From IMG/VR virus record IMGVR_UViG_3300050505_000468, positions 1 through 64,000 of that record: DNA of 64,000 nucleotides. One strand, given 5' to 3'. Every line of letters starts with the position of its first letter. Position 1 is the first letter of the stretch. The notes beneath the pieces are model-generated. The model worked only from the letters and a program-made list of their open reading frames with translations, did no database searches and had not been told where the DNA came from. Below are positions 1 through 64,000 of the stretch, piece by piece. Position numbers and translations under genes: made by a program. Origin of the DNA: a virus. Lineage: Duplodnaviria > Caudoviricetes.

Positions 1-207
1 TTCGGAAAAACCAGCGCTGTGGTCTGCGCCGCATCACGCGATGAGGCAAAGACGAAAGTAGATGCCTCGGCCAGGTTCAAGATCACAGCAAGCAAAACCA
101 ATGAGGCAGTGACCTTCCCGCATCACTGTTACTGCAACAGCTCGGGTAACAAGGATCAATGATAATGCCAATAGTCTATATCGCACCGAGTCAGGGAGAA
201 ACGACAA

Positions 208-752
208 TGACCACGAAGAGCATCCGTGTCTACAAGGTTGAAGCGACGTTCGAGCACGATGGGCAGCTGCTGAGCTGTAACCAAGCCGAAGTGCTCGGCG
301 ACGCGTACAATGCGCGCTACCTGTCCGAAGCTGCTGCCGCCGAAGCCGCAGAAGCCGAGCAAGATGCGCTCGAGGGTTCGGAGCTCGATCCGACGACGCG
401 CTACCATGTGGTCAAGGCGGATCTGCTCGAGTACGTCCGGGTGACCGAGGAGTGGCGCGACCAAGACGCGAACGGTGAAGACCTCCCGCCGAACGAGTAC
501 AACGGCTACGTCAGCGTCGACATCCGCGTCGACGGCGTGCGCCGATCGGTCGGCACCATGGTGGGCGCACACGACAGTGACCACGGGTCAATCCGTGCCG
601 CCGGCTGCGGCGTCCGCCCCTACCTCAGTACGTGGTTCGAGGATCCGTCCGACTGGCAGTCAGTAGGCAAGGAGCTGCAGCCGGCGGTAGCGGAACTGCT
701 CGCCCGCAACGCAAACCAGATCTGGAACGAGCTCGAGGAGCTTCGCAAATGA
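208..752 (+). CDS. hypothetical phage-like protein
   Basis: Acidic ORF with GGGAGA SD before ATG 208; ATGA overlap with the next gene. Confidence 0.6.
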
Positions 753-1171
753 CCGAGCGCTTTCACGTTGTCAGTACCGAAGACAAGGGCCGTGGCCGCT
801 TTGCCGTGATGGATTCACGCACAGAGGTCATCGTGTCGCGCCACAGAAACGCCGACATTGCGGACAGGAGAGCGGCGGAGCTGAATCGCCAGGCCCCCGC
901 GATTGACCAATGGGAAAAGCTGGCACTGATCGATCCGGAGGACATCCCGGGCTGCGCGCTGAACGTCTCAGCTACCGGCCCGCAGACGATCGAGATCATC
1001 GAGTACGACGATTTCCTCCAGGTCATCGCGATGAGCGCCGCGCGCGCCAAGGCGTTTCTTGGACGGTATGACGAACCAACCGACCTCGGCCCCGCGCCGG
1101 AAGACGGTCGCTGGAAACCAGGCGCCCGTGTCTACGGCTTTCACTGCCCGGCGAAGGAAAGGAAGGACTAA
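749..1171 (+). CDS. hypothetical protein
   Basis: ATGA-coupled start MTERFHV; protein-like composition. Confidence 0.55.
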   Translation: MTERFHVVSTEDKGRGRFAVMDSRTEVIVSRHRNADIADRRAAELNRQAPAIDQWEKLALIDPEDIPGCALNVSATGPQTIEIIEYDDFLQVIAMSAARAKAFLGRYDEPTDLGPAPEDGRWKPGARVYGFHCPAKERKD

Positions 1172-1557
1172 GGACTGCCGCCAAGCGGTGGGCCCCGCGC
1201 CCGGTATGCGCTTGCCAAGGAACACGCCCGGGATTTCCGCGGGGCGCGGGAAACGAACATGGGGGCGCGGGCGTGGAGCCAGCGCCAGAATTCGAGCACG
1301 GTAAACCGTTCGAGCTCGCGGAGGTAAATGACCGCCGCCAAGATCCGTTCGGCAGCCTTGCGGAGCTCCTCGAATCGAAGCTTCGGCCGTTCGATCCGGT
1401 GCGTGATTGTGACTTCGCGGCGCGGGCGTGGCGTGCGGGTAGGGACGGGCTGATTGCCGGAGGAGAAGTCGGTGAATCCCGCCGTGACGACGATCCGACC
1501 GCTGATGACGTAGCGGGAATTCGTGCTCCCCGAAATCGTTTCGTCCCAGTAGATCAT
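1168..1557 (-). CDS. hypothetical protein
   Basis: MIYWDETISG start coupled (ATGA) to the stop of the upstream transglycosylase. Confidence 0.45.
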   Translation of the reverse strand: MIYWDETISGSTNSRYVISGRIVVTAGFTDFSSGNQPVPTRTPRPRREVTITHRIERPKLRFEELRKAAERILAAVIYLRELERFTVLEFWRWLHARAPMFVSRAPRKSRACSLASAYRARGPPLGGSP

Positions 1558-2258
1558 CGCGAGGGCAAAACCCCGAAGGCCGCGGCGCCGGCGGCGACCA
1601 CGAGGGCTCCGACCGCAGCGTAAAGCAGGACGGGGGCCGAGCCAAGCTTGAGCGAGGCGATAGCGGTGTTGTTCACCCGGATCGCTAGCTCGGGGTACGG
1701 CATGCCGCCGGGGGACGCCGAGCAGAGCGAGAACTCGTTCCACTGCCGCCCGCCTGGGCGCGATGGCGTTGCCGGCGAATTGGGGCAGCAGAGGCCGCCC
1801 GAATTGTAGAGCGCGGCGATCGCGGGCAGGTCGTACCCTTTGCGCTGGTGCGAGGCCATGATGGCGGCGCCGGCGTCGATGTTCTTCCGCGGATCGAGCA
1901 TGTCTTCGGCGTCGGGGTAGCCGCCGTACGTGCGGCCATTCATGTAGGGGCAGACCATGACGGCCATCGGCCCGTAGCAGCAGGTCGCTGGGCAATTGAT
2001 GGGGCCGCCGATCTGCTTGTCGCGGTTGCCGCTCCACATCCCCGTTTCGACCACGATGATCGCCAAGATCCAGGAGACCGGCACGCCGCGGCGCTTCGAG
2101 GCCGCCAGGATCTCGGCCGAGAAATTCTGCCAGCTCTGGTAGGTGTAGCGGCTGTCTTCGGTGTTCGTGTAAAGGACGCCGCGCCCTTCGATCTCGATCT
2201 GCCCGTTCGCGAGCTCGCGCCAACGCGTTCCGCCGCAGGGGTTGCTGAAATCAGCCAC
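1554..2258 (-). CDS. lytic transglycosylase (SLT domain) with C-terminal transmembrane anchor
   Basis: SLT-like motifs AIIVVETG, GPMAVM, DPRKNIDAGA, ALYNSG; hydrophobic C-terminus; GTG start 9 nt after a TACCAT -10 box. Confidence 0.8.
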   Translation of the reverse strand: MADFSNPCGGTRWRELANGQIEIEGRGVLYTNTEDSRYTYQSWQNFSAEILAASKRRGVPVSWILAIIVVETGMWSGNRDKQIGGPINCPATCCYGPMAVMVCPYMNGRTYGGYPDAEDMLDPRKNIDAGAAIMASHQRKGYDLPAIAALYNSGGLCCPNSPATPSRPGGRQWNEFSLCSASPGGMPYPELAIRVNNTAIASLKLGSAPVLLYAAVGALVVAAGAAAFGVLPSR

Positions 2259-2316
2259 TTCGGCGTAATGGTACGCGTGGGGTTGTGTTTTACGCAAAGA
2301 AACCGGAGAAAGTTCA

Positions 2317-2543
2317 TGAGCGCAGCGGACGATCTACGCAAAATCGCGGATGAGCTCGACCGGCTCGGCGTTTCAGGGCACGCCGCCGCCTACCTGATTC
2401 TCGATTTCGAGCAGGGGGCCATCGAGGCAAGCGCGTGGCACTGGGTGCGGGCGCTGCCACGGATCGCAAAGGAAGATAGGAACGAGCGGGAGATCGTGGT
2501 CGACATCGAGCTCGCGATCGAGGCCGTGTGCGAAGCGAACTAG
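2317..2543 (+). CDS. small hypothetical protein
   Basis: GGAG SD then MSAADDLRKIAD. Confidence 0.4.
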
Positions 2544-3034
2544 CTGATCCGAAGGACGCCGGTCGGGCCGACGATCTCGAGCGCTGTGCGAAGGGCTTGG
2601 TACTGCGACTGAAAGTGCTGCAGCAGAAACTCCGACACGAGATTGGGCGATCGGAACTCAGTCGCCCGGTCCGCCCATTCGGCGAAGTCCAGGGCGAGCT
2701 TTTGGCAAAAGCGCGGACCGATGAAGCCTTCGCAGTCACTGTTGTTGATGAGCTCAACGAAAGGCCCGGGCTTCGGGTTGTCCCACACCGACCTCGCCGT
2801 CGTGCCAACGAGCCCGGCGAGCTGGCTTCGCCATTCGTTATAGCCGCCGTACGAGAAACTGACCGACGTTTCGGTGCGCTTGCCGCTCACGCGATAGATG
2901 CCGTCCACGAGCCCATCGGCGTATGGAAAGCTGGTCGAGAGCCTGATGTACTCGACGCTGTCGTACTCTTCGCGGAAGCTCGTTCCGCGAAGCACGAGCT
3001 CGACCGCCTCGTATCCACGAAAATCAACGCCCAT
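2540..3034 (-). CDS. hypothetical phage protein
   Basis: 164-aa ORF with GGYNEWRSQLA and ELINNSDCEG segments; AGGA SD. Confidence 0.6.
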   Translation of the reverse strand: MGVDFRGYEAVELVLRGTSFREEYDSVEYIRLSTSFPYADGLVDGIYRVSGKRTETSVSFSYGGYNEWRSQLAGLVGTTARSVWDNPKPGPFVELINNSDCEGFIGPRFCQKLALDFAEWADRATEFRSPNLVSEFLLQHFQSQYQALRTALEIVGPTGVLRIS

Positions 3035-3065
3035 GCTTTGTCCTACGTGCCTTCCGCCGGGGATC

Positions 3066-3117
3066 TTCCCGCTGGATTTCTGGACTCCCGCCTCGGGTAG
3101 TCCCTAGCATCCATCCC
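3066..3117 (+). promoter_or_regulatory. GATTTC-class promoter (TGGACT-N18-TAGCAT), probably leaderless mRNA
   Basis: 20-bp identity with 37626-37645 (reverse); start codon 7 nt after the -10 box. Confidence 0.65.
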
Positions 3118-3693
3118 GTGGACCGTCTGTGGCTTTACGCGGGGCTTTCCGTTGCGGCGGCGGTGGGGCTTGTACGGGCGTTACGCGGGCCGCGCATCGA
3201 GCCTGGCAAAACGCGGCTCCTCTTGGTCGGCGATTCCCTGGCCGTTGGGCTCGCCCCGCCGATGGGCGCGATCGCCAAGGACCAGGGCGTCGTCTTCGAC
3301 TCGATCGCCAAGCAGGGCACGCGGATCGATCAGTGGGCTGGAAGTGCGGCGCTCGGCGACAAGATGGGCTCGTTTCAGCCGACGCTCGCCCTCATCTCTC
3401 TTGGAACGAACGACGAATACCTGGAAGGCGAAGGAGCTGCGGAACGGCAGCGGGGCTACCTGAAACAGCTGCTCGCACGCTTTTCGGAAGCGCGCGTCCC
3501 TGTCGTCTGGATCGGTCCGCCGAAGCTTCCCAGGCCCACCAATGGCGTCGTCGCCATGATCCGGTCTGAAATCCCTGGGTCGAACTACTTTCCCTCCCAG
3601 CTCCTAGAAATCCCCCGGGGCCCCGATCAAATCCACCCAACGGCCCGTGGCTACGCAGGCTGGGCCGGCTCGATCTGGCAGTGGCTCACGTAA
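3118..3693 (+). CDS. SGNH/GDSL hydrolase with N-terminal membrane anchor
   Basis: GDSL, LGTND and DQIHP motifs. Confidence 0.85.
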   Translation: MDRLWLYAGLSVAAAVGLVRALRGPRIEPGKTRLLLVGDSLAVGLAPPMGAIAKDQGVVFDSIAKQGTRIDQWAGSAALGDKMGSFQPTLALISLGTNDEYLEGEGAAERQRGYLKQLLARFSEARVPVVWIGPPKLPRPTNGVVAMIRSEIPGSNYFPSQLLEIPRGPDQIHPTARGYAGWAGSIWQWLT

Positions 3694-3700
3694 TCATGAA

Positions 3701-3741
3701 ATGATAGCGTTGACAGCACTGCCACCACTGCGTTAAGGATC
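3701..3741 (+). promoter_or_regulatory. sigma70-like promoter overlapped by TGCTRTCA operator-like boxes
   Basis: TGATAGCG-TTGACAGCAC...TAAGGAT; same layout as 39013-39050. Confidence 0.55.
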
Positions 3742-3748
3742 CACTTTC

Positions 3749-3946
3749 ATGAAAACCGCACGCCGGAACGGCGCGAAGACCCCACCTGCGCGCGATAAAA
3801 ATGGCGTGGTCGTGATGACCTTACGCATGGGCAAAGACGACAAGCGGTGGCTACACGAGCATTGCCTCGCCCTGTCGGCCAAGGAAGGGCACAACGTGAG
3901 CTACAACGAAGCGCTCCTTCGCTTGATCCGGCAGGCGAGGGCGTGA
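3749..3946 (+). CDS. small putative DNA-binding protein (ribbon-helix-helix-like)
   Basis: 65 aa, basic; VMTLRM strand followed by two helices (SYNEALLRLI). Confidence 0.45.
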   Translation: MKTARRNGAKTPPARDKNGVVVMTLRMGKDDKRWLHEHCLALSAKEGHNVSYNEALLRLIRQARA

Positions 3947-4269
3947 TGGAAGAACCGAAACTCCCGGTCGACCTCGAGTGGATCAAGGACGGGGCGAAGG
4001 TCTGGTACCAGTCGGTGCTCGGCGATGCGGATCGGACCTTCGCCGGCGTGGTCGAAGGGGTTCCGTGGCTTTTGGGCGAGCGCGTCTGGGTCGTCAATCT
4101 ATGCAAGATGGAGGGCTTCGCGAAGAAGCGCGTGGCGGCAGCTTCGTGCGGGCACCTCATGCCGCGCGGCGCCGAGGCCGCGCCGGATCCGAAGGTCCTA
4201 CGCATGATAGCGGAACTCGAAACGAATCGTCGCGAATGCAGGCGGAGCTCGGCTCGGAAGCGGGCGTGA
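3946..4269 (+). CDS. hypothetical protein
   Basis: MEEPKLPVDLEW start coupled to the previous stop. Confidence 0.5.
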   Translation: MEEPKLPVDLEWIKDGAKVWYQSVLGDADRTFAGVVEGVPWLLGERVWVVNLCKMEGFAKKRVAAASCGHLMPRGAEAAPDPKVLRMIAELETNRRECRRSSARKRA

Positions 4270-4472
4270 TGGAACCGGTCGATCCCGAATGGGTTGAGGA
4301 CGGCGGAGAAGCCTTCGTGGTGGCGTACCGGTCCCCATACACGGGCAAGCTGTTTTACGAAGTGGCGGATACGCTCGAGGGGGCAAAGAAATTGAGGGAT
4401 GGTCTGTCGGACGGCCTGCGTGCTCGTGGCGGGGTTCGCATCGGGCGCTGCGTGGAGTGGCTCGAGGAATGA
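4269..4472 (+). CDS. hypothetical protein
   Basis: MEPVDPEWVEDG; N-terminus resembles the preceding gene (PVDLEWIKDG). Confidence 0.45.
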   Translation: MEPVDPEWVEDGGEAFVVAYRSPYTGKLFYEVADTLEGAKKLRDGLSDGLRARGGVRIGRCVEWLEE

Positions 4473-5167
4473 CCGAGCCGGTAGATAGCTACGTGTGCCC
4501 AGGCTGCGGAGAAAGCCTCGAGCTCGAGTGCGGGGCGTGCCATGCGGCGCACGCCGGCTTTCTAGAACGCGCGCTGCAGGCCGAGCGGGAGCGGGACATT
4601 TGGAAGCAATCGTGCATGGGCAAAGAGCGGGAATGCGAAGCGTTGCGTAAGGATCTCGACGAGCAGATTCGCCGGATGCGCGACGCCATCGATGTGCTTT
4701 GCGGATCGGATGCAGAACGCGCGCATAGCTCAAGTGAGGCTACCCCGGCGAGTGACGTCCCGCCGGTGAAAACTCAGCCAGAGCAAGGGAACGAGAGTCC
4801 CGAGGATGCCGGTGGTAATGGCCCGGCTGCGCGCGTTCTGCACCCTGATCACTTGGGATCTGAGCTCACCACCTGGAAATGGCTGAACCAGTACGTCCCG
4901 CCGAATGGGAACGGCAGGCGTGCCGTGTTCCACTATGAGTCGCTATATCAAGCGGTCAATCTGCTCCGCGAGCAGGTGCAAATAGCCTGGAAGCTACTTG
5001 CGCTCGCGCCTAAGTTTCGTTGCAAGATCTGCGGCTGCCTCTGGCGGCTGTGCCAGCCAACTGAAGTGCAGCCGAAGGGATCGTGGTCACTGTGGGATGG
5101 AGCGCAGAAGCCAGGGGCCTGCTGCGACAATGCCGCCACGGGCGACCAGCTCGAGGGCTACTCGTGA
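4469..5167 (+). CDS. hypothetical protein with CxxC motifs and coiled coil
   Basis: CPGC, CGAC, CKIC; ATGA coupling. Confidence 0.5.
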   Translation: MTEPVDSYVCPGCGESLELECGACHAAHAGFLERALQAERERDIWKQSCMGKERECEALRKDLDEQIRRMRDAIDVLCGSDAERAHSSSEATPASDVPPVKTQPEQGNESPEDAGGNGPAARVLHPDHLGSELTTWKWLNQYVPPNGNGRRAVFHYESLYQAVNLLREQVQIAWKLLALAPKFRCKICGCLWRLCQPTEVQPKGSWSLWDGAQKPGACCDNAATGDQLEGYS

Positions 5168-5376
5168 AGGCGCCGCGTAAAAAGATCGTTTCGCGCGCCG
5201 AGTCGGAGATCGCGCACACGAGTATTCGCGGTCGCCACATCTCGTGGTGGGTAACCTTCGTGCACAAGCTCACGCTCGAGTGCGGGCACGTGAAGGAGTT
5301 TCGTGGAGACCGCTGGCGCTTGCCGGTGAAAGTCACCGGGTGCGTCGAGTGCGTCAGCGCGATGTGAAGCGGACCG

Positions 5377-5601
5377 ATGGCGCGCCTGAAAGACGTCCTA
5401 GTTCAGGTGCGCGCGAAGAATCGGCCTACCAAAGTGCTCACGGTCGACGCGCAGGTGGCCAAGCTCATCCGGCGCGTGGCGATGAGCGACTTTCTCGACC
5501 GCTGCCTACGCGCATATCTCGAGAAGTTTCATCCAACTTGGCCGACCGTGGATGAACCGGAGCAAAAACTTGAGCCAGACCGACCGCCGCGCGTAGAGTA
5601 G
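5377..5601 (+). CDS. small hypothetical protein (possible RHH)
   Basis: 74 aa; VLTVD strand and helices MSDFLDRCLRAYL. Confidence 0.4.
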   Translation: MARLKDVLVQVRAKNRPTKVLTVDAQVAKLIRRVAMSDFLDRCLRAYLEKFHPTWPTVDEPEQKLEPDRPPRVE

Positions 5602-5605
5602 TCCG

Positions 5606-6031
5606 ATGGCGCTTGGTATTTTCCGTACACGCGAGCTTGGCTACTTCGCGCCCTCTGCGAACGCCCCGCACATCGACCTTGGCCCAGGGGTGCCACCCGA
5701 AGCGCGGCTTGCTGCCGACCGGGGCACCGCCGCGTTCCTCGCCTACGCGAACCGGCCGCACGATCCGTTCAACTTCGATCCGCACGATCCAAACCTCGTG
5801 CGCTACCAGCAAGCTGCCCAGGAAGTCCAGTGGCTTGATCCGAGCGCGGCCTACGAGTTCGCCGCGGATACTGCGACCATCGGCATCATGGCCGATGCGC
5901 GGCTCGCCCGCGATGCGCACCTGTCACGATCGGCAGCTTTACGCGGGCTCGGTCAAGGGTATAGTCTCATTCCGGGACTACCACCTGGAGCATCGTTTTA
6001 CGACGCCGCCTGGGAAGGGATGCCGTGGTGA
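5606..6031 (+). CDS. hypothetical protein
   Basis: 141-aa ORF containing an LRGLG motif. Confidence 0.55.
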   Translation: MALGIFRTRELGYFAPSANAPHIDLGPGVPPEARLAADRGTAAFLAYANRPHDPFNFDPHDPNLVRYQQAAQEVQWLDPSAAYEFAADTATIGIMADARLARDAHLSRSAALRGLGQGYSLIPGLPPGASFYDAAWEGMPW

Positions 6032-6080
6032 AGTTGGTCTGAAACTGGGAGTCGTCCGGCTCCGATGGTAATTCCGAAGA

Positions 6081-6377
6081 ATGGAAGCAGTAACTGTTCC
6101 TGCACTCTTGAGTGTCGCGGTGAGCAGCTTAGCCGGCGCCGTCGTGTTTCTGTTTCTTGAAGTGAAGAAGGCATACAAGGATCGGGATACGGCGAGGATT
6201 CAATGCGAGACCGAATTGAAGACTCTTCACGAAAACCACAAGGCGGAGATCCGGGCGATCCACGAAGCCCACAAGCAGGACAACCGGGAGGGGGCCAAGA
6301 CGCTGGTCACGGTGACGGAGCGAGTGACGACGGCGATCGAGCGGCTCTGCGACCTGGAAGAACTGCGGCGCCAGTAA
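6081..6377 (+). CDS. single-TM plus coiled-coil protein (holin-like architecture)
   Basis: N-terminal hydrophobic helix followed by a charged coiled coil. Confidence 0.6.
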   Translation: MEAVTVPALLSVAVSSLAGAVVFLFLEVKKAYKDRDTARIQCETELKTLHENHKAEIRAIHEAHKQDNREGAKTLVTVTERVTTAIERLCDLEELRRQ

Positions 6378-6955
6378 TACCGGTCTCTGCATCGGAATTC
6401 GACGACGAACCGGACACGGGGATCATTCGGGAGAAGGCCGCCATCGTGCGGCAGAACGCAGAGCTCGCCGCGGGGGCATTGAACGAGGTAGCGAGCCGCT
6501 TGCTCGAGCAGCACAAGAAAAGCTCGCGGGCGCCGCCTAGAGCTCCAGCGCGGGTGCTGGTTGTCGAAGATCAGCCCTCGGCGCGTTGGGTGTTCGAGAA
6601 GCTCCTGTCTCCCGCTGGGTACGAAGTTATCTGTGCTGTGGATAGCGAAGAAGCGCTCCGCCTCCTCGAGTCGACGGTGTTCGATCTTGCCGTGATCGAT
6701 TACGTCCTACCGGGAGCGAGCGGGGCGGTATTGGGGTTCGAGCTCCAGCAGATGTGGCCCCGAATGCCGATCGTGTACGTGTCGGGTTACCCCGATGGTG
6801 AAGCCGAGGTCGGGGCCCTTCACCCGGGCGCCGCGTTCGTCAATAAGTCGGCGCTGACCGGCGAAAGCGCGCACATCCTGCTCGATCTGATCGAGGTGCT
6901 TTTGACGCGGGCGCGGGAGAACAAACCTCCGCCGGCAGCAGCCGGGGATCAGTAG
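6374..6955 (+). CDS. response regulator receiver-domain protein (start uncertain)
   Basis: RVLVVED, DLAVIDYVLPG, PIVYVSG, FVNK. Confidence 0.8.
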   Translation, partial: VIPVSASEFDDEPDTGIIREKAAIVRQNAELAAGALNEVASRLLEQHKKSSRAPPRAPARVLVVEDQPSARWVFEKLLSPAGYEVICAVDSEEALRLLESTVFDLAVIDYVLPGASGAVLGFELQQMWPRMPIVYVSGYPDGEAEVGALHPGAAFVNKSALTGESAHILLDLIEVLLTRARENKPPPAAAGDQ

Positions 6956-6960
6956 CTCCC

Positions 6961-7260
6961 GTGTACCCTGTGATCTGGTGGCTCTCGCACGCGGATTGCG
7001 ACGCGATTGGGCCCGAGCTCTGGCCGGCGTTCCCGCCACCGATCCAGCGCGAGTACCTGGCACTTGTAGGGCGTGAGGGGCGCGGACGGATCTGGGACTC
7101 CTGCGATTCCGATGTGACGATCGACAAGTGGCCGTCCACGCCGCTGGCGGTGTACATCGAGCGCTACTGCGGCGGGATCGTCGTGTTCGATAGCGCGATC
7201 GCGCTCATCCGCCGGATGCCAGGGATCGTGACCGACAGGGACATGACCCGGCGGCTTTAG
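6961..7260 (+). CDS. hypothetical protein
   Basis: 99-aa ORF directly after the receiver gene. Confidence 0.45.
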   Translation: MYPVIWWLSHADCDAIGPELWPAFPPPIQREYLALVGREGRGRIWDSCDSDVTIDKWPSTPLAVYIERYCGGIVVFDSAIALIRRMPGIVTDRDMTRRL

Positions 7261-7451
7261 GCTTGCGCCCGGGTTTTTGCGGAACTACTTCTGGACGTCT
7301 CGAGCCGGGTGTCCCATCCCGAAAACGCATGGGACGGCGCCGCCGCTATGCCGATCAGCGGTCCCCGGACGTCGGGGGTAAAGCCTTGCTACGAAATCGC
7401 GTCGCAGCGAAAGTACTAGCGAAGACGTGACGGCCCGGAGAGACGGGCGTT

Positions 7452-7724
7452 TCACCGGCGCCAGACGCGCGGCGCCATGCGGTTCAACGCTAGCCTGCGC
7501 GCTTCGCACGGGGTGCAGGGCGTGATGCCCATGGCCTTCGTAGCGCCCGCGATCATGTCGCCAAGTCCATGGTGCGAGGAAGCCTGGCTTCGGTGCGCGG
7601 CGTGCTGGCGCAGGAACGCGTTGGCTTGTGCGGGCGTGATGGGTCCTGCTTGGCGGCACACGTCGCAGGCTACCGCAATGTATCCGTCGGGACGCCGCGT
7701 CGCATGAAGCCAGGGGGGTAGCAC
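7452..7724 (-). CDS. small Cys-containing hypothetical protein
   Basis: CDVC and GLGD...CTPCEARRLALN motif. Confidence 0.5.
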   Translation of the reverse strand: MLPPWLHATRRPDGYIAVACDVCRQAGPITPAQANAFLRQHAAHRSQASSHHGLGDMIAGATKAMGITPCTPCEARRLALNRMAPRVWRR

Positions 7725-7798
7725 GCTACGAAGGATCGCATGCGATCCCGGGGCTAGGCAAGTTTCGGCGGGGGACTATTGCGCCTGCGGCAGGCGGC

Positions 7799-7826
7799 GT
7801 GCTATCAGTGCTGTCACTGCTATCGC
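7799..7826. promoter_or_regulatory. three tandem 9-bp operator-like boxes
   Basis: TGCTATCAG TGCTGTCAC TGCTATCG in a divergent intergenic region. Confidence 0.55.
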
Positions 7827-7839
7827 GGAGTGAAGCCAA

Positions 7840-8295
7840 GTGATCAAACCGATTATCATCGTCTACCTGGCTGTCGGCGTTGTGTACGCGGCGTACGCAG
7901 CCCACAAGATGCGCGGCACGCTGAAGGCGCTTGGCCCAGCGGCAGCCCGTGCGCTCGCTGTCGTCACGCCGGGCTGGATTTTTGGTTGGCCGTTCTTCGC
8001 GATCTTCGACCTGATGTTCGTTCTCGGTATTCGCAAGCGCCAGACTATGCGCGCGATGCAGCACGATCTGACTGTCCTCAAAAATCTCGAGACCGAGCGG
8101 CTGATCGCGCAAGTGCTCGACGCCCTGTGGCCGTTCGTCCAATTGAAAAAGGAGCTCGTGGGGAAGCCGCCTGGCGGCGCGTTCACGATACCGGACGATC
8201 ACGTCGTGCTCTTGGCAGATCTCTACGACAAACTCCTTTCGGCCACCGGCATGAAGAACATCGAGATCGTCGATGAGAACGGAGAGGCGCCGTGA
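7840..8295 (+). CDS. membrane protein
   Basis: Two hydrophobic segments; GGAG SD. Confidence 0.6.
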   Translation: MIKPIIIVYLAVGVVYAAYAAHKMRGTLKALGPAAARALAVVTPGWIFGWPFFAIFDLMFVLGIRKRQTMRAMQHDLTVLKNLETERLIAQVLDALWPFVQLKKELVGKPPGGAFTIPDDHVVLLADLYDKLLSATGMKNIEIVDENGEAP

Positions 8296-8795
8296 CCGAA
8301 GTGCCCACACCGATTCCCATGCGCCTCGTCTGCCCAACGTGCGGGGCGCTACACGTGGACGAGGGGGAGTTTGCGACGAAGCCGCACCACACCCATTCCT
8401 GCCAAACGTGCGGCATGACCTGGAGACCAGCTGTCGTGCCCACGGTGGGCGTACGCTTTCTGCCCGGCTTCAAGAACGACCTGGGCGATCAGAAGGTCGT
8501 AGCCTCAGACGAGCTTCAGGCGCTACGGAAGGACTTCCGGCGATTCGCCGAACACATGGGCATGGGATGCCTCACGATAGATGGCAGCGCTATCGCGACA
8601 GGTGTTGTTAAAGTCGCAGACCCTACTCGCGCGGGTCATCCGATTCTTTCTAAGTTCGGTTGCGCGATTAAAGGCTGTCCTAGTCTCGACGCCTCCAGAC
8701 GGATCCTCGATCCGATTGAAGGCGCCAATTACTACATCTGCGAGCAGCACTACGCCGAGCTCGAAGCGCTCCACGAAACAGAGTGGCGCCGATGA
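8292..8795 (+). CDS. Zn-finger-like hypothetical protein
   Basis: CPTC...HVD...HHTHSCQTC. Confidence 0.55.
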   Translation: MTEVPTPIPMRLVCPTCGALHVDEGEFATKPHHTHSCQTCGMTWRPAVVPTVGVRFLPGFKNDLGDQKVVASDELQALRKDFRRFAEHMGMGCLTIDGSAIATGVVKVADPTRAGHPILSKFGCAIKGCPSLDASRRILDPIEGANYYICEQHYAELEALHETEWRR

Positions 8796-9538
8796 ACTAC
8801 ACGGCACAGGAGGAGCTTCGCAAGCGCCAGTGGCGCGCAATCGAAATGCTAGCAGGCCACGATCTATTGGCCGAGAACTATTGGGACGAAGGGCGCGGGG
8901 CGCGCTGGATACTTGGAACGTCGGGCACGTTCACGGCCAGGTGTGAGATCATCGCCGGAATCGGCGGATCGCTGATCGTGCACGGTGACTTCGAGGTCGT
9001 GCGCTTCGGCCACTACAGCGATCACCAGGACGCCTTCAATCGGCTTTGCTGGATGGGACTCTGCCGCGATGTCGATTATTACGTCGCGCAGAAAGCAACG
9101 ATCGGCATGGGACGCGGGCGCGACAGTATACGGGACTACGACGAAGACCTGGCCATCGCGCAGATCAAGGATTTCATCAAGGACTACGAACACGAGTGCA
9201 GGCCAGCAGCGGCGGCGGTCCTGACCGAAGCGCTAGAGTATACGGAAAATGAACAGACGCTCCGTGAGTTCTTGTACCAGAGAGGGTCTCAATGGGAGCT
9301 CTGGGATCACTCGTTCGGTGAAGTTCTGGATTACCAAGTCGTCATCGCGCACGTGGCGCTGAACCGAACAGCATGCCTTCTGATGGAACGGCACGGGCCA
9401 GCGGGGCCGCCAGCGTGCTTGCCGAAGGACCGCACGACAAGCGCCAGTAACCTCCGCCCGCCACTCGCGCCGGAGTCACCGCGCGAGCTCATGGCCGCGG
9501 AAATCCGCAGGGTGTTCCTTCGGAGTCCGAGCGCGTGA
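8792..9538 (+). CDS. hypothetical phage protein
   Basis: 248-aa ORF with ATGA coupling. Confidence 0.6.
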   Translation: MNYTAQEELRKRQWRAIEMLAGHDLLAENYWDEGRGARWILGTSGTFTARCEIIAGIGGSLIVHGDFEVVRFGHYSDHQDAFNRLCWMGLCRDVDYYVAQKATIGMGRGRDSIRDYDEDLAIAQIKDFIKDYEHECRPAAAAVLTEALEYTENEQTLREFLYQRGSQWELWDHSFGEVLDYQVVIAHVALNRTACLLMERHGPAGPPACLPKDRTTSASNLRPPLAPESPRELMAAEIRRVFLRSPSA

Positions 9539-9753
9539 TAATTGGCTTGTACATGGTCGCTTACGCGCTGTTCGGCGCGTTCTTCATTGGGCTCCGGATC
9601 AAAGAGATCACGACCGCGTTTTCAAAGTATGACGATGATAACGAAAAGGGCTGTATGTTTATCGTCGCCATTCTGCTCTGGCCCATTCTGCTCATGCTCG
9701 TGCTCGGCGAGGCGGTTTCGAGATGGCGGACCCGCCGACGCGGGCAGTCCTAA
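9535..9753 (+). CDS. small membrane protein
   Basis: Two TM helices. Confidence 0.5.
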   Translation: MIIGLYMVAYALFGAFFIGLRIKEITTAFSKYDDDNEKGCMFIVAILLWPILLMLVLGEAVSRWRTRRRGQS

Positions 9754-10285
9754 GGATCGGCTACGGTGAGGAGTCAATCGTAAAATGTCTGATGCGCCCA
9801 GTACGCCGCAGAGCCGTGATCTGGTTGACATCTACCAAGACGTCGAGGCCTTGACGTCGGAGCTCGACGAGATGGGTGACGAGGCCGTCGCGAACGCCCT
9901 GCGCGACGCGCTCGAAATCCTCTGGTTCAAGCGGCTTTACGAAGCCGACCGGGCGCGGATGAACGGGAGGCCTTGAAGCCATGCGGTGTGAGTATTGCGG
10001 CACCAAGAGGAACACGGACGGGGGCTGCGCGAGCTGTCTCCTCTACAACGCAGCCGTGGTGGCTATTGACGCGGCAGCGCAGGAAATCGCCAATGAGCGC
10101 GCACCGGGCTCGCGGGGCTGGATGAACGAGTACGGCATTTTCGCCAGCTGCAAAGATGGGGTTCAGCGCCAGATCGGATCCCCAGAAGAAGCGGCGCCCT
10201 TCTGCGGGCTCACCGCCGCCGCGCGCCGGGTCCGGTTGCCCGAACCGGTAGACTAGGATAAGGGAAATTATCAGGGAGTGATGCC

Positions 10286-10711
10286 ATGCGTAAGCTCGAA
10301 ATCGACGCCAACGGAATCCGCACATCTAAGTACCCGCGCTGTGAAGATCCAGACCCTGAACAGGTGGAGCTCTGCCGGCGGTGGCTTCGGCTACATGCCG
10401 AACCGCGGAAGTCGGTGAACCGTACCGTCTCGTCGTATGGACTGAAGCATTTCGTGGAAGACTGGACGCGAACGCTTGGTCAGAGCTTCGACCAGGTAGA
10501 CCCCTGGGGCCGGGCGTGGACTGGGGACTACCTCTACGTCAGCAACGGGGCCTTCATCGCGGCCGCTATCGAGGAAGGCTACAGAATTCTGCGCTGCGGC
10601 CCCGATTCCCCCAACGCGTTCCTGAACATCTCCTTCGGGCCCGCGCGGCGGCGGGAGGAGGATCTCTCCGCACGCCTTGCGCTCACGGGCAGCAGGACGG
10701 CCCAAGCGTGA
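10286..10711 (+). CDS. conserved phage hypothetical protein
   Basis: SSYGLKH...YVSNGAFIAAA motif; GGGAG SD. Confidence 0.6.
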   Translation: MRKLEIDANGIRTSKYPRCEDPDPEQVELCRRWLRLHAEPRKSVNRTVSSYGLKHFVEDWTRTLGQSFDQVDPWGRAWTGDYLYVSNGAFIAAAIEEGYRILRCGPDSPNAFLNISFGPARRREEDLSARLALTGSRTAQA

Positions 10712-11260
10712 TCGCGCTGAGAACGCGATGGTTAACCGGCGTCTTTCAATGGTGCGGCTGGTCGGCAGCGCGCTACCACTGGGCCTGGGGAATTGAGGGT
10801 CGCCGGTGGCCGACGATCTACGCCGGGCCCATCAAGATCATCACGGGACCGAATCGAGATTTCCCAAACCGAGCCGCGGAAAAACAAGCGGCGCGAGTCG
10901 CTGACGAACAGGCGGTCGCAAAGGGACGGAAGAGCCGCGAAGTGCTCATGCGCGAAAACTCATTTCTGCGCGCACGGCGCGACCAGCCGATTGATTTCAA
11001 GCGGATAGCTCGCATCAAATGAACCGCCGCCGCTTCCTCGGAGCCCTCGGCTCTGCGCTGGCCGCCCCGGCCGCGTCGCGGCGCGTCTACTCGTTTCTCT
11101 GGGATAATCCGCTCGTCCGGGAGCCCACGGCGGAAGAGCTCCGCGCGCTCATCAAGTCCACTGCGCTGTACCAGAAGCTCACCAGCGAAAACCCCATTTT
11201 GGAGAGCGCTTTCGATGTGCCGTTGTTTGGGGCAGCCGCGTACGCCCTGGGGCGGCAGCT

Positions 11261-11851
11261 GTGAAGCCGAGGCGGCGGCGTAAGCCATGCGTCTGCGCCG
11301 AAGAGCAGCGCGCGATGGGCCGAAAGAAGCCGCTGCCCTGCCGTGCGTGCGGTAAGGCCTTCGTCACCATGGGGTACTGGACGCGTATTCCGAACGAGAT
11401 GATGCGCAGGCCGAGCTATGGGCCGACCGGGGCGGTGATCTTCGAGTCCGAACCGGCCGTGGCCGGCACGGTTCGGGCGTTGTCCCTGACCCAGAACGAT
11501 CGCGGCTGGAACGTCATCCCAGACGTGCAGGCCCTGAAGTACGAGCACACCACGAACCTCGTCGACGGGATCGAACAGCGATTCGTCGTGTTCGAGGGCC
11601 AGAAGCGGACGGTTTACGCTTGCCAGCCGGTGCTCGAGGTGATCCAAGAAACTGAGGCCGCCCGGGATTTCGCTCCCCTTCGCTCATTTTTCGCTGGCCG
11701 TTCGCCCAAGGCGGACCGGTACGTGATCGTGGTCACGCTTGAACCGCTGCCGCCTAGAAACCCCATGAAAGAAGCCCGGCGAAGAGCGCGGGTCTACCAG
11801 CGGATCGGCAAGCTCCTCACGAAGCCCTTCCGCGACAAGCTCGTCCTGTGA
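11261..11851 (+). CDS. hypothetical protein
   Basis: GTGA-coupled at both ends; CRAC motif. Confidence 0.5.
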   Translation: MKPRRRRKPCVCAEEQRAMGRKKPLPCRACGKAFVTMGYWTRIPNEMMRRPSYGPTGAVIFESEPAVAGTVRALSLTQNDRGWNVIPDVQALKYEHTTNLVDGIEQRFVVFEGQKRTVYACQPVLEVIQETEAARDFAPLRSFFAGRSPKADRYVIVVTLEPLPPRNPMKEARRRARVYQRIGKLLTKPFRDKLVL

Positions 11852-12831
11852 CGGACAAGCCACCGATCCTGCTCGGCACCGCGGCCCTGAACCGCGAGCT
11901 CGAGACGCTGATCGGGGGCGCCGAAGAGCTCGCCGCCGAAGCGCAAGCCTCGAACACCCGCCGCGCGTACGACCGGCAATGGGCCGCGTTCGAGGCCTGG
12001 TGCCGCGCGCGGGGGCTAGGGGCGGAGCTGCCCGTCGAGCCCGCGGCGGTCGCGATGTACGTCTCCTACCTGGTCGACCTCCGCCGCAGCATGTCGACCA
12101 TCCAGCAGGCCATGGCGGCCATCGCCGACCGGCACCGGCACGCCGGAACGGGCTCGCCCACGGGCCACCCCCAGATCCAGCTCATCTTGCAGGGCGCGCG
12201 GCGCCGGCGCGGGGTGGCGGCCGAGCATCAGGCCCGCCCGCTTCTGCCGGACGACCTTCGGGCCCGCATCCGCCCGCTCATCGATACCGGGCGCCTGCGC
12301 GGCGCGCGGGACCTCGCTCTCCTCTCCTTTGGCCTTGCCGCCGCGCTCCGGCGGAGCGAGTTTTGCGGGCTCCGGCTGAGCCAGCTCGAGCGGGTGAAGC
12401 GCGGGTTTCTGGTGCGGCTTGCCCACACCAAAAGCGACCAGGAGGGCCGCGGGCACGAACGGCTCATCACCCACGGTGCGCACGCCGACGTCTGCCCGGT
12501 GCGGGCGATGGACGAATGGATTTCGCGATCAGGGATTGACAGCGGGACGGTTTTGCGCTGCGTCCACCGGCAAGATCGGGCCATCGAAAAACCTCTTGAC
12601 GACGACACGCTAAACTGGATCGTGCGCGACTACACGCGCAGGGCCGGCATGGGCGATGGCTATTCGGGCCACTCGCTTCGCGCGGGCTACATCACCGCCG
12701 CGCATCGCGCGGGCAAAGACGCCGTTGCGATCCAGCGGCACGTGGGTCACCGCTCGCCGAAGTCGACAGCGATCTACATCCGGCATGCCGATGTGCTCGA
12801 TAGCACGGCTACGAAAGACATCGGGCTCTAG
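11848..12831 (+). CDS. tyrosine recombinase/integrase (Cre-like)
   Basis: N-terminal SAM-like domain (NTRRAY); catalytic LRRSE, TKSDQ, HSLR, GH and Y. Confidence 0.92.
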   Translation: MTDKPPILLGTAALNRELETLIGGAEELAAEAQASNTRRAYDRQWAAFEAWCRARGLGAELPVEPAAVAMYVSYLVDLRRSMSTIQQAMAAIADRHRHAGTGSPTGHPQIQLILQGARRRRGVAAEHQARPLLPDDLRARIRPLIDTGRLRGARDLALLSFGLAAALRRSEFCGLRLSQLERVKRGFLVRLAHTKSDQEGRGHERLITHGAHADVCPVRAMDEWISRSGIDSGTVLRCVHRQDRAIEKPLDDDTLNWIVRDYTRRAGMGDGYSGHSLRAGYITAAHRAGKDAVAIQRHVGHRSPKSTAIYIRHADVLDSTATKDIGL

Positions 12832-13562
12832 ATTTCCACGTCGAAGCACGGGTTCCACTCCGGATTCAGTTCGTTCGGGTAGTAGCCGTACGGGTTACAC
12901 ACGATGCGCGTCACGCCGAGCTTGTAGTCCTTGGAATCGTGGGTGTGGCCGTGGATCCAGAGCTTCGGTTGCTTCTGCAGGATGAGCGCTGTGAGATCGG
13001 TTACGAAGTAGCGGTTCAGGGGATTGCCCTGCCAGCGCTTCGAGATGGAGTGGCGGGTCGGCAAGTGGTGCGTGACGACGATCGAGTTTCTTGCCACAAG
13101 GAGTTCGAGCCGCGCGCACGACCGCGCGTTCTCAGCGTAGACCCAGTTCTTGAAGTCTTTGATGACCCGAAAGTCCGTCATGTACTGCTGGTGGCGCTCT
13201 TCCTCGTTTCGCGGAAACCAGAGCGTCTCGCCAATTACCTCGCCTCCATAGAAACGGCTCGTCTCGATACCGAGGTTGGTGACTCCCGCCGGGAGGCTCA
13301 TATTGTAGACGTCCGAAAACTCCGCGTCGTAGTATTCGTGATTCCCCGGGATGTAGAGAATCGGGGTCGACGCCGGCGTCTGGCGCTTCACTGCATCGTT
13401 GATGCGGATCAACGACTCGCAGAGCATGCGGTGCGGGGCGAGATCGCCGGCGATGACGAGGGCATCCGGCGGGTCTTCATCGAGCCGCATCGAACGGATG
13501 AGCGCATGCCCCCGGTCTGGCTGAAACTCGAAGTGCAGATCGGAAACAACGCGGATTCGCAT
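12828..13562 (-). CDS. calcineurin-like metallophosphoesterase
   Basis: SDLH, AGD, PGNHE, THH, HGHTH. Confidence 0.92.
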   Translation of the reverse strand: MRIRVVSDLHFEFQPDRGHALIRSMRLDEDPPDALVIAGDLAPHRMLCESLIRINDAVKRQTPASTPILYIPGNHEYYDAEFSDVYNMSLPAGVTNLGIETSRFYGGEVIGETLWFPRNEEERHQQYMTDFRVIKDFKNWVYAENARSCARLELLVARNSIVVTHHLPTRHSISKRWQGNPLNRYFVTDLTALILQKQPKLWIHGHTHDSKDYKLGVTRIVCNPYGYYPNELNPEWNPCFDVEI

Positions 13563-13569
13563 GGGAACT

Positions 13570-14007
13570 CTAGTAGAGCGGGAGGTCACCGACGTAAGTG
13601 TGCGCCGTAGGGCGTGGCAGCGGCATCAGCGCGAGACACGTCTCGGTTCCCGCTGGGATTTCGGTGCGGCCTTCGTCAACGACCACGGCATAGATGGGCT
13701 CGATGCCGTCGAGGCCGCCATAGAATTCGAGTCCCGAAACGCGCGTGGCATTGAGGAGACCCTTCAGAAGATCCCACGCCCGTTCATCGCGGACCTTCAG
13801 CGCGATCTTGGGATAGCTGCCGCGTTCCCATTCCGTCAGAAGCGCCTGCGCAAGCGGGTTTTTCGATCGCTCGATCGCGCGAAGGCAGAGCTGCACGGCG
13901 TGTCCAGCCTGGGCCGCAACCTTGCCTTTCGACAGCTTCAGGTCACCGCGGAACACCAGATACATCACGACCTCGATCTGGCGGTCTGATGTTGACGGAG
14001 CGCTCAT
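13570..14007 (-). CDS. pth2: peptidyl-tRNA hydrolase, PTH2 family
   Basis: GKVAAQAGHA, KIALK, VVDEGRTEI, GTETCLA. Confidence 0.88.
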   Translation of the reverse strand: MSAPSTSDRQIEVVMYLVFRGDLKLSKGKVAAQAGHAVQLCLRAIERSKNPLAQALLTEWERGSYPKIALKVRDERAWDLLKGLLNATRVSGLEFYGGLDGIEPIYAVVVDEGRTEIPAGTETCLALMPLPRPTAHTYVGDLPLY

Positions 14008-14206
14008 TGCTTACCTAAGGAAAGCCGGCTGGCCCAGTACTCGGGCGGCGCGCCTTTGGCGTACGCGATCATCCAGATATGAACCCTTAATCCGATGGAA
14101 TTCTCGGGCAAGCACACTTCGTCTTTTCCCAGCCGCTTCAGCTCCGCGTTGACTTCGTCGACCCATCGGTCGAACGCCTCCAGATCTTCTTTGCTCGCAA
14201 GTTTGC

Positions 14207-14668
14207 TCATTTCCCAGGATCCGTGACGAAGGTGACATGTTCCGGAACATTGAAAAGGCTCAGCGCTCCGGGCCAGGGCGTGAACGGTAGCGGCTCGACG
14301 TCGGTGAGCACGAACCCGTATTTGTCCCGCATCCACCAGCGGAGATCAACGCCGTGCTGGCGCACGACAGCTAGTGCGGTAATCGGCTCGCCCGGCGGGA
14401 TCACATCGACCAGGTGACAGCGGCCGACGAAGCCGCCTCGCTGCACGCTATCGAGTCCCGGCCAATCGGCGCGCTGAATCAAGCGCCGATCGATCATCCA
14501 CGTAAGCGCGGCTTCGACCTCGGCCTGGGGCGCCGCCTGCGCGGCGTGCAGGAGTATCGGGCCGCGGTAGTGCGTGTTCCACGAACGGTTATCGATCCGT
14601 TTCGGGGAAGCGAGCGCGGACGACAGGATCGCCCACCACCACGGTTGCCGGCCGCTCAGCGCTTTCAT
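14207..14668 (-). CDS. ASCH/PUA-like domain protein
   Basis: MKALSGRQPW...KRIDNRSWNTHYRGPILLHA...GALSLF. Confidence 0.8.
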   Translation of the reverse strand: MKALSGRQPWWWAILSSALASPKRIDNRSWNTHYRGPILLHAAQAAPQAEVEAALTWMIDRRLIQRADWPGLDSVQRGGFVGRCHLVDVIPPGEPITALAVVRQHGVDLRWWMRDKYGFVLTDVEPLPFTPWPGALSLFNVPEHVTFVTDPGK

Positions 14669-15027
14669 TTGCGCCGCCGCAGGGAAAGCGTGTGCATACG
14701 CTTGCCACACCAGGGACACTTCGGAGAAGTTCGCAATCCCTCGCGGGCGAGCGTCTGTTCCATCACGATCCACACGATGTGATCGTTTGCGCGAAGCCTG
14801 GCGTCCGAGCTCCGTCCCCTGCGCTTCTGGCAGGCCTTCGTGCACACCCAGGGCAGCAGCCCGAACTCGCACTCGAGGTAGTGTGCGAGGCAGAGCGCGT
14901 GCTCGGTCCGGGTCCCGCTGATGTCACCGGATTCTAGAAAGCGATAGGTGTGCGCTCGATGGTAGTCGAGCGCGGGCTCCTTGCACCACTCGCAGCGCGC
15001 CGGCCGCTTGGAAGTCTTCTGCGGCAC
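14665..15027 (-). CDS. Zn-finger hypothetical protein
   Basis: Several CxxC motifs. Confidence 0.45.
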   Translation of the reverse strand: MPQKTSKRPARCEWCKEPALDYHRAHTYRFLESGDISGTRTEHALCLAHYLECEFGLLPWVCTKACQKRRGRSSDARLRANDHIVWIVMEQTLAREGLRTSPKCPWCGKRMHTLSLRRRK

Positions 15028-15030
15028 AGC

Positions 15031-15906
15031 TTAACCCGTTGGCGCCCAGGACGCGGCCTTGTCCGCCAGGACGCGCACATGCTCCTGCGGGAACAGGTTC
15101 GGTGCGTAGTCGAAGCAAACCTTTGCCCAGACGGCAGCCAGGCGCTGAAACTCGAGGTCTGCGCCTTCGCCGCCGCGCTCGAGAAAAAGCTTGGCGAGAG
15201 CGATGGGGTTCGTGGTCCAGATCCAGCTCGTCTCGCACGCGTGCGACAAGTACGGGCTCGCCGATTCGTAGATGCGTTTTCGCTCGAGCCCCGTCGGCGC
15301 CCGGCCGTGCTTGGTTTCGTAGGCCGCTGACTTCCTCATGATGTAGTCGATGTAATAGTTGTAGTTCAGATTCATCGCCCGCTCGAACTCCCGGAGTTCG
15401 GCGGGGTCGTTCACGATAGCGGGATGTGCGATGTACCAGCCGTAATGCTCGGTGTAGCGCGTGCTCTCCTGCGACGGAGACCCCTCTTCATCGCGGTCCG
15501 CTCCCACGTAGTTTCGGATAAGCTCGTGGGAAACGCGGCGGGACACGCCGGCGATGAAGAACGTGAACTTTGGGTGATACGCGATGCTTCGGTGCGGGAC
15601 TTCGCCCGACTGCGTGCTCGCGATGTAGTCGCGGTTCGTTTTCTTACCCGCCTTGAGCCCCCAGCTGTCGTAGCATTTCCTTCCAGCTATCTCGACAGCG
15701 AGCTCGGCGTCCGTCACTGTCCGGCCGTCTTCGGGCGCAAGCTTGTGCGGGAAGAGCGCGGCGAGGTCCGTGGGATCACCATCCAGGCATTCAGGCCGAT
15801 GCGTTTTCACCCAGCCCATCATTTCGTTGATGCCCGGCAGATAGAGCGCCGGTCGTACAATCATGGCCACGGTGGGTAGGCCCGTGTGGATGGTGACGTT
15901 TCTCAT
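15031..15906 (-). CDS. thyX: FAD-dependent thymidylate synthase-like protein
   Basis: AGRKCY, GVSRRVSHELIR, SQESTRY; the RHR motif is divergent. Confidence 0.8.
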   Translation of the reverse strand: MRNVTIHTGLPTVAMIVRPALYLPGINEMMGWVKTHRPECLDGDPTDLAALFPHKLAPEDGRTVTDAELAVEIAGRKCYDSWGLKAGKKTNRDYIASTQSGEVPHRSIAYHPKFTFFIAGVSRRVSHELIRNYVGADRDEEGSPSQESTRYTEHYGWYIAHPAIVNDPAELREFERAMNLNYNYYIDYIMRKSAAYETKHGRAPTGLERKRIYESASPYLSHACETSWIWTTNPIALAKLFLERGGEGADLEFQRLAAVWAKVCFDYAPNLFPQEHVRVLADKAASWAPTG

Positions 15907-16337
15907 TGACCTTCTCCTTGTGCATTCGATCCCGAATGACCGAGCTCCGCCAGCGCGCTTTTCACGAGCAGTAGGACGAACTCGATCTTGTCCGTGACGA
16001 CGTCGCCCGACAGGGCCATTACGGTTTCGCTGAGGAGCTCGTCTTCGCTGCTAGCCAGGACCCTGTACGCCAGGGTACCGCGGTCGTGCTCGTAGCGGCG
16101 TGAATCGGAATCGGAATGGAGCATCCGCTTTCTGAAGGCGAGCTCGCGCTTCAGGTACCAGAGCGCCTTTTCGAGATCCGTTTTCTCTGATCTCTTGTGA
16201 TCCCGCCGCCAGATATACTTCACGGCATTGCCGACGTTGAAGGGCAAGAGCTCGACGAACTCGATGCACTCGACCCCGCTTCGGTCACTGGTGTAATGGG
16301 TCGGGTGGTTCACTGGATCGCCGCAGGCTTCGGACAT
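15903..16337 (-). CDS. DUF3310 domain protein
   Basis: DPVNHPTHY...GNAVKYIWR...DLEKALWYL. Confidence 0.88.
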   Translation of the reverse strand: MSEACGDPVNHPTHYTSDRSGVECIEFVELLPFNVGNAVKYIWRRDHKRSEKTDLEKALWYLKRELAFRKRMLHSDSDSRRYEHDRGTLAYRVLASSEDELLSETVMALSGDVVTDKIEFVLLLVKSALAELGHSGSNAQGEGQ

Positions 16338-16347
16338 GTTGACCCCG

Positions 16348-16378
16348 ACTACTATCACTGCTATCAGTGCTGTCAACG
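16348..16378 (-). promoter_or_regulatory. promoter with three operator-like boxes
   Basis: On - strand: TTGACAGCAC TGATAGCAG TGATAGTAGT, upstream of the DUF3310-thyX run. Confidence 0.6.
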
Positions 16379-16807
16379 TGAATCGGCGGCTTCGCATCGC
16401 GCACGCTTCCTGGCTCCGCGTTGAAACCAAGTACGCGACCTATGCGATCGCGTTCGAGGGGGACAGCGTGATCGGCGGGGCACCGTACGGAATGCGGGTG
16501 CTCGGTGGCGAGCGGAGTATTCGGCGGGCGCGGGAGCGGCTTGAAAGGATGGGCGCGCGGTGCGACGTGATCGTGTGAAAGAATGGCCGATCATTTTCAC
16601 GGCACCCATGGTCCGTGCGATCCTCGAAGGCAAGAAGGACCGAGTCACTCTGCCGATCGATCTACGCCGTGTGAAACACCCGGTGACGGCGGTGTATTAT
16701 GGGATCTACGAAGCGTTACGGCGACACGGAACATTGGCGCTGGATTGAAAACCCTTGGTGTTGGGCGGTGGCTTTTCGCCGCGTTACCGAAGAAAGCAGG
16801 GACTCCG

Positions 16808-17353
16808 ATGGCGATGGATCAATGGCAATTGCAGCAACTCATCACGCAAGCTGAAAGCGCCGGGCAAGCGCTCGCATACTCGCTGGACAAACTCCAAGCC
16901 ACGGTGGGCCTCAGCCTTTTCCGCGAGCTCTGGGCGATGGCGGGCCCTGAAGAGCGGCAAGAGGTCGTGACCGCTTACCTCGCCGGGATAAAGAAGGACA
17001 TCGAGAAACATGCGGGCTTCGGTGCCGGCGACGTCGTGAGGCAAACGCTCGAAGAGTCGGGCCTCCTTAGAACGCCAGAGTCCTTGGAGGCGCTCCGCAA
17101 AGCCGTGATTGAACGGGCCGTGTTAATCGTGATGGATTCGAGACCTGGCTACTACGACGAGTCGTCCAAGGGTGTCTATCCCGCGATCGTGGCCGCGACC
17201 CACACTATCGTCGGCGAAATCGCCGCCGAGGTCTGCCGCATGAAGCGCGAGCAGATCGCCGAAGCCGTCATGAAGCATCTCGCCGACAACGTGATTGATG
17301 ACGCGGTGAAAGCACACGCCGACTCCCTGATTCGCCGGCTGAAGCCCGCGTGA
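16808..17353 (+). CDS. hypothetical protein
   Basis: Helical ORF, GTGA-coupled to DUF1643. Confidence 0.5.
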   Translation: MAMDQWQLQQLITQAESAGQALAYSLDKLQATVGLSLFRELWAMAGPEERQEVVTAYLAGIKKDIEKHAGFGAGDVVRQTLEESGLLRTPESLEALRKAVIERAVLIVMDSRPGYYDESSKGVYPAIVAATHTIVGEIAAEVCRMKREQIAEAVMKHLADNVIDDAVKAHADSLIRRLKPA

Positions 17354-17892
17354 TCGAAGCCGACACATTGTTCGCGGACGTGCCCGGGATCTTCACTCAG
17401 CGATCGGTAACCGGACAGGAGCACGCGTGGTTCAGCAAGGGCCGTCGAACGCACCGGTACGCGCTTTCCCGGAACTGGAACCCGTGCCGACGAATGCTTG
17501 GCTGGCTCTGCCTAAACCCGAGCATCGCCGGCGCAATCGACAACGATGCGACGGTGCTCCAGATCGAGCACTACACGAACGCCTGGGGGTTCGGCGGCTT
17601 CTACCTCACGAACCTCTACGCGCTCATCGCGACCGATCCGAAGAAGCTCGTTGAGACCGCGACCGAGGACGCGATCGGCGAGCACAACGACCGGTTCATC
17701 GTGGGTGCGGCGGGCGCGGTCGATGCCATCGTCTGCGCCTGGGGCGGCCACAGCATGGCCAAGGCGCGCTGGTCGCAGGTGAAGCCGCTTCTCGAAAAGC
17801 CCCTCTGGTGCCTTGGTCTCACCCGCGGCGGGGACCCGCTCCACCCGTGCCGAAAGTCCCGCGCACTCGTGCATCAGACGTTTTGGGGCTGA
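17350..17892 (+). CDS. DUF1643 domain protein
   Basis: RYALSRNW, LNPSIA, NLYA, CAWG, LHP. Confidence 0.85.
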   Translation: MIEADTLFADVPGIFTQRSVTGQEHAWFSKGRRTHRYALSRNWNPCRRMLGWLCLNPSIAGAIDNDATVLQIEHYTNAWGFGGFYLTNLYALIATDPKKLVETATEDAIGEHNDRFIVGAAGAVDAIVCAWGGHSMAKARWSQVKPLLEKPLWCLGLTRGGDPLHPCRKSRALVHQTFWG

Positions 17893-18226
17893 CGTTCCGG
17901 CCCGTTTTCTTGCCGGAAGGCGGTGGGGCGGGATAGCTTCGTGGGGCGTGATCCAGCCGCGACTTTTCTACTGGGCGGGCTTCGCCCCCGAGGTCAAGGG
18001 CTGGCACTGCCTGTACGTGTATACGGGCTACGGCTGGCAGCAGGTGCCGTCAAAATGCGGGTACAACTTCTACTTCGCCGACGTGAACTGGAACGACGCG
18101 CTCCGCGAGGACTACTCTTTCGACTTCAAAAACCACGCGGGCGGCCCGCCCTATTACTGGGCGGGCGTCTGGTACTACGGCGAGGACGGAGCCTGGCACC
18201 TCGGCGCGTCGTGGCAGAACTGGTAG
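17885..18226 (+). CDS. Trp/Tyr-rich hypothetical protein (start uncertain)
   Basis: Aromatic-rich ORF with high-GC codon usage. Confidence 0.45.
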   Translation, partial: GADVPARFLAGRRWGGIASWGVIQPRLFYWAGFAPEVKGWHCLYVYTGYGWQQVPSKCGYNFYFADVNWNDALREDYSFDFKNHAGGPPYYWAGVWYYGEDGAWHLGASWQNW

Positions 18227-18227
18227 C

Positions 18228-18677
18228 TCAGTCGCGAACGAGATCGCCGAGTAGGGCGAGGATGATCTCGGTGTTCATTTGATCGTATGAGCTCTGCCGA
18301 ACGATCACGCCGCGTTCTTTCAAGATCCCAACGACGACTGCCCCGAAGATGGCGTCCTTGGCTTGCAGCGGATACGGGAGCTCGTGGTACTTCACCAGGC
18401 ACGGATGCTCTTTCTTTGATGCGTCCTTTACGGGGCCATACGTCCAACCCGTGCGAACTTTTTCCTGGCACCAGGCGTCGTGGCTTAACTCCGGAACAAA
18501 TCTTCCCGATGCTATGATCGCGGCAACGCCCTTGATCGCACTCACCCGCTGCCAGCCTTCCGCCTCGTTCCAAGACTTCTGGCTCTCATCGCCAAGCCCG
18601 ATGCAGTAGGCGCGGTTGGCTTCGTGGGCCGCGCGGGCGGCGGCGAGGATGGCTTCTACTAGGGTCTCTCTGGTCAT
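18228..18677 (-). CDS. RyR (ryanodine receptor repeat) domain protein
   Basis: SHDAWCQEKVRTGWTYGPVKDASKKEHPCLVKYHEL. Confidence 0.85.
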   Translation of the reverse strand: MTRETLVEAILAAARAAHEANRAYCIGLGDESQKSWNEAEGWQRVSAIKGVAAIIASGRFVPELSHDAWCQEKVRTGWTYGPVKDASKKEHPCLVKYHELPYPLQAKDAIFGAVVVGILKERGVIVRQSSYDQMNTEIILALLGDLVRD

Positions 18678-19720
18678 TGCAGGCGCTCCTTCGCTTTTCT
18701 GAGCTCTTCGATCACGGGTAAGAGCTCGGTGAACCGATTGAACCAGGTGTGCTTGCTGACCACGCAAAGCCGGCCGGCGTGGCCCATCTGGTTAGACCGT
18801 TCCGGGTTGTCTAGGAGCCCCTTCACGAACTCCACCAGTTGAGCGTTTGCGGATTCCGGCGGAGTCATCAGGCTCGGGAACATCCTGCACTCGCGGCCAT
18901 CACGAAACTCTTCCTCGAGCCCTGGCACGCGTGCACACACGACGGGGCGGCCCGAGGCCATCGCGATGAGCTGGCGGTCGGAGTAGTAGCGCTCGATGTC
19001 GTTGAAGTGATTGATGTTGAGGCAGACCTTTGCGCGCTTCCAAACGTGGTGTTGCTGTTTCACGCCGCATCGGCCGGCAACCGGGATCCCCTTCGGCCAA
19101 CCGGTGCCGACAACGCCGACGTCGATGCCGGCCTTCACGAGCGCTTCGATCGCGACCCTGCGCTCCTCGGTGCCCTTTTGAAACGCCTTCTCGTAGTAGT
19201 TGCCGATGAAGACGGCGGCGGGCACGCGAAACGGCGGCGTCCAATCTGGAATGCCGAGCACGTCTTCCTCGAAGTCGAGTCCGATCTGGCAGTACTCGGC
19301 GCGGGGCGCGCCGGCAGCGCGGAACATCGGTAGCTGACCCGTGCTCGAGACCAGGGTGATGTCGGTCGCCTTGCAGATCGAAGACAGGTACGCGCTCACC
19401 TGGGGCCGGCAATCGCCCGTCCAGTGCGTGATGACTGCCTTCGGAAGCGCCTGGCGTAGCTTCGCCAGCGTATCGGCCGTGATGATCTCGGTGTCCTGGA
19501 GCTGGAGCCAGACCCAGTCGGGCTTGGCGGCGACGGCAGCACGAAGAAACTCGCCGTTCACCGTGGGCTTGAACTTGTTCTGATTTCCAAGCTTCATGAG
19601 CCGCTGGTAGTAGTCGAACGTGTGAACGCGATCCTGGCCGAAGATGCCGCGGAGCGCGGTCTCCATGCCGCGCTGCGGGTGGTCGTAGTTGATCGTGGCC
19701 GAGAAGACGGTGCGGATCAT
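18674..19720 (-). CDS. glycosyltransferase (CgeB/GT-B like)
   Basis: AKVCLNINH...YSDRQLIAMASG...HTWFNR. Confidence 0.8.
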   Translation of the reverse strand: MIRTVFSATINYDHPQRGMETALRGIFGQDRVHTFDYYQRLMKLGNQNKFKPTVNGEFLRAAVAAKPDWVWLQLQDTEIITADTLAKLRQALPKAVITHWTGDCRPQVSAYLSSICKATDITLVSSTGQLPMFRAAGAPRAEYCQIGLDFEEDVLGIPDWTPPFRVPAAVFIGNYYEKAFQKGTEERRVAIEALVKAGIDVGVVGTGWPKGIPVAGRCGVKQQHHVWKRAKVCLNINHFNDIERYYSDRQLIAMASGRPVVCARVPGLEEEFRDGRECRMFPSLMTPPESANAQLVEFVKGLLDNPERSNQMGHAGRLCVVSKHTWFNRFTELLPVIEELRKAKERLQ

Positions 19721-19723
19721 GGC

Positions 19724-20731
19724 TCAGGCTCCTTTGCTTTGCGCGGGCCCGAGCAGGATCCACTCCCGGTGCGCGACAGACCACTCGACCGTTTTTCTCA
19801 GGCTCTCCTGAAAGCCCTTCGGATGCTCGTAGCCCAGCGCTTCGAGCGTGCGGCCGCTCATCGAATAGGCGCCGTCTACCCCTGGCCGCTCGCCCGGCAC
19901 GACAAGCTCGGTTACGACAGGTCGGCCGAGGATCTTTGCAATGAACTCGGTGAGCGCGAGGTTATCGACGTCCGCGCCGACGATGTTGTATTTATCGCCC
20001 GGCTTACCCTTCTCCAAGAGAAAGCGGAGCGCGGCAGCAACGTTTCGCGCATGGACGTACTGGCGGCGCGTCACCGTCCCATCGGGCGTCGTGTGGACCT
20101 GCACCGGAAAACCTTGAAGGATGTTCCTGATGCATTTCGGGATGAATTTTTCGGGGTGCTGCCGTTCGCCGTACGCGTTCGAGCAGTGCGTGGTGACGAC
20201 CGGCACGCCGTAGGTGCGAAAGAACGCGACGCCGAGCTCTTCGGCGCCGGCTTTCGAGGCGGCGTAGGGGTTCGAGCTCGCGTAGCGCGCCCATTCGGCG
20301 TACTCGACCCCGGGTTCTGAAGGCCCAAACACTTCGTCGGTAGAAAAGTTGATGAAACGCGTGATGGAGGGGCGGCTCTTTTGCGCGAACTCGAGCAAGT
20401 TACAGGTGCCGACAACGTTGTCCATCACGAAAGACATCGGGCTCACGATCGAGCGATCCACGTGCGAGCTTGCCGCGAAGTGCACGATGTCGGTGATTTC
20501 CCCGATCTCGTGCTCGACGTACGACGGGATCGCCGATTTCAGATCGTGCCAGACGAGCCGAAGGGTCCCCGCCTCGCGGTAAGCATCGAGATGAAGGAGT
20601 CGGCTCCAGGTGGCGGTACCGTCCAGTCGATCGAGTCCTACGACTTCCCAGTCGCTCGTCCGCAAAACCGACTCGACGAAATGGTGGCCGAGAAAGCCGG
20701 CGGCGCCAGTGACCAAGATGCGGCGGCTCAT
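19724..20731 (-). CDS. NDP-glucose 4,6-dehydratase (RfbB/RmlB-like)
   Basis: GAAGFLG, SHVDRSI, STDEVFG, YAASK, HPEKFIP. Confidence 0.9.
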   Translation of the reverse strand: MSRRILVTGAAGFLGHHFVESVLRTSDWEVVGLDRLDGTATWSRLLHLDAYREAGTLRLVWHDLKSAIPSYVEHEIGEITDIVHFAASSHVDRSIVSPMSFVMDNVVGTCNLLEFAQKSRPSITRFINFSTDEVFGPSEPGVEYAEWARYASSNPYAASKAGAEELGVAFFRTYGVPVVTTHCSNAYGERQHPEKFIPKCIRNILQGFPVQVHTTPDGTVTRRQYVHARNVAAALRFLLEKGKPGDKYNIVGADVDNLALTEFIAKILGRPVVTELVVPGERPGVDGAYSMSGRTLEALGYEHPKGFQESLRKTVEWSVAHREWILLGPAQSKGA

Positions 20732-21672
20732 TCGAGATCCAGCACGGCTTCGACCAGGTAATTGTCGATGCAACGGTCCAGCGTGAATTCTGGACCCAGA
20801 TCTTCGTGCATGTCCCGAGCGAGCGCGAGCCAATCCGCGGGCGGCCTTGCGTCGTGAAAATGAAACGCCGGCAGAATGCGCCAGCTCTGAAGGTGCTGGC
20901 GCGCGTCGGCAGGCCAGACATCAAGGCTCCAGGGCATGCCCGGCACGACCATGGCGGTGCCTGTCGCCACGCATTGCCACAGGCGCCAGCTGCTGAACGA
21001 TCGCACGGGTGAGTGCGGCACGTAGATCGTGGCTTCGGTATCCCGCAGCTCTTTCAAGAGGGCAGCCCCGAAGAGCCCGGTCAGGTTCGTGCACTCCCTT
21101 TCAAGCTCGGGGTATTCTTTGGCGCGAAGGCCGACCGGCGAGCCGTGGAACGCGTAGCGGCGACTGCGCGGCCGCTTCCAGTCCGGACGCCCCATCGTCT
21201 GCGGATTCCAGCCGACCGGCAGAACGTAGGCGGCCCTGTCCGTTGCGCGATTGATCTGATAAGCTATCTCCGGCGTGTGGCAAAGGACCGCGTCGTACGT
21301 CGGGGCACACTCGGTGCGGTAGCGCTCCCAGCTCTCCCGATGCTGGAGCAGCATGCGTGACGGCTTGATGTCGAGGGCTTCTGAGTACACTCCGTACACT
21401 TCCGCGTGGCGCGCATCGTCCGAGTAGCGATCTTCGTCGTTTGGCGCCGGCATGGACGTCCAGAGCACGTAGACCGTGTGTGGGTTCGTCCAGTAATCGC
21501 TCGCACGATCGACCGACAGAGCGCGGAATGCAGTCTCGCTGATGACTTCTGACCACGGGTTGCGCGATGCGTGCTCGATGTAGCCTTCCCGGATATCCGT
21601 GTACGCAGGCGCTTCAGGGATCACGTGGACGAAGTGGCGGTCGCACTTCGGGTGGTAGTAGCGCTTATCCAC
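20728..21672 (-). CDS. putative glycosyltransferase (divergent GT-B)
   Basis: Position in the glycan operon; weak CgeB-like C-terminus (FSSWRLWQCVATG). Confidence 0.5.
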   Translation of the reverse strand: MDKRYYHPKCDRHFVHVIPEAPAYTDIREGYIEHASRNPWSEVISETAFRALSVDRASDYWTNPHTVYVLWTSMPAPNDEDRYSDDARHAEVYGVYSEALDIKPSRMLLQHRESWERYRTECAPTYDAVLCHTPEIAYQINRATDRAAYVLPVGWNPQTMGRPDWKRPRSRRYAFHGSPVGLRAKEYPELERECTNLTGLFGAALLKELRDTEATIYVPHSPVRSFSSWRLWQCVATGTAMVVPGMPWSLDVWPADARQHLQSWRILPAFHFHDARPPADWLALARDMHEDLGPEFTLDRCIDNYLVEAVLDLE

Positions 21673-22141
21673 GCCGCACCATGTGGACAATGCCGGCAAT
21701 GCGCGCCTCTTCCCGAAAGCCGAGCCGCTCGTAAACCTGCCTGGCGCGGGCGTTCGACTCCAGGACTTCGAGATGAACGACAGGGCCTGATTCGGCGACC
21801 AAGTGCGCGAAAAGCGCGCGCCCTAGCCCTATGCCGCGGCATTCGGGACGCAGGCCTCCGGACACCAGGACCTTCTCGCCTTCGATGCGCACGATGCCGT
21901 AGCCCGCGTTGACGAACGAGACGACGCCGGAGGCGTCGGCTGTGTGATCTTCGAGCCGATAGAGCCAGGCGCGGAGCGTTTGATCGCGCTCCACGGTCTT
22001 CCACCAGCGCCGCTGGGCTTCGGGGCTGATCTCGTCCTGGTTTCTGGTCATGAACCCACGGCAGGAGTTTCGGATGACGCGCATCTCCTCGACTTGCCCG
22101 TCGCTTTCGACAGGCACCGGCGTAAGGTTCCACTGTTTCAT
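21665..22141 (-). CDS. GNAT N-acetyltransferase (PseH-like)
   Basis: RGIGLG, LEVLESNARARQVYERLGF. Confidence 0.85.
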   Translation of the reverse strand: MKQWNLTPVPVESDGQVEEMRVIRNSCRGFMTRNQDEISPEAQRRWWKTVERDQTLRAWLYRLEDHTADASGVVSFVNAGYGIVRIEGEKVLVSGGLRPECRGIGLGRALFAHLVAESGPVVHLEVLESNARARQVYERLGFREEARIAGIVHMVRRG

Positions 22142-23268
22142 TGCCGCTTCGACCAGCGCTTCACGGCATCTGCGATCCGCTGCACGTCTTCCAGGGTAAG
22201 CCACCAGCCAACCGGGATCGCGACCTCGCGTTCTGAAAAGTAGTCGACACCAGGCAGATCGATTCGCTTCTCGGACGCGCGGGCGAACGCTGGGTGGCGA
22301 TCGTTTCGCAAGTGCACGGGAGATGTCTCGATTCCTTCGCCGTGCATGAAGTCGATGAAGCTTCGGCGGTCCTCGACGAGCAGCGTGTAAAGCCACCACG
22401 ACGACTCGTGCGCATAGGTGATGTGCTCCGCGGAGTACGCTTGTTCGGCGGGGGTCGTGATATCGTCCACGTCGACCAGCGTGGCATCGTAGAACGCTGC
22501 GCGGGCGCGGTGCGCCTCGACTCCATCCACAGCCGCTTGATAATTGGCCAGGCCAATCGCAGCGGCGATGTCATTCATGTGGTACTTGTAGCCGGCCTCT
22601 TCGATGTCCTGCGCGCAGCGCAGCTGCTTCGATCCGCGGCGGTCGAGGCCGTACCATCGGAGGAGGCGGGCGCGGGTCTCTTGATCCTTCGGCACCTTGA
22701 TCGCGCCACCATCGCCCGTCGTCAGGTGCTTGATCGCCTGAAAGCTCCAGCACACGTAATCGCCACCTGTTTTTGCAATGCTCTCCCCCAAGTATCGGGC
22801 ACGGAAGGCATGGGCTGCGTCTTCGATTACGGGGATACCGTGCGCCTTCAAGAGCTTGTAGTCGCAGGGCAAGCCGCCCCAGTCGACGGCCATGATCGCT
22901 TTGGTCTTCGGCGTGATAAGCCCGGCGACGCTCACCGGATCGATATTGCCAGTCAGGGGGTGAATGTCCGCCCAGATGCACGTGGCCCGGCGGTTTACGA
23001 TCATCGTGTTCGTAGCGGTGCACGTTTGGGGCGTCGTGATGACTTCGTCGCCCGGGCCGACGCCGGCCAGATGGAGCGCTAGATCCAGGGCCGACGTGCA
23101 GGAGTTGATGGCGAGTATTTCTCCAGGAGCTTCGAGGCCGCGGGCGAGCACATGCTCGAACTCGAGCACACGTTCCCCCTCCGCCACGTACCCGCTTGTC
23201 AGCACCTTTTCGACTTCGACAGCGGCGGCGGCGGACATCAGCACCTTGAACAGTGGTAGGTTTTTCAT
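22138..23268 (-). CDS. DegT/DnrJ/EryC1/StrS sugar aminotransferase
   Basis: NSCTSAL, IEDAAHA, SFQAIKHLTTGDGG. Confidence 0.93.
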   Translation of the reverse strand: MKNLPLFKVLMSAAAAVEVEKVLTSGYVAEGERVLEFEHVLARGLEAPGEILAINSCTSALDLALHLAGVGPGDEVITTPQTCTATNTMIVNRRATCIWADIHPLTGNIDPVSVAGLITPKTKAIMAVDWGGLPCDYKLLKAHGIPVIEDAAHAFRARYLGESIAKTGGDYVCWSFQAIKHLTTGDGGAIKVPKDQETRARLLRWYGLDRRGSKQLRCAQDIEEAGYKYHMNDIAAAIGLANYQAAVDGVEAHRARAAFYDATLVDVDDITTPAEQAYSAEHITYAHESSWWLYTLLVEDRRSFIDFMHGEGIETSPVHLRNDRHPAFARASEKRIDLPGVDYFSEREVAIPVGWWLTLEDVQRIADAVKRWSKRQ

Positions 23269-23768
23269 AGCTTCTCCGCCACCACATCGTAGCAACCCGG
23301 GCAATCCGGGGTGAATCTCTCGCACTCGAAAAACTGTTCCAGAATGCGTATCGGCTCGGCTGACACGTGCGCGTTGAACTCCGCTACGGTCACGATCGCA
23401 AACGGCTCTGGCGGGTGCGGCGCGTTGCCTTCTGCGCCCCAGGCTAGAAAGATCAGGGCGCCCGGGCGAAGCCATTGCAGATTGTGGCTTAGCGACTCCG
23501 CCCAGGTCGGGTCGTGCTCGAACAGCGAAAAGCTGATGAGTGTGTCGAATCGGGCGCGATCGGAAAAGTCGGTTTTGTTTGCGCACGAGACCACGTCCAC
23601 CGCCGGGCCTTCGAGGATGTCCACGCCGACGTAATCGCAGTTCTGAAAACTGGATCGCACCGTGCCGCACCAGTCGGCAGAGCCGAGCTCGAGCACGCGT
23701 GCCCCGTCGAAGTGCGCCGGGTGCTTCGCGGCTAGGTATTTCAGGAAGTCACGGTTGCCGATGTGCAT
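23265..23768 (-). CDS. class I SAM-dependent methyltransferase
   Basis: VLELGS, YVGVD, FEHD, LRPGA. Confidence 0.85.
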   Translation of the reverse strand: MHIGNRDFLKYLAAKHPAHFDGARVLELGSADWCGTVRSSFQNCDYVGVDILEGPAVDVVSCANKTDFSDRARFDTLISFSLFEHDPTWAESLSHNLQWLRPGALIFLAWGAEGNAPHPPEPFAIVTVAEFNAHVSAEPIRILEQFFECERFTPDCPGCYDVVAEKL

Positions 23769-24628
23769 GGGATAACGGGGATGATCCTTCCGTCATAACC
23801 GACAATGCCTTCGCTGTAGACTGCGCCGTTGGAGATGCGTGTTTGGCGCTCTACGACTTGCAGCGGCACGACCAAACTCTGCGGGAGAAACGTGGCTGGC
23901 ACAACGCGTGGATCTTTCTCTGGGAACGACGGCTCACGTTCAAACACTCGTGTCGTATCCGCATACGAGTCCCAAAACGCCGTGGAGTAATCTAGTAGCC
24001 AATCGGTGATTTCGTAGCCTGCGTCAAGCAGCCCCCAGCACCATCGGGTTTGCCCGTAGTATCCTGCACGGTAACCGGCTTCTGGATCGTCGAGATAGAG
24101 GGGGAGGCCTTCATAACCCTGGGCAAGCGCCGCATCGACCGCGCGGCGGGGCGAGATGCCGATGAATACGGCTGCCACATCGCGGGCGCGGATCATGGTT
24201 TCGGAGTGCGGCCAGACGCCGCCCGAGTACATTCCCGTCCGTGGACGGGCGGCGAGACTTTCGGCCAAGTACCGGTCGAAGCCATCTTGGGTAAAAATGT
24301 AGTCGTCTTCCATCAGAATGAAGTCGGTCACCGCTGGCGCAGCGGAACGGATGGCCGCCGCGAAGCTTGCATAGGACAGGCCGGCGTTCGGGCGGCGGAG
24401 GATCCGGACCGGCGTCCCGCCGAGAACGGGCGGGATCTCGGCCACGTACCCATCGCCCGGTCCCCCTTCGGCAAGCACGACGCAAATGCTCGAGAGCCCA
24501 TGCTTCAGGCGGGCGAGCGAGGCGACGTGCTCGCGAATATAGTAGGTGGGGTCCGCATTGTAGCGCGCACAGTGTCTGTTTCGCGGGCCCGTCCACGCGG
24601 CCACAATGTATTCGATGCGCGCGCTCAT
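23741..24628 (-). CDS. putative GT-A glycosyltransferase
   Basis: RPNAGLSY, ILMEDDY. Confidence 0.6.
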   Translation of the reverse strand: MSARIEYIVAAWTGPRNRHCARYNADPTYYIREHVASLARLKHGLSSICVVLAEGGPGDGYVAEIPPVLGGTPVRILRRPNAGLSYASFAAAIRSAAPAVTDFILMEDDYIFTQDGFDRYLAESLAARPRTGMYSGGVWPHSETMIRARDVAAVFIGISPRRAVDAALAQGYEGLPLYLDDPEAGYRAGYYGQTRWCWGLLDAGYEITDWLLDYSTAFWDSYADTTRVFEREPSFPEKDPRVVPATFLPQSLVVPLQVVERQTRISNGAVYSEGIVGYDGRIIPVIPCTSATVTS

Positions 24629-25392
24629 TCGATGAGCTCGAGGCCGGCGTAGGGGTGATCGCCGAGAACCCGGCGCTGCTCCTCGATCAAATCTTCGGAT
24701 GTCCGAACCGGTTCTTCCCAGATCGTGTACACGCACGGATGCACGAACCGCAAGGACGAGCCGGGGCGCCATGGGAAAAACAGCGTGTCGAGATAGTTCT
24801 GGCGAAACTCCTCGTGATGACCATGCACACTCATCTTGTACTGCATCGTCCTACGCGATTGGGCGTAGCCGAAGTGGAGCACGGGCTTCGGTTGTAGATC
24901 GGCGGGGAGCGAGGCATCGAGAGTCAGCGGGTGGCGGAGATCCACGATTCGGATCGGGGTAAACTGGTCGAGGACCCGCCAGTTGAAAGAGCGCCAGAAG
25001 TTAGCGAAGTTCGCCATCCAGCGCCCTGCGCGGTTTTCGGATTTAACGCCAGAGAGCGCTCGCGCTACCACGCCTTCGCACCACACTTCGTCAGCATCGA
25101 CGACGAGGTACTGCTCGGCGCCGATGCGCTCGGCTTCGGCGTGCATCTGCATTCGATGGACGTGTTCGGCATGCGCTTCGATGCGGTGCCACACCACGGG
25201 CTTTGTCGCGAAGCGATGCGCTTCACGGAGTAGCTCTTCTTCGGTATCCGGGCAAAGAAGCTCGCTGGCCTTGCCGTAACTCGGATCCCTTGTGTAGAAA
25301 AAGTGAAGCTCGTCCACCGCATCCTGCACCGATCGTACGGACCACGCGAGATACTCCTTACCATAGTGAAGGGCCCAGCATGCGATCGTCAC
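24625..25392 (-). CDS. GT2-like glycosyltransferase
   Basis: LVVDADEVW, VLHFGY. Confidence 0.7.
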   Translation of the reverse strand: MTIACWALHYGKEYLAWSVRSVQDAVDELHFFYTRDPSYGKASELLCPDTEEELLREAHRFATKPVVWHRIEAHAEHVHRMQMHAEAERIGAEQYLVVDADEVWCEGVVARALSGVKSENRAGRWMANFANFWRSFNWRVLDQFTPIRIVDLRHPLTLDASLPADLQPKPVLHFGYAQSRRTMQYKMSVHGHHEEFRQNYLDTLFFPWRPGSSLRFVHPCVYTIWEEPVRTSEDLIEEQRRVLGDHPYAGLELIE

Positions 25393-26234
25393 GGGCTTTC
25401 TCCTAAAAGACGGCCGACGCCTTCGTCTACGCCACGCCGAAAGGTCCACTCTTGGCAAAGCAGTCGGTGTAATTCCCAGCGCAACTTCTCCGCGCGGGCA
25501 GGATCCATCAAAAGCCGCTGGATGCGCGCCGGCAATTCATCGATGGGCGCGGTTTCCAGATGCACGCCATCGGAGAGTGGGTAGGGATCGAGCACCGTCT
25601 CGCTGATAACGGGCAGGGCGTAGGCCGCCGCTACGGCGAAGCGCAGCGGTGCTGTCACCGGCGCCGGATACTGCTGGGCGTTCACTATGATGCGGGTCGC
25701 CCGAAACACTCTGTCCTTCTCCTCGAAGGTCCACGCGTTCGGCGCTTCGCGAAGGCCGCGCTTCCTGCAGGTCGCGTAGAGCGATTCCCTGCGGCCGTGC
25801 GCGTAGCTGTAGTGGCAGAAGTCGTACTCCTTCGGGCCATCCATCCCGTGCGGGCGAAACTCGGGATGCGATCCGAGAACTACGAAGCGTAGCCGGCTGT
25901 CCTTTGCCGAGGTGAGCCTATCGCTTGACCAGGCCTCGTCGAAGTAGGTTAGCACTTCGTCTAGTTGGGTTCCGAGCGGCCGCGCATCGGGGGCATCGAA
26001 ACGTTCCATGTTCCACCAGACGAGCTTTGCGCGCCGGTCTCCCGCGCGCGTGCGCGCTGATTCAATCGCCGGATACGTTTCGCCATTGATGGGAGTCGTG
26101 ATGTAAATGGCATCCCGCTCGAGATCCATTTCGTCGAGTAGGCAGGTCTCGTACCCACTCACCTCGACCAGCCGCCAAAAGTCCGCATACGAATCGTACT
26201 CGTGCCGTGTTCTGGCAAAGATCACTTCGGACAT
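25389..26234 (-). CDS. putative glycosyltransferase (CgeB-like)
   Basis: RIIVNAQ...LRFAVAAAYALPVISE. Confidence 0.6.
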   Translation of the reverse strand: MSEVIFARTRHEYDSYADFWRLVEVSGYETCLLDEMDLERDAIYITTPINGETYPAIESARTRAGDRRAKLVWWNMERFDAPDARPLGTQLDEVLTYFDEAWSSDRLTSAKDSRLRFVVLGSHPEFRPHGMDGPKEYDFCHYSYAHGRRESLYATCRKRGLREAPNAWTFEEKDRVFRATRIIVNAQQYPAPVTAPLRFAVAAAYALPVISETVLDPYPLSDGVHLETAPIDELPARIQRLLMDPARAEKLRWELHRLLCQEWTFRRGVDEGVGRLLGESP

Positions 26235-26238
26235 CGGG

Positions 26239-27222
26239 TCACTCGACGGTCGCTATCTTGACTTCCGGGATGGGTGGCGGGACCGACAAGGGATCGGGCG
26301 CGGGCAGCACGAGCGGCGCGGCGAGCAGGGACGCCTCGGTTGGCCACCGATCGTAAAACAGCGCCGAGTCGGGGTGCCGGGCGCCAGGGCGCGAGCCCTG
26401 CTCGTTCGCGCGCCGTAGCGCATCACGCGCGTTGGCATCGTGGACGCGCAGGCCGTGCGCCCCGTACACGCGAAAACCGAGCTTCCAGATCCAGCAGCCG
26501 ACTTCGGTGTCGGCGGCGTATGTCTTGTAAATCGGATTCCACCAGGCCTTCCCTTCGGGATCGCCCTGCGCGCGGGCGACGGCCATGCCCACATCGCGGC
26601 GTATTACGCCGAAATTCGAGTAAATGTGGCCGTGGATCTGCTCGAACGTGTGTGGGCCGCGGAGGTCGAACTCGAACGCGACAGCACCAATGTCCGGCGC
26701 GCCATGCATCATCATCACCGCCATCTCGAGCATGCCGGGCGTCTGGTATTCGGCATCGTCGTTGAAGTGCGCGACGTAGGGGTAGCCGAGGTCGACCGCT
26801 TGCGCGAAGCCTGCGTTGAAGGCCTTCACAGCGCCTGGCAATGGCGGGCGCTGCTCGATCAGAAGCACGTCCGGCTGGGCACGGAGCCACTGCACGCTGC
26901 CGTCGGTCGATCCGCCGTCGACCACGATCATGAGGTAGTGGTTCGTGCCAGCAGCAATGCGGACCGACTGCACCGCTTTTTCGAGATAGGATCGGCGATT
27001 GTAGGTTCCAAAGACCACGGCCACGCTCCGCTCGCGCGGGCGGCGATTGATAGGACCGATCACTTTGGGCGGAGGTGTCGGCCGGGCGTTTCTCACCATC
27101 GGCATGGACGGCGGCATGGGCCGTTCCGGCGTGTTGTTCGGCGTCGCCTGCTTTTGGTTCGGAAAGCGCACCTTGCGTTCGACGAAACGCTTCCGACCGT
27201 TGAAACCGTTGTTGTATGTCAC
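26239..27222 (-). CDS. glycosyltransferase family 2
   Basis: GTYNR, VVDGGSTDGS, HFNDD. Confidence 0.88.
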   Translation of the reverse strand: MTYNNGFNGRKRFVERKVRFPNQKQATPNNTPERPMPPSMPMVRNARPTPPPKVIGPINRRPRERSVAVVFGTYNRRSYLEKAVQSVRIAAGTNHYLMIVVDGGSTDGSVQWLRAQPDVLLIEQRPPLPGAVKAFNAGFAQAVDLGYPYVAHFNDDAEYQTPGMLEMAVMMMHGAPDIGAVAFEFDLRGPHTFEQIHGHIYSNFGVIRRDVGMAVARAQGDPEGKAWWNPIYKTYAADTEVGCWIWKLGFRVYGAHGLRVHDANARDALRRANEQGSRPGARHPDSALFYDRWPTEASLLAAPLVLPAPDPLSVPPPIPEVKIATVE

Positions 27223-27277
27223 GCGGTTTCACGGATACTACCAGTGCTGTCACGGACTGTGTTAGCTTTCAGGCAAA

Positions 27278-28276
27278 ATGCCGCGGGCGTTCATTACGGG
27301 GATCAATGGGCAGGACGGCTCGTACCTTGCTGAGCTTTTGCTCGAGAAGGGGTACGAGGTTTTCGGGATCATCCGGCGGAGCTCGACATTCAACACGAGC
27401 CGCATCGATCACATTTTCGATGATCTCCGGCTGTTTCACGCCGATTTGCTCGACCAGAGCTCGCTCGTCACTGCGCTGAAGGAAGCTCAGCCCGACGAGG
27501 TCTATAACCTCGCTGCCCAGAGCCACGTGGCGGCGAGTTTCCAGCAACCCGAGTACACGATGCAGTCCACCGGCATCGGCTTCTTGCGGCTGCTCGAAGC
27601 GATCCGTGGTTTAGGCCTCTCGCCCAAGATCTATCAGGCGTCAAGCTCCGAGCTCTTCGGCAGCAATCTAGCCCCGCAATGTGAGACCACGCGGTTCTTT
27701 CCAGAGAGCCCGTACGCGGTCGCCAAGCTCTACGCCCACGAAACCGCCCGGCTCTACCGCGAAGCGTACGGCATGTGGATCGCCTGCGGGATCCTCTTCA
27801 ATCACGAGAGCCCACGGCGTGGCGAACGGTTTGTGACCCGCAAAGTCACCCGCGCCGCGGCGCGCATCAAGCTAGGACTTCAGGACAAGCTTTCGCTGGG
27901 CGCGCTCTGGCCCCAAAGGGATTGGGGCTACGCGCCCGACTTTGTGGACGGCATGTGGCGGATCTTGCAGCTCGACAAACCCGTCGATCTCGTACTCGCC
28001 ACCGGCGTGTCCCATACGGTGGAAGAGCTATGCAGTGTCGCCTTCGGCCTTCTGAACCTCGACTATCGGGAGTTCGTAGTGCACGATCCGAAGTACGACC
28101 GGCCGCGCGAAGTCCCGCATCTCTGCGGCGAAGCGTCGCGTGCCAAGGAGCTCATTGGCTGGGCTCCCGAGCTCGGGTTCACCGATCTCGTCCACACACT
28201 GTTGCAGCACGACTTCGCCCTGGCCGAACGCGAGCTCATGACCGGAATTCCCACCACGGAGCGCACCCTTGTCTAG
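27278..28276 (+). CDS. gmd: GDP-mannose 4,6-dehydratase
   Basis: [36 protein letters not shown]. Confidence 0.96.
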
Positions 28277-29225
28277 CCCCACCTTCTGGAAAGATAAACG
28301 TGTCCTGGTCACCGGTGGCCATGGCTTTCTGGGGCGGCATCTTTTGACCGCGCTCGGCCTGCTCGGTGCCGATGTGCACGCGCCCCCGAAGGAAAAGCTT
28401 GATCTCCTACAGGAACCTGCACTCGCACGCGTGCTTGGCACGAACGTCTATGACCTTGTAATTCACCTTGCTGCGGTGATCGGCGGCATCGGCAGAAATG
28501 CGATCGATCCGGGGCGCATCTTCCGCGACAACATGCTGATGGGCATGAACGTGATCCACTGCGCGCACCTCTACGGCGTACCCAAAGTCGTTTGCCTTGG
28601 GAGCATCTGCGCGTATCCGAAGTTTTGCGACATCCCGTTTCAGGAATGCGATCTGTGGAATGGCTATCCGGAAGAAACGAACGCGCCCTACGGCTTCGCC
28701 AAAAAGATGCTCACGGTGATGAGCGACGCTTACCGAAAGCAGTACGGCCTGAACTCGATCGTCATCTACCCCTCGAACCTGTACGGACCCTACGATCACT
28801 TCGACCTCGAAACCTGCCACGTGATCCCGGCCATGATCCGGAAGTTCACCGAGGCCCGTAATGCACGCGCCGCTTCGGTCACGCTGTGGGGCGATGGCAG
28901 CGCCACGCGCGAGTTTCTGTACGCCCCCGATTGCGTCGAAGGGATCCTCTTGGCGGCTGAGCACTACGATTCGTCCGAGCCCCTGAACCTCGGCACGGGC
29001 GCCGAGATCTCGATAGCCGAGCTCGCCGAGCTCATCCGGCGAATGACCGGCTACGAGGGGAGCGTCGTGTACGACACAACGCGTCCGAACGGCCAGCCGC
29101 GCCGGCGCGTCGATGCAACGCGGGCGCAGAGGCTCATCGGCTTTTCGCCGGCGACTTCACTCGCCGATGGGCTCAGCCGCACCGTCGATTGGTACTTGAG
29201 CTCGGTCGAACGGTCGCGGCTGTAA
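28269..29225 (+). CDS. fcl: GDP-L-fucose synthase
   Basis: [38 protein letters not shown]. Confidence 0.94.
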
Positions 29226-29241
29226 AGATCGTCATCGTCCG

Positions 29242-29909
29242 GTCCCGAGCTACGCGCGCCCGGGATGCTCTTCACCGCGGTATCTCCGCCAGAATAGGTC
29301 CCGAGCTCATCGCGCCCGGGATGCTCTCTTCCTCGTTAAGCCCCAGTCCCGGAACTCTTCGCGCCCGGGATGCTCTTTCGCTGCGGAATGTAGGCATAGT
29401 CCCGGAGCTCATCGCGCCCGGGATGCTTTTTAGCGGAGTCTCAGTTTGGTCCCGATCTTTGTTTCGCGATCAGGATGCTCTTCGTTGATCGACGTCGTCT
29501 TCCCGGCCTGTGCGCAGCCGGAGTGCTCTCTTCTTTTGCTAGCCTCTGCGCGAGCGCCGTCCCGGAGTGTTCGTGCTCCGGAATACTTTACGCTTCTCCT
29601 AGGTAGCCCCGGCGTACTCGCCGCCGGGATGCTCTTACCGAACCAAAGCAATCGAGCGGTCCCCGCCTACTCGTGGCCGGGATACTCTTGCACGTCAAAC
29701 TTTCGGGCCGTCCCGAGCTCATCGCGCCCGGGATGCTCTTCACAACGGCGGCGCCGCATCTCGGAGCGCCGGGTCCCGAGCTCATCGCGCTCGGAGTGCT
29801 CTTCCGGAAGTTAACTTCAGAGATGTCCCTGGCTATGCGCGCCAGGGATGCTCTCATCCGCGAGATCGCGAAGGTCCCGGCCCTACTCGTGGCCAGGATA
29901 CTCTTCCAA
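29242..29909 (-). CRISPR. atypical CRISPR-like array: 13 divergent repeats, ~11-27 nt spacers
   Basis: Repeat left edges at 29242, 29298, 29346, 29399, 29449, ~29500, 29559, 29606, 29659, 29710, 29773, 29825, 29874; GTCCC...GGGATGCTCT core shared with the canonical arrays. Confidence 0.85.
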
Positions 29910-29993
29910 CCGAGCTTGTCAGAGACCGCGGCGCCCGGTGAGAAACGCCGGGTGCGCGAGGCTACTCTACCAGCGCGCTTACTCCGCTGTCGA
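29910..29993 (-). promoter_or_regulatory. leader and promoter of the short-spacer array
   Basis: TCAGAGACC...CGAG leader motifs; TCGACA-N18-TAGAGT on the - strand. Confidence 0.6.
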
Positions 29994-30620
29994 CTACGGC
30001 TGGAGGGACAGGGTGACGAGCGAGGTCGGGACGACGATCAGGATCATCGTGGCGCTCACGGTGCCGTTGGTGCCGGTGCCTACCAGGCTGTAGGTGAACG
30101 TCCCGGCGCCAGGCGTATCGACGCCGAGGTCGGATCCGTACTTCACATCGAGCACATCGATCGCCGGAAGGAGAATGGTGGGGTGCAAGAAGGCTGCACC
30201 GCCGGAATCTACCTGAAGGACGATATCGGCCGTTGTTTCGCCGCCGGCCTCGCAGCGCGCGCTCAGCCAGATCACGACCGACTCGTCGGCCGCTACGGGA
30301 ATGTCCTGGGTGAGCAGGGTCACCGTGCCGTCGACCGGAATATCGTCGCTGTTCTCGAGCACGAAGATCGCGCCGAGGCCGGTGCCCGATGACGACTCCC
30401 TGATCCAGCGGCCTGGGCCATTGATGGGGCCGACCACGTTCACGTTGTCCGGCGTCGCCGTCGAAAACAGGCTGAAGCGGTAGCGAGCGTTGGCCGCCGT
30501 CACCCAGCAGATCGCCCCATCGGGGAGCTTGTCCGTGATGTAGTTCTCGAGTGCATCGTCGGCGCCGAGCACGGTGGCGCGCGGGCCGAGGATACGAAGG
30601 GCAACAGCGGAGATGTCCAT
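29994..30620 (-). CDS. putative virion spike/receptor-binding protein (paralog 2)
   Basis: N-terminal ~75 aa nearly identical to 30635-31273; beta-rich C-terminus. Confidence 0.6.
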   Translation of the reverse strand: MDISAVALRILGPRATVLGADDALENYITDKLPDGAICWVTAANARYRFSLFSTATPDNVNVVGPINGPGRWIRESSSGTGLGAIFVLENSDDIPVDGTVTLLTQDIPVAADESVVIWLSARCEAGGETTADIVLQVDSGGAAFLHPTILLPAIDVLDVKYGSDLGVDTPGAGTFTYSLVGTGTNGTVSATMILIVVPTSLVTLSLQP

Positions 30621-30634
30621 GACGCGGGCGATCC

Positions 30635-31273
30635 TTAGGCGAAAGTGCCGATCGAGGTGAGGGGCGCGGTGTAGGTGACCATGCCGATGCCGGCGATGAC
30701 GAGGGAGTTCCCGCCGGCGAGCGCCGCCGAGATGGCGAGTACGACGGGGCCCGCCTCGGTGGCGTCGATCAAGATCGGCACGTTCACCGCAATCTCGTTG
30801 CCAGCCAGGTTCGGGATGGGGATTTCGATCATCACGCTGGCGCCGGTCGAGCCCTGACGCGCGGTCACGCGCAGCACCGTGGGTGTGGTGACCGTGCAAG
30901 TGATCGTGATGACCGCAGTGCCCACCCGGAAAGCGCCCGGCTCGGCGGGAAACGAATCGGAGGTCGTGATTGTGACCGTGCTCGATCCGCTCGTGATCGT
31001 GCCAAGGCTCGCGCCGCCGTCGAAGGCAAGGCCGGGGTTGCCCGCGCTCTCCTTCAGCCACTGCCCGGGCCCGTGGATCGGATCCACGATATTGATCCCG
31101 TCCGCCGTCGCCGCCGAATCGAGGTGGAGGCGGAAAAGGGCAGCCGCTGCGGTAACCCAGCACACGGACCCGTCGGGCAATGGGTCGGTGATGTAGTTCT
31201 CGAGCGAATCGCCGGCGCCGAGAACGGTCGCGCGGGGGCCTAGAATGCGCAGGGCAACAGAGGATTGGTCCAT
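30635..31273 (-). CDS. putative virion spike/receptor-binding protein (paralog 1)
   Basis: VALRILGPRATVLGA...ENYITD.LPDG..CWVTAA...GPG.W; preceded by a GATTT-class promoter. Confidence 0.6.
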   Translation of the reverse strand: MDQSSVALRILGPRATVLGAGDSLENYITDPLPDGSVCWVTAAAALFRLHLDSAATADGINIVDPIHGPGQWLKESAGNPGLAFDGGASLGTITSGSSTVTITTSDSFPAEPGAFRVGTAVITITCTVTTPTVLRVTARQGSTGASVMIEIPIPNLAGNEIAVNVPILIDATEAGPVVLAISAALAGGNSLVIAGIGMVTYTAPLTSIGTFA

Positions 31274-31420
31274 GAGGATGGATGACACCAGCCTCCTGGC
31301 CCCTGGGTCAATAAATCCACCCAAAACTTTGCCGGGAAAGCGCTCGCCGCGAATCCCATACGCCCGTCTCGGGATATCCGCTCCCGAAATGCTCCGCGAG
31401 CCGACACTCGTCGCATGGCC

Positions 31421-31890
31421 GTCCCGAGCTTATGCGCGCCCGGGATGCTCTTAACAACCTTGCTTGACCGCCGACAAACCGGGGCGGACGTCCCGAACTC
31501 ATCGCGCCCGGGATGCTCTTCACAGTTTGAGTGCCAGCAGCTCGATTTGCTGGCGCGCACGGTCCCGGGCTCATCGCGCCAGGGATGCTCTTCACAGTCC
31601 GGCCAAGGCCATCGGCGAGTGAAGTCGCCGGCGAGGTCCCGAGCTCATCGCGCTCGGGATGCTCTTCACAGCCGGACGATCACATGTGCGTGTCACTCAC
31701 GCGGCGGTCCCGAGCTCATCGCGCTCGGGATGCTCTTCACAGATGGAAAGCGCCGAAAACGGTGGGACCGAAGCGGGAACGTCCCGAGCTCATCGCGCTC
31801 GGGATGCTCTTCACAGTTGAGGAACGCGTAGAGCCTCTTGACCTCTACCATCGTGTCCCGAGCTCATCGCGCTCGGGATGCTCTTCACAG
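31421..31890 (-). CRISPR. CRISPR array, 7 repeats of 36 nt, ~32-38 nt spacers
   Basis: Repeats at 31421, 31490, 31562, 31636, 31707, 31781, 31855; degenerate copies at the left (trailer) end. Confidence 0.96.
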
Positions 31891-31997
31891 TTGTGTTGTC
31901 AGAGACCAGTACGGACGCTGGGTTAGGGTGCGGGTTTCGAGATCCCGGCGAAACTGTACGGTTTGGGGATCCTAACGCCCATCGCAGAAGCCGTCCA
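31891..31997 (-). promoter_or_regulatory. CRISPR leader and promoter
   Basis: TCAGAGACCAG motif; TGGACG-N17-TAGGAT on the - strand. Confidence 0.65.
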
Positions 31998-32039
31998 CGG
32001 TGCGTCCAAATTGCCGCAGCTCAAGGCTAATGTCCGATC

Positions 32040-32087
32040 GGCGAGCGGCGGCGGATGATTTCGATCCACTCCGCCGCTCGCCTTTTT
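32040..32087 (+). terminator. strong hairpin with T-tract (intrinsic terminator-like)
   Basis: GGCGAGCGGCGG/CCGCCGCTCGCC 12-bp stem followed by TTTTT on + strand. Confidence 0.65.
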
Positions 32088-32110
32088 GCGGTCAATGATC
32101 CCGAACTACC

Positions 32111-34831
32111 TCACTCGTCGCCGTTCAGAACCCCGTCATCATCGCGATCGACACCGAACCGATAGCCTGTGCCGAGTGGCATGCAGGTAAAGGTCAGGGC
32201 GTCGTGCGAGGCATGCGCGGACTGAAGCACGGTCGCCGTCGGTACGACTCCCGTCGAGGCCTGGTCAGTTTGGAACTGACTGCCGCCAAGGTAGGAGTAG
32301 CCGTGGACGCAACCGTTGACGACGCCGCGGGCGACAAGGTCACAGTCCCCTGCGTCCGCACGCGCCAGAAGCAGCGTGAGGCGTGCCAAGGATGCGGCCA
32401 GCGGGTGATTGGAAATCGTTGCCTGCTGACCCACGATCGGCTTGTGGTTCGTGGGGAACGAGAACAGGAACGACTCCACTTGACGGCGTAGCGGATCGCC
32501 GGCCTCTCCACTTGGAAACCCTTCAGGGTTCGGAAAGAAGGGGAAGGCTTGCGAAAAGCCGATCGCGTGGAGAAACCTGAACACGCTGTCGGCGTCGCCG
32601 GCATTGCTGTAGCCGAAGCCGCGGATTTGATCACCCATGAAACCCATCTGGCCCGGGATCGGCTCGACACCCGGCGTCCCGTCGGGCAACCCGAACATGC
32701 CGATCTTGGTGTAGAGGTTTCTGAGGTGCGGGATCTTCACGGCTTGATTGAATCCGCCGATCGTCGCTTCCTCGCCGTCCGTTCCGAAGAATCCCGGAAA
32801 CCGGACGCCGAATTCACTGTTGGCTTGCGGATCGAGGCGATGGCAACCCTGGCAACTGATGAAGCCTTCGGATTGTCTGGTGAAGAAGAAATTCTGACCC
32901 GCTGCCTGGTCTGACGTCAGCGAATCGTCGAGATTTCTGTTCGGGTTCGGTGGGTACATCACCTGGGTTTGGAAATCGATGTAGGCCTGCATGTCGGACG
33001 CCGCCAATTCCGAATCGCGACCCAAGAGACCCACGAAGCCTGCTTGGAACTGGCGGAGTGCCTCGCGTTCATTGAAGGCGCCGCTGTCCGGCTGCGCGTT
33101 CGGCTCGGTCAAAGAACCGGTTCGATCGCCACGCCAGTGCATGGGGCCGTGATTGGCAAGACCGCGAAGGCTTTGCGTGGTCATCGGGCCCTTCATCGGC
33201 GCAAAGGACGGATCGGTCACGAACGGGTTCAACATGATCTTGAAGGGGTTGTTGTTCACCTCCGGATCACCATCCGGATCTCCAAGCGTCCAGCCGATGT
33301 CGTCGTTGTCGCTGAACACGTGGCAGGTCGCGCAGGCCGAATCCCCGTGTGCGCTCAGGCGCGCGTTGTAGAGGAATGGCCGGCCGTGCGTGATGCTCGG
33401 CGGCTCGGGGTTGAACATTGCGACGTGATCGACCTCTTGCCGCGATTTGGTCTTCACGACCGAGATCGCGTTGTCGAAGCGCGTGAGCACGTAGAGCTGG
33501 TCGCGGTTCTCGTCGAGAACAATGCCCGTGGGGCCGCCGCCGGACACCGCAATCTGGTCGTCCGCGCTCGGCACGAAGGTGTCGTCCTCGAGCTTCTTCG
33601 TCTTGTAGATGCCTACCTTGCTCGAGCCCATGGCTGCTACGTAGAGGTTCGCCCCGTTCGAGGAGACCGCCATCTGGGTCGGTAGCGCCAAGCTGAGATC
33701 GCTTTCGGCATTCGGCACCGGATCGCAGCAGCTCGAGTAGTCGATATGCTTGTTCAAGTGCCGAGGGGCGACTCCGCCGCCGGGCGTGAGCACCGTGATT
33801 CGATTCCGGTTGTGATTGCCGCGTACGCTGTGGCCCGCGAAGATCCCCGGTCCCTCGAACCGCTGGTCGTTACGCGCGTCGGTGTTCGAGACGTAGATCT
33901 TCCCGCTGACCGGGTTCACGGCCATGTTGTAGAGCACCGTGCCGACGCCCTTGAAAAATCCACTGGGCACTTCCCGTGGGGGATTGGCCATGGCGTCGAT
34001 CGTGAACACGTCTTTGTCGGGCAACGCCAAGTTGACGTGCTCGTCGAACGTGCGGCCGATGTCGTCTACCCAGTGCGTCCCATCGAACTTCACGATCTGG
34101 GCCACGTGCGGCTGGTCGATGCCGGCGTGGTTCGTGGTAGGCGGCGCGTTCGGTAGACCCAAGAATTCGGTGATGATCGTGGTTTGGTTGCCCGTCTTGA
34201 ACCCGGCCGCGTAGACTTTCTTGCCATCCGGGGAGACAGCGAGGGCGCGGGGCGTGTCCGAGAACAGCGTGATGATGCTGATCGGGCCGCCGGTGAGCGA
34301 TGCGTCGAGGTGACCCGTGTCGTAGACCCACACGTCGGCGCGACCTACGCCCGGTGTCGTGAGCTCGGGATCGAACGGGATGTTCTGCCCGCGGTGCGCG
34401 GTCGTAATGAACGCCCGGGAGCGCCCGGCACCGGCGAACACCACGTCCCGCGGTTCATCGCCGACATCGAGCGTTCGGGTGACCTTGCCGGATCCGCTCG
34501 AGTCGACTTCCACGATGCTCACGCTATCGGAGACGTGGTTCACGACCCAGATCTCGCTATTCGTGCGCGCAGCGACTGCCACGGGCTCGAGGCCCACAGG
34601 AATAGAGGCCTTGTGGTTGAGATGCCCATTGCCCGTTTGGAACACTTCGAGCCTGGCATCGGGGCTGTTCACCGCAAAAAGCAGCTGGCCGTTCGGTGAC
34701 AGCGCGAGGGGGCGCACCTGCCCGCTCTCGAATGTCACCACGTTATCGCTAGCAAAAGCTTTCTCGGACCACACCACTCCGATGCATACCAGTACGGCAA
34801 TATGCACCCACAACTTCAATTGGTTTCTCAT
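32111..34831 (-). CDS. secreted YVTN/YncE beta-propeller plus di-heme cytochrome c (peroxidase-like) protein
   Basis: Signal peptide, propeller repeats (VGLEPVAVA, VGDEPRDV), CATCH and CQGCH heme motifs, KIPHLRNLY. Confidence 0.85.
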   Translation of the reverse strand: MRNQLKLWVHIAVLVCIGVVWSEKAFASDNVVTFESGQVRPLALSPNGQLLFAVNSPDARLEVFQTGNGHLNHKASIPVGLEPVAVAARTNSEIWVVNHVSDSVSIVEVDSSGSGKVTRTLDVGDEPRDVVFAGAGRSRAFITTAHRGQNIPFDPELTTPGVGRADVWVYDTGHLDASLTGGPISIITLFSDTPRALAVSPDGKKVYAAGFKTGNQTTIITEFLGLPNAPPTTNHAGIDQPHVAQIVKFDGTHWVDDIGRTFDEHVNLALPDKDVFTIDAMANPPREVPSGFFKGVGTVLYNMAVNPVSGKIYVSNTDARNDQRFEGPGIFAGHSVRGNHNRNRITVLTPGGGVAPRHLNKHIDYSSCCDPVPNAESDLSLALPTQMAVSSNGANLYVAAMGSSKVGIYKTKKLEDDTFVPSADDQIAVSGGGPTGIVLDENRDQLYVLTRFDNAISVVKTKSRQEVDHVAMFNPEPPSITHGRPFLYNARLSAHGDSACATCHVFSDNDDIGWTLGDPDGDPEVNNNPFKIMLNPFVTDPSFAPMKGPMTTQSLRGLANHGPMHWRGDRTGSLTEPNAQPDSGAFNEREALRQFQAGFVGLLGRDSELAASDMQAYIDFQTQVMYPPNPNRNLDDSLTSDQAAGQNFFFTRQSEGFISCQGCHRLDPQANSEFGVRFPGFFGTDGEEATIGGFNQAVKIPHLRNLYTKIGMFGLPDGTPGVEPIPGQMGFMGDQIRGFGYSNAGDADSVFRFLHAIGFSQAFPFFPNPEGFPSGEAGDPLRRQVESFLFSFPTNHKPIVGQQATISNHPLAASLARLTLLLARADAGDCDLVARGVVNGCVHGYSYLGGSQFQTDQASTGVVPTATVLQSAHASHDALTFTCMPLGTGYRFGVDRDDDGVLNGDE

Positions 34832-34906
34832 TAGCCTATTCCTTTATTGGGGTCGCGATGACTCATCATATTTCATTTCTCCCTTTCACTCAAACGCTGT
34901 GCGGTT

Positions 34907-34990
34907 GTCCAGGGCTATGCGCGCCCGGGATGCTCTTCACAGACACCACTGCACGTCCCGGGCTACTTGCGCCCGGGATGCTCTTTACCG
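34907..34990 (-). CRISPR. two-repeat mini-array with a 12-nt spacer
   Basis: Divergent repeats at 34907 and 34955; spacer ACACCACTGCAC. Confidence 0.8.
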
Positions 34991-35791
34991 ATTCACCGCG
35001 TAGGCGGGGATCGGACGGGCCATCGAAAATCGTGTGGGCGTGTGGCCGGGATCGGTCACCATGAGCCCACTTGGCAGTCGTCCCATTTCGGGAATTTCGT
35101 ATTTGCGCCACCCGATGTTGTTCAGGTGCACATCGCGGAGGGCAATGCCCTTCGAGGTCAAGTGGTAGAGCGTGCCGCCGAGAAGTTCAGCGCCGGGGAG
35201 CTCCATCAATTTCTCGGCGTAGTTCAGCATGCCTTCGATCGAGCTTCTGACGCGGACGGACGGTTCGACGTTGTTCCAGGCGCCGTTTTCGTTGTGGTAG
35301 AGCTCGGCGTTCACCTTGTACTTGCCAAGCGCATAGCGGACCCGGTTGAAGCCAGCCTGACCCAGTTCTTGGAGCGTGCGTTCACTTGGGACGACGCCTG
35401 GCACTTGGGCGAGGAACATGTCTGCTTCTTCGCGCACGATCGCGAACACCGGAAACTCTTCCATCTCGAAGGGCATGTCCGGTAACAGACGAACGATGCG
35501 CGCCGACCGGGCAAGGCCGGCCATCAGCAGTGGGTCGAGTGTGCCGAGCTTCGACCACATGGGCGCTTCGGTAGGGTCCACGGTGATCTTGACGACCCAG
35601 GGGGATTCAAGCGCGTAGACGACGCCCCAGTGGCCCATGCCGAGCTCTTCGCCGAGCGGACCGAACTCGAGGGTCTTGGCGATGCGTACGCGCCGATCGG
35701 CCGGGGAAGCCCATTCGCGCAGGGTCGACGCAGGCGTCGGGGCCTTGAGCACCGTCTCGTGCCGGACGGTCGAATCTTGGGGCAGCGTCAT
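34985..35791 (-). CDS. protein kinase-like (PKL fold) protein
   Basis: LGMGHWGVVY, VVKIT, RDVHLNNI, DPG. Confidence 0.75.
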   Translation of the reverse strand: MTLPQDSTVRHETVLKAPTPASTLREWASPADRRVRIAKTLEFGPLGEELGMGHWGVVYALESPWVVKITVDPTEAPMWSKLGTLDPLLMAGLARSARIVRLLPDMPFEMEEFPVFAIVREEADMFLAQVPGVVPSERTLQELGQAGFNRVRYALGKYKVNAELYHNENGAWNNVEPSVRVRSSIEGMLNYAEKLMELPGAELLGGTLYHLTSKGIALRDVHLNNIGWRKYEIPEMGRLPSGLMVTDPGHTPTRFSMARPIPAYAVNR

Positions 35792-36129
35792 TTGGACAGG
35801 CGCCCAAGAAGGAACCCTGCCAGAAGGGAGACCGTGGCCACGCCGATGGCCACGGGAAGCGCGACGCTTTGCTCATCGCAGTTCGGCATTTGATCGATGT
35901 ACCGATTCATCCCGTCCCAGTCGCCCACGTAGCCGCGGATGATCTCGTCGCAGTGCGGGAGCGAGGGAAGGGCGCCCTGCTCTTTCACGCAGTTGTCGGT
36001 GCGCATGCCGTAGCAGTGGGGCAGAAGCGACACGGCGCGAACAGCCAGCGCGTGCTTCTGTTCGGCGGTCAGGTTTTTACCCTGCTCGAGCGCCTGATCT
36101 TTGGTGAGCTCACCGAGGGATGTGTACAT
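35788..36129 (-). CDS. Cys-containing protein with C-terminal TM anchor
   Basis: MYTSLGEL start; hydrophobic C-terminus. Confidence 0.55.
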   Translation of the reverse strand: MYTSLGELTKDQALEQGKNLTAEQKHALAVRAVSLLPHCYGMRTDNCVKEQGALPSLPHCDEIIRGYVGDWDGMNRYIDQMPNCDEQSVALPVAIGVATVSLLAGFLLGRLSK

Positions 36130-36134
36130 GGGAT

Positions 36135-36665
36135 TTACCTGAGGCCGCGTGGGCGCCGGCGGCCGACGTTGAAACACTGGAGCTTGCAAGGCCCGGTGTA
36201 GCCGATCTTCACTTGCATCACTTCTTCCGCGATGGCGTCTGCGATGAATTCTACGGGATCGCTGTCCCGATCTTCCCAGGATCGCATCCAGCGGGCCCAC
36301 TGATCGGGGTTGAAATCCTCGCGCCGGCGGCGGATGGCTGTTCGGTCCCTGCCCAGCGCAAACTCCCCGGGGTAGAGCGCATCGGTCGCGTGGCCGAGCT
36401 CGTGGGATAGGATGGCCAGGACGATCCGCTCGTCCTGTTCGGCGAGCTCGGGTGCCACGATGATTTCTGTTCCATCGTCCCGGCAGGCCCCAAAATGCCG
36501 GGGCGCATCGTGGACCCAGGGAGCCACTACAAACTCTGTCGATTGGCAGCGCACGAGCCCCGCTGTAACGAACTCCTCGAGCACGGCCTCGTAGTACGGC
36601 TCGAGAATCAGACTCGCTTCGTATACCGACAGATCGGTCTGGATTTCGGGGCAGGCACCGTTCAT
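36135..36665 (-). CDS. putative zincin metallopeptidase
   Basis: HELGH motif followed by EFIAD. Confidence 0.65.
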   Translation of the reverse strand: MNGACPEIQTDLSVYEASLILEPYYEAVLEEFVTAGLVRCQSTEFVVAPWVHDAPRHFGACRDDGTEIIVAPELAEQDERIVLAILSHELGHATDALYPGEFALGRDRTAIRRRREDFNPDQWARWMRSWEDRDSDPVEFIADAIAEEVMQVKIGYTGPCKLQCFNVGRRRPRGLR

Positions 36666-37078
36666 CGGGCGTGGCCGCGCGCTCCACCTGCGATCTGCTG
36701 GGCCAGGGCCGCGACCTGCTGCTGCGTAATCATGCCTGCCGCGATGCCAGCGCGGAGCTGGCGCTGCGCTTCATCCGGGGTAATCCGGAGCATCAGCGCT
36801 TCGTGGCACTGCGCGCAGCCGACGTTCGGGATCATGCCGCCTGCTCGGCGATCCATGTTCCAGCCCGGCGGAAGGCGCCCGTTGGCCGCGTACACGAACT
36901 CTTGCCAGAACACGGTGAGGTCATTCGGGTGACCCGACCGGTCGCAGTTCGTCGAGTAGGTGATCCCCTCGTTTCCGATCTTGGTCGTCGCCGAGTAGTG
37001 GTTGTCGACACCGAGGCCCGCAAGGACACCGAAGCCGTTGATGATGTTTCTCACGTCGTTCATGTCGTCGCGGCTCAT
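36662..37078 (-). CDS. hypothetical protein
   Basis: 138 aa; LAGLG motif; CAQC. Confidence 0.6.
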   Translation of the reverse strand: MSRDDMNDVRNIINGFGVLAGLGVDNHYSATTKIGNEGITYSTNCDRSGHPNDLTVFWQEFVYAANGRLPPGWNMDRRAGGMIPNVGCAQCHEALMLRITPDEAQRQLRAGIAAGMITQQQVAALAQQIAGGARGHAR

Positions 37079-37129
37079 AAATTCTGTTCTCCTTCAAACT
37101 TTGCCCATTACATCGTTCGGGGCGGCCAT

Positions 37130-37594
37130 TCAACTATCGGCGGCGCACTGCCGCTCGGTGACGCGCAAATCGTGTACGGCCGACTCCAGGTGGTCGTTCA
37201 TCAGCCGATCGAGCTCGTCGGGCGCGAAGATTTTCAGCGCTTCAGAAATGCCGTGCTCACCAACATACGCCTTGGCCCGGGCTATCGCTTGCGCTTTGAT
37301 CTCGGCCGCCACGGTCGGATCGATCCTGCCCGTCGCGCTTGCCGCCTTGATGTCTGCCACGGTCTCCTGCTGCGTCGCCTTCACCGCGATCACGATCGCG
37401 TCATACAGGCGCGCTACCACGCCCTTCACGTACTCGTGATCGGCGATGGCCTTCCGTGCCATGACCCAGCGCATCGTCTGGGCCGCCAGGCCTCCGATAA
37501 GGCCGATGGCGATGTTCACCAGCAGCGGGGTCAGCGATGCCGTGAGACCGGAGACGAGGTCGGTTAGGAAGGTGGACGCGGCGGCGAGCACCAT
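37130..37594 (-). CDS. holin-like membrane protein (LL-H-like)
   Basis: N-terminal TM, AVKATQQ...AIARAKAY...LESAVHDL pattern. Confidence 0.55.
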   Translation of the reverse strand: MVLAAASTFLTDLVSGLTASLTPLLVNIAIGLIGGLAAQTMRWVMARKAIADHEYVKGVVARLYDAIVIAVKATQQETVADIKAASATGRIDPTVAAEIKAQAIARAKAYVGEHGISEALKIFAPDELDRLMNDHLESAVHDLRVTERQCAADS

Positions 37595-37695
37595 GGGTCG
37601 ATTGTCGCAGCGGCTGGGCAAATGCGTCCAGAAATCCAGCGGGAACTTCGCCTGGTAGGCACGATCCCGGCAGGTTTGTGGAGCATGACGCGCTC

Positions 37696-38932
37696 GCCCC
37701 GAGCTCATCGCGCCCGGGGTGCTCTTTACGGCTGCAAAGGAAAGATTGACCTTGTCCCGAGCTCGTCGCGCCCGGGATGCTCTTACCGCGCGGTCGTTCC
37801 GTCCCGAGCTACGCGCGGCCCGGGATGCTCTTCACAGTTTGCAGGTCCGAGCGATTCACCGCAGTTCTGGCAGTCCCGAGCTCGTCGCGCCCGGGATGCT
37901 CTTCACCGAACGAATTCGATCGTGTCGACGACGGGCATCGCTACCCGTCCCGAGCTCATCGCGCCCGGGATGCTCTTCACAGTCATGGCTCTCACTACTC
38001 GCCGAGGCTTTGGACGCCGTCCCGAGCTATGCGCGCCCGGGATGCTCTTCACAGATTCTGCGACCGAGATCAGGCTAGGGTCATTCGCCGGTCCCGAGCT
38101 CATCGCGCTCGGGATGCTCTTCACAGCTTATACCGCTCGCGTGTCAACCTCGGACCTTGCTCGTCCCGAGCTCATCGCGCTCGGGATGCTCTTCACAGAG
38201 CGCGGGTGCCGACCTCGCCCAATGGGCCGCGTCCGTCCCGAGCTCATCGCGCTCGGGATGCTCTTCACAGAGCGACGACGAAGTGCTCAGCGCGTCGACC
38301 GACATCGAGGTCCCGAGCTCATCGCGCTCGGGATGCTCTTCACAGTTTTGTTCGCAACGATCAACGCGAGAAGCTGCGCAACGTCCCGAGCTCATCGCGC
38401 CCGGGATGCTCTTCACAGCGAGTGACTCGGACGTATCAACGATTCCGGATTCGTGTCCCGAGCTCATCGCGCCCGGGATGCTCTTCACAGAGCAAGCGAG
38501 TGTAGGGGGAGCCGGGCAGCGCGCCAGTCCCGAGCTCATCGCGCCCGGGATGCTCTTCACAGCCCACATTCACCAACTCGCCGTCGCTCTGCATCTCGCG
38601 GTCCCGAGCTCATCGCGCCCGGGATGCTCTTCACAGCGAGGAGTGAGGAAAACAAATGCATGCGTCTTGTCCGTCCCGAGCTCATCGCGCCCGGGATGCT
38701 CTTCACAGTCGGCCTGGTTGTCGCCGCGCTCACTTGGGTCGCTAAAGCGTCCCGAGCTCATCGCGCCCGGGATGCTCTTCACAGAGAGGGCATCGGCGAC
38801 TTCCCCGTCCGTGATCGATCTGAAGTCCCGAGCTCATCGCGCCCGGGATGCTCTTCACAGGTGTTTGCGGTGTGCAGCGTGCTGCCGCACGAATGCGTCC
38901 CGAGCTCATCGCGCCCGGGATGCTCTTCACAG
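37696..38932 (-). CRISPR. CRISPR array, 18 repeats of 36 nt; 15 spacers of ~35-40 nt plus two short trailer spacers
   Basis: GTCCCGAGCTCATCGCGCYCGGGATGCTCTTCACAG repeated from 37696 to 38897. Confidence 0.98.
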
Positions 38933-39050
38933 TTATATTTTCAGAGACCAGCACATTCGCGGGCTTAGAAAGCGGTCTGCGAGTGGCCCATCTGGGTGTG
39001 CGGTATGAGCGGATCCTACAGCCTGGCGGGTGTGCTGTCTATGCTATCAC
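38933..39050 (-). promoter_or_regulatory. CRISPR leader and promoter with operator-like boxes
   Basis: TCAGAGACCAG...TGCGAG; TAGACA-N17-TAGGAT on the - strand overlapped by GTGATAGCA/GACAGCAC. Confidence 0.7.
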
Positions 39051-39131
39051 AAATGGCCCACTTCTATCGGCAGATCTGGGGCTTTGCGAGCAGTGGCTGG
39101 GAACCGGCGATCACTGCACCGCTCGCACTTT

Positions 39132-39533
39132 TCAGCGCCGGGGCGGCAAGACGGCGCAGTCAGCCCAGAAGCCACCGAGTTTTTGGAACATCGCCACGAG
39201 TGGAATGAGGCCAATGGGTTTTTGGATGTACGCATTGGCGCGGGCGAGATAGGCCTTGTCCACGTCGCTTTCGTCGGCCGAGCTCGAAAGGACGATGACG
39301 ACCTGGGTACCGAAATGGGGATTACTCCGGATGTCGTCGATGAGCTCGATCCCGCTTTTGCCGGGAAGCCGGACATCGACCAGCACGAGATCGTAATGGC
39401 CCGCGCCGAGCGCAGCGAGCGCGGAGGCGGCATCGGGCACGGTGTCCACATCGGCCACGAGACCCGCACTGGCGAGGGCCTGCTTGGCAAAGAACACATC
39501 CGTTAAATTGTCTTCGACGATGAGAATGCGCAC
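39132..39533 (-). CDS. single-domain response regulator (Rcp1-like)
   Basis: ILIVEDN, DLVLVDVRLP, VLSSS, ANAYIQKP. Confidence 0.9.
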   Translation of the reverse strand: MRILIVEDNLTDVFFAKQALASAGLVADVDTVPDAASALAALGAGHYDLVLVDVRLPGKSGIELIDDIRSNPHFGTQVVIVLSSSADESDVDKAYLARANAYIQKPIGLIPLVAMFQKLGGFWADCAVLPPRR

Positions 39534-39541
39534 GGGTCTCT

Positions 39542-40312
39542 TTATTGGGTGGCAGCCGGGATCTGAAAACGGATCGTTGCTCCCTTTCCTGTGTCACCCT
39601 CGGCCCAGATGCGCCCATGGTGTTCGTCGATGATGCGCCGGCACATGGCCAGGCCAAAGCCCGATCCGGAATACGTCCCATCGTCCGGGTGCAGGCGCTT
39701 TCCCATCTTGAAAATCGTTTCGGCGTGTGCAGCCTGAAACCCGATGCCGTTGTCGGCGAACGCTACCTCGATCACGGCCCGATCGCGCACCGTGACGGTG
39801 ACGCGGATTTCGGGGCGGGTGCGCCGGTATTTCAGCGAGTTGCTGATCAGGTTCTGGAACACTTGCGTGATCAGCGGGGCCGAGCCGTAGGCGCGCGGCC
39901 AGAGGGCGGGGATTTTGATGATCTTGGCATCCGTTTCGCGGATCGGGATCCACATGGCCTCGATGGCTTCATCGAGTGCGGCGTGTAGATCGAATGGGCC
40001 CATCACGTCGGCAAGATCGTCTTCGTTCCGCGTGGCAGCGCGCATGTAGTCCAGGAAGTCTTGGTGCTTTTTGGCCAGGCGCCGGCAGCCGGCGGTGAGC
40101 TGGCCGATCCATTCCTTGGCTTCGGGATCCAGGTGGCCGTTCAATTTCAGGGCGATGAGGTCGGCGAAGCCGGCGATGGTGCGGAGCGGCTCCTGGAGAT
40201 CGTGACTCATGAAGCATGCGAATTCTTCGAGATCGGTGTTCATGCGCTCGAGCCTTTCTACCATCGGCGCGCACGGATCGTCCGGGGGAACGAGAACGGC
40301 GGGAAGGGTCAT
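39542..40312 (-). CDS. sensorless histidine kinase (HisKA plus HATPase)
   Basis: SHDLQEPLR, QNLISNSLKY, DNGIG, GSGFGLA. Confidence 0.92.
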   Translation of the reverse strand: MTLPAVLVPPDDPCAPMVERLERMNTDLEEFACFMSHDLQEPLRTIAGFADLIALKLNGHLDPEAKEWIGQLTAGCRRLAKKHQDFLDYMRAATRNEDDLADVMGPFDLHAALDEAIEAMWIPIRETDAKIIKIPALWPRAYGSAPLITQVFQNLISNSLKYRRTRPEIRVTVTVRDRAVIEVAFADNGIGFQAAHAETIFKMGKRLHPDDGTYSGSGFGLAMCRRIIDEHHGRIWAEGDTGKGATIRFQIPAATQ

Positions 40313-41352
40313 GGGTGGTGTTCCTTCGGTGGGGCTTCGGGCGGCGGCGCAATGGTGCGCATGCTGAAATAGCCGGCTACTAGCTGGAGGATGACGGCCA
40401 TGATGCCGGCGATGACGGCGTGCCAGATCTTGAACTTGTAGACGCGGGCTTGCTTTTCGTCTTCTTTGCCCACGGCCAGGATCTCGGCGTGGGCTTCCAT
40501 CGTGATGCTCTGGCGCTCGTGCTCGTCCAATTCCTCTTCGTGCTCCGCGAGCTCCTTTTCGACTTCCTGGCGCCACTGGATGAACTCGTTCAGTTGGTGG
40601 CGCATCGGTGGCCGGACGCTCGTGCCGCGGACCAGGATCGTGTCGTGCTCGCTCACGACGGACGAAACGCGTTCGACTTCCTTGATCAGCTGTTCGACCT
40701 TGGCGCGGAGATCGAGCAGAACGGTGACCGTGGTGCGGGAAACGCTGATGACCGCGTCCTCCCGTTCTTCTTTGGCCAGGACCACGGCTTCGTGCTGCCC
40801 GCTTGTATTGGCGCGGCGGAGGTTCGCTTCGGCCTTCTCGAGCTTCCGGTAATTCTCGGCGGCCTCGGGCGGCGCCGGCACGGTGTGGCGCCAGCGTTCG
40901 ACCGCCAGAAGGACGCGCCGGTAGATGCTCGCCGGCTGATCGCTTTTCAGCACGTAGTCGGCGGCGCCGTGGGCCACGAGCCGGCAGGCGAGCTCGATCC
41001 GGCTGTCACCCGTGGCAACGACTATTGGGATATGGGGGAAGCGGCTGTGCAGGAGGTCGAATGTGTCCGAACCGGAGGCGTCGGGCAGATTCAGATCCAG
41101 GAGCACCACGTCCACGTTCCCGCGCTCGAGGTGGCGGAAGGCGTTTTCGAGTGTGGCGGCTTCGTGGACTTCGACGACGGTGGACAGGTCCAGGAAGATT
41201 TGCCGGAGGAGCTTTCGGGCTAGCGGGTCGTCCTCGATCAGCACGGCGCGGAGGTAGCGCTCGGGTCTCGAAATGCGTCCGCTCTTCTCCAGAAACTCGC
41301 GACTTGCCGCACTGGTCAATCTGCCAGGTGGTTTTTTTTCGTCGCCGTCCAT
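40309..41352 (-). CDS. receiver domain plus coiled coil plus C-terminal TM protein
   Basis: LIEDD, VVLLDLNLPD, GAADYVLK; IWHAVIAGIMAVILQLVAGYF. Confidence 0.85.
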   Translation of the reverse strand: MDGDEKKPPGRLTSAASREFLEKSGRISRPERYLRAVLIEDDPLARKLLRQIFLDLSTVVEVHEAATLENAFRHLERGNVDVVLLDLNLPDASGSDTFDLLHSRFPHIPIVVATGDSRIELACRLVAHGAADYVLKSDQPASIYRRVLLAVERWRHTVPAPPEAAENYRKLEKAEANLRRANTSGQHEAVVLAKEEREDAVISVSRTTVTVLLDLRAKVEQLIKEVERVSSVVSEHDTILVRGTSVRPPMRHQLNEFIQWRQEVEKELAEHEEELDEHERQSITMEAHAEILAVGKEDEKQARVYKFKIWHAVIAGIMAVILQLVAGYFSMRTIAPPPEAPPKEHHP

Positions 41353-41419
41353 GGTGCGAACCGCACCGTACTAGCGTCGTCGAACCGGCGGGTAGGCGCA
41401 AGATTTAGGACCGAAACCC

Positions 41420-41866
41420 CTAGGGGGTGGGCGTGAAGACTTCCAGGTTCGCGTGCGCGGTCACATACCAGCTGTCCTGCCGGTTGAAGTCCCCTTCGCG
41501 CCGTACGCGGAACGGATACTCCAGGCGCTGGAAGGCGGCCGCCACGAGGGCCATCAGCGTGCCGTCTTCCAGCCAGGTGCGGCTGACCACACCGTTCCAC
41601 GCGGGACCGGAACCCGTGAACGTGCAAGGGACCCCTTCGTGCGTCAGCGCATCGGGATCGGGATCGACCACGATGAGTTTGTTGATGCTCCGGTCCTTGG
41701 TCGAGAAGTAGGCGAAGGTGCCGTTCTCCCAGCAGACGCGCACAACGTCTTTGCCACTGTTGGCGGTTCCGTCCGTGAAGTCGACCACGCCGAAAAGCGG
41801 CGGGTCGCACATCAGGCCGGAGTCGACACCCAGATAAACAACATCACCCTGTGCTACGTCGGACAT
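41420..41866 (-). CDS. hypothetical protein
   Basis: 148-aa ORF with GAGG SD. Confidence 0.55.
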   Translation of the reverse strand: MSDVAQGDVVYLGVDSGLMCDPPLFGVVDFTDGTANSGKDVVRVCWENGTFAYFSTKDRSINKLIVVDPDPDALTHEGVPCTFTGSGPAWNGVVSRTWLEDGTLMALVAAAFQRLEYPFRVRREGDFNRQDSWYVTAHANLEVFTPTP

Positions 41867-41877
41867 CTTCGTTTACC

Positions 41878-43599
41878 TCACGGCATGTTTGCCAGGATCT
41901 GATCGGCCGTTTGCCGGGCCAGGTAGAAAAGCCCCGTGGGCGGCGGGCCCACGACACCGGTTTCGATGTGCTCGTCGAGTACATCCATCGGGCCGCCGGG
42001 TGGGAAGTTTGCCTGGACCAGATCGGTGCGCGTGGTCGAGACGAGAAGGTCCTTCGACGTCAGCATGTCCGACCAGAATGCGAAGCCCACGCCACCGGCG
42101 GGCGCCTGGTTTCGCATCCGCTGGTCCACGAACTTCTTCGGGCCGGTGTGCAGATAGGCGCCATAGTCGGCCGTGATCTGCGTGAACCACGAGTCCCAGA
42201 GGGGGTTCCAGTTCTGGGCTTCGAGCAGGGTCTGCGAATTGGCCTCGCCCTGGTTTTCGATGAAGATCACCTTGGCGATGTTGCCGCGTTTCAAGGCGTC
42301 GTTTAGCCGGAGCTTCATGATGCCCACGAGCTGGTTTTGCGGCGGGGGGACTGTGGATAGTCCCGTCGTCCATTGCGTCGCATCGGTGCCGCCGATGCAG
42401 CTCTGCAGGATGCCGATGTCGTACGGGTAGCCGCCCTGGCGCAGCATGTCGGCCAGCATCCTGAGCCAGCCGGTCAGGGCATTCATGTTCTGCGAGTACG
42501 GCTGGAAGTTTGCCGTCTGCACGATGGGATCGATCGGGTTCTGTTTCCACCAGCCGGAAATGTTGTACTGCCAGATGTGGTTGTCGGTCGGCGGCACGTA
42601 GGGGGTCGTGCCTTCGCCGAGGCCGTTCGATTGGCCGGCAGCGACCAGGAGGACCATCGGATTCGAGTAAACGTTCAGGGCCTGCTTGTAGAGCTGGGAA
42701 TTGACGCCGAACGTGTGCTCGAGATCGGTGATCTGCTGGAGCGTGAGCACGTGGTCGTACACGTGCATTTCCCGCATGCAGAAAATGCCGGTGAGCGAGG
42801 ATCCGGCGCCCGAGCCGCCGACGACCAGGCGATTGATCACGGACGAATTGGCGGCGAGGTTCAGGGGATTGCCCGTGTCTTCGACGCCATCGATGCGCAT
42901 GCGCATGGAGCCCGTGTTGTCGCGCGTGAGCGTCACGACCTGCGGGGCGCGGTAGGCGCTGAACTGGGTCTGGGTCGCCGTCACGGTCGATCCGCTGGTT
43001 GGCACCACCGTGAATTTGTAGCGCTGGGTCCCGTCCAGGCTGAACGTTTGGCGGGCGGAAGTGCCGGAGTTACCGAAGCCGAAAAGGTCGACGTTGAGCG
43101 CGGTCAGCGGCAGGACCACGAAGAAGATCGTGAAGGGCTTGTTCTGGCCACTGATGGCGTTGACGAGCGCGGTGCCGGTGAATTTCAGGCCTTCGCCGGA
43201 GTGGATCCGCATGCAGGCGAGTCCGCCCCAGATCCCGGTTTGATACGTCGGGCCGTGGGCGGCGGAAAATTCGACGCCGTTCGACCCGGAAGGGGACAGA
43301 TCCTGGACGACCGTGATGTGCGTCCCGTCGCCGCTATTGGTCGTGTGATCGGCGTCCATGCCGAGGATCCAACCCGGCACATCGCCCGGCTGAACGAGGC
43401 CTGCGGTTACAGGACCGTTCGCGGCGAAGCGGCGTGTGCGAAATCGGGAAGGCACGGGCTCTTGTTTCTGGTTGACCATGAGCCCCGCGCTTTCGGTCGG
43501 GGCGACTTCGGTGGGGTCATACTGATCGGGAACGGCAGATGAACAGGCTGCGAGAATCAGAACGATGACGTTGAAGATGAACAGGCGAAACAGAGACAT
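41878..43599 (-). CDS. lipoprotein with LamG-like domain and SASA/CE6-type O-acetylesterase domain
   Basis: LAAC lipobox; beta-sandwich region; AAGQSN, QGEAN, DEH. Confidence 0.75.
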   Translation of the reverse strand: MSLFRLFIFNVIVLILAACSSAVPDQYDPTEVAPTESAGLMVNQKQEPVPSRFRTRRFAANGPVTAGLVQPGDVPGWILGMDADHTTNSGDGTHITVVQDLSPSGSNGVEFSAAHGPTYQTGIWGGLACMRIHSGEGLKFTGTALVNAISGQNKPFTIFFVVLPLTALNVDLFGFGNSGTSARQTFSLDGTQRYKFTVVPTSGSTVTATQTQFSAYRAPQVVTLTRDNTGSMRMRIDGVEDTGNPLNLAANSSVINRLVVGGSGAGSSLTGIFCMREMHVYDHVLTLQQITDLEHTFGVNSQLYKQALNVYSNPMVLLVAAGQSNGLGEGTTPYVPPTDNHIWQYNISGWWKQNPIDPIVQTANFQPYSQNMNALTGWLRMLADMLRQGGYPYDIGILQSCIGGTDATQWTTGLSTVPPPQNQLVGIMKLRLNDALKRGNIAKVIFIENQGEANSQTLLEAQNWNPLWDSWFTQITADYGAYLHTGPKKFVDQRMRNQAPAGGVGFAFWSDMLTSKDLLVSTTRTDLVQANFPPGGPMDVLDEHIETGVVGPPPTGLFYLARQTADQILANMP

Positions 43600-43645
43600 G
43601 GGGCTCCTCCGATGTCTGCTACGCAAACGCGGAGGGGAAACTTCC

Positions 43646-44326
43646 TCACTCGGCCCTCTTGATAAGGAGGGCGTGGAGATCGACCATCGTGTTCCACTCG
43701 TGCCACAGCATGCGCTGGGCGGCTTCGGGGTGGCGGAGGTTCAGCTCCTGGGGAACGATCGGGTTCACGTCGCCGGCGAAGTCGCAAGTGACCCGGTAGT
43801 GGTCGAGTCCCTGTTGCTTTCGCCATTCGGCATTCAGGTAGGCAAACGTCTCACCGGTGATGAAGCGCCGGTGGGTGGGATCCTGGAAGGCGCGGTGGGT
43901 TTTCAGGGCGGGGACAACCACAGTCATCGTGCCGCCCGGCTTCAGGATCCGGAAGCATTCGTCGAAGAAGGCAAAGAAGAAGTCCTGGCCGATGAAGCGC
44001 TTGAATTCGATCCGCGCCTTTTCTTCCCGCTCCTCGCGCACTTTCTTCTGGCTTTCCCAGTTCAGTGTGGGATTGGTGCGGTAGTCGATGCGCAAATCGC
44101 GGAGCTCGACTTCGCGGGCGGGCAAGTGCTCCACGAAGTGCGAGCTGTGGATCTCGTCCACGCTCGCGTCTTCCCACGGCAGCGGGAACTTCCAGAGGTC
44201 GACCTTGTGGGTCGCGTCCGGGGCGTAGAGATCCACGCCATCGAAGCCTTCCTTCGGGTGCTGGCCACAGCCGAAGTCGAGCCGGAGCTCAGCGCGGGGT
44301 TTGGCGAGTTCGAGAGCTGCGTTCAT
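43646..44326 (-). CDS. class I SAM-dependent methyltransferase
   Basis: LDFGCG, HFVEHL, RILKPGG, DPTH. Confidence 0.88.
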   Translation of the reverse strand: MNAALELAKPRAELRLDFGCGQHPKEGFDGVDLYAPDATHKVDLWKFPLPWEDASVDEIHSSHFVEHLPAREVELRDLRIDYRTNPTLNWESQKKVREEREEKARIEFKRFIGQDFFFAFFDECFRILKPGGTMTVVVPALKTHRAFQDPTHRRFITGETFAYLNAEWRKQQGLDHYRVTCDFAGDVNPIVPQELNLRHPEAAQRMLWHEWNTMVDLHALLIKRAE

Positions 44327-45072
44327 CAGTACACCACTCCTGTTTCCACATCCAAGTGCCCCACCTTCACGCGCATATCGACGGCGAAGCGCTTACCGGC
44401 GCGCACAGCCCGTTCGCAAAAGTACAAGTCCTGGGTGAAGCCCACGATGCCCTTGTCGGGGATGATGTCGGCCACGGTCACGAACCACGGCGGCTCGAGC
44501 TCGCGGAAAAGATCCAGGCGCCAGAGCGCGCAGCCCATCGCAATGCCGCAGACGGGCATGATCTGCCCCCGGGCGATGGCTTCGGTGACGTGGCGCGGGC
44601 GGAAGTCTAGCTTGCCCGTGTTCTTGAACTCTTCGGGGCAGCCGTAGGCCTGCGGCATGTTGACCGGGCCCTTCGTGAAGTAGATCCCGCTCACGGCATC
44701 GAAGGGGCCATGATCGCCTATGCCCTGGATCGATTCGAGTAGGCGAATGTGCGCGTCGGGCGGCGGGAGATTGTCGTCTTCGAGCGTGAGGATGTACTTC
44801 CACTGCGAGAGATTCGGATCGTCGAGGATCGCTTTGATGAGCTTGTTGTAGGCGATGCCGACCTCGTCACCGGACGCGTAGATCTTGGCGCGCTTCTGGT
44901 TCATCGGCGCGATCAGGTTGTCCCAGGCGTTGATGACCTTGGTGTGCACCATGCCGCGGGTCGGGATGACCACGATCGTGCCGTTTTCGCGGTAGGTAGA
45001 ACCCTGGAGGTGCACGACCCGCTCGAAGCCGAGTCCCTCTTTGATCTGCTCTACCGGTGTCATCTGGGTCAT
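44326..45072 (-). CDS. GT-A glycosyltransferase
   Basis: IPTRG, LTLEDD, GIAMGCAL, QDLYFC, GHLD. Confidence 0.78.
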   Translation of the reverse strand: MTQMTPVEQIKEGLGFERVVHLQGSTYRENGTIVVIPTRGMVHTKVINAWDNLIAPMNQKRAKIYASGDEVGIAYNKLIKAILDDPNLSQWKYILTLEDDNLPPPDAHIRLLESIQGIGDHGPFDAVSGIYFTKGPVNMPQAYGCPEEFKNTGKLDFRPRHVTEAIARGQIMPVCGIAMGCALWRLDLFRELEPPWFVTVADIIPDKGIVGFTQDLYFCERAVRAGKRFAVDMRVKVGHLDVETGVVY

Positions 45073-45081
45073 GGCTTTGGC

Positions 45082-45513
45082 TCACACGCTCGCGATGCCG
45101 ATGAAGATGACCGCCTTGGACTTCGGTGTTGCTCCGTACGATTGATCCGGATCTTCCGATCCGCCGCCGAAGTGAAAAAGGACCGGGCTGCCACTCACCG
45201 TGGCGTAGATCGTAAAATGGACGTTGCCTTCGTCGGGTTCACGCGCGCCCATCATTGGAATCGACACGTACGCACCGGGCGGGATGTCGTGAATGGGGTT
45301 GTGTCTGTTAAGCTCTGGCGGCTCCGTCTCCGCGTTGAAGCGGAGCATCAGTCGCGACCGGCCTGGACCGAGTCCCTGCACGACAATGGTGAAAAAGCCG
45401 ACTGCACCGTCGTCGACATCGGCCAACTCGACGCCACCGATCACCTGGAGACTATCGGACTCGGCGAGCTCCCTCGTGCCGGGACCGTTGATGTACGCTT
45501 CCTTGTACTGCAT
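45082..45513 (-). CDS. hypothetical protein
   Basis: 143-aa ORF with GGAG SD, directly after the fibre gene. Confidence 0.55.
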   Translation of the reverse strand: MQYKEAYINGPGTRELAESDSLQVIGGVELADVDDGAVGFFTIVVQGLGPGRSRLMLRFNAETEPPELNRHNPIHDIPPGAYVSIPMMGAREPDEGNVHFTIYATVSGSPVLFHFGGGSEDPDQSYGATPKSKAVIFIGIASV

Positions 45514-45526
45514 CGCTCGCTCCTTC

Positions 45527-46930
45527 TCAGAATGACGATACGCCCGTGTTGTTCACCATAATTATATGCGGCACAAACGCGCGCTGGCCTAGCCCGCTCT
45601 TGTTCAAATCCGAAAACGGTATGGCCGCTGGCATCGCTCCCGTATTAGCAGTGTAGAGCCCATAAAATGGGTTGAATCCCATGCTGGCGTTGCTCGCGGA
45701 TACAAGGCCAATAGTACCAAGCCTGGCCCCTGCAGTGTTGCTGCTACCCGTAGAGAACAGGAAGATGCCGTACTGGTTCATCGACGTCATCGATATGCCG
45801 GCCGACGAGAGTACTGTGCCAATGTAGTATTTGCTTCCGCGCGCGAACACTGGGCTCGATGACCACTGCGACGCGACCATCGTCAAAAACCGCTGCCCGC
45901 TATACGACTGCGTGTTGTTGGCGTTCGCCGTGAACCCGAACGTGGCGAGTCCTGAGTTCAGCAGGGACAGCGTTCCGCCCGTTGACGTATAGATGCCCAC
46001 TGATATTGAGTACGTGAATGCACTCGAGTCGTTCGATGTGTTCGCGCTGAGCGACAGATCGAACATCAGCGTATTCGCAGTTATATTGTACGGGAATGCT
46101 GCCGCGTGCATCGGCGCGATCTTGAGCGAACTGAATATGTTCGCATTCCATGTTACAAGCCCACCCAGCGTGCCGGTGCCGCCTAATTCCATATTGTCGA
46201 AAAGCTCGGAAAGCGGCACTGTCTGCGAAAAGCTCGCCGTAACCGTCGATCCGGCCATGCCGAACGAAACGTTGTTCGAGTTCGAGAACACTACGGTACC
46301 GGCCGAAACGCTGTTCCCAGAGGCGGAGATGGCGCCGAAGTTCCCGGTGCCTGCACTGATCGAGGCCGTGACGGTTGACCCGGCCATGCCGAAGGAGACG
46401 CTGTTCGCGTTCGAGAACACTACGGTACCGGCCGAAACGCTGTTCCCAGAGGCGGAGATGGCGCCGAAGTTTCCCGTGCCCGCGCTGACCGAACCCGTGA
46501 CGGTCGATCCGGCCATGCCGAAGGAAATGTTGTTCGCGTTCGAGAAGACGACCGTGCCGTTCGAGACGCTGTTGCCGGAGGCGGAGATCGCGCCGAGGTT
46601 TCCGGTACCGGCATTGGCGGAAGCCGTGAGGGTCGAGCCGGCCATGCCGAAGGTGATGTTGTTCGCGTTCCCGAAGCTGAACGTGCCATCGGTAATGCTG
46701 TTGCCTGCGGCAGACAGGGCGCGGGGCGCGGCGTAGTTGCCGGTGACCCGCGAGCTCGCGGACATACCGAAGGTGAGGCCGTTCGAGTTCGCGAAAAGAA
46801 CAGTGCCGGTCGATGCCGTTTGCGTACCGGCCGCGACCGCAACACCGCCGGTGCCGCCGGTGCCGCCGCCCGCGGGAGGCACGCGGGGCGTGCCGCGCGC
46901 CGCAGCGCCAAGTCGAACGCGCGTGGTCAC
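45527..46930 (-). CDS. fibre/spike-like protein with 43-aa Gly/Ser/Asn-rich repeats
   Basis: Repeated GAISASGNSVS.GTVVFSNAN..SFGMAGSTVT; GTGA-coupled start. Confidence 0.7.
   Translation of the reverse strand: MTTRVRLGAAARGTPRVPPAGGGTGGTGGVAVAAGTQTASTGTVLFANSNGLTFGMSASSRVTGNYAAPRALSAAGNSITDGTFSFGNANNITFGMAGSTLTASANAGTGNLGAISASGNSVSNGTVVFSNANNISFGMAGSTVTGSVSAGTGNFGAISASGNSVSAGTVVFSNANSVSFGMAGSTVTASISAGTGNFGAISASGNSVSAGTVVFSNSNNVSFGMAGSTVTASFSQTVPLSELFDNMELGGTGTLGGLVTWNANIFSSLKIAPMHAAAFPYNITANTLMFDLSLSANTSNDSSAFTYSISVGIYTSTGGTLSLLNSGLATFGFTANANNTQSYSGQRFLTMVASQWSSSPVFARGSKYYIGTVLSSAGISMTSMNQYGIFLFSTGSSNTAGARLGTIGLVSASNASMGFNPFYGLYTANTGAMPAAIPFSDLNKSGLGQRAFVPHIIMVNNTGVSSF
46233..46810 (-). repeat. 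intragenic tandem repeat, 129-nt period, ~4.5 copies
   Basis: GCCATGCCGAA at 46254, 46383, 46512, 46641. Confidence 0.85.
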
Positions 46931-47724
46931 GGATTGGCTCCCGTCATGATGAAGATCCCAAGATCTGGGATCTCGGCGTGATCGCCGTTGCCCGTGCCGT
47001 AGATGTTCGAGAAGGCGAGATCTGTGCTCGTGAAATCCCAGACGCCCGCGCCCTGATCGGTGCGGCGGACGAGAATGATGATTTCGTCCCCTTCCGCATC
47101 GAACCAGAACGGATTGAAGATGGGCTCGTTCGCGATCGCAAGCGACACGTTCGGGTCGTAGGTGCCTTGCTGCAGGGCGGCGAGATTCAGGGTAGGGAGA
47201 AGCGGCGTGGGCCATGCGAGCCCCGAACGGGGCGTGAAGATCTGCTGGCGGAGATTCAGGACACCGGGATCGGTCGCACCACCCGGCTCCGTCTGCTCGA
47301 ACGCTTCGAGCTGGGCCGCGGCGGGGATCACGAAGCGCGCGCCGCCGGTGATTGCAGTCGTATCGGCCACACCGGGAAATTGCTTTGCCATGTGGTAGGG
47401 CTGCCGATTTTCGGTCCAGGCCACGATGCCGCGCAGGCGATGCACGACGCAGTAGTCGTACAGCGTGACATCCGTGCTTTCGTTCTGGGTCGAGATGGCG
47501 AGCGGTACCCAAAGGGTGCAGCGGGCGCCGAGCGGGACGGGGAAGCCGGCGGCCAGATTCGGCGCATACCCGGGCGTTCCAGCTTCGGGCGCCGTTCCGC
47601 CCGGGATCGCGATCGGAATATTCGGCGCCTGCCCTTGGTAGGCCCGCTCGAATCCCTTGAACGGCTTCAGCGTTCGGGCAACCGTAAACTGCGCATCGGC
47701 AAGAACGTTAACGCTCGAGTTCAT
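46927..47724 (-). CDS. hypothetical, possibly structural protein
   Basis: 265-aa Pro/Gly/beta-rich ORF upstream of the fibre. Confidence 0.6.
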   Translation of the reverse strand: MNSSVNVLADAQFTVARTLKPFKGFERAYQGQAPNIPIAIPGGTAPEAGTPGYAPNLAAGFPVPLGARCTLWVPLAISTQNESTDVTLYDYCVVHRLRGIVAWTENRQPYHMAKQFPGVADTTAITGGARFVIPAAAQLEAFEQTEPGGATDPGVLNLRQQIFTPRSGLAWPTPLLPTLNLAALQQGTYDPNVSLAIANEPIFNPFWFDAEGDEIIILVRRTDQGAGVWDFTSTDLAFSNIYGTGNGDHAEIPDLGIFIMTGANP

Positions 47725-47727
47725 CCT

Positions 47728-48255
47728 TCAGTCCTCGTTCCGTAATTTGTGCGCGCGGTACGCGCAGTAACCGCCGATGCCCAGGCCGACGACAGAAACG
47801 GTCATGCTCTTGACCGCTTCGGCGTGTACCGCTTCATCGGTCGAGCCCCAGGTTGATTTCGCGCGCCAGCCATTGCGGAACGCGGCGAACGTGAAAGCGC
47901 CCGCACCCGCGCCCCAGGCGCCACCGAAAAGCGCGCCGATGCCGGCGCCGGCGGCAACGGTCAGCAGGGTGATGCCGGCGCTCCGGCGCGCGTTGCCGCC
48001 ACCACCCGGCAGGTTCGATCCTTCGCCGAAAACTACGGGCGTGTGCACGGGCGGGAGCGGCGGCGGGGGCGGCCCTTCGGCGGCGTAAACCTTCGGCTCT
48101 TGATTGGGGCCTGGCGGCAGCGCGGGGAGCGGCGCGGATGGTGGCGGCGGACCGCCGTTTCCGTCCTCATCGACGGCAAGGGGCACTTCAGGGAACTCCC
48201 AGGGATCACCCTGGTCCTCGAAAATGCCGCTCGGTACGTCGTCTGCCTCAGCCAC
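47728..48255 (-). CDS. Pro-rich membrane protein
   Basis: Poly-Pro N-half and Gly-rich TM helices; GATTTC-class promoter upstream. Confidence 0.6.
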   Translation of the reverse strand: MAEADDVPSGIFEDQGDPWEFPEVPLAVDEDGNGGPPPPSAPLPALPPGPNQEPKVYAAEGPPPPPLPPVHTPVVFGEGSNLPGGGGNARRSAGITLLTVAAGAGIGALFGGAWGAGAGAFTFAAFRNGWRAKSTWGSTDEAVHAEAVKSMTVSVVGLGIGGYCAYRAHKLRNED

Positions 48256-48306
48256 GCGATCAGGCTACTGGCAGATCGAGAAAACACGAAGAAATCGAGC
48301 GAAACT

Positions 48307-49626
48307 TTAGGCGCGAACGCGGCCCCTGTAGTACTCGGCCGCCTTTTTGTCTACCGATTCTGCGATCCCCAGGATCCGGGCGGCCATTGCCTGGCCTACC
48401 TCGGCCATGGAGTAGCGGGATTCGATGGCTGCGGGGCGGGTGAAGTCCGGGGGCGGCGCGGCCTGGACGAGCGCGGCGGCAAGATCTTCCTGGGTGTAGT
48501 CCGCCCATTGCGATCCGGCGGGCCAGCCGTAGCTCGGGTGCGCCGGCGCCATGAAAAACGGGAGCGAAATGTCGCGATCGGGATCGGAGAAATCGGCGGT
48601 GCCGCCGTAAGGGACGTGGACGAGCTGATTGCCAGCGAGCTTGGCGTCGAAGGCAGGGAAACAGAACGCCTCGCCGTGGGAGGGGGCCACGTAGATGTTG
48701 TTGTCGAAGTGGAGCTTCAGGATCGCGGGTTCCGGCAGCACATCCCCAATCAGCTTGATGCGGGGGCGGACCGCGGCGGCACGCGGGTGCGCCTTAAGCT
48801 CGGCTTCGAGAAACGCCTCGGGGCTCACCGCTGCGCTCCATTTGCTGGGCGTGTACTTGATAGTGAGAGTTGCGGATTCGTCCTTGCCGTAGACGCTGAT
48901 GAAGGCGCGAATCAGCCGGTCGAAGCCTTTGCGGGGTTCCCAGCGGCCGATCGCGTAGAAGCGCTTTTCCGCGATCGGCTTTCGCCGGACGCACTGAAGG
49001 ACCGGCGCATCCGGCAGATAGGGATGCGGGATCACGGCCACGCGTTCGACGCCCGAGGCCTCCAGCATTTGCTTGTTCTGTTCGCAGGGCACCCAGCATT
49101 CGGCCACGCGATTCAAGACGCGCACGATGTCTTCGCCCACGCGATCGCGTTCCCACACGCTGTAAACTACAGTGGATGCGCCGATCTGGCTCCGCATGGC
49201 CAATAGCTTTGCCGGCTCGGCGTGGATCAGGCTCCGGGGAAAGATGGCGCGGGACAGCTTTTCTGCGTCCTGCACGACCAGGTGCCGGATGATGGGCACG
49301 TGCGCGCCGATCGACATGTCGCGCAAGTCTCCGACCTCGGCCGCGACCAGAGGATGGATGCCGATGTGAAGGGGCTCGGGGTAGCCCTTTTCACTCATCA
49401 CCACCCCGCTCGTGCTCGCCACGCGTACCGGGATCCCGGCGTCGTTCAGGGCGCGGGCGTGGCGGCGGATGGCCCGCGCCGTCCCGTCGTGGAGCGTTGC
49501 CCACTCGCCATTGTAAAGGACACCGTAGGCGTGCGCGGCGGGCGCGCCGGCGGCGAAGTAGGAACCGCGGACCGATCCGTCTTTCGGGACTTCGGCGCTG
49601 CCGCCCGTAGCGGGAAGATCGGTCAT
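48307..49626 (-). CDS. glycosyltransferase family 4 (GT-B)
   Basis: IGRWEPRKG, PSHGEAFCFPAFDA. Confidence 0.82.
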   Translation of the reverse strand: MTDLPATGGSAEVPKDGSVRGSYFAAGAPAAHAYGVLYNGEWATLHDGTARAIRRHARALNDAGIPVRVASTSGVVMSEKGYPEPLHIGIHPLVAAEVGDLRDMSIGAHVPIIRHLVVQDAEKLSRAIFPRSLIHAEPAKLLAMRSQIGASTVVYSVWERDRVGEDIVRVLNRVAECWVPCEQNKQMLEASGVERVAVIPHPYLPDAPVLQCVRRKPIAEKRFYAIGRWEPRKGFDRLIRAFISVYGKDESATLTIKYTPSKWSAAVSPEAFLEAELKAHPRAAAVRPRIKLIGDVLPEPAILKLHFDNNIYVAPSHGEAFCFPAFDAKLAGNQLVHVPYGGTADFSDPDRDISLPFFMAPAHPSYGWPAGSQWADYTQEDLAAALVQAAPPPDFTRPAAIESRYSMAEVGQAMAARILGIAESVDKKAAEYYRGRVRA

Positions 49627-49915
49627 ACGCGCTTCACCGCGACTTCGGCGTCGTACAGCACTTCGCTTGCCCGCACGTAATCCTCGCGCGGGACTCCGGT
49701 TGCCACGGCCACCGCTGCGGCCAGGTTCATGACCACGGCTGTCGTGATCTCGGGGGTCAGTCGCTTGTCCGTGAGCATCCGTTGCTTCAGAAAAGCATCG
49801 AGGGCTTTGCCGAGTGCGCCGGCGGGGGTTTGTAGATCAGGCGCCGGCGGATCTTCGGCACGGCCGCCGCGGATCACGCGCATTCGTTTTCGGCTTGCCC
49901 GGCGTTCTTGGCGGT

Positions 49916-50629
49916 TCATGCGAAAATGCCTCCCTGGTGGCCGAGCGTTCCGTTCGTGCCGGCGATGTCTTCGGCGAGATCGCCCGCATCTTCGATCGTG
50001 CTCTGGCACGCGTAGAGGGCTGCCTTCTTGTCGCACTCCTTGCCGAAGGCCTCGAGCCAGTCGGCGATGCCTTCGCGGATCTTGTGCAGGCCCAGGGGTT
50101 TCGTCACCTTGCGTACGTCGATCGTGAGCTCGCCGCGGAGCTCTTCGGAGATCTTGTAGGCCGTGTGCGCGACGGCCATCATGACCCCGTTGCGGACGTG
50201 CGCCTTCACGCGCTCTTGGAGCGTCGGTGGATCCGACTTGTAGAAGAAGGCCGGCTTCAGTCCGCCGTCGGGATCGATCGGCGGGAAGATGCCTTCCTGT
50301 TCGTCGGGATCGGCCGGTCTGATCTCGGGTTCTTCATCTGGGCGCATTAGCCGTCCATGTTTGAAGCCGAGCACGTAGCCTATGGCTTGCTCTTTTTCAC
50401 AGGATGGCAGGTCGTTCCAGTCCACGATGCACGGGTGCTCGTGATCGTTGCCGGCCGCACCGCGCTTCCATCCGTCCACGCGCATCGCTTCGCGCCATTG
50501 TGTGTGGATCTCGACTGCGATTCCGAGCTCGCTCATCTGATCTTCTTCTACCCACTTCTCGAGCCGTACGAGTCGATCGAAGTTGAGCTCGTGCAGCCAC
50601 GGCAGCCCTGGGTCAGAAATCGTCTCCAT
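49916..50629 (-). CDS. protein with divergent RyR-like domain
   Basis: HTQWREAMRVDGWKRG...HEHPCIVDWNDLP. Confidence 0.6.
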   Translation of the reverse strand: METISDPGLPWLHELNFDRLVRLEKWVEEDQMSELGIAVEIHTQWREAMRVDGWKRGAAGNDHEHPCIVDWNDLPSCEKEQAIGYVLGFKHGRLMRPDEEPEIRPADPDEQEGIFPPIDPDGGLKPAFFYKSDPPTLQERVKAHVRNGVMMAVAHTAYKISEELRGELTIDVRKVTKPLGLHKIREGIADWLEAFGKECDKKAALYACQSTIEDAGDLAEDIAGTNGTLGHQGGIFA

Positions 50630-50994
50630 GCCTTACTCCTTCGCGCGCTTCTCGAGTTCTTCGCCGCGGTGGCCAGTCCACGCTACCCACAGATTAAAGA
50701 AACCATTTGCGCCGGCAATTAAAGCCAGCGGCAGGTGGCCCGACGAGATCGCTTCACAGCCGACAAGAAAGCTGAGCGTTGCAGCCGCTGCCCCAAACTC
50801 CCGCCAGCGAACAATGTACTTACTCATCGGCTTCAAGGGCTTCGTCCAGACTTGCCTTCACAACCCTCCACATATGGAGGCCTACGCAAAAGAGCGCGCC
50901 TCCCATCGTGAACCAATGTCCGTTGCTCCACGTTTCGGCGGCGATGAGCAGGTACACGGAAATGAGATCCACGCTATGGCTGGACGCCTTCATC

Positions 50995-51654
50995 TTACTC
51001 ATCGCCACGCACCACTGAGTGATCGATCTTGAACCGGTAGCCGCAGCCGAGCTGGGGGCACGTCGCCCATTCGTCGAGCTCGATCGTACCGGCCAGCGTG
51101 ACCACTTCGTTCGGGTCGTCTGGGTTGATCCAGATCTCGCCCATGTTCTTCGGGTCGACCTCGAAATGCCGGTTCGATTGCTTGATGTGCATCTGCGAGT
51201 CGGCCATGTGCCGGCCGAGCGTGAAGACGCAGCGCGGGCAGCACATCGTGAGTGTGTATTCCTTCGTCCCGTCTTCGTGCGTCTCTTCCGACAGCTCGCA
51301 GGTCATCCACTCTTTGATCTCCGTCGAGCGGGGACGCTTGATGCCGAGCACGATGCTCGCGTGCGTCGAGCGGCCGCCGAGCTTCATGCTCATCATCCTG
51401 GCGTGCGTCGTGGCATCGGATGCGATGGGCTTTCCGTCAGGCGACAGGGCACCGGGAAGGGCGCCGCCGCGGGTCGCGGCGAATTGCGCGTCCTGCACGT
51501 TCCGGCGCTCCTCGGCTTCGGCGTGGCGCCGGGCAACGTCCATGTCGTACGCGAACGAGGTCGTTCCTCCCCGGACCCAGGCATCGAGCGGCGACTCGAT
51601 CTCTTTGGCAGGCTTTTCTGCCGCTACATCAGCCGGACTATCGCTATCGGCCAT
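50995..51654 (-). CDS. hypothetical Zn-binding protein
   Basis: CCPRC and CPQLGC. Confidence 0.6.
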   Translation of the reverse strand: MADSDSPADVAAEKPAKEIESPLDAWVRGGTTSFAYDMDVARRHAEAEERRNVQDAQFAATRGGALPGALSPDGKPIASDATTHARMMSMKLGGRSTHASIVLGIKRPRSTEIKEWMTCELSEETHEDGTKEYTLTMCCPRCVFTLGRHMADSQMHIKQSNRHFEVDPKNMGEIWINPDDPNEVVTLAGTIELDEWATCPQLGCGYRFKIDHSVVRGDE

Positions 51655-51686
51655 TCTCCCCCACTAGCACCGGGGAGCCGAGAGCG

Positions 51687-52745
51687 TCAACGGCGCTTCG
51701 GGCCCTCCCCGGCCTTCAGGCGCTCGAGGTACTTGTGGGACAGACTCTTGAGGACGTCATACGCGCGCGCCTCGGTCGTTCGCTCGGTCAACACCGCCCA
51801 TTTGGCTTCCTTGCCGCGCTCATCGTAAATCCGGCAGAAGCTTCCGTTCTCGCAGCACGCTTCGATATCGCACACGCACGTGTGCCCGGGCGGGAGCTCG
51901 GGTTCTACTCCCTCTTTCATTCGCGCGACGAATGCGGCGTGCGCCTCGTGGCGGGTCGGGCGGGGCGCGATCACGGCCGGCGGCTCGGGGTGCCCGATGC
52001 TCAAGCCGTGGGGCTCGGGAACACGGTCCATGAAGCTTTTATCCATCATGGCCTTGATGCGCTTCTGGTGACAGGCCGGGCAGTTCCAGATGCCTTCACA
52101 GCCCACGCTGCGGAGCTTCTCGCCATCCATCAGCGCGTCGCACCCGGGGCAATGAAAACAGCTTGTCACTTGCGCGTACCCGTTCGCCTCGTCATCAAAG
52201 CCCACACAAAAGGTCTTCCCGCGCCACCCGATGCGATAGACCCACTCCAAGCGGTCGATTTCGGTGACTCTGGCCTTCCGGCCAAGCTGGCGGCGCGCCT
52301 TGTCGCCGATCTCCATCACGCCGTAGCGCGTGATGAGCTCGGATGAGTAGGCGTAGAGGCCGATCGCGCGGCGCGTTGGGAGCCCTGCAGCGCAGGTTGG
52401 GCTCCGATATGTGGAACTGTCCGCGTACCCAACAATTTCCTTGCCCCACTTTTCCCAGTCTTCTTCGCTCAGCGAACCAACGACGGAGAGACCGAGGTCG
52501 AGCTTCTCCACCGTGAACTGGCACTGGGCGTTTCCCACCTTGTTCTCGATCAGATCGCCTACGTAAAGGCGCGCGCCCTTGCAATCGACTGGCCAATGGA
52601 CGGCGAGCCGCGCCTTGTATGCCTCGTCCGTCTCCCCTTCGTCGCGCCGTGATTGCTGCGCGCCGAGCGCGGTGAGTTCGGGGCCGGCGGCATGATCGAG
52701 CAGATCCCGTGAGTAGCGTTGATCCGGTGGTGAGTAGCGTTTCAT
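51687..52745 (-). CDS. hypothetical multidomain protein
   Basis: GETDEAYKARL N-module, LYVGDLIEN, CxxC pairs. Confidence 0.6.
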   Translation of the reverse strand: MKRYSPPDQRYSRDLLDHAAGPELTALGAQQSRRDEGETDEAYKARLAVHWPVDCKGARLYVGDLIENKVGNAQCQFTVEKLDLGLSVVGSLSEEDWEKWGKEIVGYADSSTYRSPTCAAGLPTRRAIGLYAYSSELITRYGVMEIGDKARRQLGRKARVTEIDRLEWVYRIGWRGKTFCVGFDDEANGYAQVTSCFHCPGCDALMDGEKLRSVGCEGIWNCPACHQKRIKAMMDKSFMDRVPEPHGLSIGHPEPPAVIAPRPTRHEAHAAFVARMKEGVEPELPPGHTCVCDIEACCENGSFCRIYDERGKEAKWAVLTERTTEARAYDVLKSLSHKYLERLKAGEGPKRR

Positions 52746-52976
52746 CGTTTCATCCTCCGTCGAAACCAGGCGGAGCTTCCGTTTCCGTCTCTTCGATGAG
52801 TGCGCGGCGGGCATCTTCTTTCGCCTTAAACGCTTCGAGCTCGGCCACGCGGGCAGTGAGCTTCTGAATGACCGTGCAGCACGACACGTGCTGGGTAAAC
52901 GATACTCCGCTGGAGTAGGACACATTCTCCAACGCGCCGCAGTACTCGCAGGTTTTGTATTTGTAGTTTTCTGTGC

Positions 52977-53570
52977 TCACAGCAGGCTCTTCCCCGTCTT
53001 CGCCTGATAGCGGCGGACGATGGTGAACGACGCGGACTTCGGGTCCTTGCCGCGGGAGACGACCCGATCGTGGATCCCTTCGGTGGCGCCGATGCGCGCA
53101 AACTGCGCGGCGCGGGTGAGTGAATCGTACGGGCCCCAGGGGCCTTCGGAGGTCAGGGGTTCGGAAGAGCCCACGGCGAGGGCCCACACGTAGAAGCCGG
53201 GGTTCGATTTCATGGCTGGTTTCTCCGAATCCGCGAACACCGCGTCCGCGCCGCGCTCTTCCACATCGGCTGCGACCGCTTTGGGCAAGCCCCACACCGT
53301 GGATGCGCCCGGCTTACTCCGCATGCCGCCTTCGGTCTTGGGTGCGTCGATCCAGTGCCATTGGCGGCCACGCTTTTTCATAGCGGAGCCGGTGTCGACG
53401 ACAAGGCCGCGGAGGGCGAGCGTGCGCGCGGCGCGGTTCACCGCTGCCGTCGTCATGCCCAGATCTTCGGCGATCTTGCCGGCGGCCGCGCCGGTCGACT
53501 CCGGTTCTACGTAGTCGACTTCGCTAGCGATCGCCGCGAACACTGGCTGGAGCCCTGCATCCACGTTCAC
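52977..53570 (-). CDS. winged-HTH-containing hypothetical protein
   Basis: AGKIAEDLGMTTAAVNRAARTLALRGLV. Confidence 0.55.
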   Translation of the reverse strand: MNVDAGLQPVFAAIASEVDYVEPESTGAAAGKIAEDLGMTTAAVNRAARTLALRGLVVDTGSAMKKRGRQWHWIDAPKTEGGMRSKPGASTVWGLPKAVAADVEERGADAVFADSEKPAMKSNPGFYVWALAVGSSEPLTSEGPWGPYDSLTRAAQFARIGATEGIHDRVVSRGKDPKSASFTIVRRYQAKTGKSLL

Positions 53571-53755
53571 TTCGCCTTCCGTTCGTTCTTCTTGTCCCGT
53601 TTTCGCTTCATACGCACTAGCTGGGTGATTTCTCCCGGGAAGAGTGCGCCGGGGCGTGGGGTGCGGCCACAGCGCCTGCAGGTCTCACCCCGAAAGACCA
53701 CGATGAACTCGAGGTCGCGGGTCAGGCACTCTTCGCACACGCACGCGGGCACCCG

Positions 53756-54601
53756 TTAGCCCGCTTTGCGGCCGAGCTCTTGGGCAACCTGGACGATCCG
53801 GGCGGCGCCATCGGCGGCTTTGCGGGCAGCGCGGAGCTCCTCGGCGGCACGGGCGAGGTTGTCCGCCCGCTCGCGCAGCACCCGTTCGGCCTGCTCCACT
53901 TCTACGATGGGATCAAAATGCTCGTGATTGTAGCGGCTGAGCATCATGATCTTTTCCACGGCAGCGCCGATGCGGCCTGCGTTCCACTTGCCGATCTTGA
54001 TGCCGCTTTTTTCCTCGAACTCCTTGATCGCGGTCTCGAGATTCTTGTTTTCATTCTCGAGGTCTTTGATCTTCCGTTCGAGCTCGGGTGGGCCAAGCCC
54101 GCGGCCCTCGGCAAGGCCGTCGCTTCGGGCTGTCGTCACCCGGGCATCGAGGCCTTCTGCAGCGCGGCGTAGAAGTGCTGCGACGAATCCCTTGTCGAGT
54201 GGCTTTGGTTTCAGCGCGGGGGCTTCGCGCTTCGTCTTCAGGGTCTGGCCACCGAGCACCATGAGCCCCCAGGTCGGCGGGAGCTCGCCGGGCTCGATGA
54301 TGCTCTCGTCGCCCACGGCTACCCACCAGAAGTCACAGAATTTCTGGATCGCGTCGGCCTTGTCGGGATTCATGAGCTCGCGCTGCCAGTCCTGCCTGCT
54401 CACCTTGATCTCGATGCCGTGGATCCCTAGCCCACGCGAGGGCCACAGCGATACGGCCACGGCATCGGCGTGGCGGGTGCACCCGAATCCGGTCTTGTCC
54501 CCGACTTCGGCAAGAAGCGCCCAGGCGGGAGCAGCGAATTTCTTCTCGAGTGCGGCGAAGACGTCGCGGGCGCCGTACTTCGGTGCTTTCTTCGATGCCA
54601 T
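53756..54601 (-). CDS. PD-(D/E)XK nuclease-like (MmcB-like) protein with coiled coil
   Basis: EV...ADAVAV...GIEIKVSRQDW. Confidence 0.7.
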   Translation of the reverse strand: MASKKAPKYGARDVFAALEKKFAAPAWALLAEVGDKTGFGCTRHADAVAVSLWPSRGLGIHGIEIKVSRQDWQRELMNPDKADAIQKFCDFWWVAVGDESIIEPGELPPTWGLMVLGGQTLKTKREAPALKPKPLDKGFVAALLRRAAEGLDARVTTARSDGLAEGRGLGPPELERKIKDLENENKNLETAIKEFEEKSGIKIGKWNAGRIGAAVEKIMMLSRYNHEHFDPIVEVEQAERVLRERADNLARAAEELRAARKAADGAARIVQVAQELGRKAG

Positions 54602-55413
54602 CAGCCGCCCGCCGCTGCCCACGTCTCCCGGCCGACCTTGCCGTCGACTTTGAGCGGTGCGCCCGTTCCGGACACGTGCGCGCGCTGGAAGAATTTGGTC
54701 GCCGATTCGGTGAGGGAGCCGAAGTGACCATCGACCACCAGGGCATCGTGGCCATTGGCTTCGAGCCAGGGGTTAGCCACGTGCTGCCAGATCTTCACGT
54801 AGGGTCCGAACGAGCCGCGGAGGATGAGTGGATTATCGGGCAGAAACGTATCGAGCTGCCAGGGCTCGAGCGCCGGGGGTTGCCCCGTGTCCATCACCGG
54901 CTCACCGAGTGCGCCGGCGATCGCTAAAACCGCGCTTCGCATCGCCTGGTAGTGATTCTCGATCCTATCGGCGATCGTTTTTCCGAACCCTTCGTAATAA
55001 CGCGTGGCGTGAAGGGCTGCGGACACATTGTAAAGATTGCCCGAGCTCGCGGCGGCAAGAACGGACGGGCGCTTCACGTACACTTCGCGCGCCAGCGCAT
55101 CGAAGCCTGCCTGGGGCGTTGGGTATTTCGCAAAGCAGATCGTGTACGGGGTCGATGACCCGTCGGGGTTCGGGTGCGTGTCGACGTACTGGAAGGAGGT
55201 GCCAAGATCGCAGGGCGGGCGGCTTGATTGGATCGCGCCCATGTTGTTCGAGCCCTGGCCCGCCGTCTTCCACGCTGTCCCGTCGCGCGTTTCGATCCAG
55301 CTCACCCCCTGCTCGGCCTGCGCTTCGGAAGTGGTGGGATCCCGGCCGATGCGCGTCCTAAATCCTTCGACCACGAATGGCCGTGCCCAGCGATGCAGCT
55401 CTGCGGGTGTCAT
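54601..55413 (-). CDS. putative endolysin (glucosaminidase/lysozyme-like plus peptidoglycan-binding domain)
   Basis: ET...NNMGAIQ...FAKYPTP; C-terminal VDGHFGSLTESATKFFQ...VDGKVGRETW. Confidence 0.75.
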   Translation of the reverse strand: MTPAELHRWARPFVVEGFRTRIGRDPTTSEAQAEQGVSWIETRDGTAWKTAGQGSNNMGAIQSSRPPCDLGTSFQYVDTHPNPDGSSTPYTICFAKYPTPQAGFDALAREVYVKRPSVLAAASSGNLYNVSAALHATRYYEGFGKTIADRIENHYQAMRSAVLAIAGALGEPVMDTGQPPALEPWQLDTFLPDNPLILRGSFGPYVKIWQHVANPWLEANGHDALVVDGHFGSLTESATKFFQRAHVSGTGAPLKVDGKVGRETWAAAGG

Positions 55414-55432
55414 GCTCGGTTTTTTCCTTTCG

Positions 55433-56221
55433 TCAGTGGGCTACTTCTAGGGCGTAGAGATCCCACGCGCCGACAAGGGCGTCCTCGTCGATCAAAAAGC
55501 ACCAGGGCCAGTACTGGCCTTCGGGATCGTGCGCGCCGCCCCAGGGATCGGGCCAGTGGTTTTGCCCAAGCGCGCGATAGCGACCACCCGGCATCTTCCA
55601 CACGCGCACGATGCGGACGGCGTGGCCGTTCTGTTCGCCACCCATGTGCGCCGCTGTTGCGACCTCGTTCGGCTTCAGATTGAAGAATGGCTCCTTGAGA
55701 CCGAAGGCGCCGCTTACACCGAGACCGCGATCGGTGGCATCTGAAAGCGCGTCGAGCTCGAAGATCCGATAGTGGGTGATGGTTGTACCGCGGTGATCGT
55801 AGGCGTCGAGCTCGGAGGCGAGATCGTCGCCGGCGGGTGCGGCGCCGCGGCCGGCTTCTACCGGATCGGTGTCTTCGCCCTCCTTATAGTGATCCCAGCC
55901 GCGGTGGATCAGCCCATCGATCATGTATTCGGTGCGCGTGCCTTCGTCGATGTTTTCGATCAGGCCCTGCCGGCGCCGGGCCTCCCGCCAGATCCCGATG
56001 GCCGAAGCCGTGATGACGTTGCCGTGCGCCGCGTCGATGATTTCTGCACCCGAGTAGCCCAAGCAAGCCGGGGCAAACTGGATCCGGCGGGGCGATGGCA
56101 CGGCAAGGACCCGGCCCGTGCCGGGCGCGGGCAGCGCCTTGGCGCTCCCGTAGTTTGCAGCCACGGCATCGCTGAAGCGTGTGACTGGGCGATCGGGCAA
56201 TGTGCCGCAGAGATGCTTCAT
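55433..56221 (-). CDS. papain-like (C1) cysteine peptidase
   Basis: Q...ACLGYS, NGHAVRIV, QNHW..PWG. Confidence 0.65.
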   Translation of the reverse strand: MKHLCGTLPDRPVTRFSDAVAANYGSAKALPAPGTGRVLAVPSPRRIQFAPACLGYSGAEIIDAAHGNVITASAIGIWREARRRQGLIENIDEGTRTEYMIDGLIHRGWDHYKEGEDTDPVEAGRGAAPAGDDLASELDAYDHRGTTITHYRIFELDALSDATDRGLGVSGAFGLKEPFFNLKPNEVATAAHMGGEQNGHAVRIVRVWKMPGGRYRALGQNHWPDPWGGAHDPEGQYWPWCFLIDEDALVGAWDLYALEVAH

Positions 56222-56604
56222 TTGCAAAGCTCCCCGCTGTAGGCCCGATCGAGATCCGCGCAGTCGTGGATCGTGGCGATGCACCGGGGTTCCCAGTTGC
56301 GGCCATCGGCGGCGGCAGCGCGGCAGGCTACAGCGAACGGGGTACCGCCGGGCGTCGTCCACCACGGCGTGCCATCCGGCTTCCGGCATTCCAGGCCATC
56401 GGGCGCGGGGTGCAGGGCGCGTGGGCCGATGCGCGCTTCGGCGCGGCCACAGTCATCGAGCCCAGCGTCCGTGGTGGCGGCACTTGCATCGCCATACGGT
56501 GCGGGCGCCGAGGTCGGGATCGGTGCGGCGTCTGGCTTGTCCGGCGGCGGCATGCAGCGGCAGGACAGGGCAAGAAGCGCGACCAGGGTTACTGCGTGCT
56601 GCAT
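56218..56604 (-). CDS. Cys-rich lipoprotein
   Basis: LLALSC lipobox-like segment, Pro-rich linker. Confidence 0.55.
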   Translation of the reverse strand: MQHAVTLVALLALSCRCMPPPDKPDAAPIPTSAPAPYGDASAATTDAGLDDCGRAEARIGPRALHPAPDGLECRKPDGTPWWTTPGGTPFAVACRAAAADGRNWEPRCIATIHDCADLDRAYSGELCK

Positions 56605-56951
56605 TCCCGGGCCCAGCTTTCGGATGCGCCTTCGGAGATCACGATGGCGCCGGCGGCGATGGCCGCTGCGGCGACCCCGCCAATCGCAAGGCCCACCCGC
56701 GTGGTTTCGTATTTGGGATCTTCGAGGGGGAGTGTGGAGAGGCCCGATGCGCCGCCGAGAACAGCGGCACCCTTGCCAAGCGCGCCCCAGAATTGGCGCC
56801 GATCGTCCAGTGTGTTGCAGCGCGCGACCTGTTCCGGGGCCACCGCGGGCGAGCCCACTGTGCGCGGCGGCGCCGCGGCAAGCCGATTCTGTTCGAGGGA
56901 GCCGGTGCAGGCGGCGAGGATGAGGGCTGCGAGGATGATGGGCGATTTCAT
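56589..56951 (-). CDS. lipoprotein with two hydrophobic helices
   Basis: LILAAC lipobox. Confidence 0.6.
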   Translation of the reverse strand: MKSPIILAALILAACTGSLEQNRLAAAPPRTVGSPAVAPEQVARCNTLDDRRQFWGALGKGAAVLGGASGLSTLPLEDPKYETTRVGLAIGGVAAAAIAAGAIVISEGASESWARECSTQ

Positions 56952-57156
56952 GGACGAGTTCCTTATTCGGGATCAATCTTCCGTAAATCCAAGCGCCCGC
57001 TGGCGGTCCGGCGTGGGCCGTACGCAGCTTTCAAACGGGCTATCAATTTTCGCACCAGCCGTTCGTGGACTTCGGGCGAAATGCCGGTGAGGGCGGCTTC
57101 GATGAGCCGCTCGAGCTGTTCGAGGCGGGGACTGTCTTCGTCTTCCGGTGCCGCCA

Positions 57157-57453
57157 TTACTTCGTGCCGAGCCACTCCTTGACGGCCTCCACCGTGCCCA
57201 CTGCGGTGATCGTGAGCCCGGCAATGGCGGCAAGAAATGCCACTACATCATCTGCGGCACGCTTGGGAACCCCCGGCTTTGCATGGGCCAAATTCGTGGG
57301 TTTTACCGGGCCGCGGGAGGCAAGGACGTGATCGACAGCGGCACGGCCGATGGTGAAGAGCCCAATCGCGGCGCCGCCAGCAATTAGCACATCGGCAAAG
57401 TCGAGCTTGGCTGGCGGGGCCTGGAGAACGGGCGGGGGATGGGCCGCCACCGT
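57157..57453 (-). CDS. two-TM small membrane protein (start uncertain)
   Basis: VLIAGGAAIGLF and VVAFLAAIAGLTI. Confidence 0.5.
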   Translation of the reverse strand, partial: TVAAHPPPVLQAPPAKLDFADVLIAGGAAIGLFTIGRAAVDHVLASRGPVKPTNLAHAKPGVPKRAADDVVAFLAAIAGLTITAVGTVEAVKEWLGTK

Positions 57454-58076
57454 TACTCCATCGAAACGGAGACGGGCAGGATCATCATGCCGCTCGGCGC
57501 GGGCAGGCGCATGCCGCAGCGGCCGACCGACTGGGGAACGGTGAGCTTTCGGCCGGTGTCGCACCACTGGGCCGCCTGGCCACTGCGGCGCTTGGCACTC
57601 ACCCGGATCCCGCGCGCAGCAAGCCAGCTCGCCGGCTCGATGAACACGGTCGATAGCCGGCCGCTTGCGTCGCGCACGACCTGCTCGACGGTCATCGCGA
57701 GGCCATCGCCGAGGGCCACGACCTGGCCGGCATGCACCTTCTGCCCCGGACCCTGCACCTGGATTTCGAGACCGCCCTTTGCGGCGTCTCCCATGTACGT
57801 GATGATGATGGGCTCGCTACTCGATGCGATCCGAAGCGTGCCGCCGGGGTTCGTGCCGCCGGGCTGGATGATCTTGCCGGCCACCGGGGAAAAGATCTCC
57901 GCCTTGCCGCGGTAGCTGGCGATGCGCATGGCGGACGTGCAGGCGCCCGTGCCGGGCGATCCGGCGCAGGCCGATACGAAGCCGTCCCGCACGATCGCAC
58001 GGAAGGGGCGGTAGGCCGCGCGCGCGGCGGAAGCGGCACCAAGGGCACCGAGGAAAAGTACGCCGAGGGGGATCAT
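57453..58076 (-). CDS. membrane-anchored degenerate M23/LytM-fold protein
   Basis: SPVAGKII, GQKVHAGQVVA, IEPASWL; zinc ligands not apparent. Confidence 0.5.
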   Translation of the reverse strand: MIPLGVLFLGALGAASAARAAYRPFRAIVRDGFVSACAGSPGTGACTSAMRIASYRGKAEIFSPVAGKIIQPGGTNPGGTLRIASSSEPIIITYMGDAAKGGLEIQVQGPGQKVHAGQVVALGDGLAMTVEQVVRDASGRLSTVFIEPASWLAARGIRVSAKRRSGQAAQWCDTGRKLTVPQSVGRCGMRLPAPSGMMILPVSVSME

Positions 58077-58150
58077 GGTCCGATGCTACGGGAGGGATTG
58101 GGCGGGGGGCAAGAAATCGGGCCAGAACCGGCGCCGCAGGCCGCGGGTTT

Positions 58151-58342
58151 TTACCGGTGTGTGCCTACCGGAACGCGGTCCAGCATCCCAAGGACGCCGA
58201 AGACCTGCAGGAGCCAGATCACCAGGGCCAGGATTACGACCACGTTCAGGATGGTCTTCACCTTCTGCTCCATCGGAACGAAGGTGTTGATGCAATAGAG
58301 AACAACGCCGACCACGACGATCGCGATGATGATACTCAGCAT
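58151..58342 (-). CDS. Thivi_2564-like small membrane protein
   Basis: IVVVGVVLYCINTFVPM...KTILNVVVILALVIWLL. Confidence 0.75.
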   Translation of the reverse strand: MLSIIIAIVVVGVVLYCINTFVPMEQKVKTILNVVVILALVIWLLQVFGVLGMLDRVPVGTHR

Positions 58343-58405
58343 GCACTCGATGCTACGGATGGAGGGAAGGACGGGTCAAGAAATCGGGTAGGATGGAGTC
58401 ATCTC

Positions 58406-58876
58406 ATGATTCAAGTCGACCTTGGCCCGTTAAAGAACCGCCCCATTCTCGATGTGTCGCAAATTGCACCGAAGCTCTACCAGGGCTCGTTTCCCGATCC
58501 TGCCAAACGGATCGAACGGGCCGGGTTTCAAACACTGGTCTTAACCGCTGCCGAACTCCAGCCCGATGCGCGCGCGTACGGGAGCGCGGTCGAAGTCTTA
58601 CGCTGCCGGCTAGCGGACAATCCGGAAGGGCCGACACGCTACGAATGGAACGCGATCCTGACCGTGGCCGCTGCGATCGATCGACGCTTGCGTGGCGGGC
58701 GGCGGATCTTGGTCACCTGCGCGCAGGGCAGAAACCGATCGGGCATCGTCATGGCCGTGGTGCTCCATCGACTCTATAACTGGTCGGGCGAGAAATGCGT
58801 ACGCTGGATCCAGTCGCGCCGGCAGGACTCGCTCACCAATCCCGGCTTCGTCGCGGCGCTGACGAAGCTCCGCTAG
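58406..58876 (+). CDS. dual-specificity/tyrosine protein phosphatase
   Basis: LYQGS, VTCAQGRNRSG (CX5R), NPGF. Confidence 0.85.
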   Translation: MIQVDLGPLKNRPILDVSQIAPKLYQGSFPDPAKRIERAGFQTLVLTAAELQPDARAYGSAVEVLRCRLADNPEGPTRYEWNAILTVAAAIDRRLRGGRRILVTCAQGRNRSGIVMAVVLHRLYNWSGEKCVRWIQSRRQDSLTNPGFVAALTKLR

Positions 58877-59618
58877 GGCTTTGGGCGTGGCGGCGGTGAG
58901 TCAGCAAACTCCTTCAAGACGGCTGCCAGGGCGCGTGCGGTTTCTGCGGGAAGCGTGATCTCGGCGTACTGCCCACTGGGATCGTTAACTCGTAGTCCCA
59001 AGACAGGTGGGCTATCCAGCTCGTACCTGTAGAACAGCTGCCAATTGATTCCCTGCACAATTGGGTGATTGTAGGTCATTTCTGTTCTTTCGTTGGTGCG
59101 CCGGGCGCATCCGCACATTGCGTGAGCCAGCGGTATCCGCAGCCCATGCAACGGATATGCAGGTGCTCGCCGACAACGACACATGGATCAAAAACATCCT
59201 TGCCTTCAATGCCTTGGCAGTAAGCATCCGGGGAATACTGCCGGCGTCCGCACTTGATGCAGCGGATCGCTTTGGCCCAGTGCGGGAGCGTTGCCGACTG
59301 GATCGAGTTTGGCACTTCCGTAGGCGGCGCAGACTTTCTGTACGGGCTCATGAGTCCTTCCCGGGCGTCACGATGTGAAAGAACATGCTGTCCTCGGCGC
59401 GCGCCCCCAGGCATTCGTAAAGTCCCCTGTCCACCCGGATCCACATTTGCCAGATCGGGTTCTGTTCAAGCTCGGCGTCGGTCAATGTGAGCAGGTAGTC
59501 GGCGATCCTGAGCTCGCTTGCACATCTCTCGATCCCTGCCGGACCCGATGGGCCGCCTGTCATCCGGAGCATCAGAACGTCGCGATGGATGAGGAGCCAG
59601 CGGTGCGGCTCGAACCTC

Positions 59619-60248
59619 TTATCCGGGAGTGCCATTTCTTTCCTTCACCTGGCGGCGCCAGGCAAACCATGCCTCGTGATCGCCGTTCGGGACGTAGGCG
59701 GATTTCTCGAATGGATCCCAGCCGGCTTCGTACTTTGCCCCGGGGAATCGGAAGTGCACGGCCGGCCCTGCCGTCGTGTAGCCGTCCGCGCTCGTCACTT
59801 CAATGTCGGGCCCGAGGGCAGCGATCACCTGCTCGGCAAACTCCCAGCTCTGGATCCTGCGTTCCACGTGCCATACGGCATCGGCACCGGCGCACCACTC
59901 CGAACAGAAGACATGCGTGCCGCGGACCACAGGCTCGCGATCGGGGCAATACCCGTTCTCCCCATCGTCGTCGGCGTAGTCTTCGTCGTCACCGATCGGG
60001 CGCTGGCAGTGGTAGTACGCGCAGCCCGTGAAGCTCCAGCCATTGGCAAGCATGGCTTCAAGCAGCGTGCTGTAGGTTTTGCCCCAGCACGCATCGAACT
60101 CCGGCGCGCGGCGGATCTCGATCTCATCCGGATCGCCGCCGAAGAACCCGCATGCCTCTTCGCTCGCGTCGGCTTCGTTTGCGCCCCACACCACTTCTTG
60201 AAGCGGGCCGTCGTGGCAATCCTCAAAGGTCGCAACGTAGGCCTGCAT
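59619..60248 (-). CDS. hypothetical phage protein
   Basis: Acidic; GWSFTGC...C, FCSEWC. Confidence 0.55.
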   Translation of the reverse strand: MQAYVATFEDCHDGPLQEVVWGANEADASEEACGFFGGDPDEIEIRRAPEFDACWGKTYSTLLEAMLANGWSFTGCAYYHCQRPIGDDEDYADDDGENGYCPDREPVVRGTHVFCSEWCAGADAVWHVERRIQSWEFAEQVIAALGPDIEVTSADGYTTAGPAVHFRFPGAKYEAGWDPFEKSAYVPNGDHEAWFAWRRQVKERNGTPG

Positions 60249-60941
60249 CGTCACACTGCGCGATTCAGGTACTGGTCCACAAGAAGCCAGCGGGCACAGA
60301 CCGTCGAAGGCAGCGGCTCTTCCCGCCAGTAGGTCGTTACCCAACCCCAGTACGGGCTGTACGTCGTCTGGGCCGCGTGCACGATACGCACACCGAATCC
60401 GCGTTTCATCAGCGGAACTCGTAGTCGCCGTTGTCGGCGTGCACGATCTTCCATCCGCAGCATTTGGTCAGAATCGCACGCGTCTTTGGATCGCGATCGG
60501 GCCGCTTCCGCTCTTCGGCATCGCGGCGCGCCGTCGTCCAGGAGTAGCTGCATTGGTAGCAGGTGTACCGGAGCTTCTCGCGGCCGTGCACGCGCGTGTA
60601 GCGGGGCCCGAGGATTTTCGATCCGCCGCATTTGGGGCATTCACCAAGAGTCATGGCTCACTCCCAGCAGGCGCAGGAGAAATTCTGTTGGCTCACGAGG
60701 CCCGTCTCGGTGACGATGGCGAGGGCTGGGCGGCAGCTTGCCAGGCGCTTCGAGAGCTCGATGGATCGCGTGCTCCGGTCGAGCAGCGGGGCTTCGGGCG
60801 CGAACGGGCGGCGGTCCTCGATCACCGGCGGAAACTTCTCGCACACCCGGTGATTGGGTAGCTCCTTGTAGGCCGCGAGTTCAGCCCGTTTCCAGAACCG
60901 GCACGTTCCGCACGTGCCCTTCAATCGGATTGTCGGGAACA

Positions 60942-62210
60942 TCAAGATCCTTTCGGTTTCGTGAACGTCTTCACCCATTCGTCGAAGCTCTGCACCTCGG
61001 GTGGCTTCCACTTCATGATGCGGCGGGGGCGGCGAAGACGTTCGGGGTGGAGTGAGTGCTTCACGTGGGCTTCGGTGATGGCAGCGCGGAGGCCATCGAG
61101 TCCCCAGAGTCCACGCTCACGCGCGAACAGGACCCCGTCCGGTTGGTACAGGGCGTAACTCTCGCACATCAAGTGCCTATCGAACACGATGGACCAACCT
61201 GGTGGCAGCGCTCCGACAGCCCGATTCACCTTGTTCTGGTACTGCCGATAATCTTCGGCGTCATCGCCCACCGAAACCCATTCGGGAACGACATCGGCGG
61301 GCATCATCGCCGTGTTGTTCTCGGCAGCTCTGAGTTCATCTTGCGCACGGATGACCTTTATGATGTTCCAGGGTGTCCGGAAGCATGCATCGATCTCTTC
61401 TTCGTTTCCCTCGCGCACGAGTTCGGCGGGGATCCTGAACTCGCACGACTCGGCGCCGCGCTTCGTGTTCACGACGAACATGCCATAGTACGGATCCCCC
61501 GAGACTGTTCCGCTCCATTCGCCCAGGTTTCTGTTGGCAGCATCGTGAACGGCCTTCAATTTCCATGGGTAAGTTCCCGGGCTCATCACGCTGACGACGT
61601 CCTTCATCGTTTCGATCTCCTTCGGCGGATCCGCCGGCATCGATTCCGCGGGCTCGACCCTGCGCCAGCGCGTCCCGAGATCAAAGGCACCTACGCAGCC
61701 GCCCTGGGCGTTCGTACCCTTCGCGCAGAAGCCTTCGGCCAGGGACTCGCGAATGCTGGTTATGTCCACCACTTCGCCGTACTCATTCTCGATCCTGTCG
61801 CCGACACGTAGCGGCGACCCCGTTCGATCGCGCGGGCCGTCCTTCCCCGGCTTCACTTCCGGGCGCGCAAGCTTCTTCCAGAACTCTTGCAAGCTGTGAG
61901 CGTAGCTCTTTTCGCCCACGCAATTGCCCGCCACGACCGTCCCGTGCGCCCAAAAGCCGGGTGCGCCTGAGTTACCCTGGGTGAATCGCTCGACCTCGAG
62001 CGTCAGCGTCCCGTCCAGGTTTTGGATCCAGTCTCCCGGGTAGATGCAGGTTGAGCCGCCTGTGCCGATGCGGGCGCAAGGCCAGATGTTGAGTAGGCGC
62101 CAGTAGTAGGCTGTGTCCGGTTCGGATGTATCCCTTTCGATCCCGATGATCTTGCCAAGTTCATCGAGCTCCGCCGAGCTCGGCATCCCCGTGTAGGATA
62201 ACTTCGTCAT
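60942..62210 (-). CDS. hypothetical multidomain protein
   Basis: ELDELGKIIGIERDTSEPDTAYYWRL N-module; LRVGDRIEN. Confidence 0.6.
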   Translation of the reverse strand: MTKLSYTGMPSSAELDELGKIIGIERDTSEPDTAYYWRLLNIWPCARIGTGGSTCIYPGDWIQNLDGTLTLEVERFTQGNSGAPGFWAHGTVVAGNCVGEKSYAHSLQEFWKKLARPEVKPGKDGPRDRTGSPLRVGDRIENEYGEVVDITSIRESLAEGFCAKGTNAQGGCVGAFDLGTRWRRVEPAESMPADPPKEIETMKDVVSVMSPGTYPWKLKAVHDAANRNLGEWSGTVSGDPYYGMFVVNTKRGAESCEFRIPAELVREGNEEEIDACFRTPWNIIKVIRAQDELRAAENNTAMMPADVVPEWVSVGDDAEDYRQYQNKVNRAVGALPPGWSIVFDRHLMCESYALYQPDGVLFARERGLWGLDGLRAAITEAHVKHSLHPERLRRPRRIMKWKPPEVQSFDEWVKTFTKPKGS

Positions 62211-62254
62211 GCAGGTCGACCTTTCCCCGGCGCGGGCGGGATTCGGAACGAACG

Positions 62255-62290
62255 CCATCAGTGCTATCACTGACAGCACCGGCGTGTCAA
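62255..62290 (-). promoter_or_regulatory. promoter with operator-like boxes
   Basis: On - strand: TTGACA CGCCG GTGCTGTCA GTGATAGCAC TGATGG. Confidence 0.55.
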
Positions 62291-62306
62291 TCGGGTGCGG
62301 TGAAGC

Positions 62307-63263
62307 TCAGAGCTGCTTCACGTAAACGGACGTGTAGGCGTTCGAGGAGCCCCAGTAGACGAGCTCGGCGTCGGGTTTTAGCTTCAGCGCGGCGCGGATT
62401 GCGTCCGCTGCGAACTCTTCGGGGATGTCCTTCTCTTTGGCGAGGGCGCGGGCCACGTGCTCGATCGGGATCTCTTCTTCGATGCCGCCCGGCACATCAC
62501 CGCCGTAGCGCGTTTCTTCGTAGCCGTTCTCGCGGAGCCAGTGACCAACGGCGGCGGAGCTCGTTACATCGCCGAAGAGCTCGGCGGATTGGCTGCCAGG
62601 AAGGCCGAGTCGCTCCTGCCAGCGGCGGGGGATCAGGATGTCGCCATCGACCGCAAGTGCATCGCCGGCTTCGGCTACGCCCACGATCGAGAACTCATCT
62701 TCGCGACTCCCGATTTCTTGCACGGTCATGTCGTCCACCGTGGACAGGGCAACGACTGCAGCGTCATTGGCCATGCGGGTAAGCTCGGCTTCGATGTCGC
62801 TACGGATCCCTTCCGGGTATTCGGTGTACGACCGGGCCTTCACGATCCGGTAGTCGTCGGTGCCCGCGTCGACCTCGTCTACCCACCACTCGTAGCTCAG
62901 CACGTACTGGCCGTGCTGCAGCGTGGTGTGGCCGATCTGGGTGAGGTCGGCTTCGGCGTGCTCGATGACTTTCTGGAAATCCCGATCGTCATTGCCGTCC
63001 GGTCCGATCCACTTCGGATTCCACGGGATGCCAAGATCCTTGGCGGCGGCCTTGAGCTCCTCTTCGTCGATGCTCACCAGGTGGCCGGGGGCGTTGTCGT
63101 CGAGCCATTCGGCGGCCACCTCGAATGCGACTTCCACGCTGTCGGCCCACACGAATACCTTGGTCGTCCCGTAGGCGCCGAAGGTGAGGAGGTAAAGGCC
63201 CGACTCGAAGGACAAGTCAGACGCATTCGCAATCGGGATCTCGTCGGCTTCGTCGCGGGCCAT
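62307..63263 (-). CDS. acidic hypothetical protein
   Basis: 318-aa ORF; AGGA upstream. Confidence 0.6.
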   Translation of the reverse strand: MARDEADEIPIANASDLSFESGLYLLTFGAYGTTKVFVWADSVEVAFEVAAEWLDDNAPGHLVSIDEEELKAAAKDLGIPWNPKWIGPDGNDDRDFQKVIEHAEADLTQIGHTTLQHGQYVLSYEWWVDEVDAGTDDYRIVKARSYTEYPEGIRSDIEAELTRMANDAAVVALSTVDDMTVQEIGSREDEFSIVGVAEAGDALAVDGDILIPRRWQERLGLPGSQSAELFGDVTSSAAVGHWLRENGYEETRYGGDVPGGIEEEIPIEHVARALAKEKDIPEEFAADAIRAALKLKPDAELVYWGSSNAYTSVYVKQL

Positions 63264-63304
63264 GTTCGTGTTCTTTCCTACGTGTGGGGGATTCTTCCCC
63301 TCGA

Positions 63305-63658
63305 TCAACCGAAGTGTTCGAGCGCGAGTTCGGCCTCGATCACACGGGCGGTGCGTCTGTTGTCAACCTGATTTCTCCCGAACTGGACGCCGCCCAGGGC
63401 CTGCACAACTTCGCCGTCGCCATCGAACATCACCACCGAAAGCACCTCGGTGATCTCTTCGGGATCGACATCGCCAAGGTTATCCCAACCCTCGGGATCC
63501 TCTTCCCACTCGAACCGGTAGCCCTCCGCCACTGCGCGCGCTTCGGCCCGTGCGAGCTTGCGGGCGGCGGCGCGGCGAGCGCTTTCCTTTTTCGCGCGCG
63601 TCGCGCCAGTCGGATAACTGTATCCGGCGTACTTGTAGAAAAAGTCGGCGGCGTTCAT
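63305..63658 (-). CDS. hypothetical phage protein
   Basis: 117-aa ORF; AGGA SD. Confidence 0.6.
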   Translation of the reverse strand: MNAADFFYKYAGYSYPTGATRAKKESARRAAARKLARAEARAVAEGYRFEWEEDPEGWDNLGDVDPEEITEVLSVVMFDGDGEVVQALGGVQFGRNQVDNRRTARVIEAELALEHFG

Positions 63659-63701
63659 GGCTTGATTTCCTACGTGGGGGTGGCGGGATTCTTCCCCTGG
63701 G

Positions 63702-64000
63702 TCAGAGAAGCTCGACGATCGATTTGCCGGCCAGAAAGCCCAGGGCGCCGATGGCGGCTAGCTTCAGGGTCGACATGCCGGTGTCGAAGTAGCCAGGGGG
63801 AAGGAGGTTTCCGCCGCGCCCGGGGCAGCAGGTTGACCAGTCGCCCAGGCCTGCTACGGCGTACGGGCTGTTAAATTCGGCGTTCCAGCGGGGAATCAGG
63901 AACGTGCGCCACAGCGCGCCCTGGACGTGCCAGGCCTCGAAGACGTGATCGGCGGCCACGTTTCCGCCGTAGTCGAAATCGTAGAAGTTGCCGGCGGCGA
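63702..64000 (-). CDS. partial protein with C-terminal TM anchor
   Basis: Probably extends to or past the window edge; VAGLG motif and hydrophobic tail. Confidence 0.5.
   Translation of the reverse strand, partial: AAGNFYDFDYGGNVAADHVFEAWHVQGALWRTFLIPRWNAEFNSPYAVAGLGDWSTCCPGRGGNLLPPGYFDTGMSTLKLAAIGALGFLAGKSIVELL

Follow-up and report, generated by a model that had tools for sequence, protein, structure and literature searches.

A compact array of diverged repeats on a virus record may hold old, streamlined Cas12m guides of a type V-M CRISPR system

The window analysed here makes up the opening 64 kb of a record of 138,061 bp that its collection classes as a virus, and carries several arrays of one CRISPR repeat. 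The canonical repeat is 36 nt long, with spacers of about 36–40 nt. One array, termed A, is more compact and its repeats are diverged, which raises the question of what its units are for. An earlier note, made from the letters alone, took them as processed, non-cleaving guides or as decoys that titrate a Cas protein. Our preferred reading, held with slightly more confidence than doubt, is that array A is made up of old, streamlined Cas12m guides that probably still function, in a type V-M system of the virus record. The parts of array A are as follows.

29242–29911, minus strand: array A, 13 compact crRNA-like units, each a 31-nt conserved scaffold plus a 16–32 nt guide region
29242, 29298, 29346, 29399, 29449, 29497, 29559, 29606, 29659, 29710, 29773, 29825 and 29874: starts of the array A units, in plus-strand numbering
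29912–29993, minus strand: leader of array A, with TCTCTGACAA at 29916–29925, a GC hairpin and a sigma-70-like site, from an alignment of six upstream regions and a consensus scan

Thirteen copies of the canonical-array repeat family at a 47–63 nt period, as described in the earlier note, are present at 29242–29911. The period in the canonical arrays B and D is 69–76 nt, and in array A neighbouring 34-nt repeat matches are separated by 11–29 nt. A covariance model trained on 52 sequences from the five other arrays, with array A left out, recovers all but one of the 13 units at E ≤ 0.012 (12 units, 11 of them at E ≤ 3.2e-4), all on the minus strand; the unit at 29559 is missed even at E ≤ 1. 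All five compensatory stems quoted earlier (CCCGGCG/CGCCGGG, CCCTGGC/GCCAGGG, CCGGAG/CTCCGG, GATC/GATC and CCGGC/GCCGG) are there. The near-identical repeats and uniform spacers of an ordinary adaptive array are not what array A shows: 10/13 units differ from the canonical stem at 2–6 of its 16 positions, and near-canonical and diverged units are interleaved with no gradient. The guides are mutually different, their similarity being no better than in shuffled controls, and array A therefore did not arise by tandem duplication. It recurs without differences on contigs from other public runs (29298–29737 and 29298–29709), so it is no assembly artefact of a single data set. Rfam gives no match within 29000–39200 at E ≤ 0.1, and the 389-aa gene upstream of array A has no match in PHROG, Pfam or NCBIfam.

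Array A is one of six arrays of the same repeat in the record, with 79 units in total. Arrays A–D lie in the window, E and F beyond it.

31366–31892, minus strand: array B, seven canonical or near-canonical units with periods of 69–74 nt (31421–31892) and one degenerate distal unit
31366–31394, minus strand: the degenerate distal unit of array B, detected by the covariance model only (21.1 bits, E 0.0013)
34907–34992, minus strand: array C, two units with a period of 48 nt
37696–38934, minus strand: array D, 18 units, with 15 canonical intervals (72–76 nt) and two short distal ones (58 and 47 nt) where the repeats are more diverged
112740–113640 of the record, same direction as cas12m: array E
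124361–125747 of the record: array F

The Pfam models for Terminase_6N, HK97 capsid and portal have no matches in the record, and ten large ORFs gave no structural PHROG. Since these hallmark models found nothing, viral status rests on the collection label together with phage-like DnaB, clamp and methylase genes. Arrays B and C are separated by a gene for a 906-aa protein (32111–34831, minus strand) with beta-propeller repeats and weak matches to di-haem cytochrome c peroxidase and SoxA-like proteins, an unusual cargo on a virus record. The genes between arrays C and D have no match in PHROG, Pfam or NCBIfam. Histidine kinase and response-regulator genes (39542–41352, minus strand) directly adjoin array D, and a 129-nt tandem repeat at 46236–46670 (3.4 copies, 85% matches) lies in long open reading frames on both strands.

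The earlier note had left the cognate effector to be found; it is encoded in the same record.

110760–112700 of the record, outside the window: cas12m (646 aa), directly upstream of array E and in the same direction

Array E starts about 36 nt past the cas12m stop codon at 112700. The best solved relative of the 646-aa protein is PDB 23vw, ‘CRISPR-associated DNA-binding protein Cas12m’ (E 5.8e-46), and Cas12m2 (8hhl) is matched at E 3.6e-14. Its best PADLOC model is Cas12u1 (E 1.1e-75), the older name of a V-M effector, type V-M having formerly been called V-U1. A TnpB-type zinc-ribbon domain is also recognized (Pfam Cas12f1-like_TNB, E 7.7e-07). By sequence, the protein is Cas12m. Pfam models for Cas1, Cas2 and Cas4 have no matches across the 138-kb record, while the controls were detected. 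Alignment of both strands of the whole record revealed no convincing antisense copy of the repeat outside the arrays that would signal a tracrRNA; opposite-strand repeat matches are only the palindromic stems within the arrays. With Cas12m homology, an adjoining co-directed array, no adaptation genes and no anti-repeat, the locus has the testable defining features of type V-M.

Published Cas12m effectors are reported to bind DNA without cutting it, to use a 17-bp duplex and to process their own crRNA (PMC10442227, PMC11013384). Because the clade of the present protein is uncharacterized and its RuvC positions read D, E, D in an alignment, it is the relatives that suggest that the element’s Cas12m does not cleave.

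The kinship between the arrays and this effector bears directly on the second proposal of the earlier note, that array A makes decoys. An array A that acts as an anti-CRISPR RNA of the Racr or Cracr type, soaking up or redirecting a host Cas12m, would have precedent in phage-borne repeat mimics, which are described as sequestering or reprogramming Cas proteins (10.1101/2024.10.29.618823, 10.1101/2023.03.03.530964). Racr and other solitary repeat units resemble array A in being virus-borne copies of CRISPR repeats. However, those units mimic host repeats and need no guide, whereas the repeats here are those of the element’s own arrays, next to its own cas12m, and are joined to unique guide regions of at least 16 nt, for which a decoy has no need. 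The same repeat has no matches in viral contigs, and its core has no exact match in genome contigs, covering one genome each of 185,579 species. Titration of a Cas protein thus finds no support, and we consider a decoy function very improbable.

On the minus strand an 8-bp hairpin closes the repeat, after which come AC and the spacer. This is the layout of Cas12 systems, and at array E it runs in the direction of cas12m. Across the 79 units, 585 of 632 stem cells pair on this crRNA strand against 530 of 632 on the opposite strand; the difference arises because many pairs are G-U on the minus strand and A-C on the plus strand. All 40 array matches of the covariance model are on the minus strand, and the leader motif stands at the same end of five arrays. 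The functional RNA strand of the arrays is the minus strand.

Hairpins could in principle serve DNA or the opposite transcript instead, as terminators or insulators stacked on the plus strand past the GDP-fucose synthase gene, or as palindromes maintained by template switching at the DNA level. Array A does begin 16 nt past the stop codon of that plus-strand gene, and on the plus strand each hairpin is followed by a T-rich tail (TGCTCTT or TGCTTTT). Yet pairing is poorer on that very strand, a terminator scan returns two sites in 3.3 kb where 1.8 are expected, and the same units form canonical arrays adjoining cas12m. Correction of palindromes at the DNA level, for its part, would not yield the G-U/A-C strand pattern. 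Any such non-guide role is extremely improbable.

The statement that array A keeps a homologous leader with its own -35 and -10 holds as regards a shared motif, the promoter-like site being a consensus match only. Arrays A, B, D, E and F all have TCTCTGACAA immediately upstream of their first repeat, as read on the minus strand. Leader similarity extends over about 200 nt between B and D, and over about 60 nt for A. The sigma-70-like site of array A (29993–29964, minus strand) has a -35 of TCGACA, an 18-nt spacing and a -10 of TAGAGT, with 9 of 12 positions matching the consensus; two such sites were found against 0.5 expected in shuffles.

Divergence of the repeats has not eroded their structure. 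In the 79-unit alignment 92.1% of stem cells are paired, seven of the eight pairs have changes on both sides, and sliding the stem partner lowers pairing to 19–57%. None of 500 column shuffles reaches the observed stem values, although such shuffles overstate independence because the units are paralogues; despite this paralogy, double changes are many and lie in different stems. Individual array A stems depart from the canonical one at 0–6 of 16 positions (38 changes in all), and 98 of 104 stem pairs are kept. Simulations that scatter an equal number of stem substitutions at random keep 77.6 ± 2.9, and none of 20,000 reaches 98. The hairpin retention noted earlier therefore lies far above that of shuffled-mutation controls. 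Arrays E and F retain their stems much as array A does, with a few units of array F having poor ones. The repeats are under selection for the hairpin, and it is possible that their diversification shields the array from recombination.

The conserved part of the unit is shorter than the repeat. In 49 diverged units conservation starts at the scaffold sequence AAGAGCA, with the first 5 nt of the 36-nt repeat free to vary, and none of the 79 units has a truncated scaffold. The Cas12m2 scaffold, also of 36 nt, is reported to be disordered over its first 7 nt at the 5′ end (PMC10442227). The position of this boundary suggests that the element’s Cas12m may process its crRNA upstream of the scaffold. 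Pairing of the conserved 5′ AGAGCAU with the loop, as a pseudoknot, was also considered, and was dropped as inspection by eye showed no covariation.

Taking the guide region as the period minus the 31-nt conserved scaffold, the six arrays provide 73 intervals. Guide regions measure 38–48 nt in 30 of these and 13–37 nt in the other 43. Among the short ones, 41 are at least 16 nt long, nine are of 16–17 nt, two are of 13 nt (both in array E) and none falls at 0–12 nt; in array A all 12 intervals have guide regions of 16–32 nt. Cas12m2 is described as forming a 17-bp guide–target heteroduplex (PMC10442227), and designs for MmCas12m are reported to have used 20-nt spacers in initial tests and 17-nt spacers throughout later experiments (10.64898/2026.10.26.761838). 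Since 41 of the 43 short guide regions reach 16 nt, about the 17 bp of Cas12m2, they are better seen as full-length guides for this effector than as partial ones. Spacers also shorten as the repeats beside them diverge (Spearman rho 0.70, P 4e-12, 73 intervals). As length falls continuously with divergence across the six arrays, array A represents the old end of a continuum and not a separate system. The whole set looks like a series from young canonical to old compact units, with a floor that looks like a functional minimum.

This changes how the proposal of processed, non-cleaving guides can be read. Units that appear selected and processable, with covarying stems, scaffold, leader and promoter-like site, together with a Cas12m in the record, favour it. 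The part that finds no support is shortness as a device against cleavage, because the effector family only binds in any case. In our reading, the guides of array A are non-cleaving owing to the effector and not owing to their length.

Matches to the guides were sought within the element and outside it. Only two canonical spacers stand out in the record-wide search, and one of these belongs to array B.

29144–29170, plus strand: partial match to an array B spacer, identical over 26 consecutive bases but mismatched at guide position 1

The spacer adjoins 31636. The bases it matches belong to the 3′ end of the GDP-fucose synthase gene and have GGCTT as their 5′ flank; the spacer may come from a related element. 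The other is a canonical array D spacer (unit 38527) that matches 108673–108706 of the record over 34 of 36 nt. This second site follows a terminator-like hairpin and precedes the ribosome-binding site of the next gene. Its T/C-rich flank reads TTTTTCT, and cas12m lies some 2 kb downstream. Such a self-match fits an effector that binds without cutting, and could point to self-regulation.

For the short guides, the PAM-flanked targets within the element that had been envisaged do not emerge: exact seeds of 11–14 nt give nothing above reversed-sequence controls in the 138-kb record, nor is a match of the CreA/CreR type to the promoter of a cas or toxin gene seen there. With the first 17 nt of the guides and up to two mismatches, the record yields 21 matches against 14 for reversed guides. 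Exact seeds over the record number six at K = 12 (four and two for reversed guides) and one at K = 13 (one and none), the sole K = 13 match being that of a canonical spacer.

These results weigh on the idea of a dedicated regulatory system, in which guides of a class apart from the immune arrays would be purposely short and would partly match host or element promoters in the manner of CreA, CreR or scaRNA. The effector is by family a DNA binder, and the intergenic match of the canonical array D spacer makes self-directed binding plausible in this element. But Cas12m has no need of short guides to avoid cutting, the lengths run on continuously from those of canonical units, and exact seeds of the guides are no commoner in the element than those of their reversed counterparts. 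We judge a purpose-built regulatory class improbable.

Searches beyond the record were similarly silent. All guides against 46 loci with Cas12m relatives (44 viral, two genomic) give matches at chance level only. In public phage records array D has no match, and array A, compared with 50,697 of them, has six at E 0.8–3, which we take as chance; one 20-nt guide of array A has no match in viral contigs. We suspect that the targets of the compact guides are host genes or competing mobile elements that have stayed constant over long times.

A lack of targets is also what a relic would show, an array of once functional guides now decaying, with hairpins that record past selection and spacers shortened by deletion bias. 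No target of a short guide appears in the record, the 46 relative loci, the 50,697 phage records or, for one guide, the viral contigs. The link between repeat divergence and spacer shortening is as slow decay would give it; the distal ends of arrays B, D and E hold the shortest and most degenerate units, like ordinary trailer ends, and there are two 13-nt intervals and some broken stems. However, stems with up to 6–7 of 16 positions changed still pair, which indicates that selection acted through most of the divergence. Neutral deletion should respect neither a limit below which no interval falls (0–12 nt) nor the integrity of the scaffold, yet both are respected throughout the 79 units. Array A, moreover, keeps its leader and promoter-like site, and its diverged and near-canonical units are mixed and not graded. 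Decay thus accounts for the trend of length with divergence, but it leaves the length floor, the compensatory changes and the intactness of the scaffolds without explanation, and we regard it as unlikely, though it deserves more weight than a purpose-built regulatory class.

Comparison with other loci places the old, streamlined guides of our preferred reading in a wider setting. Relatives of the Cas12m protein at E ≤ 1e-10 number 56; identity reaches 41% in the best, and several sit on contigs of 70–185 kb. No close relative was found in viral contigs. The two relatives on genome contigs (a Planctomycetota MAG and an uncultured Sorangium MAG) were considered as pointers to the host and set aside, being too distant at 25–28% identity. 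An alignment of 22 relatives led to Cas12m relatives on 44 IMG/VR contigs of 5–406 kb, most with an array directly downstream. A usable repeat consensus was obtained for 22 of the 44 loci, from which three were left out because their consensus was identical to that of another locus, leaving 19 distinct loci. Intervals of at most 62 nt make up 28 of the 231 in these other viral V-M loci, and 11 of the 19 have at least one. The corresponding figure in the present record is 37 of 73, compact and with diverged repeats, so that it shows in extreme form a tendency found among viral V-M arrays. One of the loci, L033, has a compact array at 16456–17321 (periods 47–75) whose diverged repeats keep the stem, beside a canonical array at 17384–17917, and in another, L009, distal units carry compensatory changes.

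One metagenome contig matches array E, but being 100% identical over 1637 nt it adds nothing. The region is present in five rhizosphere runs of 2017, and a strain about 97% alike in a run of 2023. One contig of this strain is collinear over 29427–29872 with 13 substitutions and three gaps. Divergence in array A is 3.6%, against 2–8% in the flanking genes; as array A diverges about as they do, the strain comparison gives no sign of extra constraint on the guides. A canonical-array contig of the same strain has a different spacer. These observations hint at inheritance of array A as one block, against turnover of the canonical arrays.

We picture the working of array A as follows. It would be transcribed on the minus strand from its own leader, and the element’s Cas12m would cut the transcript upstream of each 31-nt scaffold, so that each unit would yield a crRNA made of scaffold and a 16–32 nt guide. 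With the 17-bp duplex and silencing by binding of the Cas12m family, the short units would be full guides, and as such could block transcription or replication of their targets. Because the record is without cas1, cas2 and cas4, old units would not be replaced; their repeats would drift under selection for hairpin and scaffold, and their spacers would lose bases down to the functional minimum.

A bolder form of this reading takes the compact arrays as guide operons that are hard-wired and passed on vertically. Adaptive memory would then have been fixed as some 40 Cas12m guides, trimmed to a minimal 16–17 nt and set in diversified repeats, which silence genes of the host or of rivals during infection while the canonical arrays still turn over. 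We offer it tentatively, as possible but on present evidence rather doubtful. If it were true, the element would contain a multiplexed CRISPRi programme of natural origin, and would reveal in nature the minimal guide and scaffold of Cas12m.

Type V-M and its mechanism are already known. The characterized systems (MmCas12m/Cas12m2, GoCas12m and MsCas12m) share with the present one a homologous effector, a 36-nt repeat whose hairpin adjoins the spacer, and a locus in which neither adaptation genes nor an anti-repeat were found. The present locus differs in its place on a virus record, its six dispersed arrays with 79 repeats and the compactness of half of its intervals. CRISPR-associated transposons (the homing guides of V-K and I-F3) provide a precedent for fixed, inherited guides that have atypical repeats or short spacers and are still used. 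They employ a different effector family and single guides with a known target; here whole arrays are concerned. Cas12d arrays, again with another effector family, are described as having spacers of 17–19 nt that the effector still uses. The mini-arrays of CreA, CreR and crlRNA and the viral Cracr RNAs are reported to resemble array A in degenerate repeats that keep an effector-binding hairpin and in guides that bind rather than cut. As described, however, those have one or two repeats only, and their spacer matches in part the promoter of a cas or toxin gene, whereas array A has 13 units, no such promoter match was found, and its effector is by family non-cutting.

The closest viral counterpart is MvCas12m of myxophage MV-1, for which the accessible text reports a phage cas12m by an array, no cas1, cas2, cas4 or tracrRNA, and no spacer targets found (10.64898/2026.09.14.751636). 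That array has a single consensus repeat and eight spacers, and the same text does not mention compact or diverged arrays. The September 2026 preprint terms it the first phage Cas12m, whereas relatives occur on 44 IMG/VR contigs and show virus-borne Cas12m genes to be common. A non-exhaustive literature search, covering text passages, returned no description of compact, diverged V-M arrays.

Cas12m is in development as a small programmable DNA binder, and the element supplies 79 natural scaffold variants together with a natural lower limit of guide length, showing which scaffold positions and how much guide Cas12m needs. It also displays the evolution of arrays without adaptation, in which structural selection governs the drift of the repeats and the spacers shorten to a lower limit, and raises the question of what a virus does with a binding-only CRISPR system unable to acquire spacers itself. 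If the compact guides have conserved host targets, they would amount to a natural multiplexed gene-silencing programme of a phage.

Follow-up and report, generated by a model that had tools for sequence, protein, structure and literature searches.

The four CRISPR arrays described here are very probably satellite arrays of a type V-M (Cas12m) system on a 138-kb extrachromosomal element, in which one effector serves seven array blocks. The window that we analysed, a stretch of 64,000 nucleotides, comprises bases 1-64000 of a 138,061-bp IMG/VR record. Judged by its sequence, the effector encoded in the remainder of this record is a Cas12m, and the arrays belong to its type V-M system. The system has no adaptation module, in that there is no Cas1 in any of the six frames and no adaptation gene among the PADLOC families listed. 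By analogy with characterized orthologs, it probably binds DNA without cutting it. We regard it as a variant, with multiple arrays, of a system already known; it gives a hint of self-regulation.

A profile search located 38 repeat units in the window, distributed as 11, 7, 2, and 18 per block (a spurious match at 29907 was dropped). A twelfth unit of the block at 29.2-29.9 kb, found at 29874-29905 by another search only, stands outside this count. The repeat family is 36 nt long and reads GTCCCGAGCTCATCGCGCYCGGGATGCTCTTCACAG on the plus strand; all four arrays share one orientation, and a reversed repeat pattern used as a control had no match across the record. There are 21 spacers of at least 30 nt (6 + 15). 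The initial annotation, made from the window alone, had described four co-oriented arrays with one 36-nt repeat family and about 21 long spacers, all of which we find at the positions in Table 1. It had also placed degenerate repeat copies at the left ends of the arrays and leaders at the right, a polarity that is upheld by a promoter-like TAGACA-17-TAGGAT on the minus strand and by leader homology: the sequences to the right of the 31.4-kb array and of the 37.7-kb array share homology (family D7, 82% over 87 nt). The four leader-proximal repeats of the 31.4-kb array are of an “A” variant with a CCCGAGC stem, and the mini-array precedes the 906-aa ORF, which has the same orientation. The window itself is without a cas gene, as had been noted: a six-frame search revealed no Cas1, the record's sole PF07282 match is outside the window, and the Pfam and PADLOC families listed agree. 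The 906-aa ORF was considered as an effector and ruled out, being a lactonase-type propeller. It also has a weak cytochrome c peroxidase-like match, below the cut-off.

Table 1. Features of the window and of the remaining record (“record” marks positions outside the window)
Feature	Position	Strand	Description
Array block	29242..29909	-	at least 12 degenerate units; spacers 13-27 nt (36-nt repeat bounds); period 48-63 nt
Promoter-like sites by this block	29993-29964 and 29922-29895	-	
ORF between arrays	29994-31163	-	389 aa; no cas family
Array	31421..31890	-	7 repeats, 6 spacers of 32-38 nt
Leader of 31.4-kb array	31891..32038	-	TAGGAT and GGTCTCTGA motifs common with 37.7-kb leader
ORF between arrays	32111-34831	-	906 aa; lactonase-type beta-propeller
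Mini-array	34907..34990	-	2 repeats, spacer of 12 nt (18 nt with a ~30-nt functional repeat)
ORFs between arrays	34985-35791, 36135-36665, 36662-37078, 37130-37708	-	no cas family
Main array	37696..38932	-	18 repeats, 17 spacers: 15 of 35-40 nt, leader-distal ones of 22 and 11 nt
Leader of main array	38933..39080	-	promoter-like TAGACA-17-TAGGAT at 39041-39013
Spacer T1	38491..38526	-	34/36 to record 108673-108708 (+), contiguous from repeat-proximal end
Spacer T2	31598..31635	-	33/38 to window 29144-29181
T2 target	29144..29181	+	inside 3' end of epimerase ORF 28269-29225; 60 nt from last repeat unit; flank GGCTT
Spacer T3	38785..38824	-	35/40 to record 69154-69193 (minus), in 135-aa ORF; flank GCAC
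Spacer T4	38419..38454	-	29/36 to record 67763-67798, in 141-aa ORF; flank CTGG
cas12m	record 110760-112700	+	646 aa; sole TnpB-like gene in record
cas12m-adjacent array	record 112738-113640	+	begins 38 bp past cas12m stop codon, same strand
Further array blocks	record 124359-124973 and 125058-125746	+	

Folding of the repeat predicts an 8-bp stem, positions 13-20 pairing with 28-35, that stops one base short of the 3' end. Such a stem had been proposed from the window sequence, and changes across 61 distinct repeat copies corroborate it. In these copies 88.7% of the cells are paired, which none of 500 shuffles reaches; further, seven of the eight stem pairs have changed on both sides, a number matched by 2 of 500 shuffles. 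On the opposite strand the paired fraction is 78.4%, the reason being G.U pairs. The asymmetry fits type V, and together with a Cas12m effector followed by the same repeat it substantiates the earlier view that the repeat is of type V and is read from the minus strand. As regards a tracrRNA, a profile search of both strands, which short anti-repeats could escape, gave as its best repeat copy in opposite orientation a match of 13 nt within cas12m, at E=0.7.

The initial annotation had surmised that an effector lay elsewhere on the element or was borrowed from the host, and a search of the rest of the record for a Cas12- or TnpB-like gene near the same repeat uncovered cas12m with an array directly after it. 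In all, the record has 76 repeat units in seven blocks across 96 kb, and one effector gene. The effector matches PF07282 (TnpB/Cas12 TNB) at 29.6 bits against a cut-off of 26.3, the record's only such match (112389-112553). Its PDB matches include chain 23vw_A, “Cas12m” (E=5.8e-46, in two stretches covering residues 13-396 and 455-601), Cas12m2 (8hio/8hhl), and UnCas12m4a (23vu); PADLOC assigns it to Cas12u1 (E=1.1e-75). Pfam and PADLOC searches of 143 predicted proteins placed Cas12 models in this protein only (among the 25 families listed out of 39-40), and no other cas family was present among the 25 PADLOC families listed out of 39. Cas12j and Cas12m had both been named as candidate families; Cas12m is the one borne out by PDB and PADLOC, and we exclude Cas12j, no chain of which is among the effector's 18 PDB matches at E<=10. 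No protein found is more than 41% identical to the effector. Its motif columns are D303, E502, and D592, with conserved cysteines C563/C582/C585; from known motifs and the alignment, we take the first three to be the catalytic D-E-D. This triad leaves DNA cutting formally possible. In the available text of one study, each of the eight Cas12m orthologs tested binds DNA without cutting it, including four that have D-E-D (PMC11013384).

Could it be that the arrays work with an effector of the host, class 1 or other, and that the record's cas12m is incidental? We consider this very improbable. Elements are known to borrow host machinery, and a distance of 72-81 kb separates the window arrays from cas12m. 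However, the same repeat family directly follows that gene, the better pairing of the hairpin on one strand accords with type V, and Rfam returned no family at E<=1 and no CRISPR-DR match. Further, an exact-match search with the 21-nt repeat core across 185,579 representative species genomes yielded five isolated partial matches but no array, and there was no array among other IMG/VR contigs either. The absence of a genome array and the better pairing on the proposed strand left the type V assignment intact when we asked whether the repeat maps to a host class 1 system in the opposite orientation.

We identified 45 related Cas12m loci in IMG/VR. An array stands beside cas12m on the same strand in 30 of them, and the repeats parsed at 23 are of the same design, mostly ~36 nt with a GAC end after a hairpin. 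A single-protein search of IMG/VR returned no relatives. Across metagenomes, locus L069 was the only one found with the repeat core; it is an identical copy (100% over 1,637 bp), and a comparison of all spacers with 874 kb of retrieved loci gave matches in this copy only.

Four of 32 long spacers reach at least 75% identity to their own genome, compared with none in 20 rounds of shuffling. Among these, T1 is the only convincing self-directed guide, and it is an ordinary full-length spacer. Its target, with a 5' flank of TTTTTCT, is 2,052 bp upstream of cas12m and falls exactly within a 59-nt intergenic gap that is bounded by a terminator-like hairpin (record 108649-108664) on one side and by the SD/ATG of ORF 108722-109195 on the other. 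It ends 13 nt before this ORF, which opens a run of same-strand genes extending towards cas12m. The putative promoter beneath it agrees with the consensus at only 8 of 12 positions, too few to reach the threshold of the scanner. Between the gene run and cas12m lies a 0.4-kb stretch without a confident ORF (record 110363-110759). From this placement, T1 would most likely repress the gene run upstream of cas12m, and perhaps cas12m itself. A 34/36 self-match with a T-rich flank would be hard for a DNA cutter to tolerate.

The alternative that the self-matching spacers are harmless accidents, derive from the element itself or from close relatives, are tolerated because Cas12m does not cut, and regulate nothing, has a substantial chance of being correct, albeit one short of even. 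Only one of 55 spacers has a near-perfect self-match. T2-T4 are imperfect and T3-T4 lack T-rich flanks, as would be expected for guides taken from relatives. A protein search found no relatives of the T3 and T4 target-gene proteins. The genes near cas12m are not conserved, with no constant operon partner or upstream gene among the 45 related loci. In one relative (L015), two perfect self-targets are flanked by TGC and AGG, neither T- nor C-rich, and self-matches may therefore be inert. Against this alternative stand the position of T1 and the placement of self-matches elsewhere: in four independent records the best one is in or within ~2 kb of the cas12m-array locus, and in L054 the target is inside its own cas12m with a TTC flank. 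Among the 23 related loci whose arrays were parsed, three have spacers that match their own cas12m-array locus or a site within ~1 kb of it, in searches of +/-10-kb windows that are biased towards cas12m. When the whole records of these three were searched, with calibration on the record under study, no other strong spacer match emerged outside the arrays. The record of L039 has one weaker spacer match (84%, E=7e-4).

The same annotation had suggested a comparison of the long spacers with viral sequences and derivation of a PAM. No external protospacer came to light: blastn in distant mode matched window 31400-38950 to nothing in the phage or plasmid collections, and the repeat-proximal 24 nt of the newest spacers of two arrays have no exact match in IMG/VR. 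The two usable flanks, those of T1 (TCT) and T2 (CTT), define no PAM. Contigs of four DNA runs show no differences where the array is covered, but they break over the array and are thus uninformative on spacer turnover.

The short-spacer units do not bear out the suggestion that the system is fed full-length immune guides and short regulatory ones, since no self-target was found for a short guide and the self-directed guide, T1, is full-length. Counted with a ~30-nt functional repeat, 34 of the 36 “short” guides span 17-33 nt and overlap the ~20-nt guide length of mature Cas12m crRNAs. None of the 36 has an anchored self-match of at least 13 nt. Three have one of at least 12 nt (the best being 12), where shuffles average 0.81 and 3 of 100 reach three; none of these matches has a T-rich flank. 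The self-match search found no target for the mini-array spacer, and nowhere among the 36 units did we find the pattern of regulatory mini-arrays, namely a short or partial seed match, with a PAM, to a promoter near the cas locus.

These results raise the possibility that the degenerate short-spacer blocks (29.2-29.9, 34.9, and 124-126 kb) are functionless, decaying remnants of arrays. Degenerate repeats, irregular spacers, the want of a target for any short guide, and missing acquisition genes are all in keeping with decay. We nevertheless judge it unlikely. The hairpin has been kept through the two-sided changes noted above, and all invariant repeat positions are within 7-36, the part of the repeat retained in mature Cas12m crRNA. 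Further, the unit period is close to one ~50-nt mature crRNA, and short spacers also occur inside the arrays of 8 of the 23 related loci.

The initial annotation's allusion to large phages is not substantiated. Whether the record is instead a plasmid, phage-plasmid, or chromosomal island, and the system accordingly an ordinary plasmid-type V-M, is nearly an even question. Its genes for ParB, DnaB, a sliding clamp, an integrase, two-component proteins, and sugar-nucleotide functions favor a non-phage element, as do the lack of tRNA genes and of Terminase_6N (PF03237), HK97 capsid (PF05065), and portal (PF04860) families in six frames. No structural PHROG was found in 20 proteins scanned singly or among the 25 families listed out of 72. 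In addition, V-M systems are strongly enriched on plasmids, according to the available text of PMC11656645. On the other hand, the record is an IMG/VR virus entry with a CheckV completeness of 100, has an endolysin-like PHROG match, and carries DUF3310 and ThyX, which phages often have. Profile searches frequently miss the structural proteins of novel phages, and the evidence here comes from the 25 Pfam families listed out of 40 and the 25 PHROG families listed out of 72.

By analogy with described systems, the window arrays would be transcribed from their own leaders on the minus strand, and Cas12m would trim each repeat to a ~30-nt 5' handle containing the hairpin. The complex would bind PAM-flanked double-stranded DNA over ~18-20 bp and block transcription or replication without cutting. 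The targets of most long guides are probably competing elements; T1 fits a promoter-like intergenic site of the element itself and would repress the gene run towards cas12m. The compact 48-63-nt units may encode guides, mostly of 17-33 nt. These dimensions resemble those in the available text on Cas12m orthologs, which read ~18 bp and use ~30 nt of the repeat (PMC11013384).

In the accessible portions of the literature, type V-M systems such as those of MmCas12m2 and GoCas12m resemble ours in several respects: a TnpB-derived effector of ~600 aa that has a TNB zinc ribbon and is immediately followed by its array, 36-nt repeats whose 3' part is structured, the absence of adaptation genes, and carriage by mobile elements (PMC11013384, PMC10442227, PMC11656645). 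For GoCas12m, a pseudoknot/triplex is reported. Unlike those described, the present system has seven array blocks over 96 kb per effector, a divergent effector, many compact degenerate units, and one near-perfect self-directed guide. We came across no description of these differences in the main texts consulted. MvCas12m of myxophage lineage MV-1 is similar: according to the available text, it is a D-E-D Cas12m on a virus-catalogued element, stands next to an array, lacks cas1/2/4, and has neither a reported tracrRNA nor any external target found for its spacers. That 610-aa protein has one eight-spacer array, whereas the element here has a 646-aa effector, 76 units in seven blocks, and self-matches (10.64898/2026.09.14.751636).

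As in tracr-L, scaRNA, CreTA, and type I mini-arrays, an effector would here be aimed at the promoter region of its own locus, and the degenerate repeats and short spacers outside the main array are reminiscent of cr-like RNAs and mini-arrays. In the available account of mini-array systems, partial matches spare the DNA from the nuclease; here the match is a 34/36 one of a full-length main-array spacer (10.1101/2023.03.03.530964). A non-cutting effector could tolerate such a guide. Unlike regulatory mini-arrays, the short units here have no detectable self-target. Plasmid type IV-A systems, as the accessible text presents them, likewise combine nuclease-free interference, mobile elements, a missing adaptation module, and inter-element competition, and self-targeting is cited for one in Pseudomonas oleovorans (PMC11656645). 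Type IV-A systems are, however, DinG-containing class 1 complexes of several subunits and have no sequence relationship with the Cas12m here. Cas12j (CasPhi) of huge phages is also a compact type V effector on a large virus-like element with few or no other cas genes. Cas12j cuts DNA.

A broader scheme, which we put forward as speculation and consider rather doubtful, is that V-M systems on large mobile elements are both weapons and built-in CRISPRi circuits. Full-length spacers would repress the cas12m neighborhood in four independent elements, in the present one at a junction of terminator and promoter, and dozens of compact ~50-nt units with selected hairpins would guide control of host or competitor genes, through one non-cutting effector and arrays set within co-oriented gene runs in both genome halves. 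Cas12m is under development as a compact programmable repressor and base-editor scaffold, and its natural role is known mainly as plasmid interference. The element shows one effector serving seven arrays, and T1 offers a concrete case in which a full-length guide may repress its own element in nature. Should the compact units prove to be real guides, they would set the minimal natural crRNA of the Cas12m family. Finally, the 45 IMG/VR loci indicate that virus-catalogued Cas12m is common, in contrast to the claim of a “first phage Cas12m” in the available text on MV-1 (10.64898/2026.09.14.751636).

The element carries one cas12m gene and seven array blocks (the four in the window oriented one way, the three beyond it the other), whose repeats hold a hairpin and some of which are preceded by leaders; cas1 is absent from the record (the whole 138,061 bp), and several spacers match the element itself. 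The initial annotation, which proposed a type V-like repeat, placed the effector elsewhere on the element or in the host. The cas12m ORF lies on the plus strand at record 110760-112700, and 38 bp separate its stop codon from the array at 112.7 kb. Its 646-aa product scores above the Pfam cut-off for a Cas12f1-like TNB domain, matches TnpB models weakly, and strongly matches solved Cas12m structures (23vw_A, E=5.8e-46; also Cas12m2 and UnCas12m4a). It is also the one protein among the 143 predicted that the PADLOC Cas12u1 model matched (E=1.1e-75); PMC11013384 gives V-U1 as an earlier designation for V-M. A 32-protein family alignment places the RuvC motif columns at D303, E502 and D592, with the first column occupied by N in 10 of the 32 proteins and by H in one. 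No other TnpB-like gene is found in the record. On all features tested, the element's system is a member of type V-M. A 906-aa ORF between the window arrays was considered as a Cas protein and rejected, being a lactonase-type beta-propeller. The exact cas12m protein occurs on three contigs in the protein database, and the longest of these (137,959 bp) is nearly as long as the record, a hint that different assemblies recover the element at the same length.

The seven blocks belong to one repeat family and are scattered over 96 kb. On the plus strand the repeat reads GTCCCGAGCTCATCGCGCYCGGGATGCTCTTCACAG, in one orientation at all four window blocks. Both repeat matching and a profile built from the repeat copies bear out the coordinates and single orientation of the four arrays first annotated, and the estimate of about 21 long spacers (at least 30 nt) agrees with our count of 21 (6 + 15). 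The profile finds 38 units in the window, one spurious match having been dropped, and 76 in the whole record; the reversed repeat pattern, a control, had zero matches in the record. A possible twelfth unit in the first block is absent from the profile search and was found by one other analysis only.

Array blocks and self-matching long spacers (T1-T4) of the element
Feature	Array or spacer position	Target	Strand or orientation	Description	Flank
Array block 1	29242-29909		minus (proposed crRNA strand)	11 units by profile; degenerate repeats, short spacers	
Array block 2	31421-31890		minus (proposed crRNA strand)	7 units by profile	
Array block 3, two-repeat	34907-34990		minus (proposed crRNA strand)	2 units; degenerate, short spacer	
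Array block 4, main array	37696-38932		minus (proposed crRNA strand)	18 units; leader-distal end degenerate with short spacers	
Array blocks outside window	record 112738-113640, 124359-124973, 125058-125746		opposite to window arrays	same repeat	
T1	38491-38526	record 108673-108708		34/36, contiguous from repeat-proximal end	5' TTTTTCT
T2		29144-29181, 3' end of epimerase gene beside first array block		33/38	GGCTT
T3		in small ORF		35/40	not T-rich
T4		in small ORF		29/36	not T-rich

In the 31.4-kb array, the four repeats nearest the leader (31636-31890) have an "A" variant of the stem and are identical to four consecutive repeats midway along the main array (38091-38345); the eight newest repeats of the main array are a "G" variant. 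This pattern suggests that the arrays are related via duplication or recombination. Between about 12.8 and 71 kb most genes of the record are on the minus strand, and between about 71 and 125 kb most are on the plus strand; in both halves the arrays run in the same direction as the local genes.

The 31.4-kb and 37.7-kb arrays have homologous right flanks, which contain a promoter-like minus-strand TAGACA-17-TAGGAT as well as the motif GGTCTCTGA immediately before the first repeat. On the minus strand, folding predicts an 8-bp stem one base short of the 3' end of the repeat. Across 61 distinct copies, 88.7% of the cells in this hairpin are paired, a figure matched by none of 500 shuffles, and double-sided changes are seen in seven of its eight pairs, which two of 500 shuffles reach. 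Sliding the hairpin partner lowers pairing to 63% or less. On the other strand pairing is 78.4%; the proposed crRNA strand pairs better because many of the pairs are G.U. All of the invariant and nearly invariant repeat columns fall within positions 7-36.

A family-alignment search located 45 related cas12m loci in IMG/VR, on contigs of up to 406 kb; Cas12m systems are thus common in virus catalogues. The nearest of the 57 homologs found is 41% identical to the 646-aa protein. With a simple array detector, an array starts no more than 0.35 kb downstream of cas12m in 30 of the 45 loci, while 11 have no detected array and four are otherwise arranged. Twelve of the 45 have two or more repeat blocks within 10 kb, which may differ in repeat family, and the genes upstream of cas12m are conserved in none of the 45. 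Our repeat profile had no match in the 23 loci with parsed repeats, and the sequences differ; those with a full repeat share this repeat's design, being about 36 nt long, lying on the same strand as cas12m and having a hairpin directly next to the ...GAC end. Exact searches of 185,579 species genomes and of other IMG/VR contigs with a 21-nt repeat core returned no array; the one matching metagenome contig is 100% identical to the record, and Rfam has no family matches. Within the reach of these exact-core searches, the repeat was therefore not traced to an oppositely oriented class 1 system of a host, the outcome that would have refuted the type V inference of the initial annotation. In the 110,728-bp record of one relative (L054), the repeats of the cas12m array recur in opposite orientation at the far end (110355-110690), and dispersed arrays are therefore not peculiar to this element. 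Two contig pairs from different records (L029/L045 and L052/L053) have identical cas12m arrays, spacer for spacer, with no spacer turnover visible within either pair.

IMG/VR classifies the record as a virus. Its predicted proteins include DnaB, a sliding clamp, ParB, ThyX, an integrase and methyltransferases, as well as sugar-nucleotide enzymes, a histidine kinase and response regulators. Six-frame searches for the Terminase_6N, HK97 capsid and portal families found none, no structural PHROG was seen among the families listed, and the record has no tRNA genes. The element is just as likely to be a plasmid or phage-plasmid as a virus; PMC11656645 describes V-M as strongly enriched on plasmids and carried by some prophages. 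A sugar-nucleotide cluster (18674-29225), with three epimerase/GDP-mannose dehydratase-type proteins, a DegT-type aminotransferase and glycosyltransferases, stops 17 bp short of array block 1, and a histidine kinase and response regulator (39542-41352) lie just beyond the leader of the main array. Between the first two blocks, a 389-aa ORF without a family match contains one copy of a 227-nt direct repeat (30396-30622 and 31049-31275, 71% identity), and the other copy overlaps the start of this ORF.

No external protospacer emerged from blastn of window 31400-38950 against phage and plasmid collections, from exact IMG/VR searches with the repeat-proximal 24 nt of the newest spacer of two arrays, or, apart from an identical copy of the record, from comparing all spacers with 874 kb of retrieved loci. 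Within the record, four of the 32 long spacers have self-matches of at least 75% identity, and 20 shuffle rounds produced none. The T1 target fills a 59-nt gap that separates the terminator-like hairpin at the end of the preceding ORF from the SD/ATG of ORF 108722-109195. It covers TTGGCG-17-TACACT, which agrees with the sigma-70 consensus at 8 of 12 positions and was not called by the promoter scanner. Four ORFs (one with a DnaJ domain) follow on the same strand, then 0.4 kb without a confident ORF, and then cas12m. The imperfect T2-T4 matches are best read as guides acquired from relatives of the element. The T2 target, in a gene convergent with the arrays, lies 60 nt past the last repeat unit; it is pure speculation that Cas12m there could halt array read-through into the antisense of the epimerase gene.

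Self-matches outside arrays recur in three of the 23 parsed relatives (223 spacers). In one (L015), two spacers match perfectly, on opposite strands, within an ORF that lies two genes upstream of cas12m (flanks TGC and AGG); in L054, a 36/38 match flanked by TTC falls within the 5' end of the locus's own cas12m; and in L039, a perfect core of 30 nt lies about 1 kb past the array. A whole-record spacer search, which recovered T1, T3 and T4 when calibrated on this element's record, gave in the three relatives' records (110.7, 47.1 and 95.7 kb) no strong extra-array matches other than these, and one additional weaker match in that of L039 (84%, E=7e-4). Because the relatives' self-targets were found in windows of +/-10 kb, their proximity to cas12m is partly built in. 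The sole unbiased proximity figure is that of this element's own record, in which T1 lies within 2.1 kb of the 2.9-kb locus in 138 kb, about 5% by chance.

According to PMC11013384, a mature Cas12m crRNA has about 30 nt of repeat and 20 nt of guide, of which an approximately 18-bp heteroduplex is read. If the first six bases of the repeat are reinterpreted as guide, the 36 "short" units acquire guides of 13-33 nt, at least 17 nt in 34 of them. The unit periods, 48-63 nt, are near the length of one mature crRNA, and spacers of 13-28 nt occur within the arrays of eight of the 23 parsed loci. The compact units may be functional guides. None of the 36 has an anchored self-match of at least 13 nt; three have one of at least 12 nt (shuffled mean 0.81; equalled in three of 100 shuffles), and no short guide has a convincing self-target.

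By analogy with orthologs described in PMC11013384 and PMC10442227, Cas12m would trim the repeats, bind DNA in a PAM-dependent manner and silence without cutting, D-E-D variants included. The T1 guide probably represses the gene run downstream of its target, possibly cas12m too, and the remaining long guides probably serve in competition with related elements. The literature searched, which did not extend to supplements or to Wu et al. 2022, where the type was founded, contains no description of arrays scattered over 96 kb, of compact degenerate units with a selected hairpin, or of full-length self-directed guides near cas12m. A September 2026 preprint (bioRxiv 10.64898/2026.09.14.751636) reports a myxophage Cas12m, called the first in a phage; that system comprises a 610-aa protein and one array, whereas the present element has a 646-aa protein and seven array blocks.
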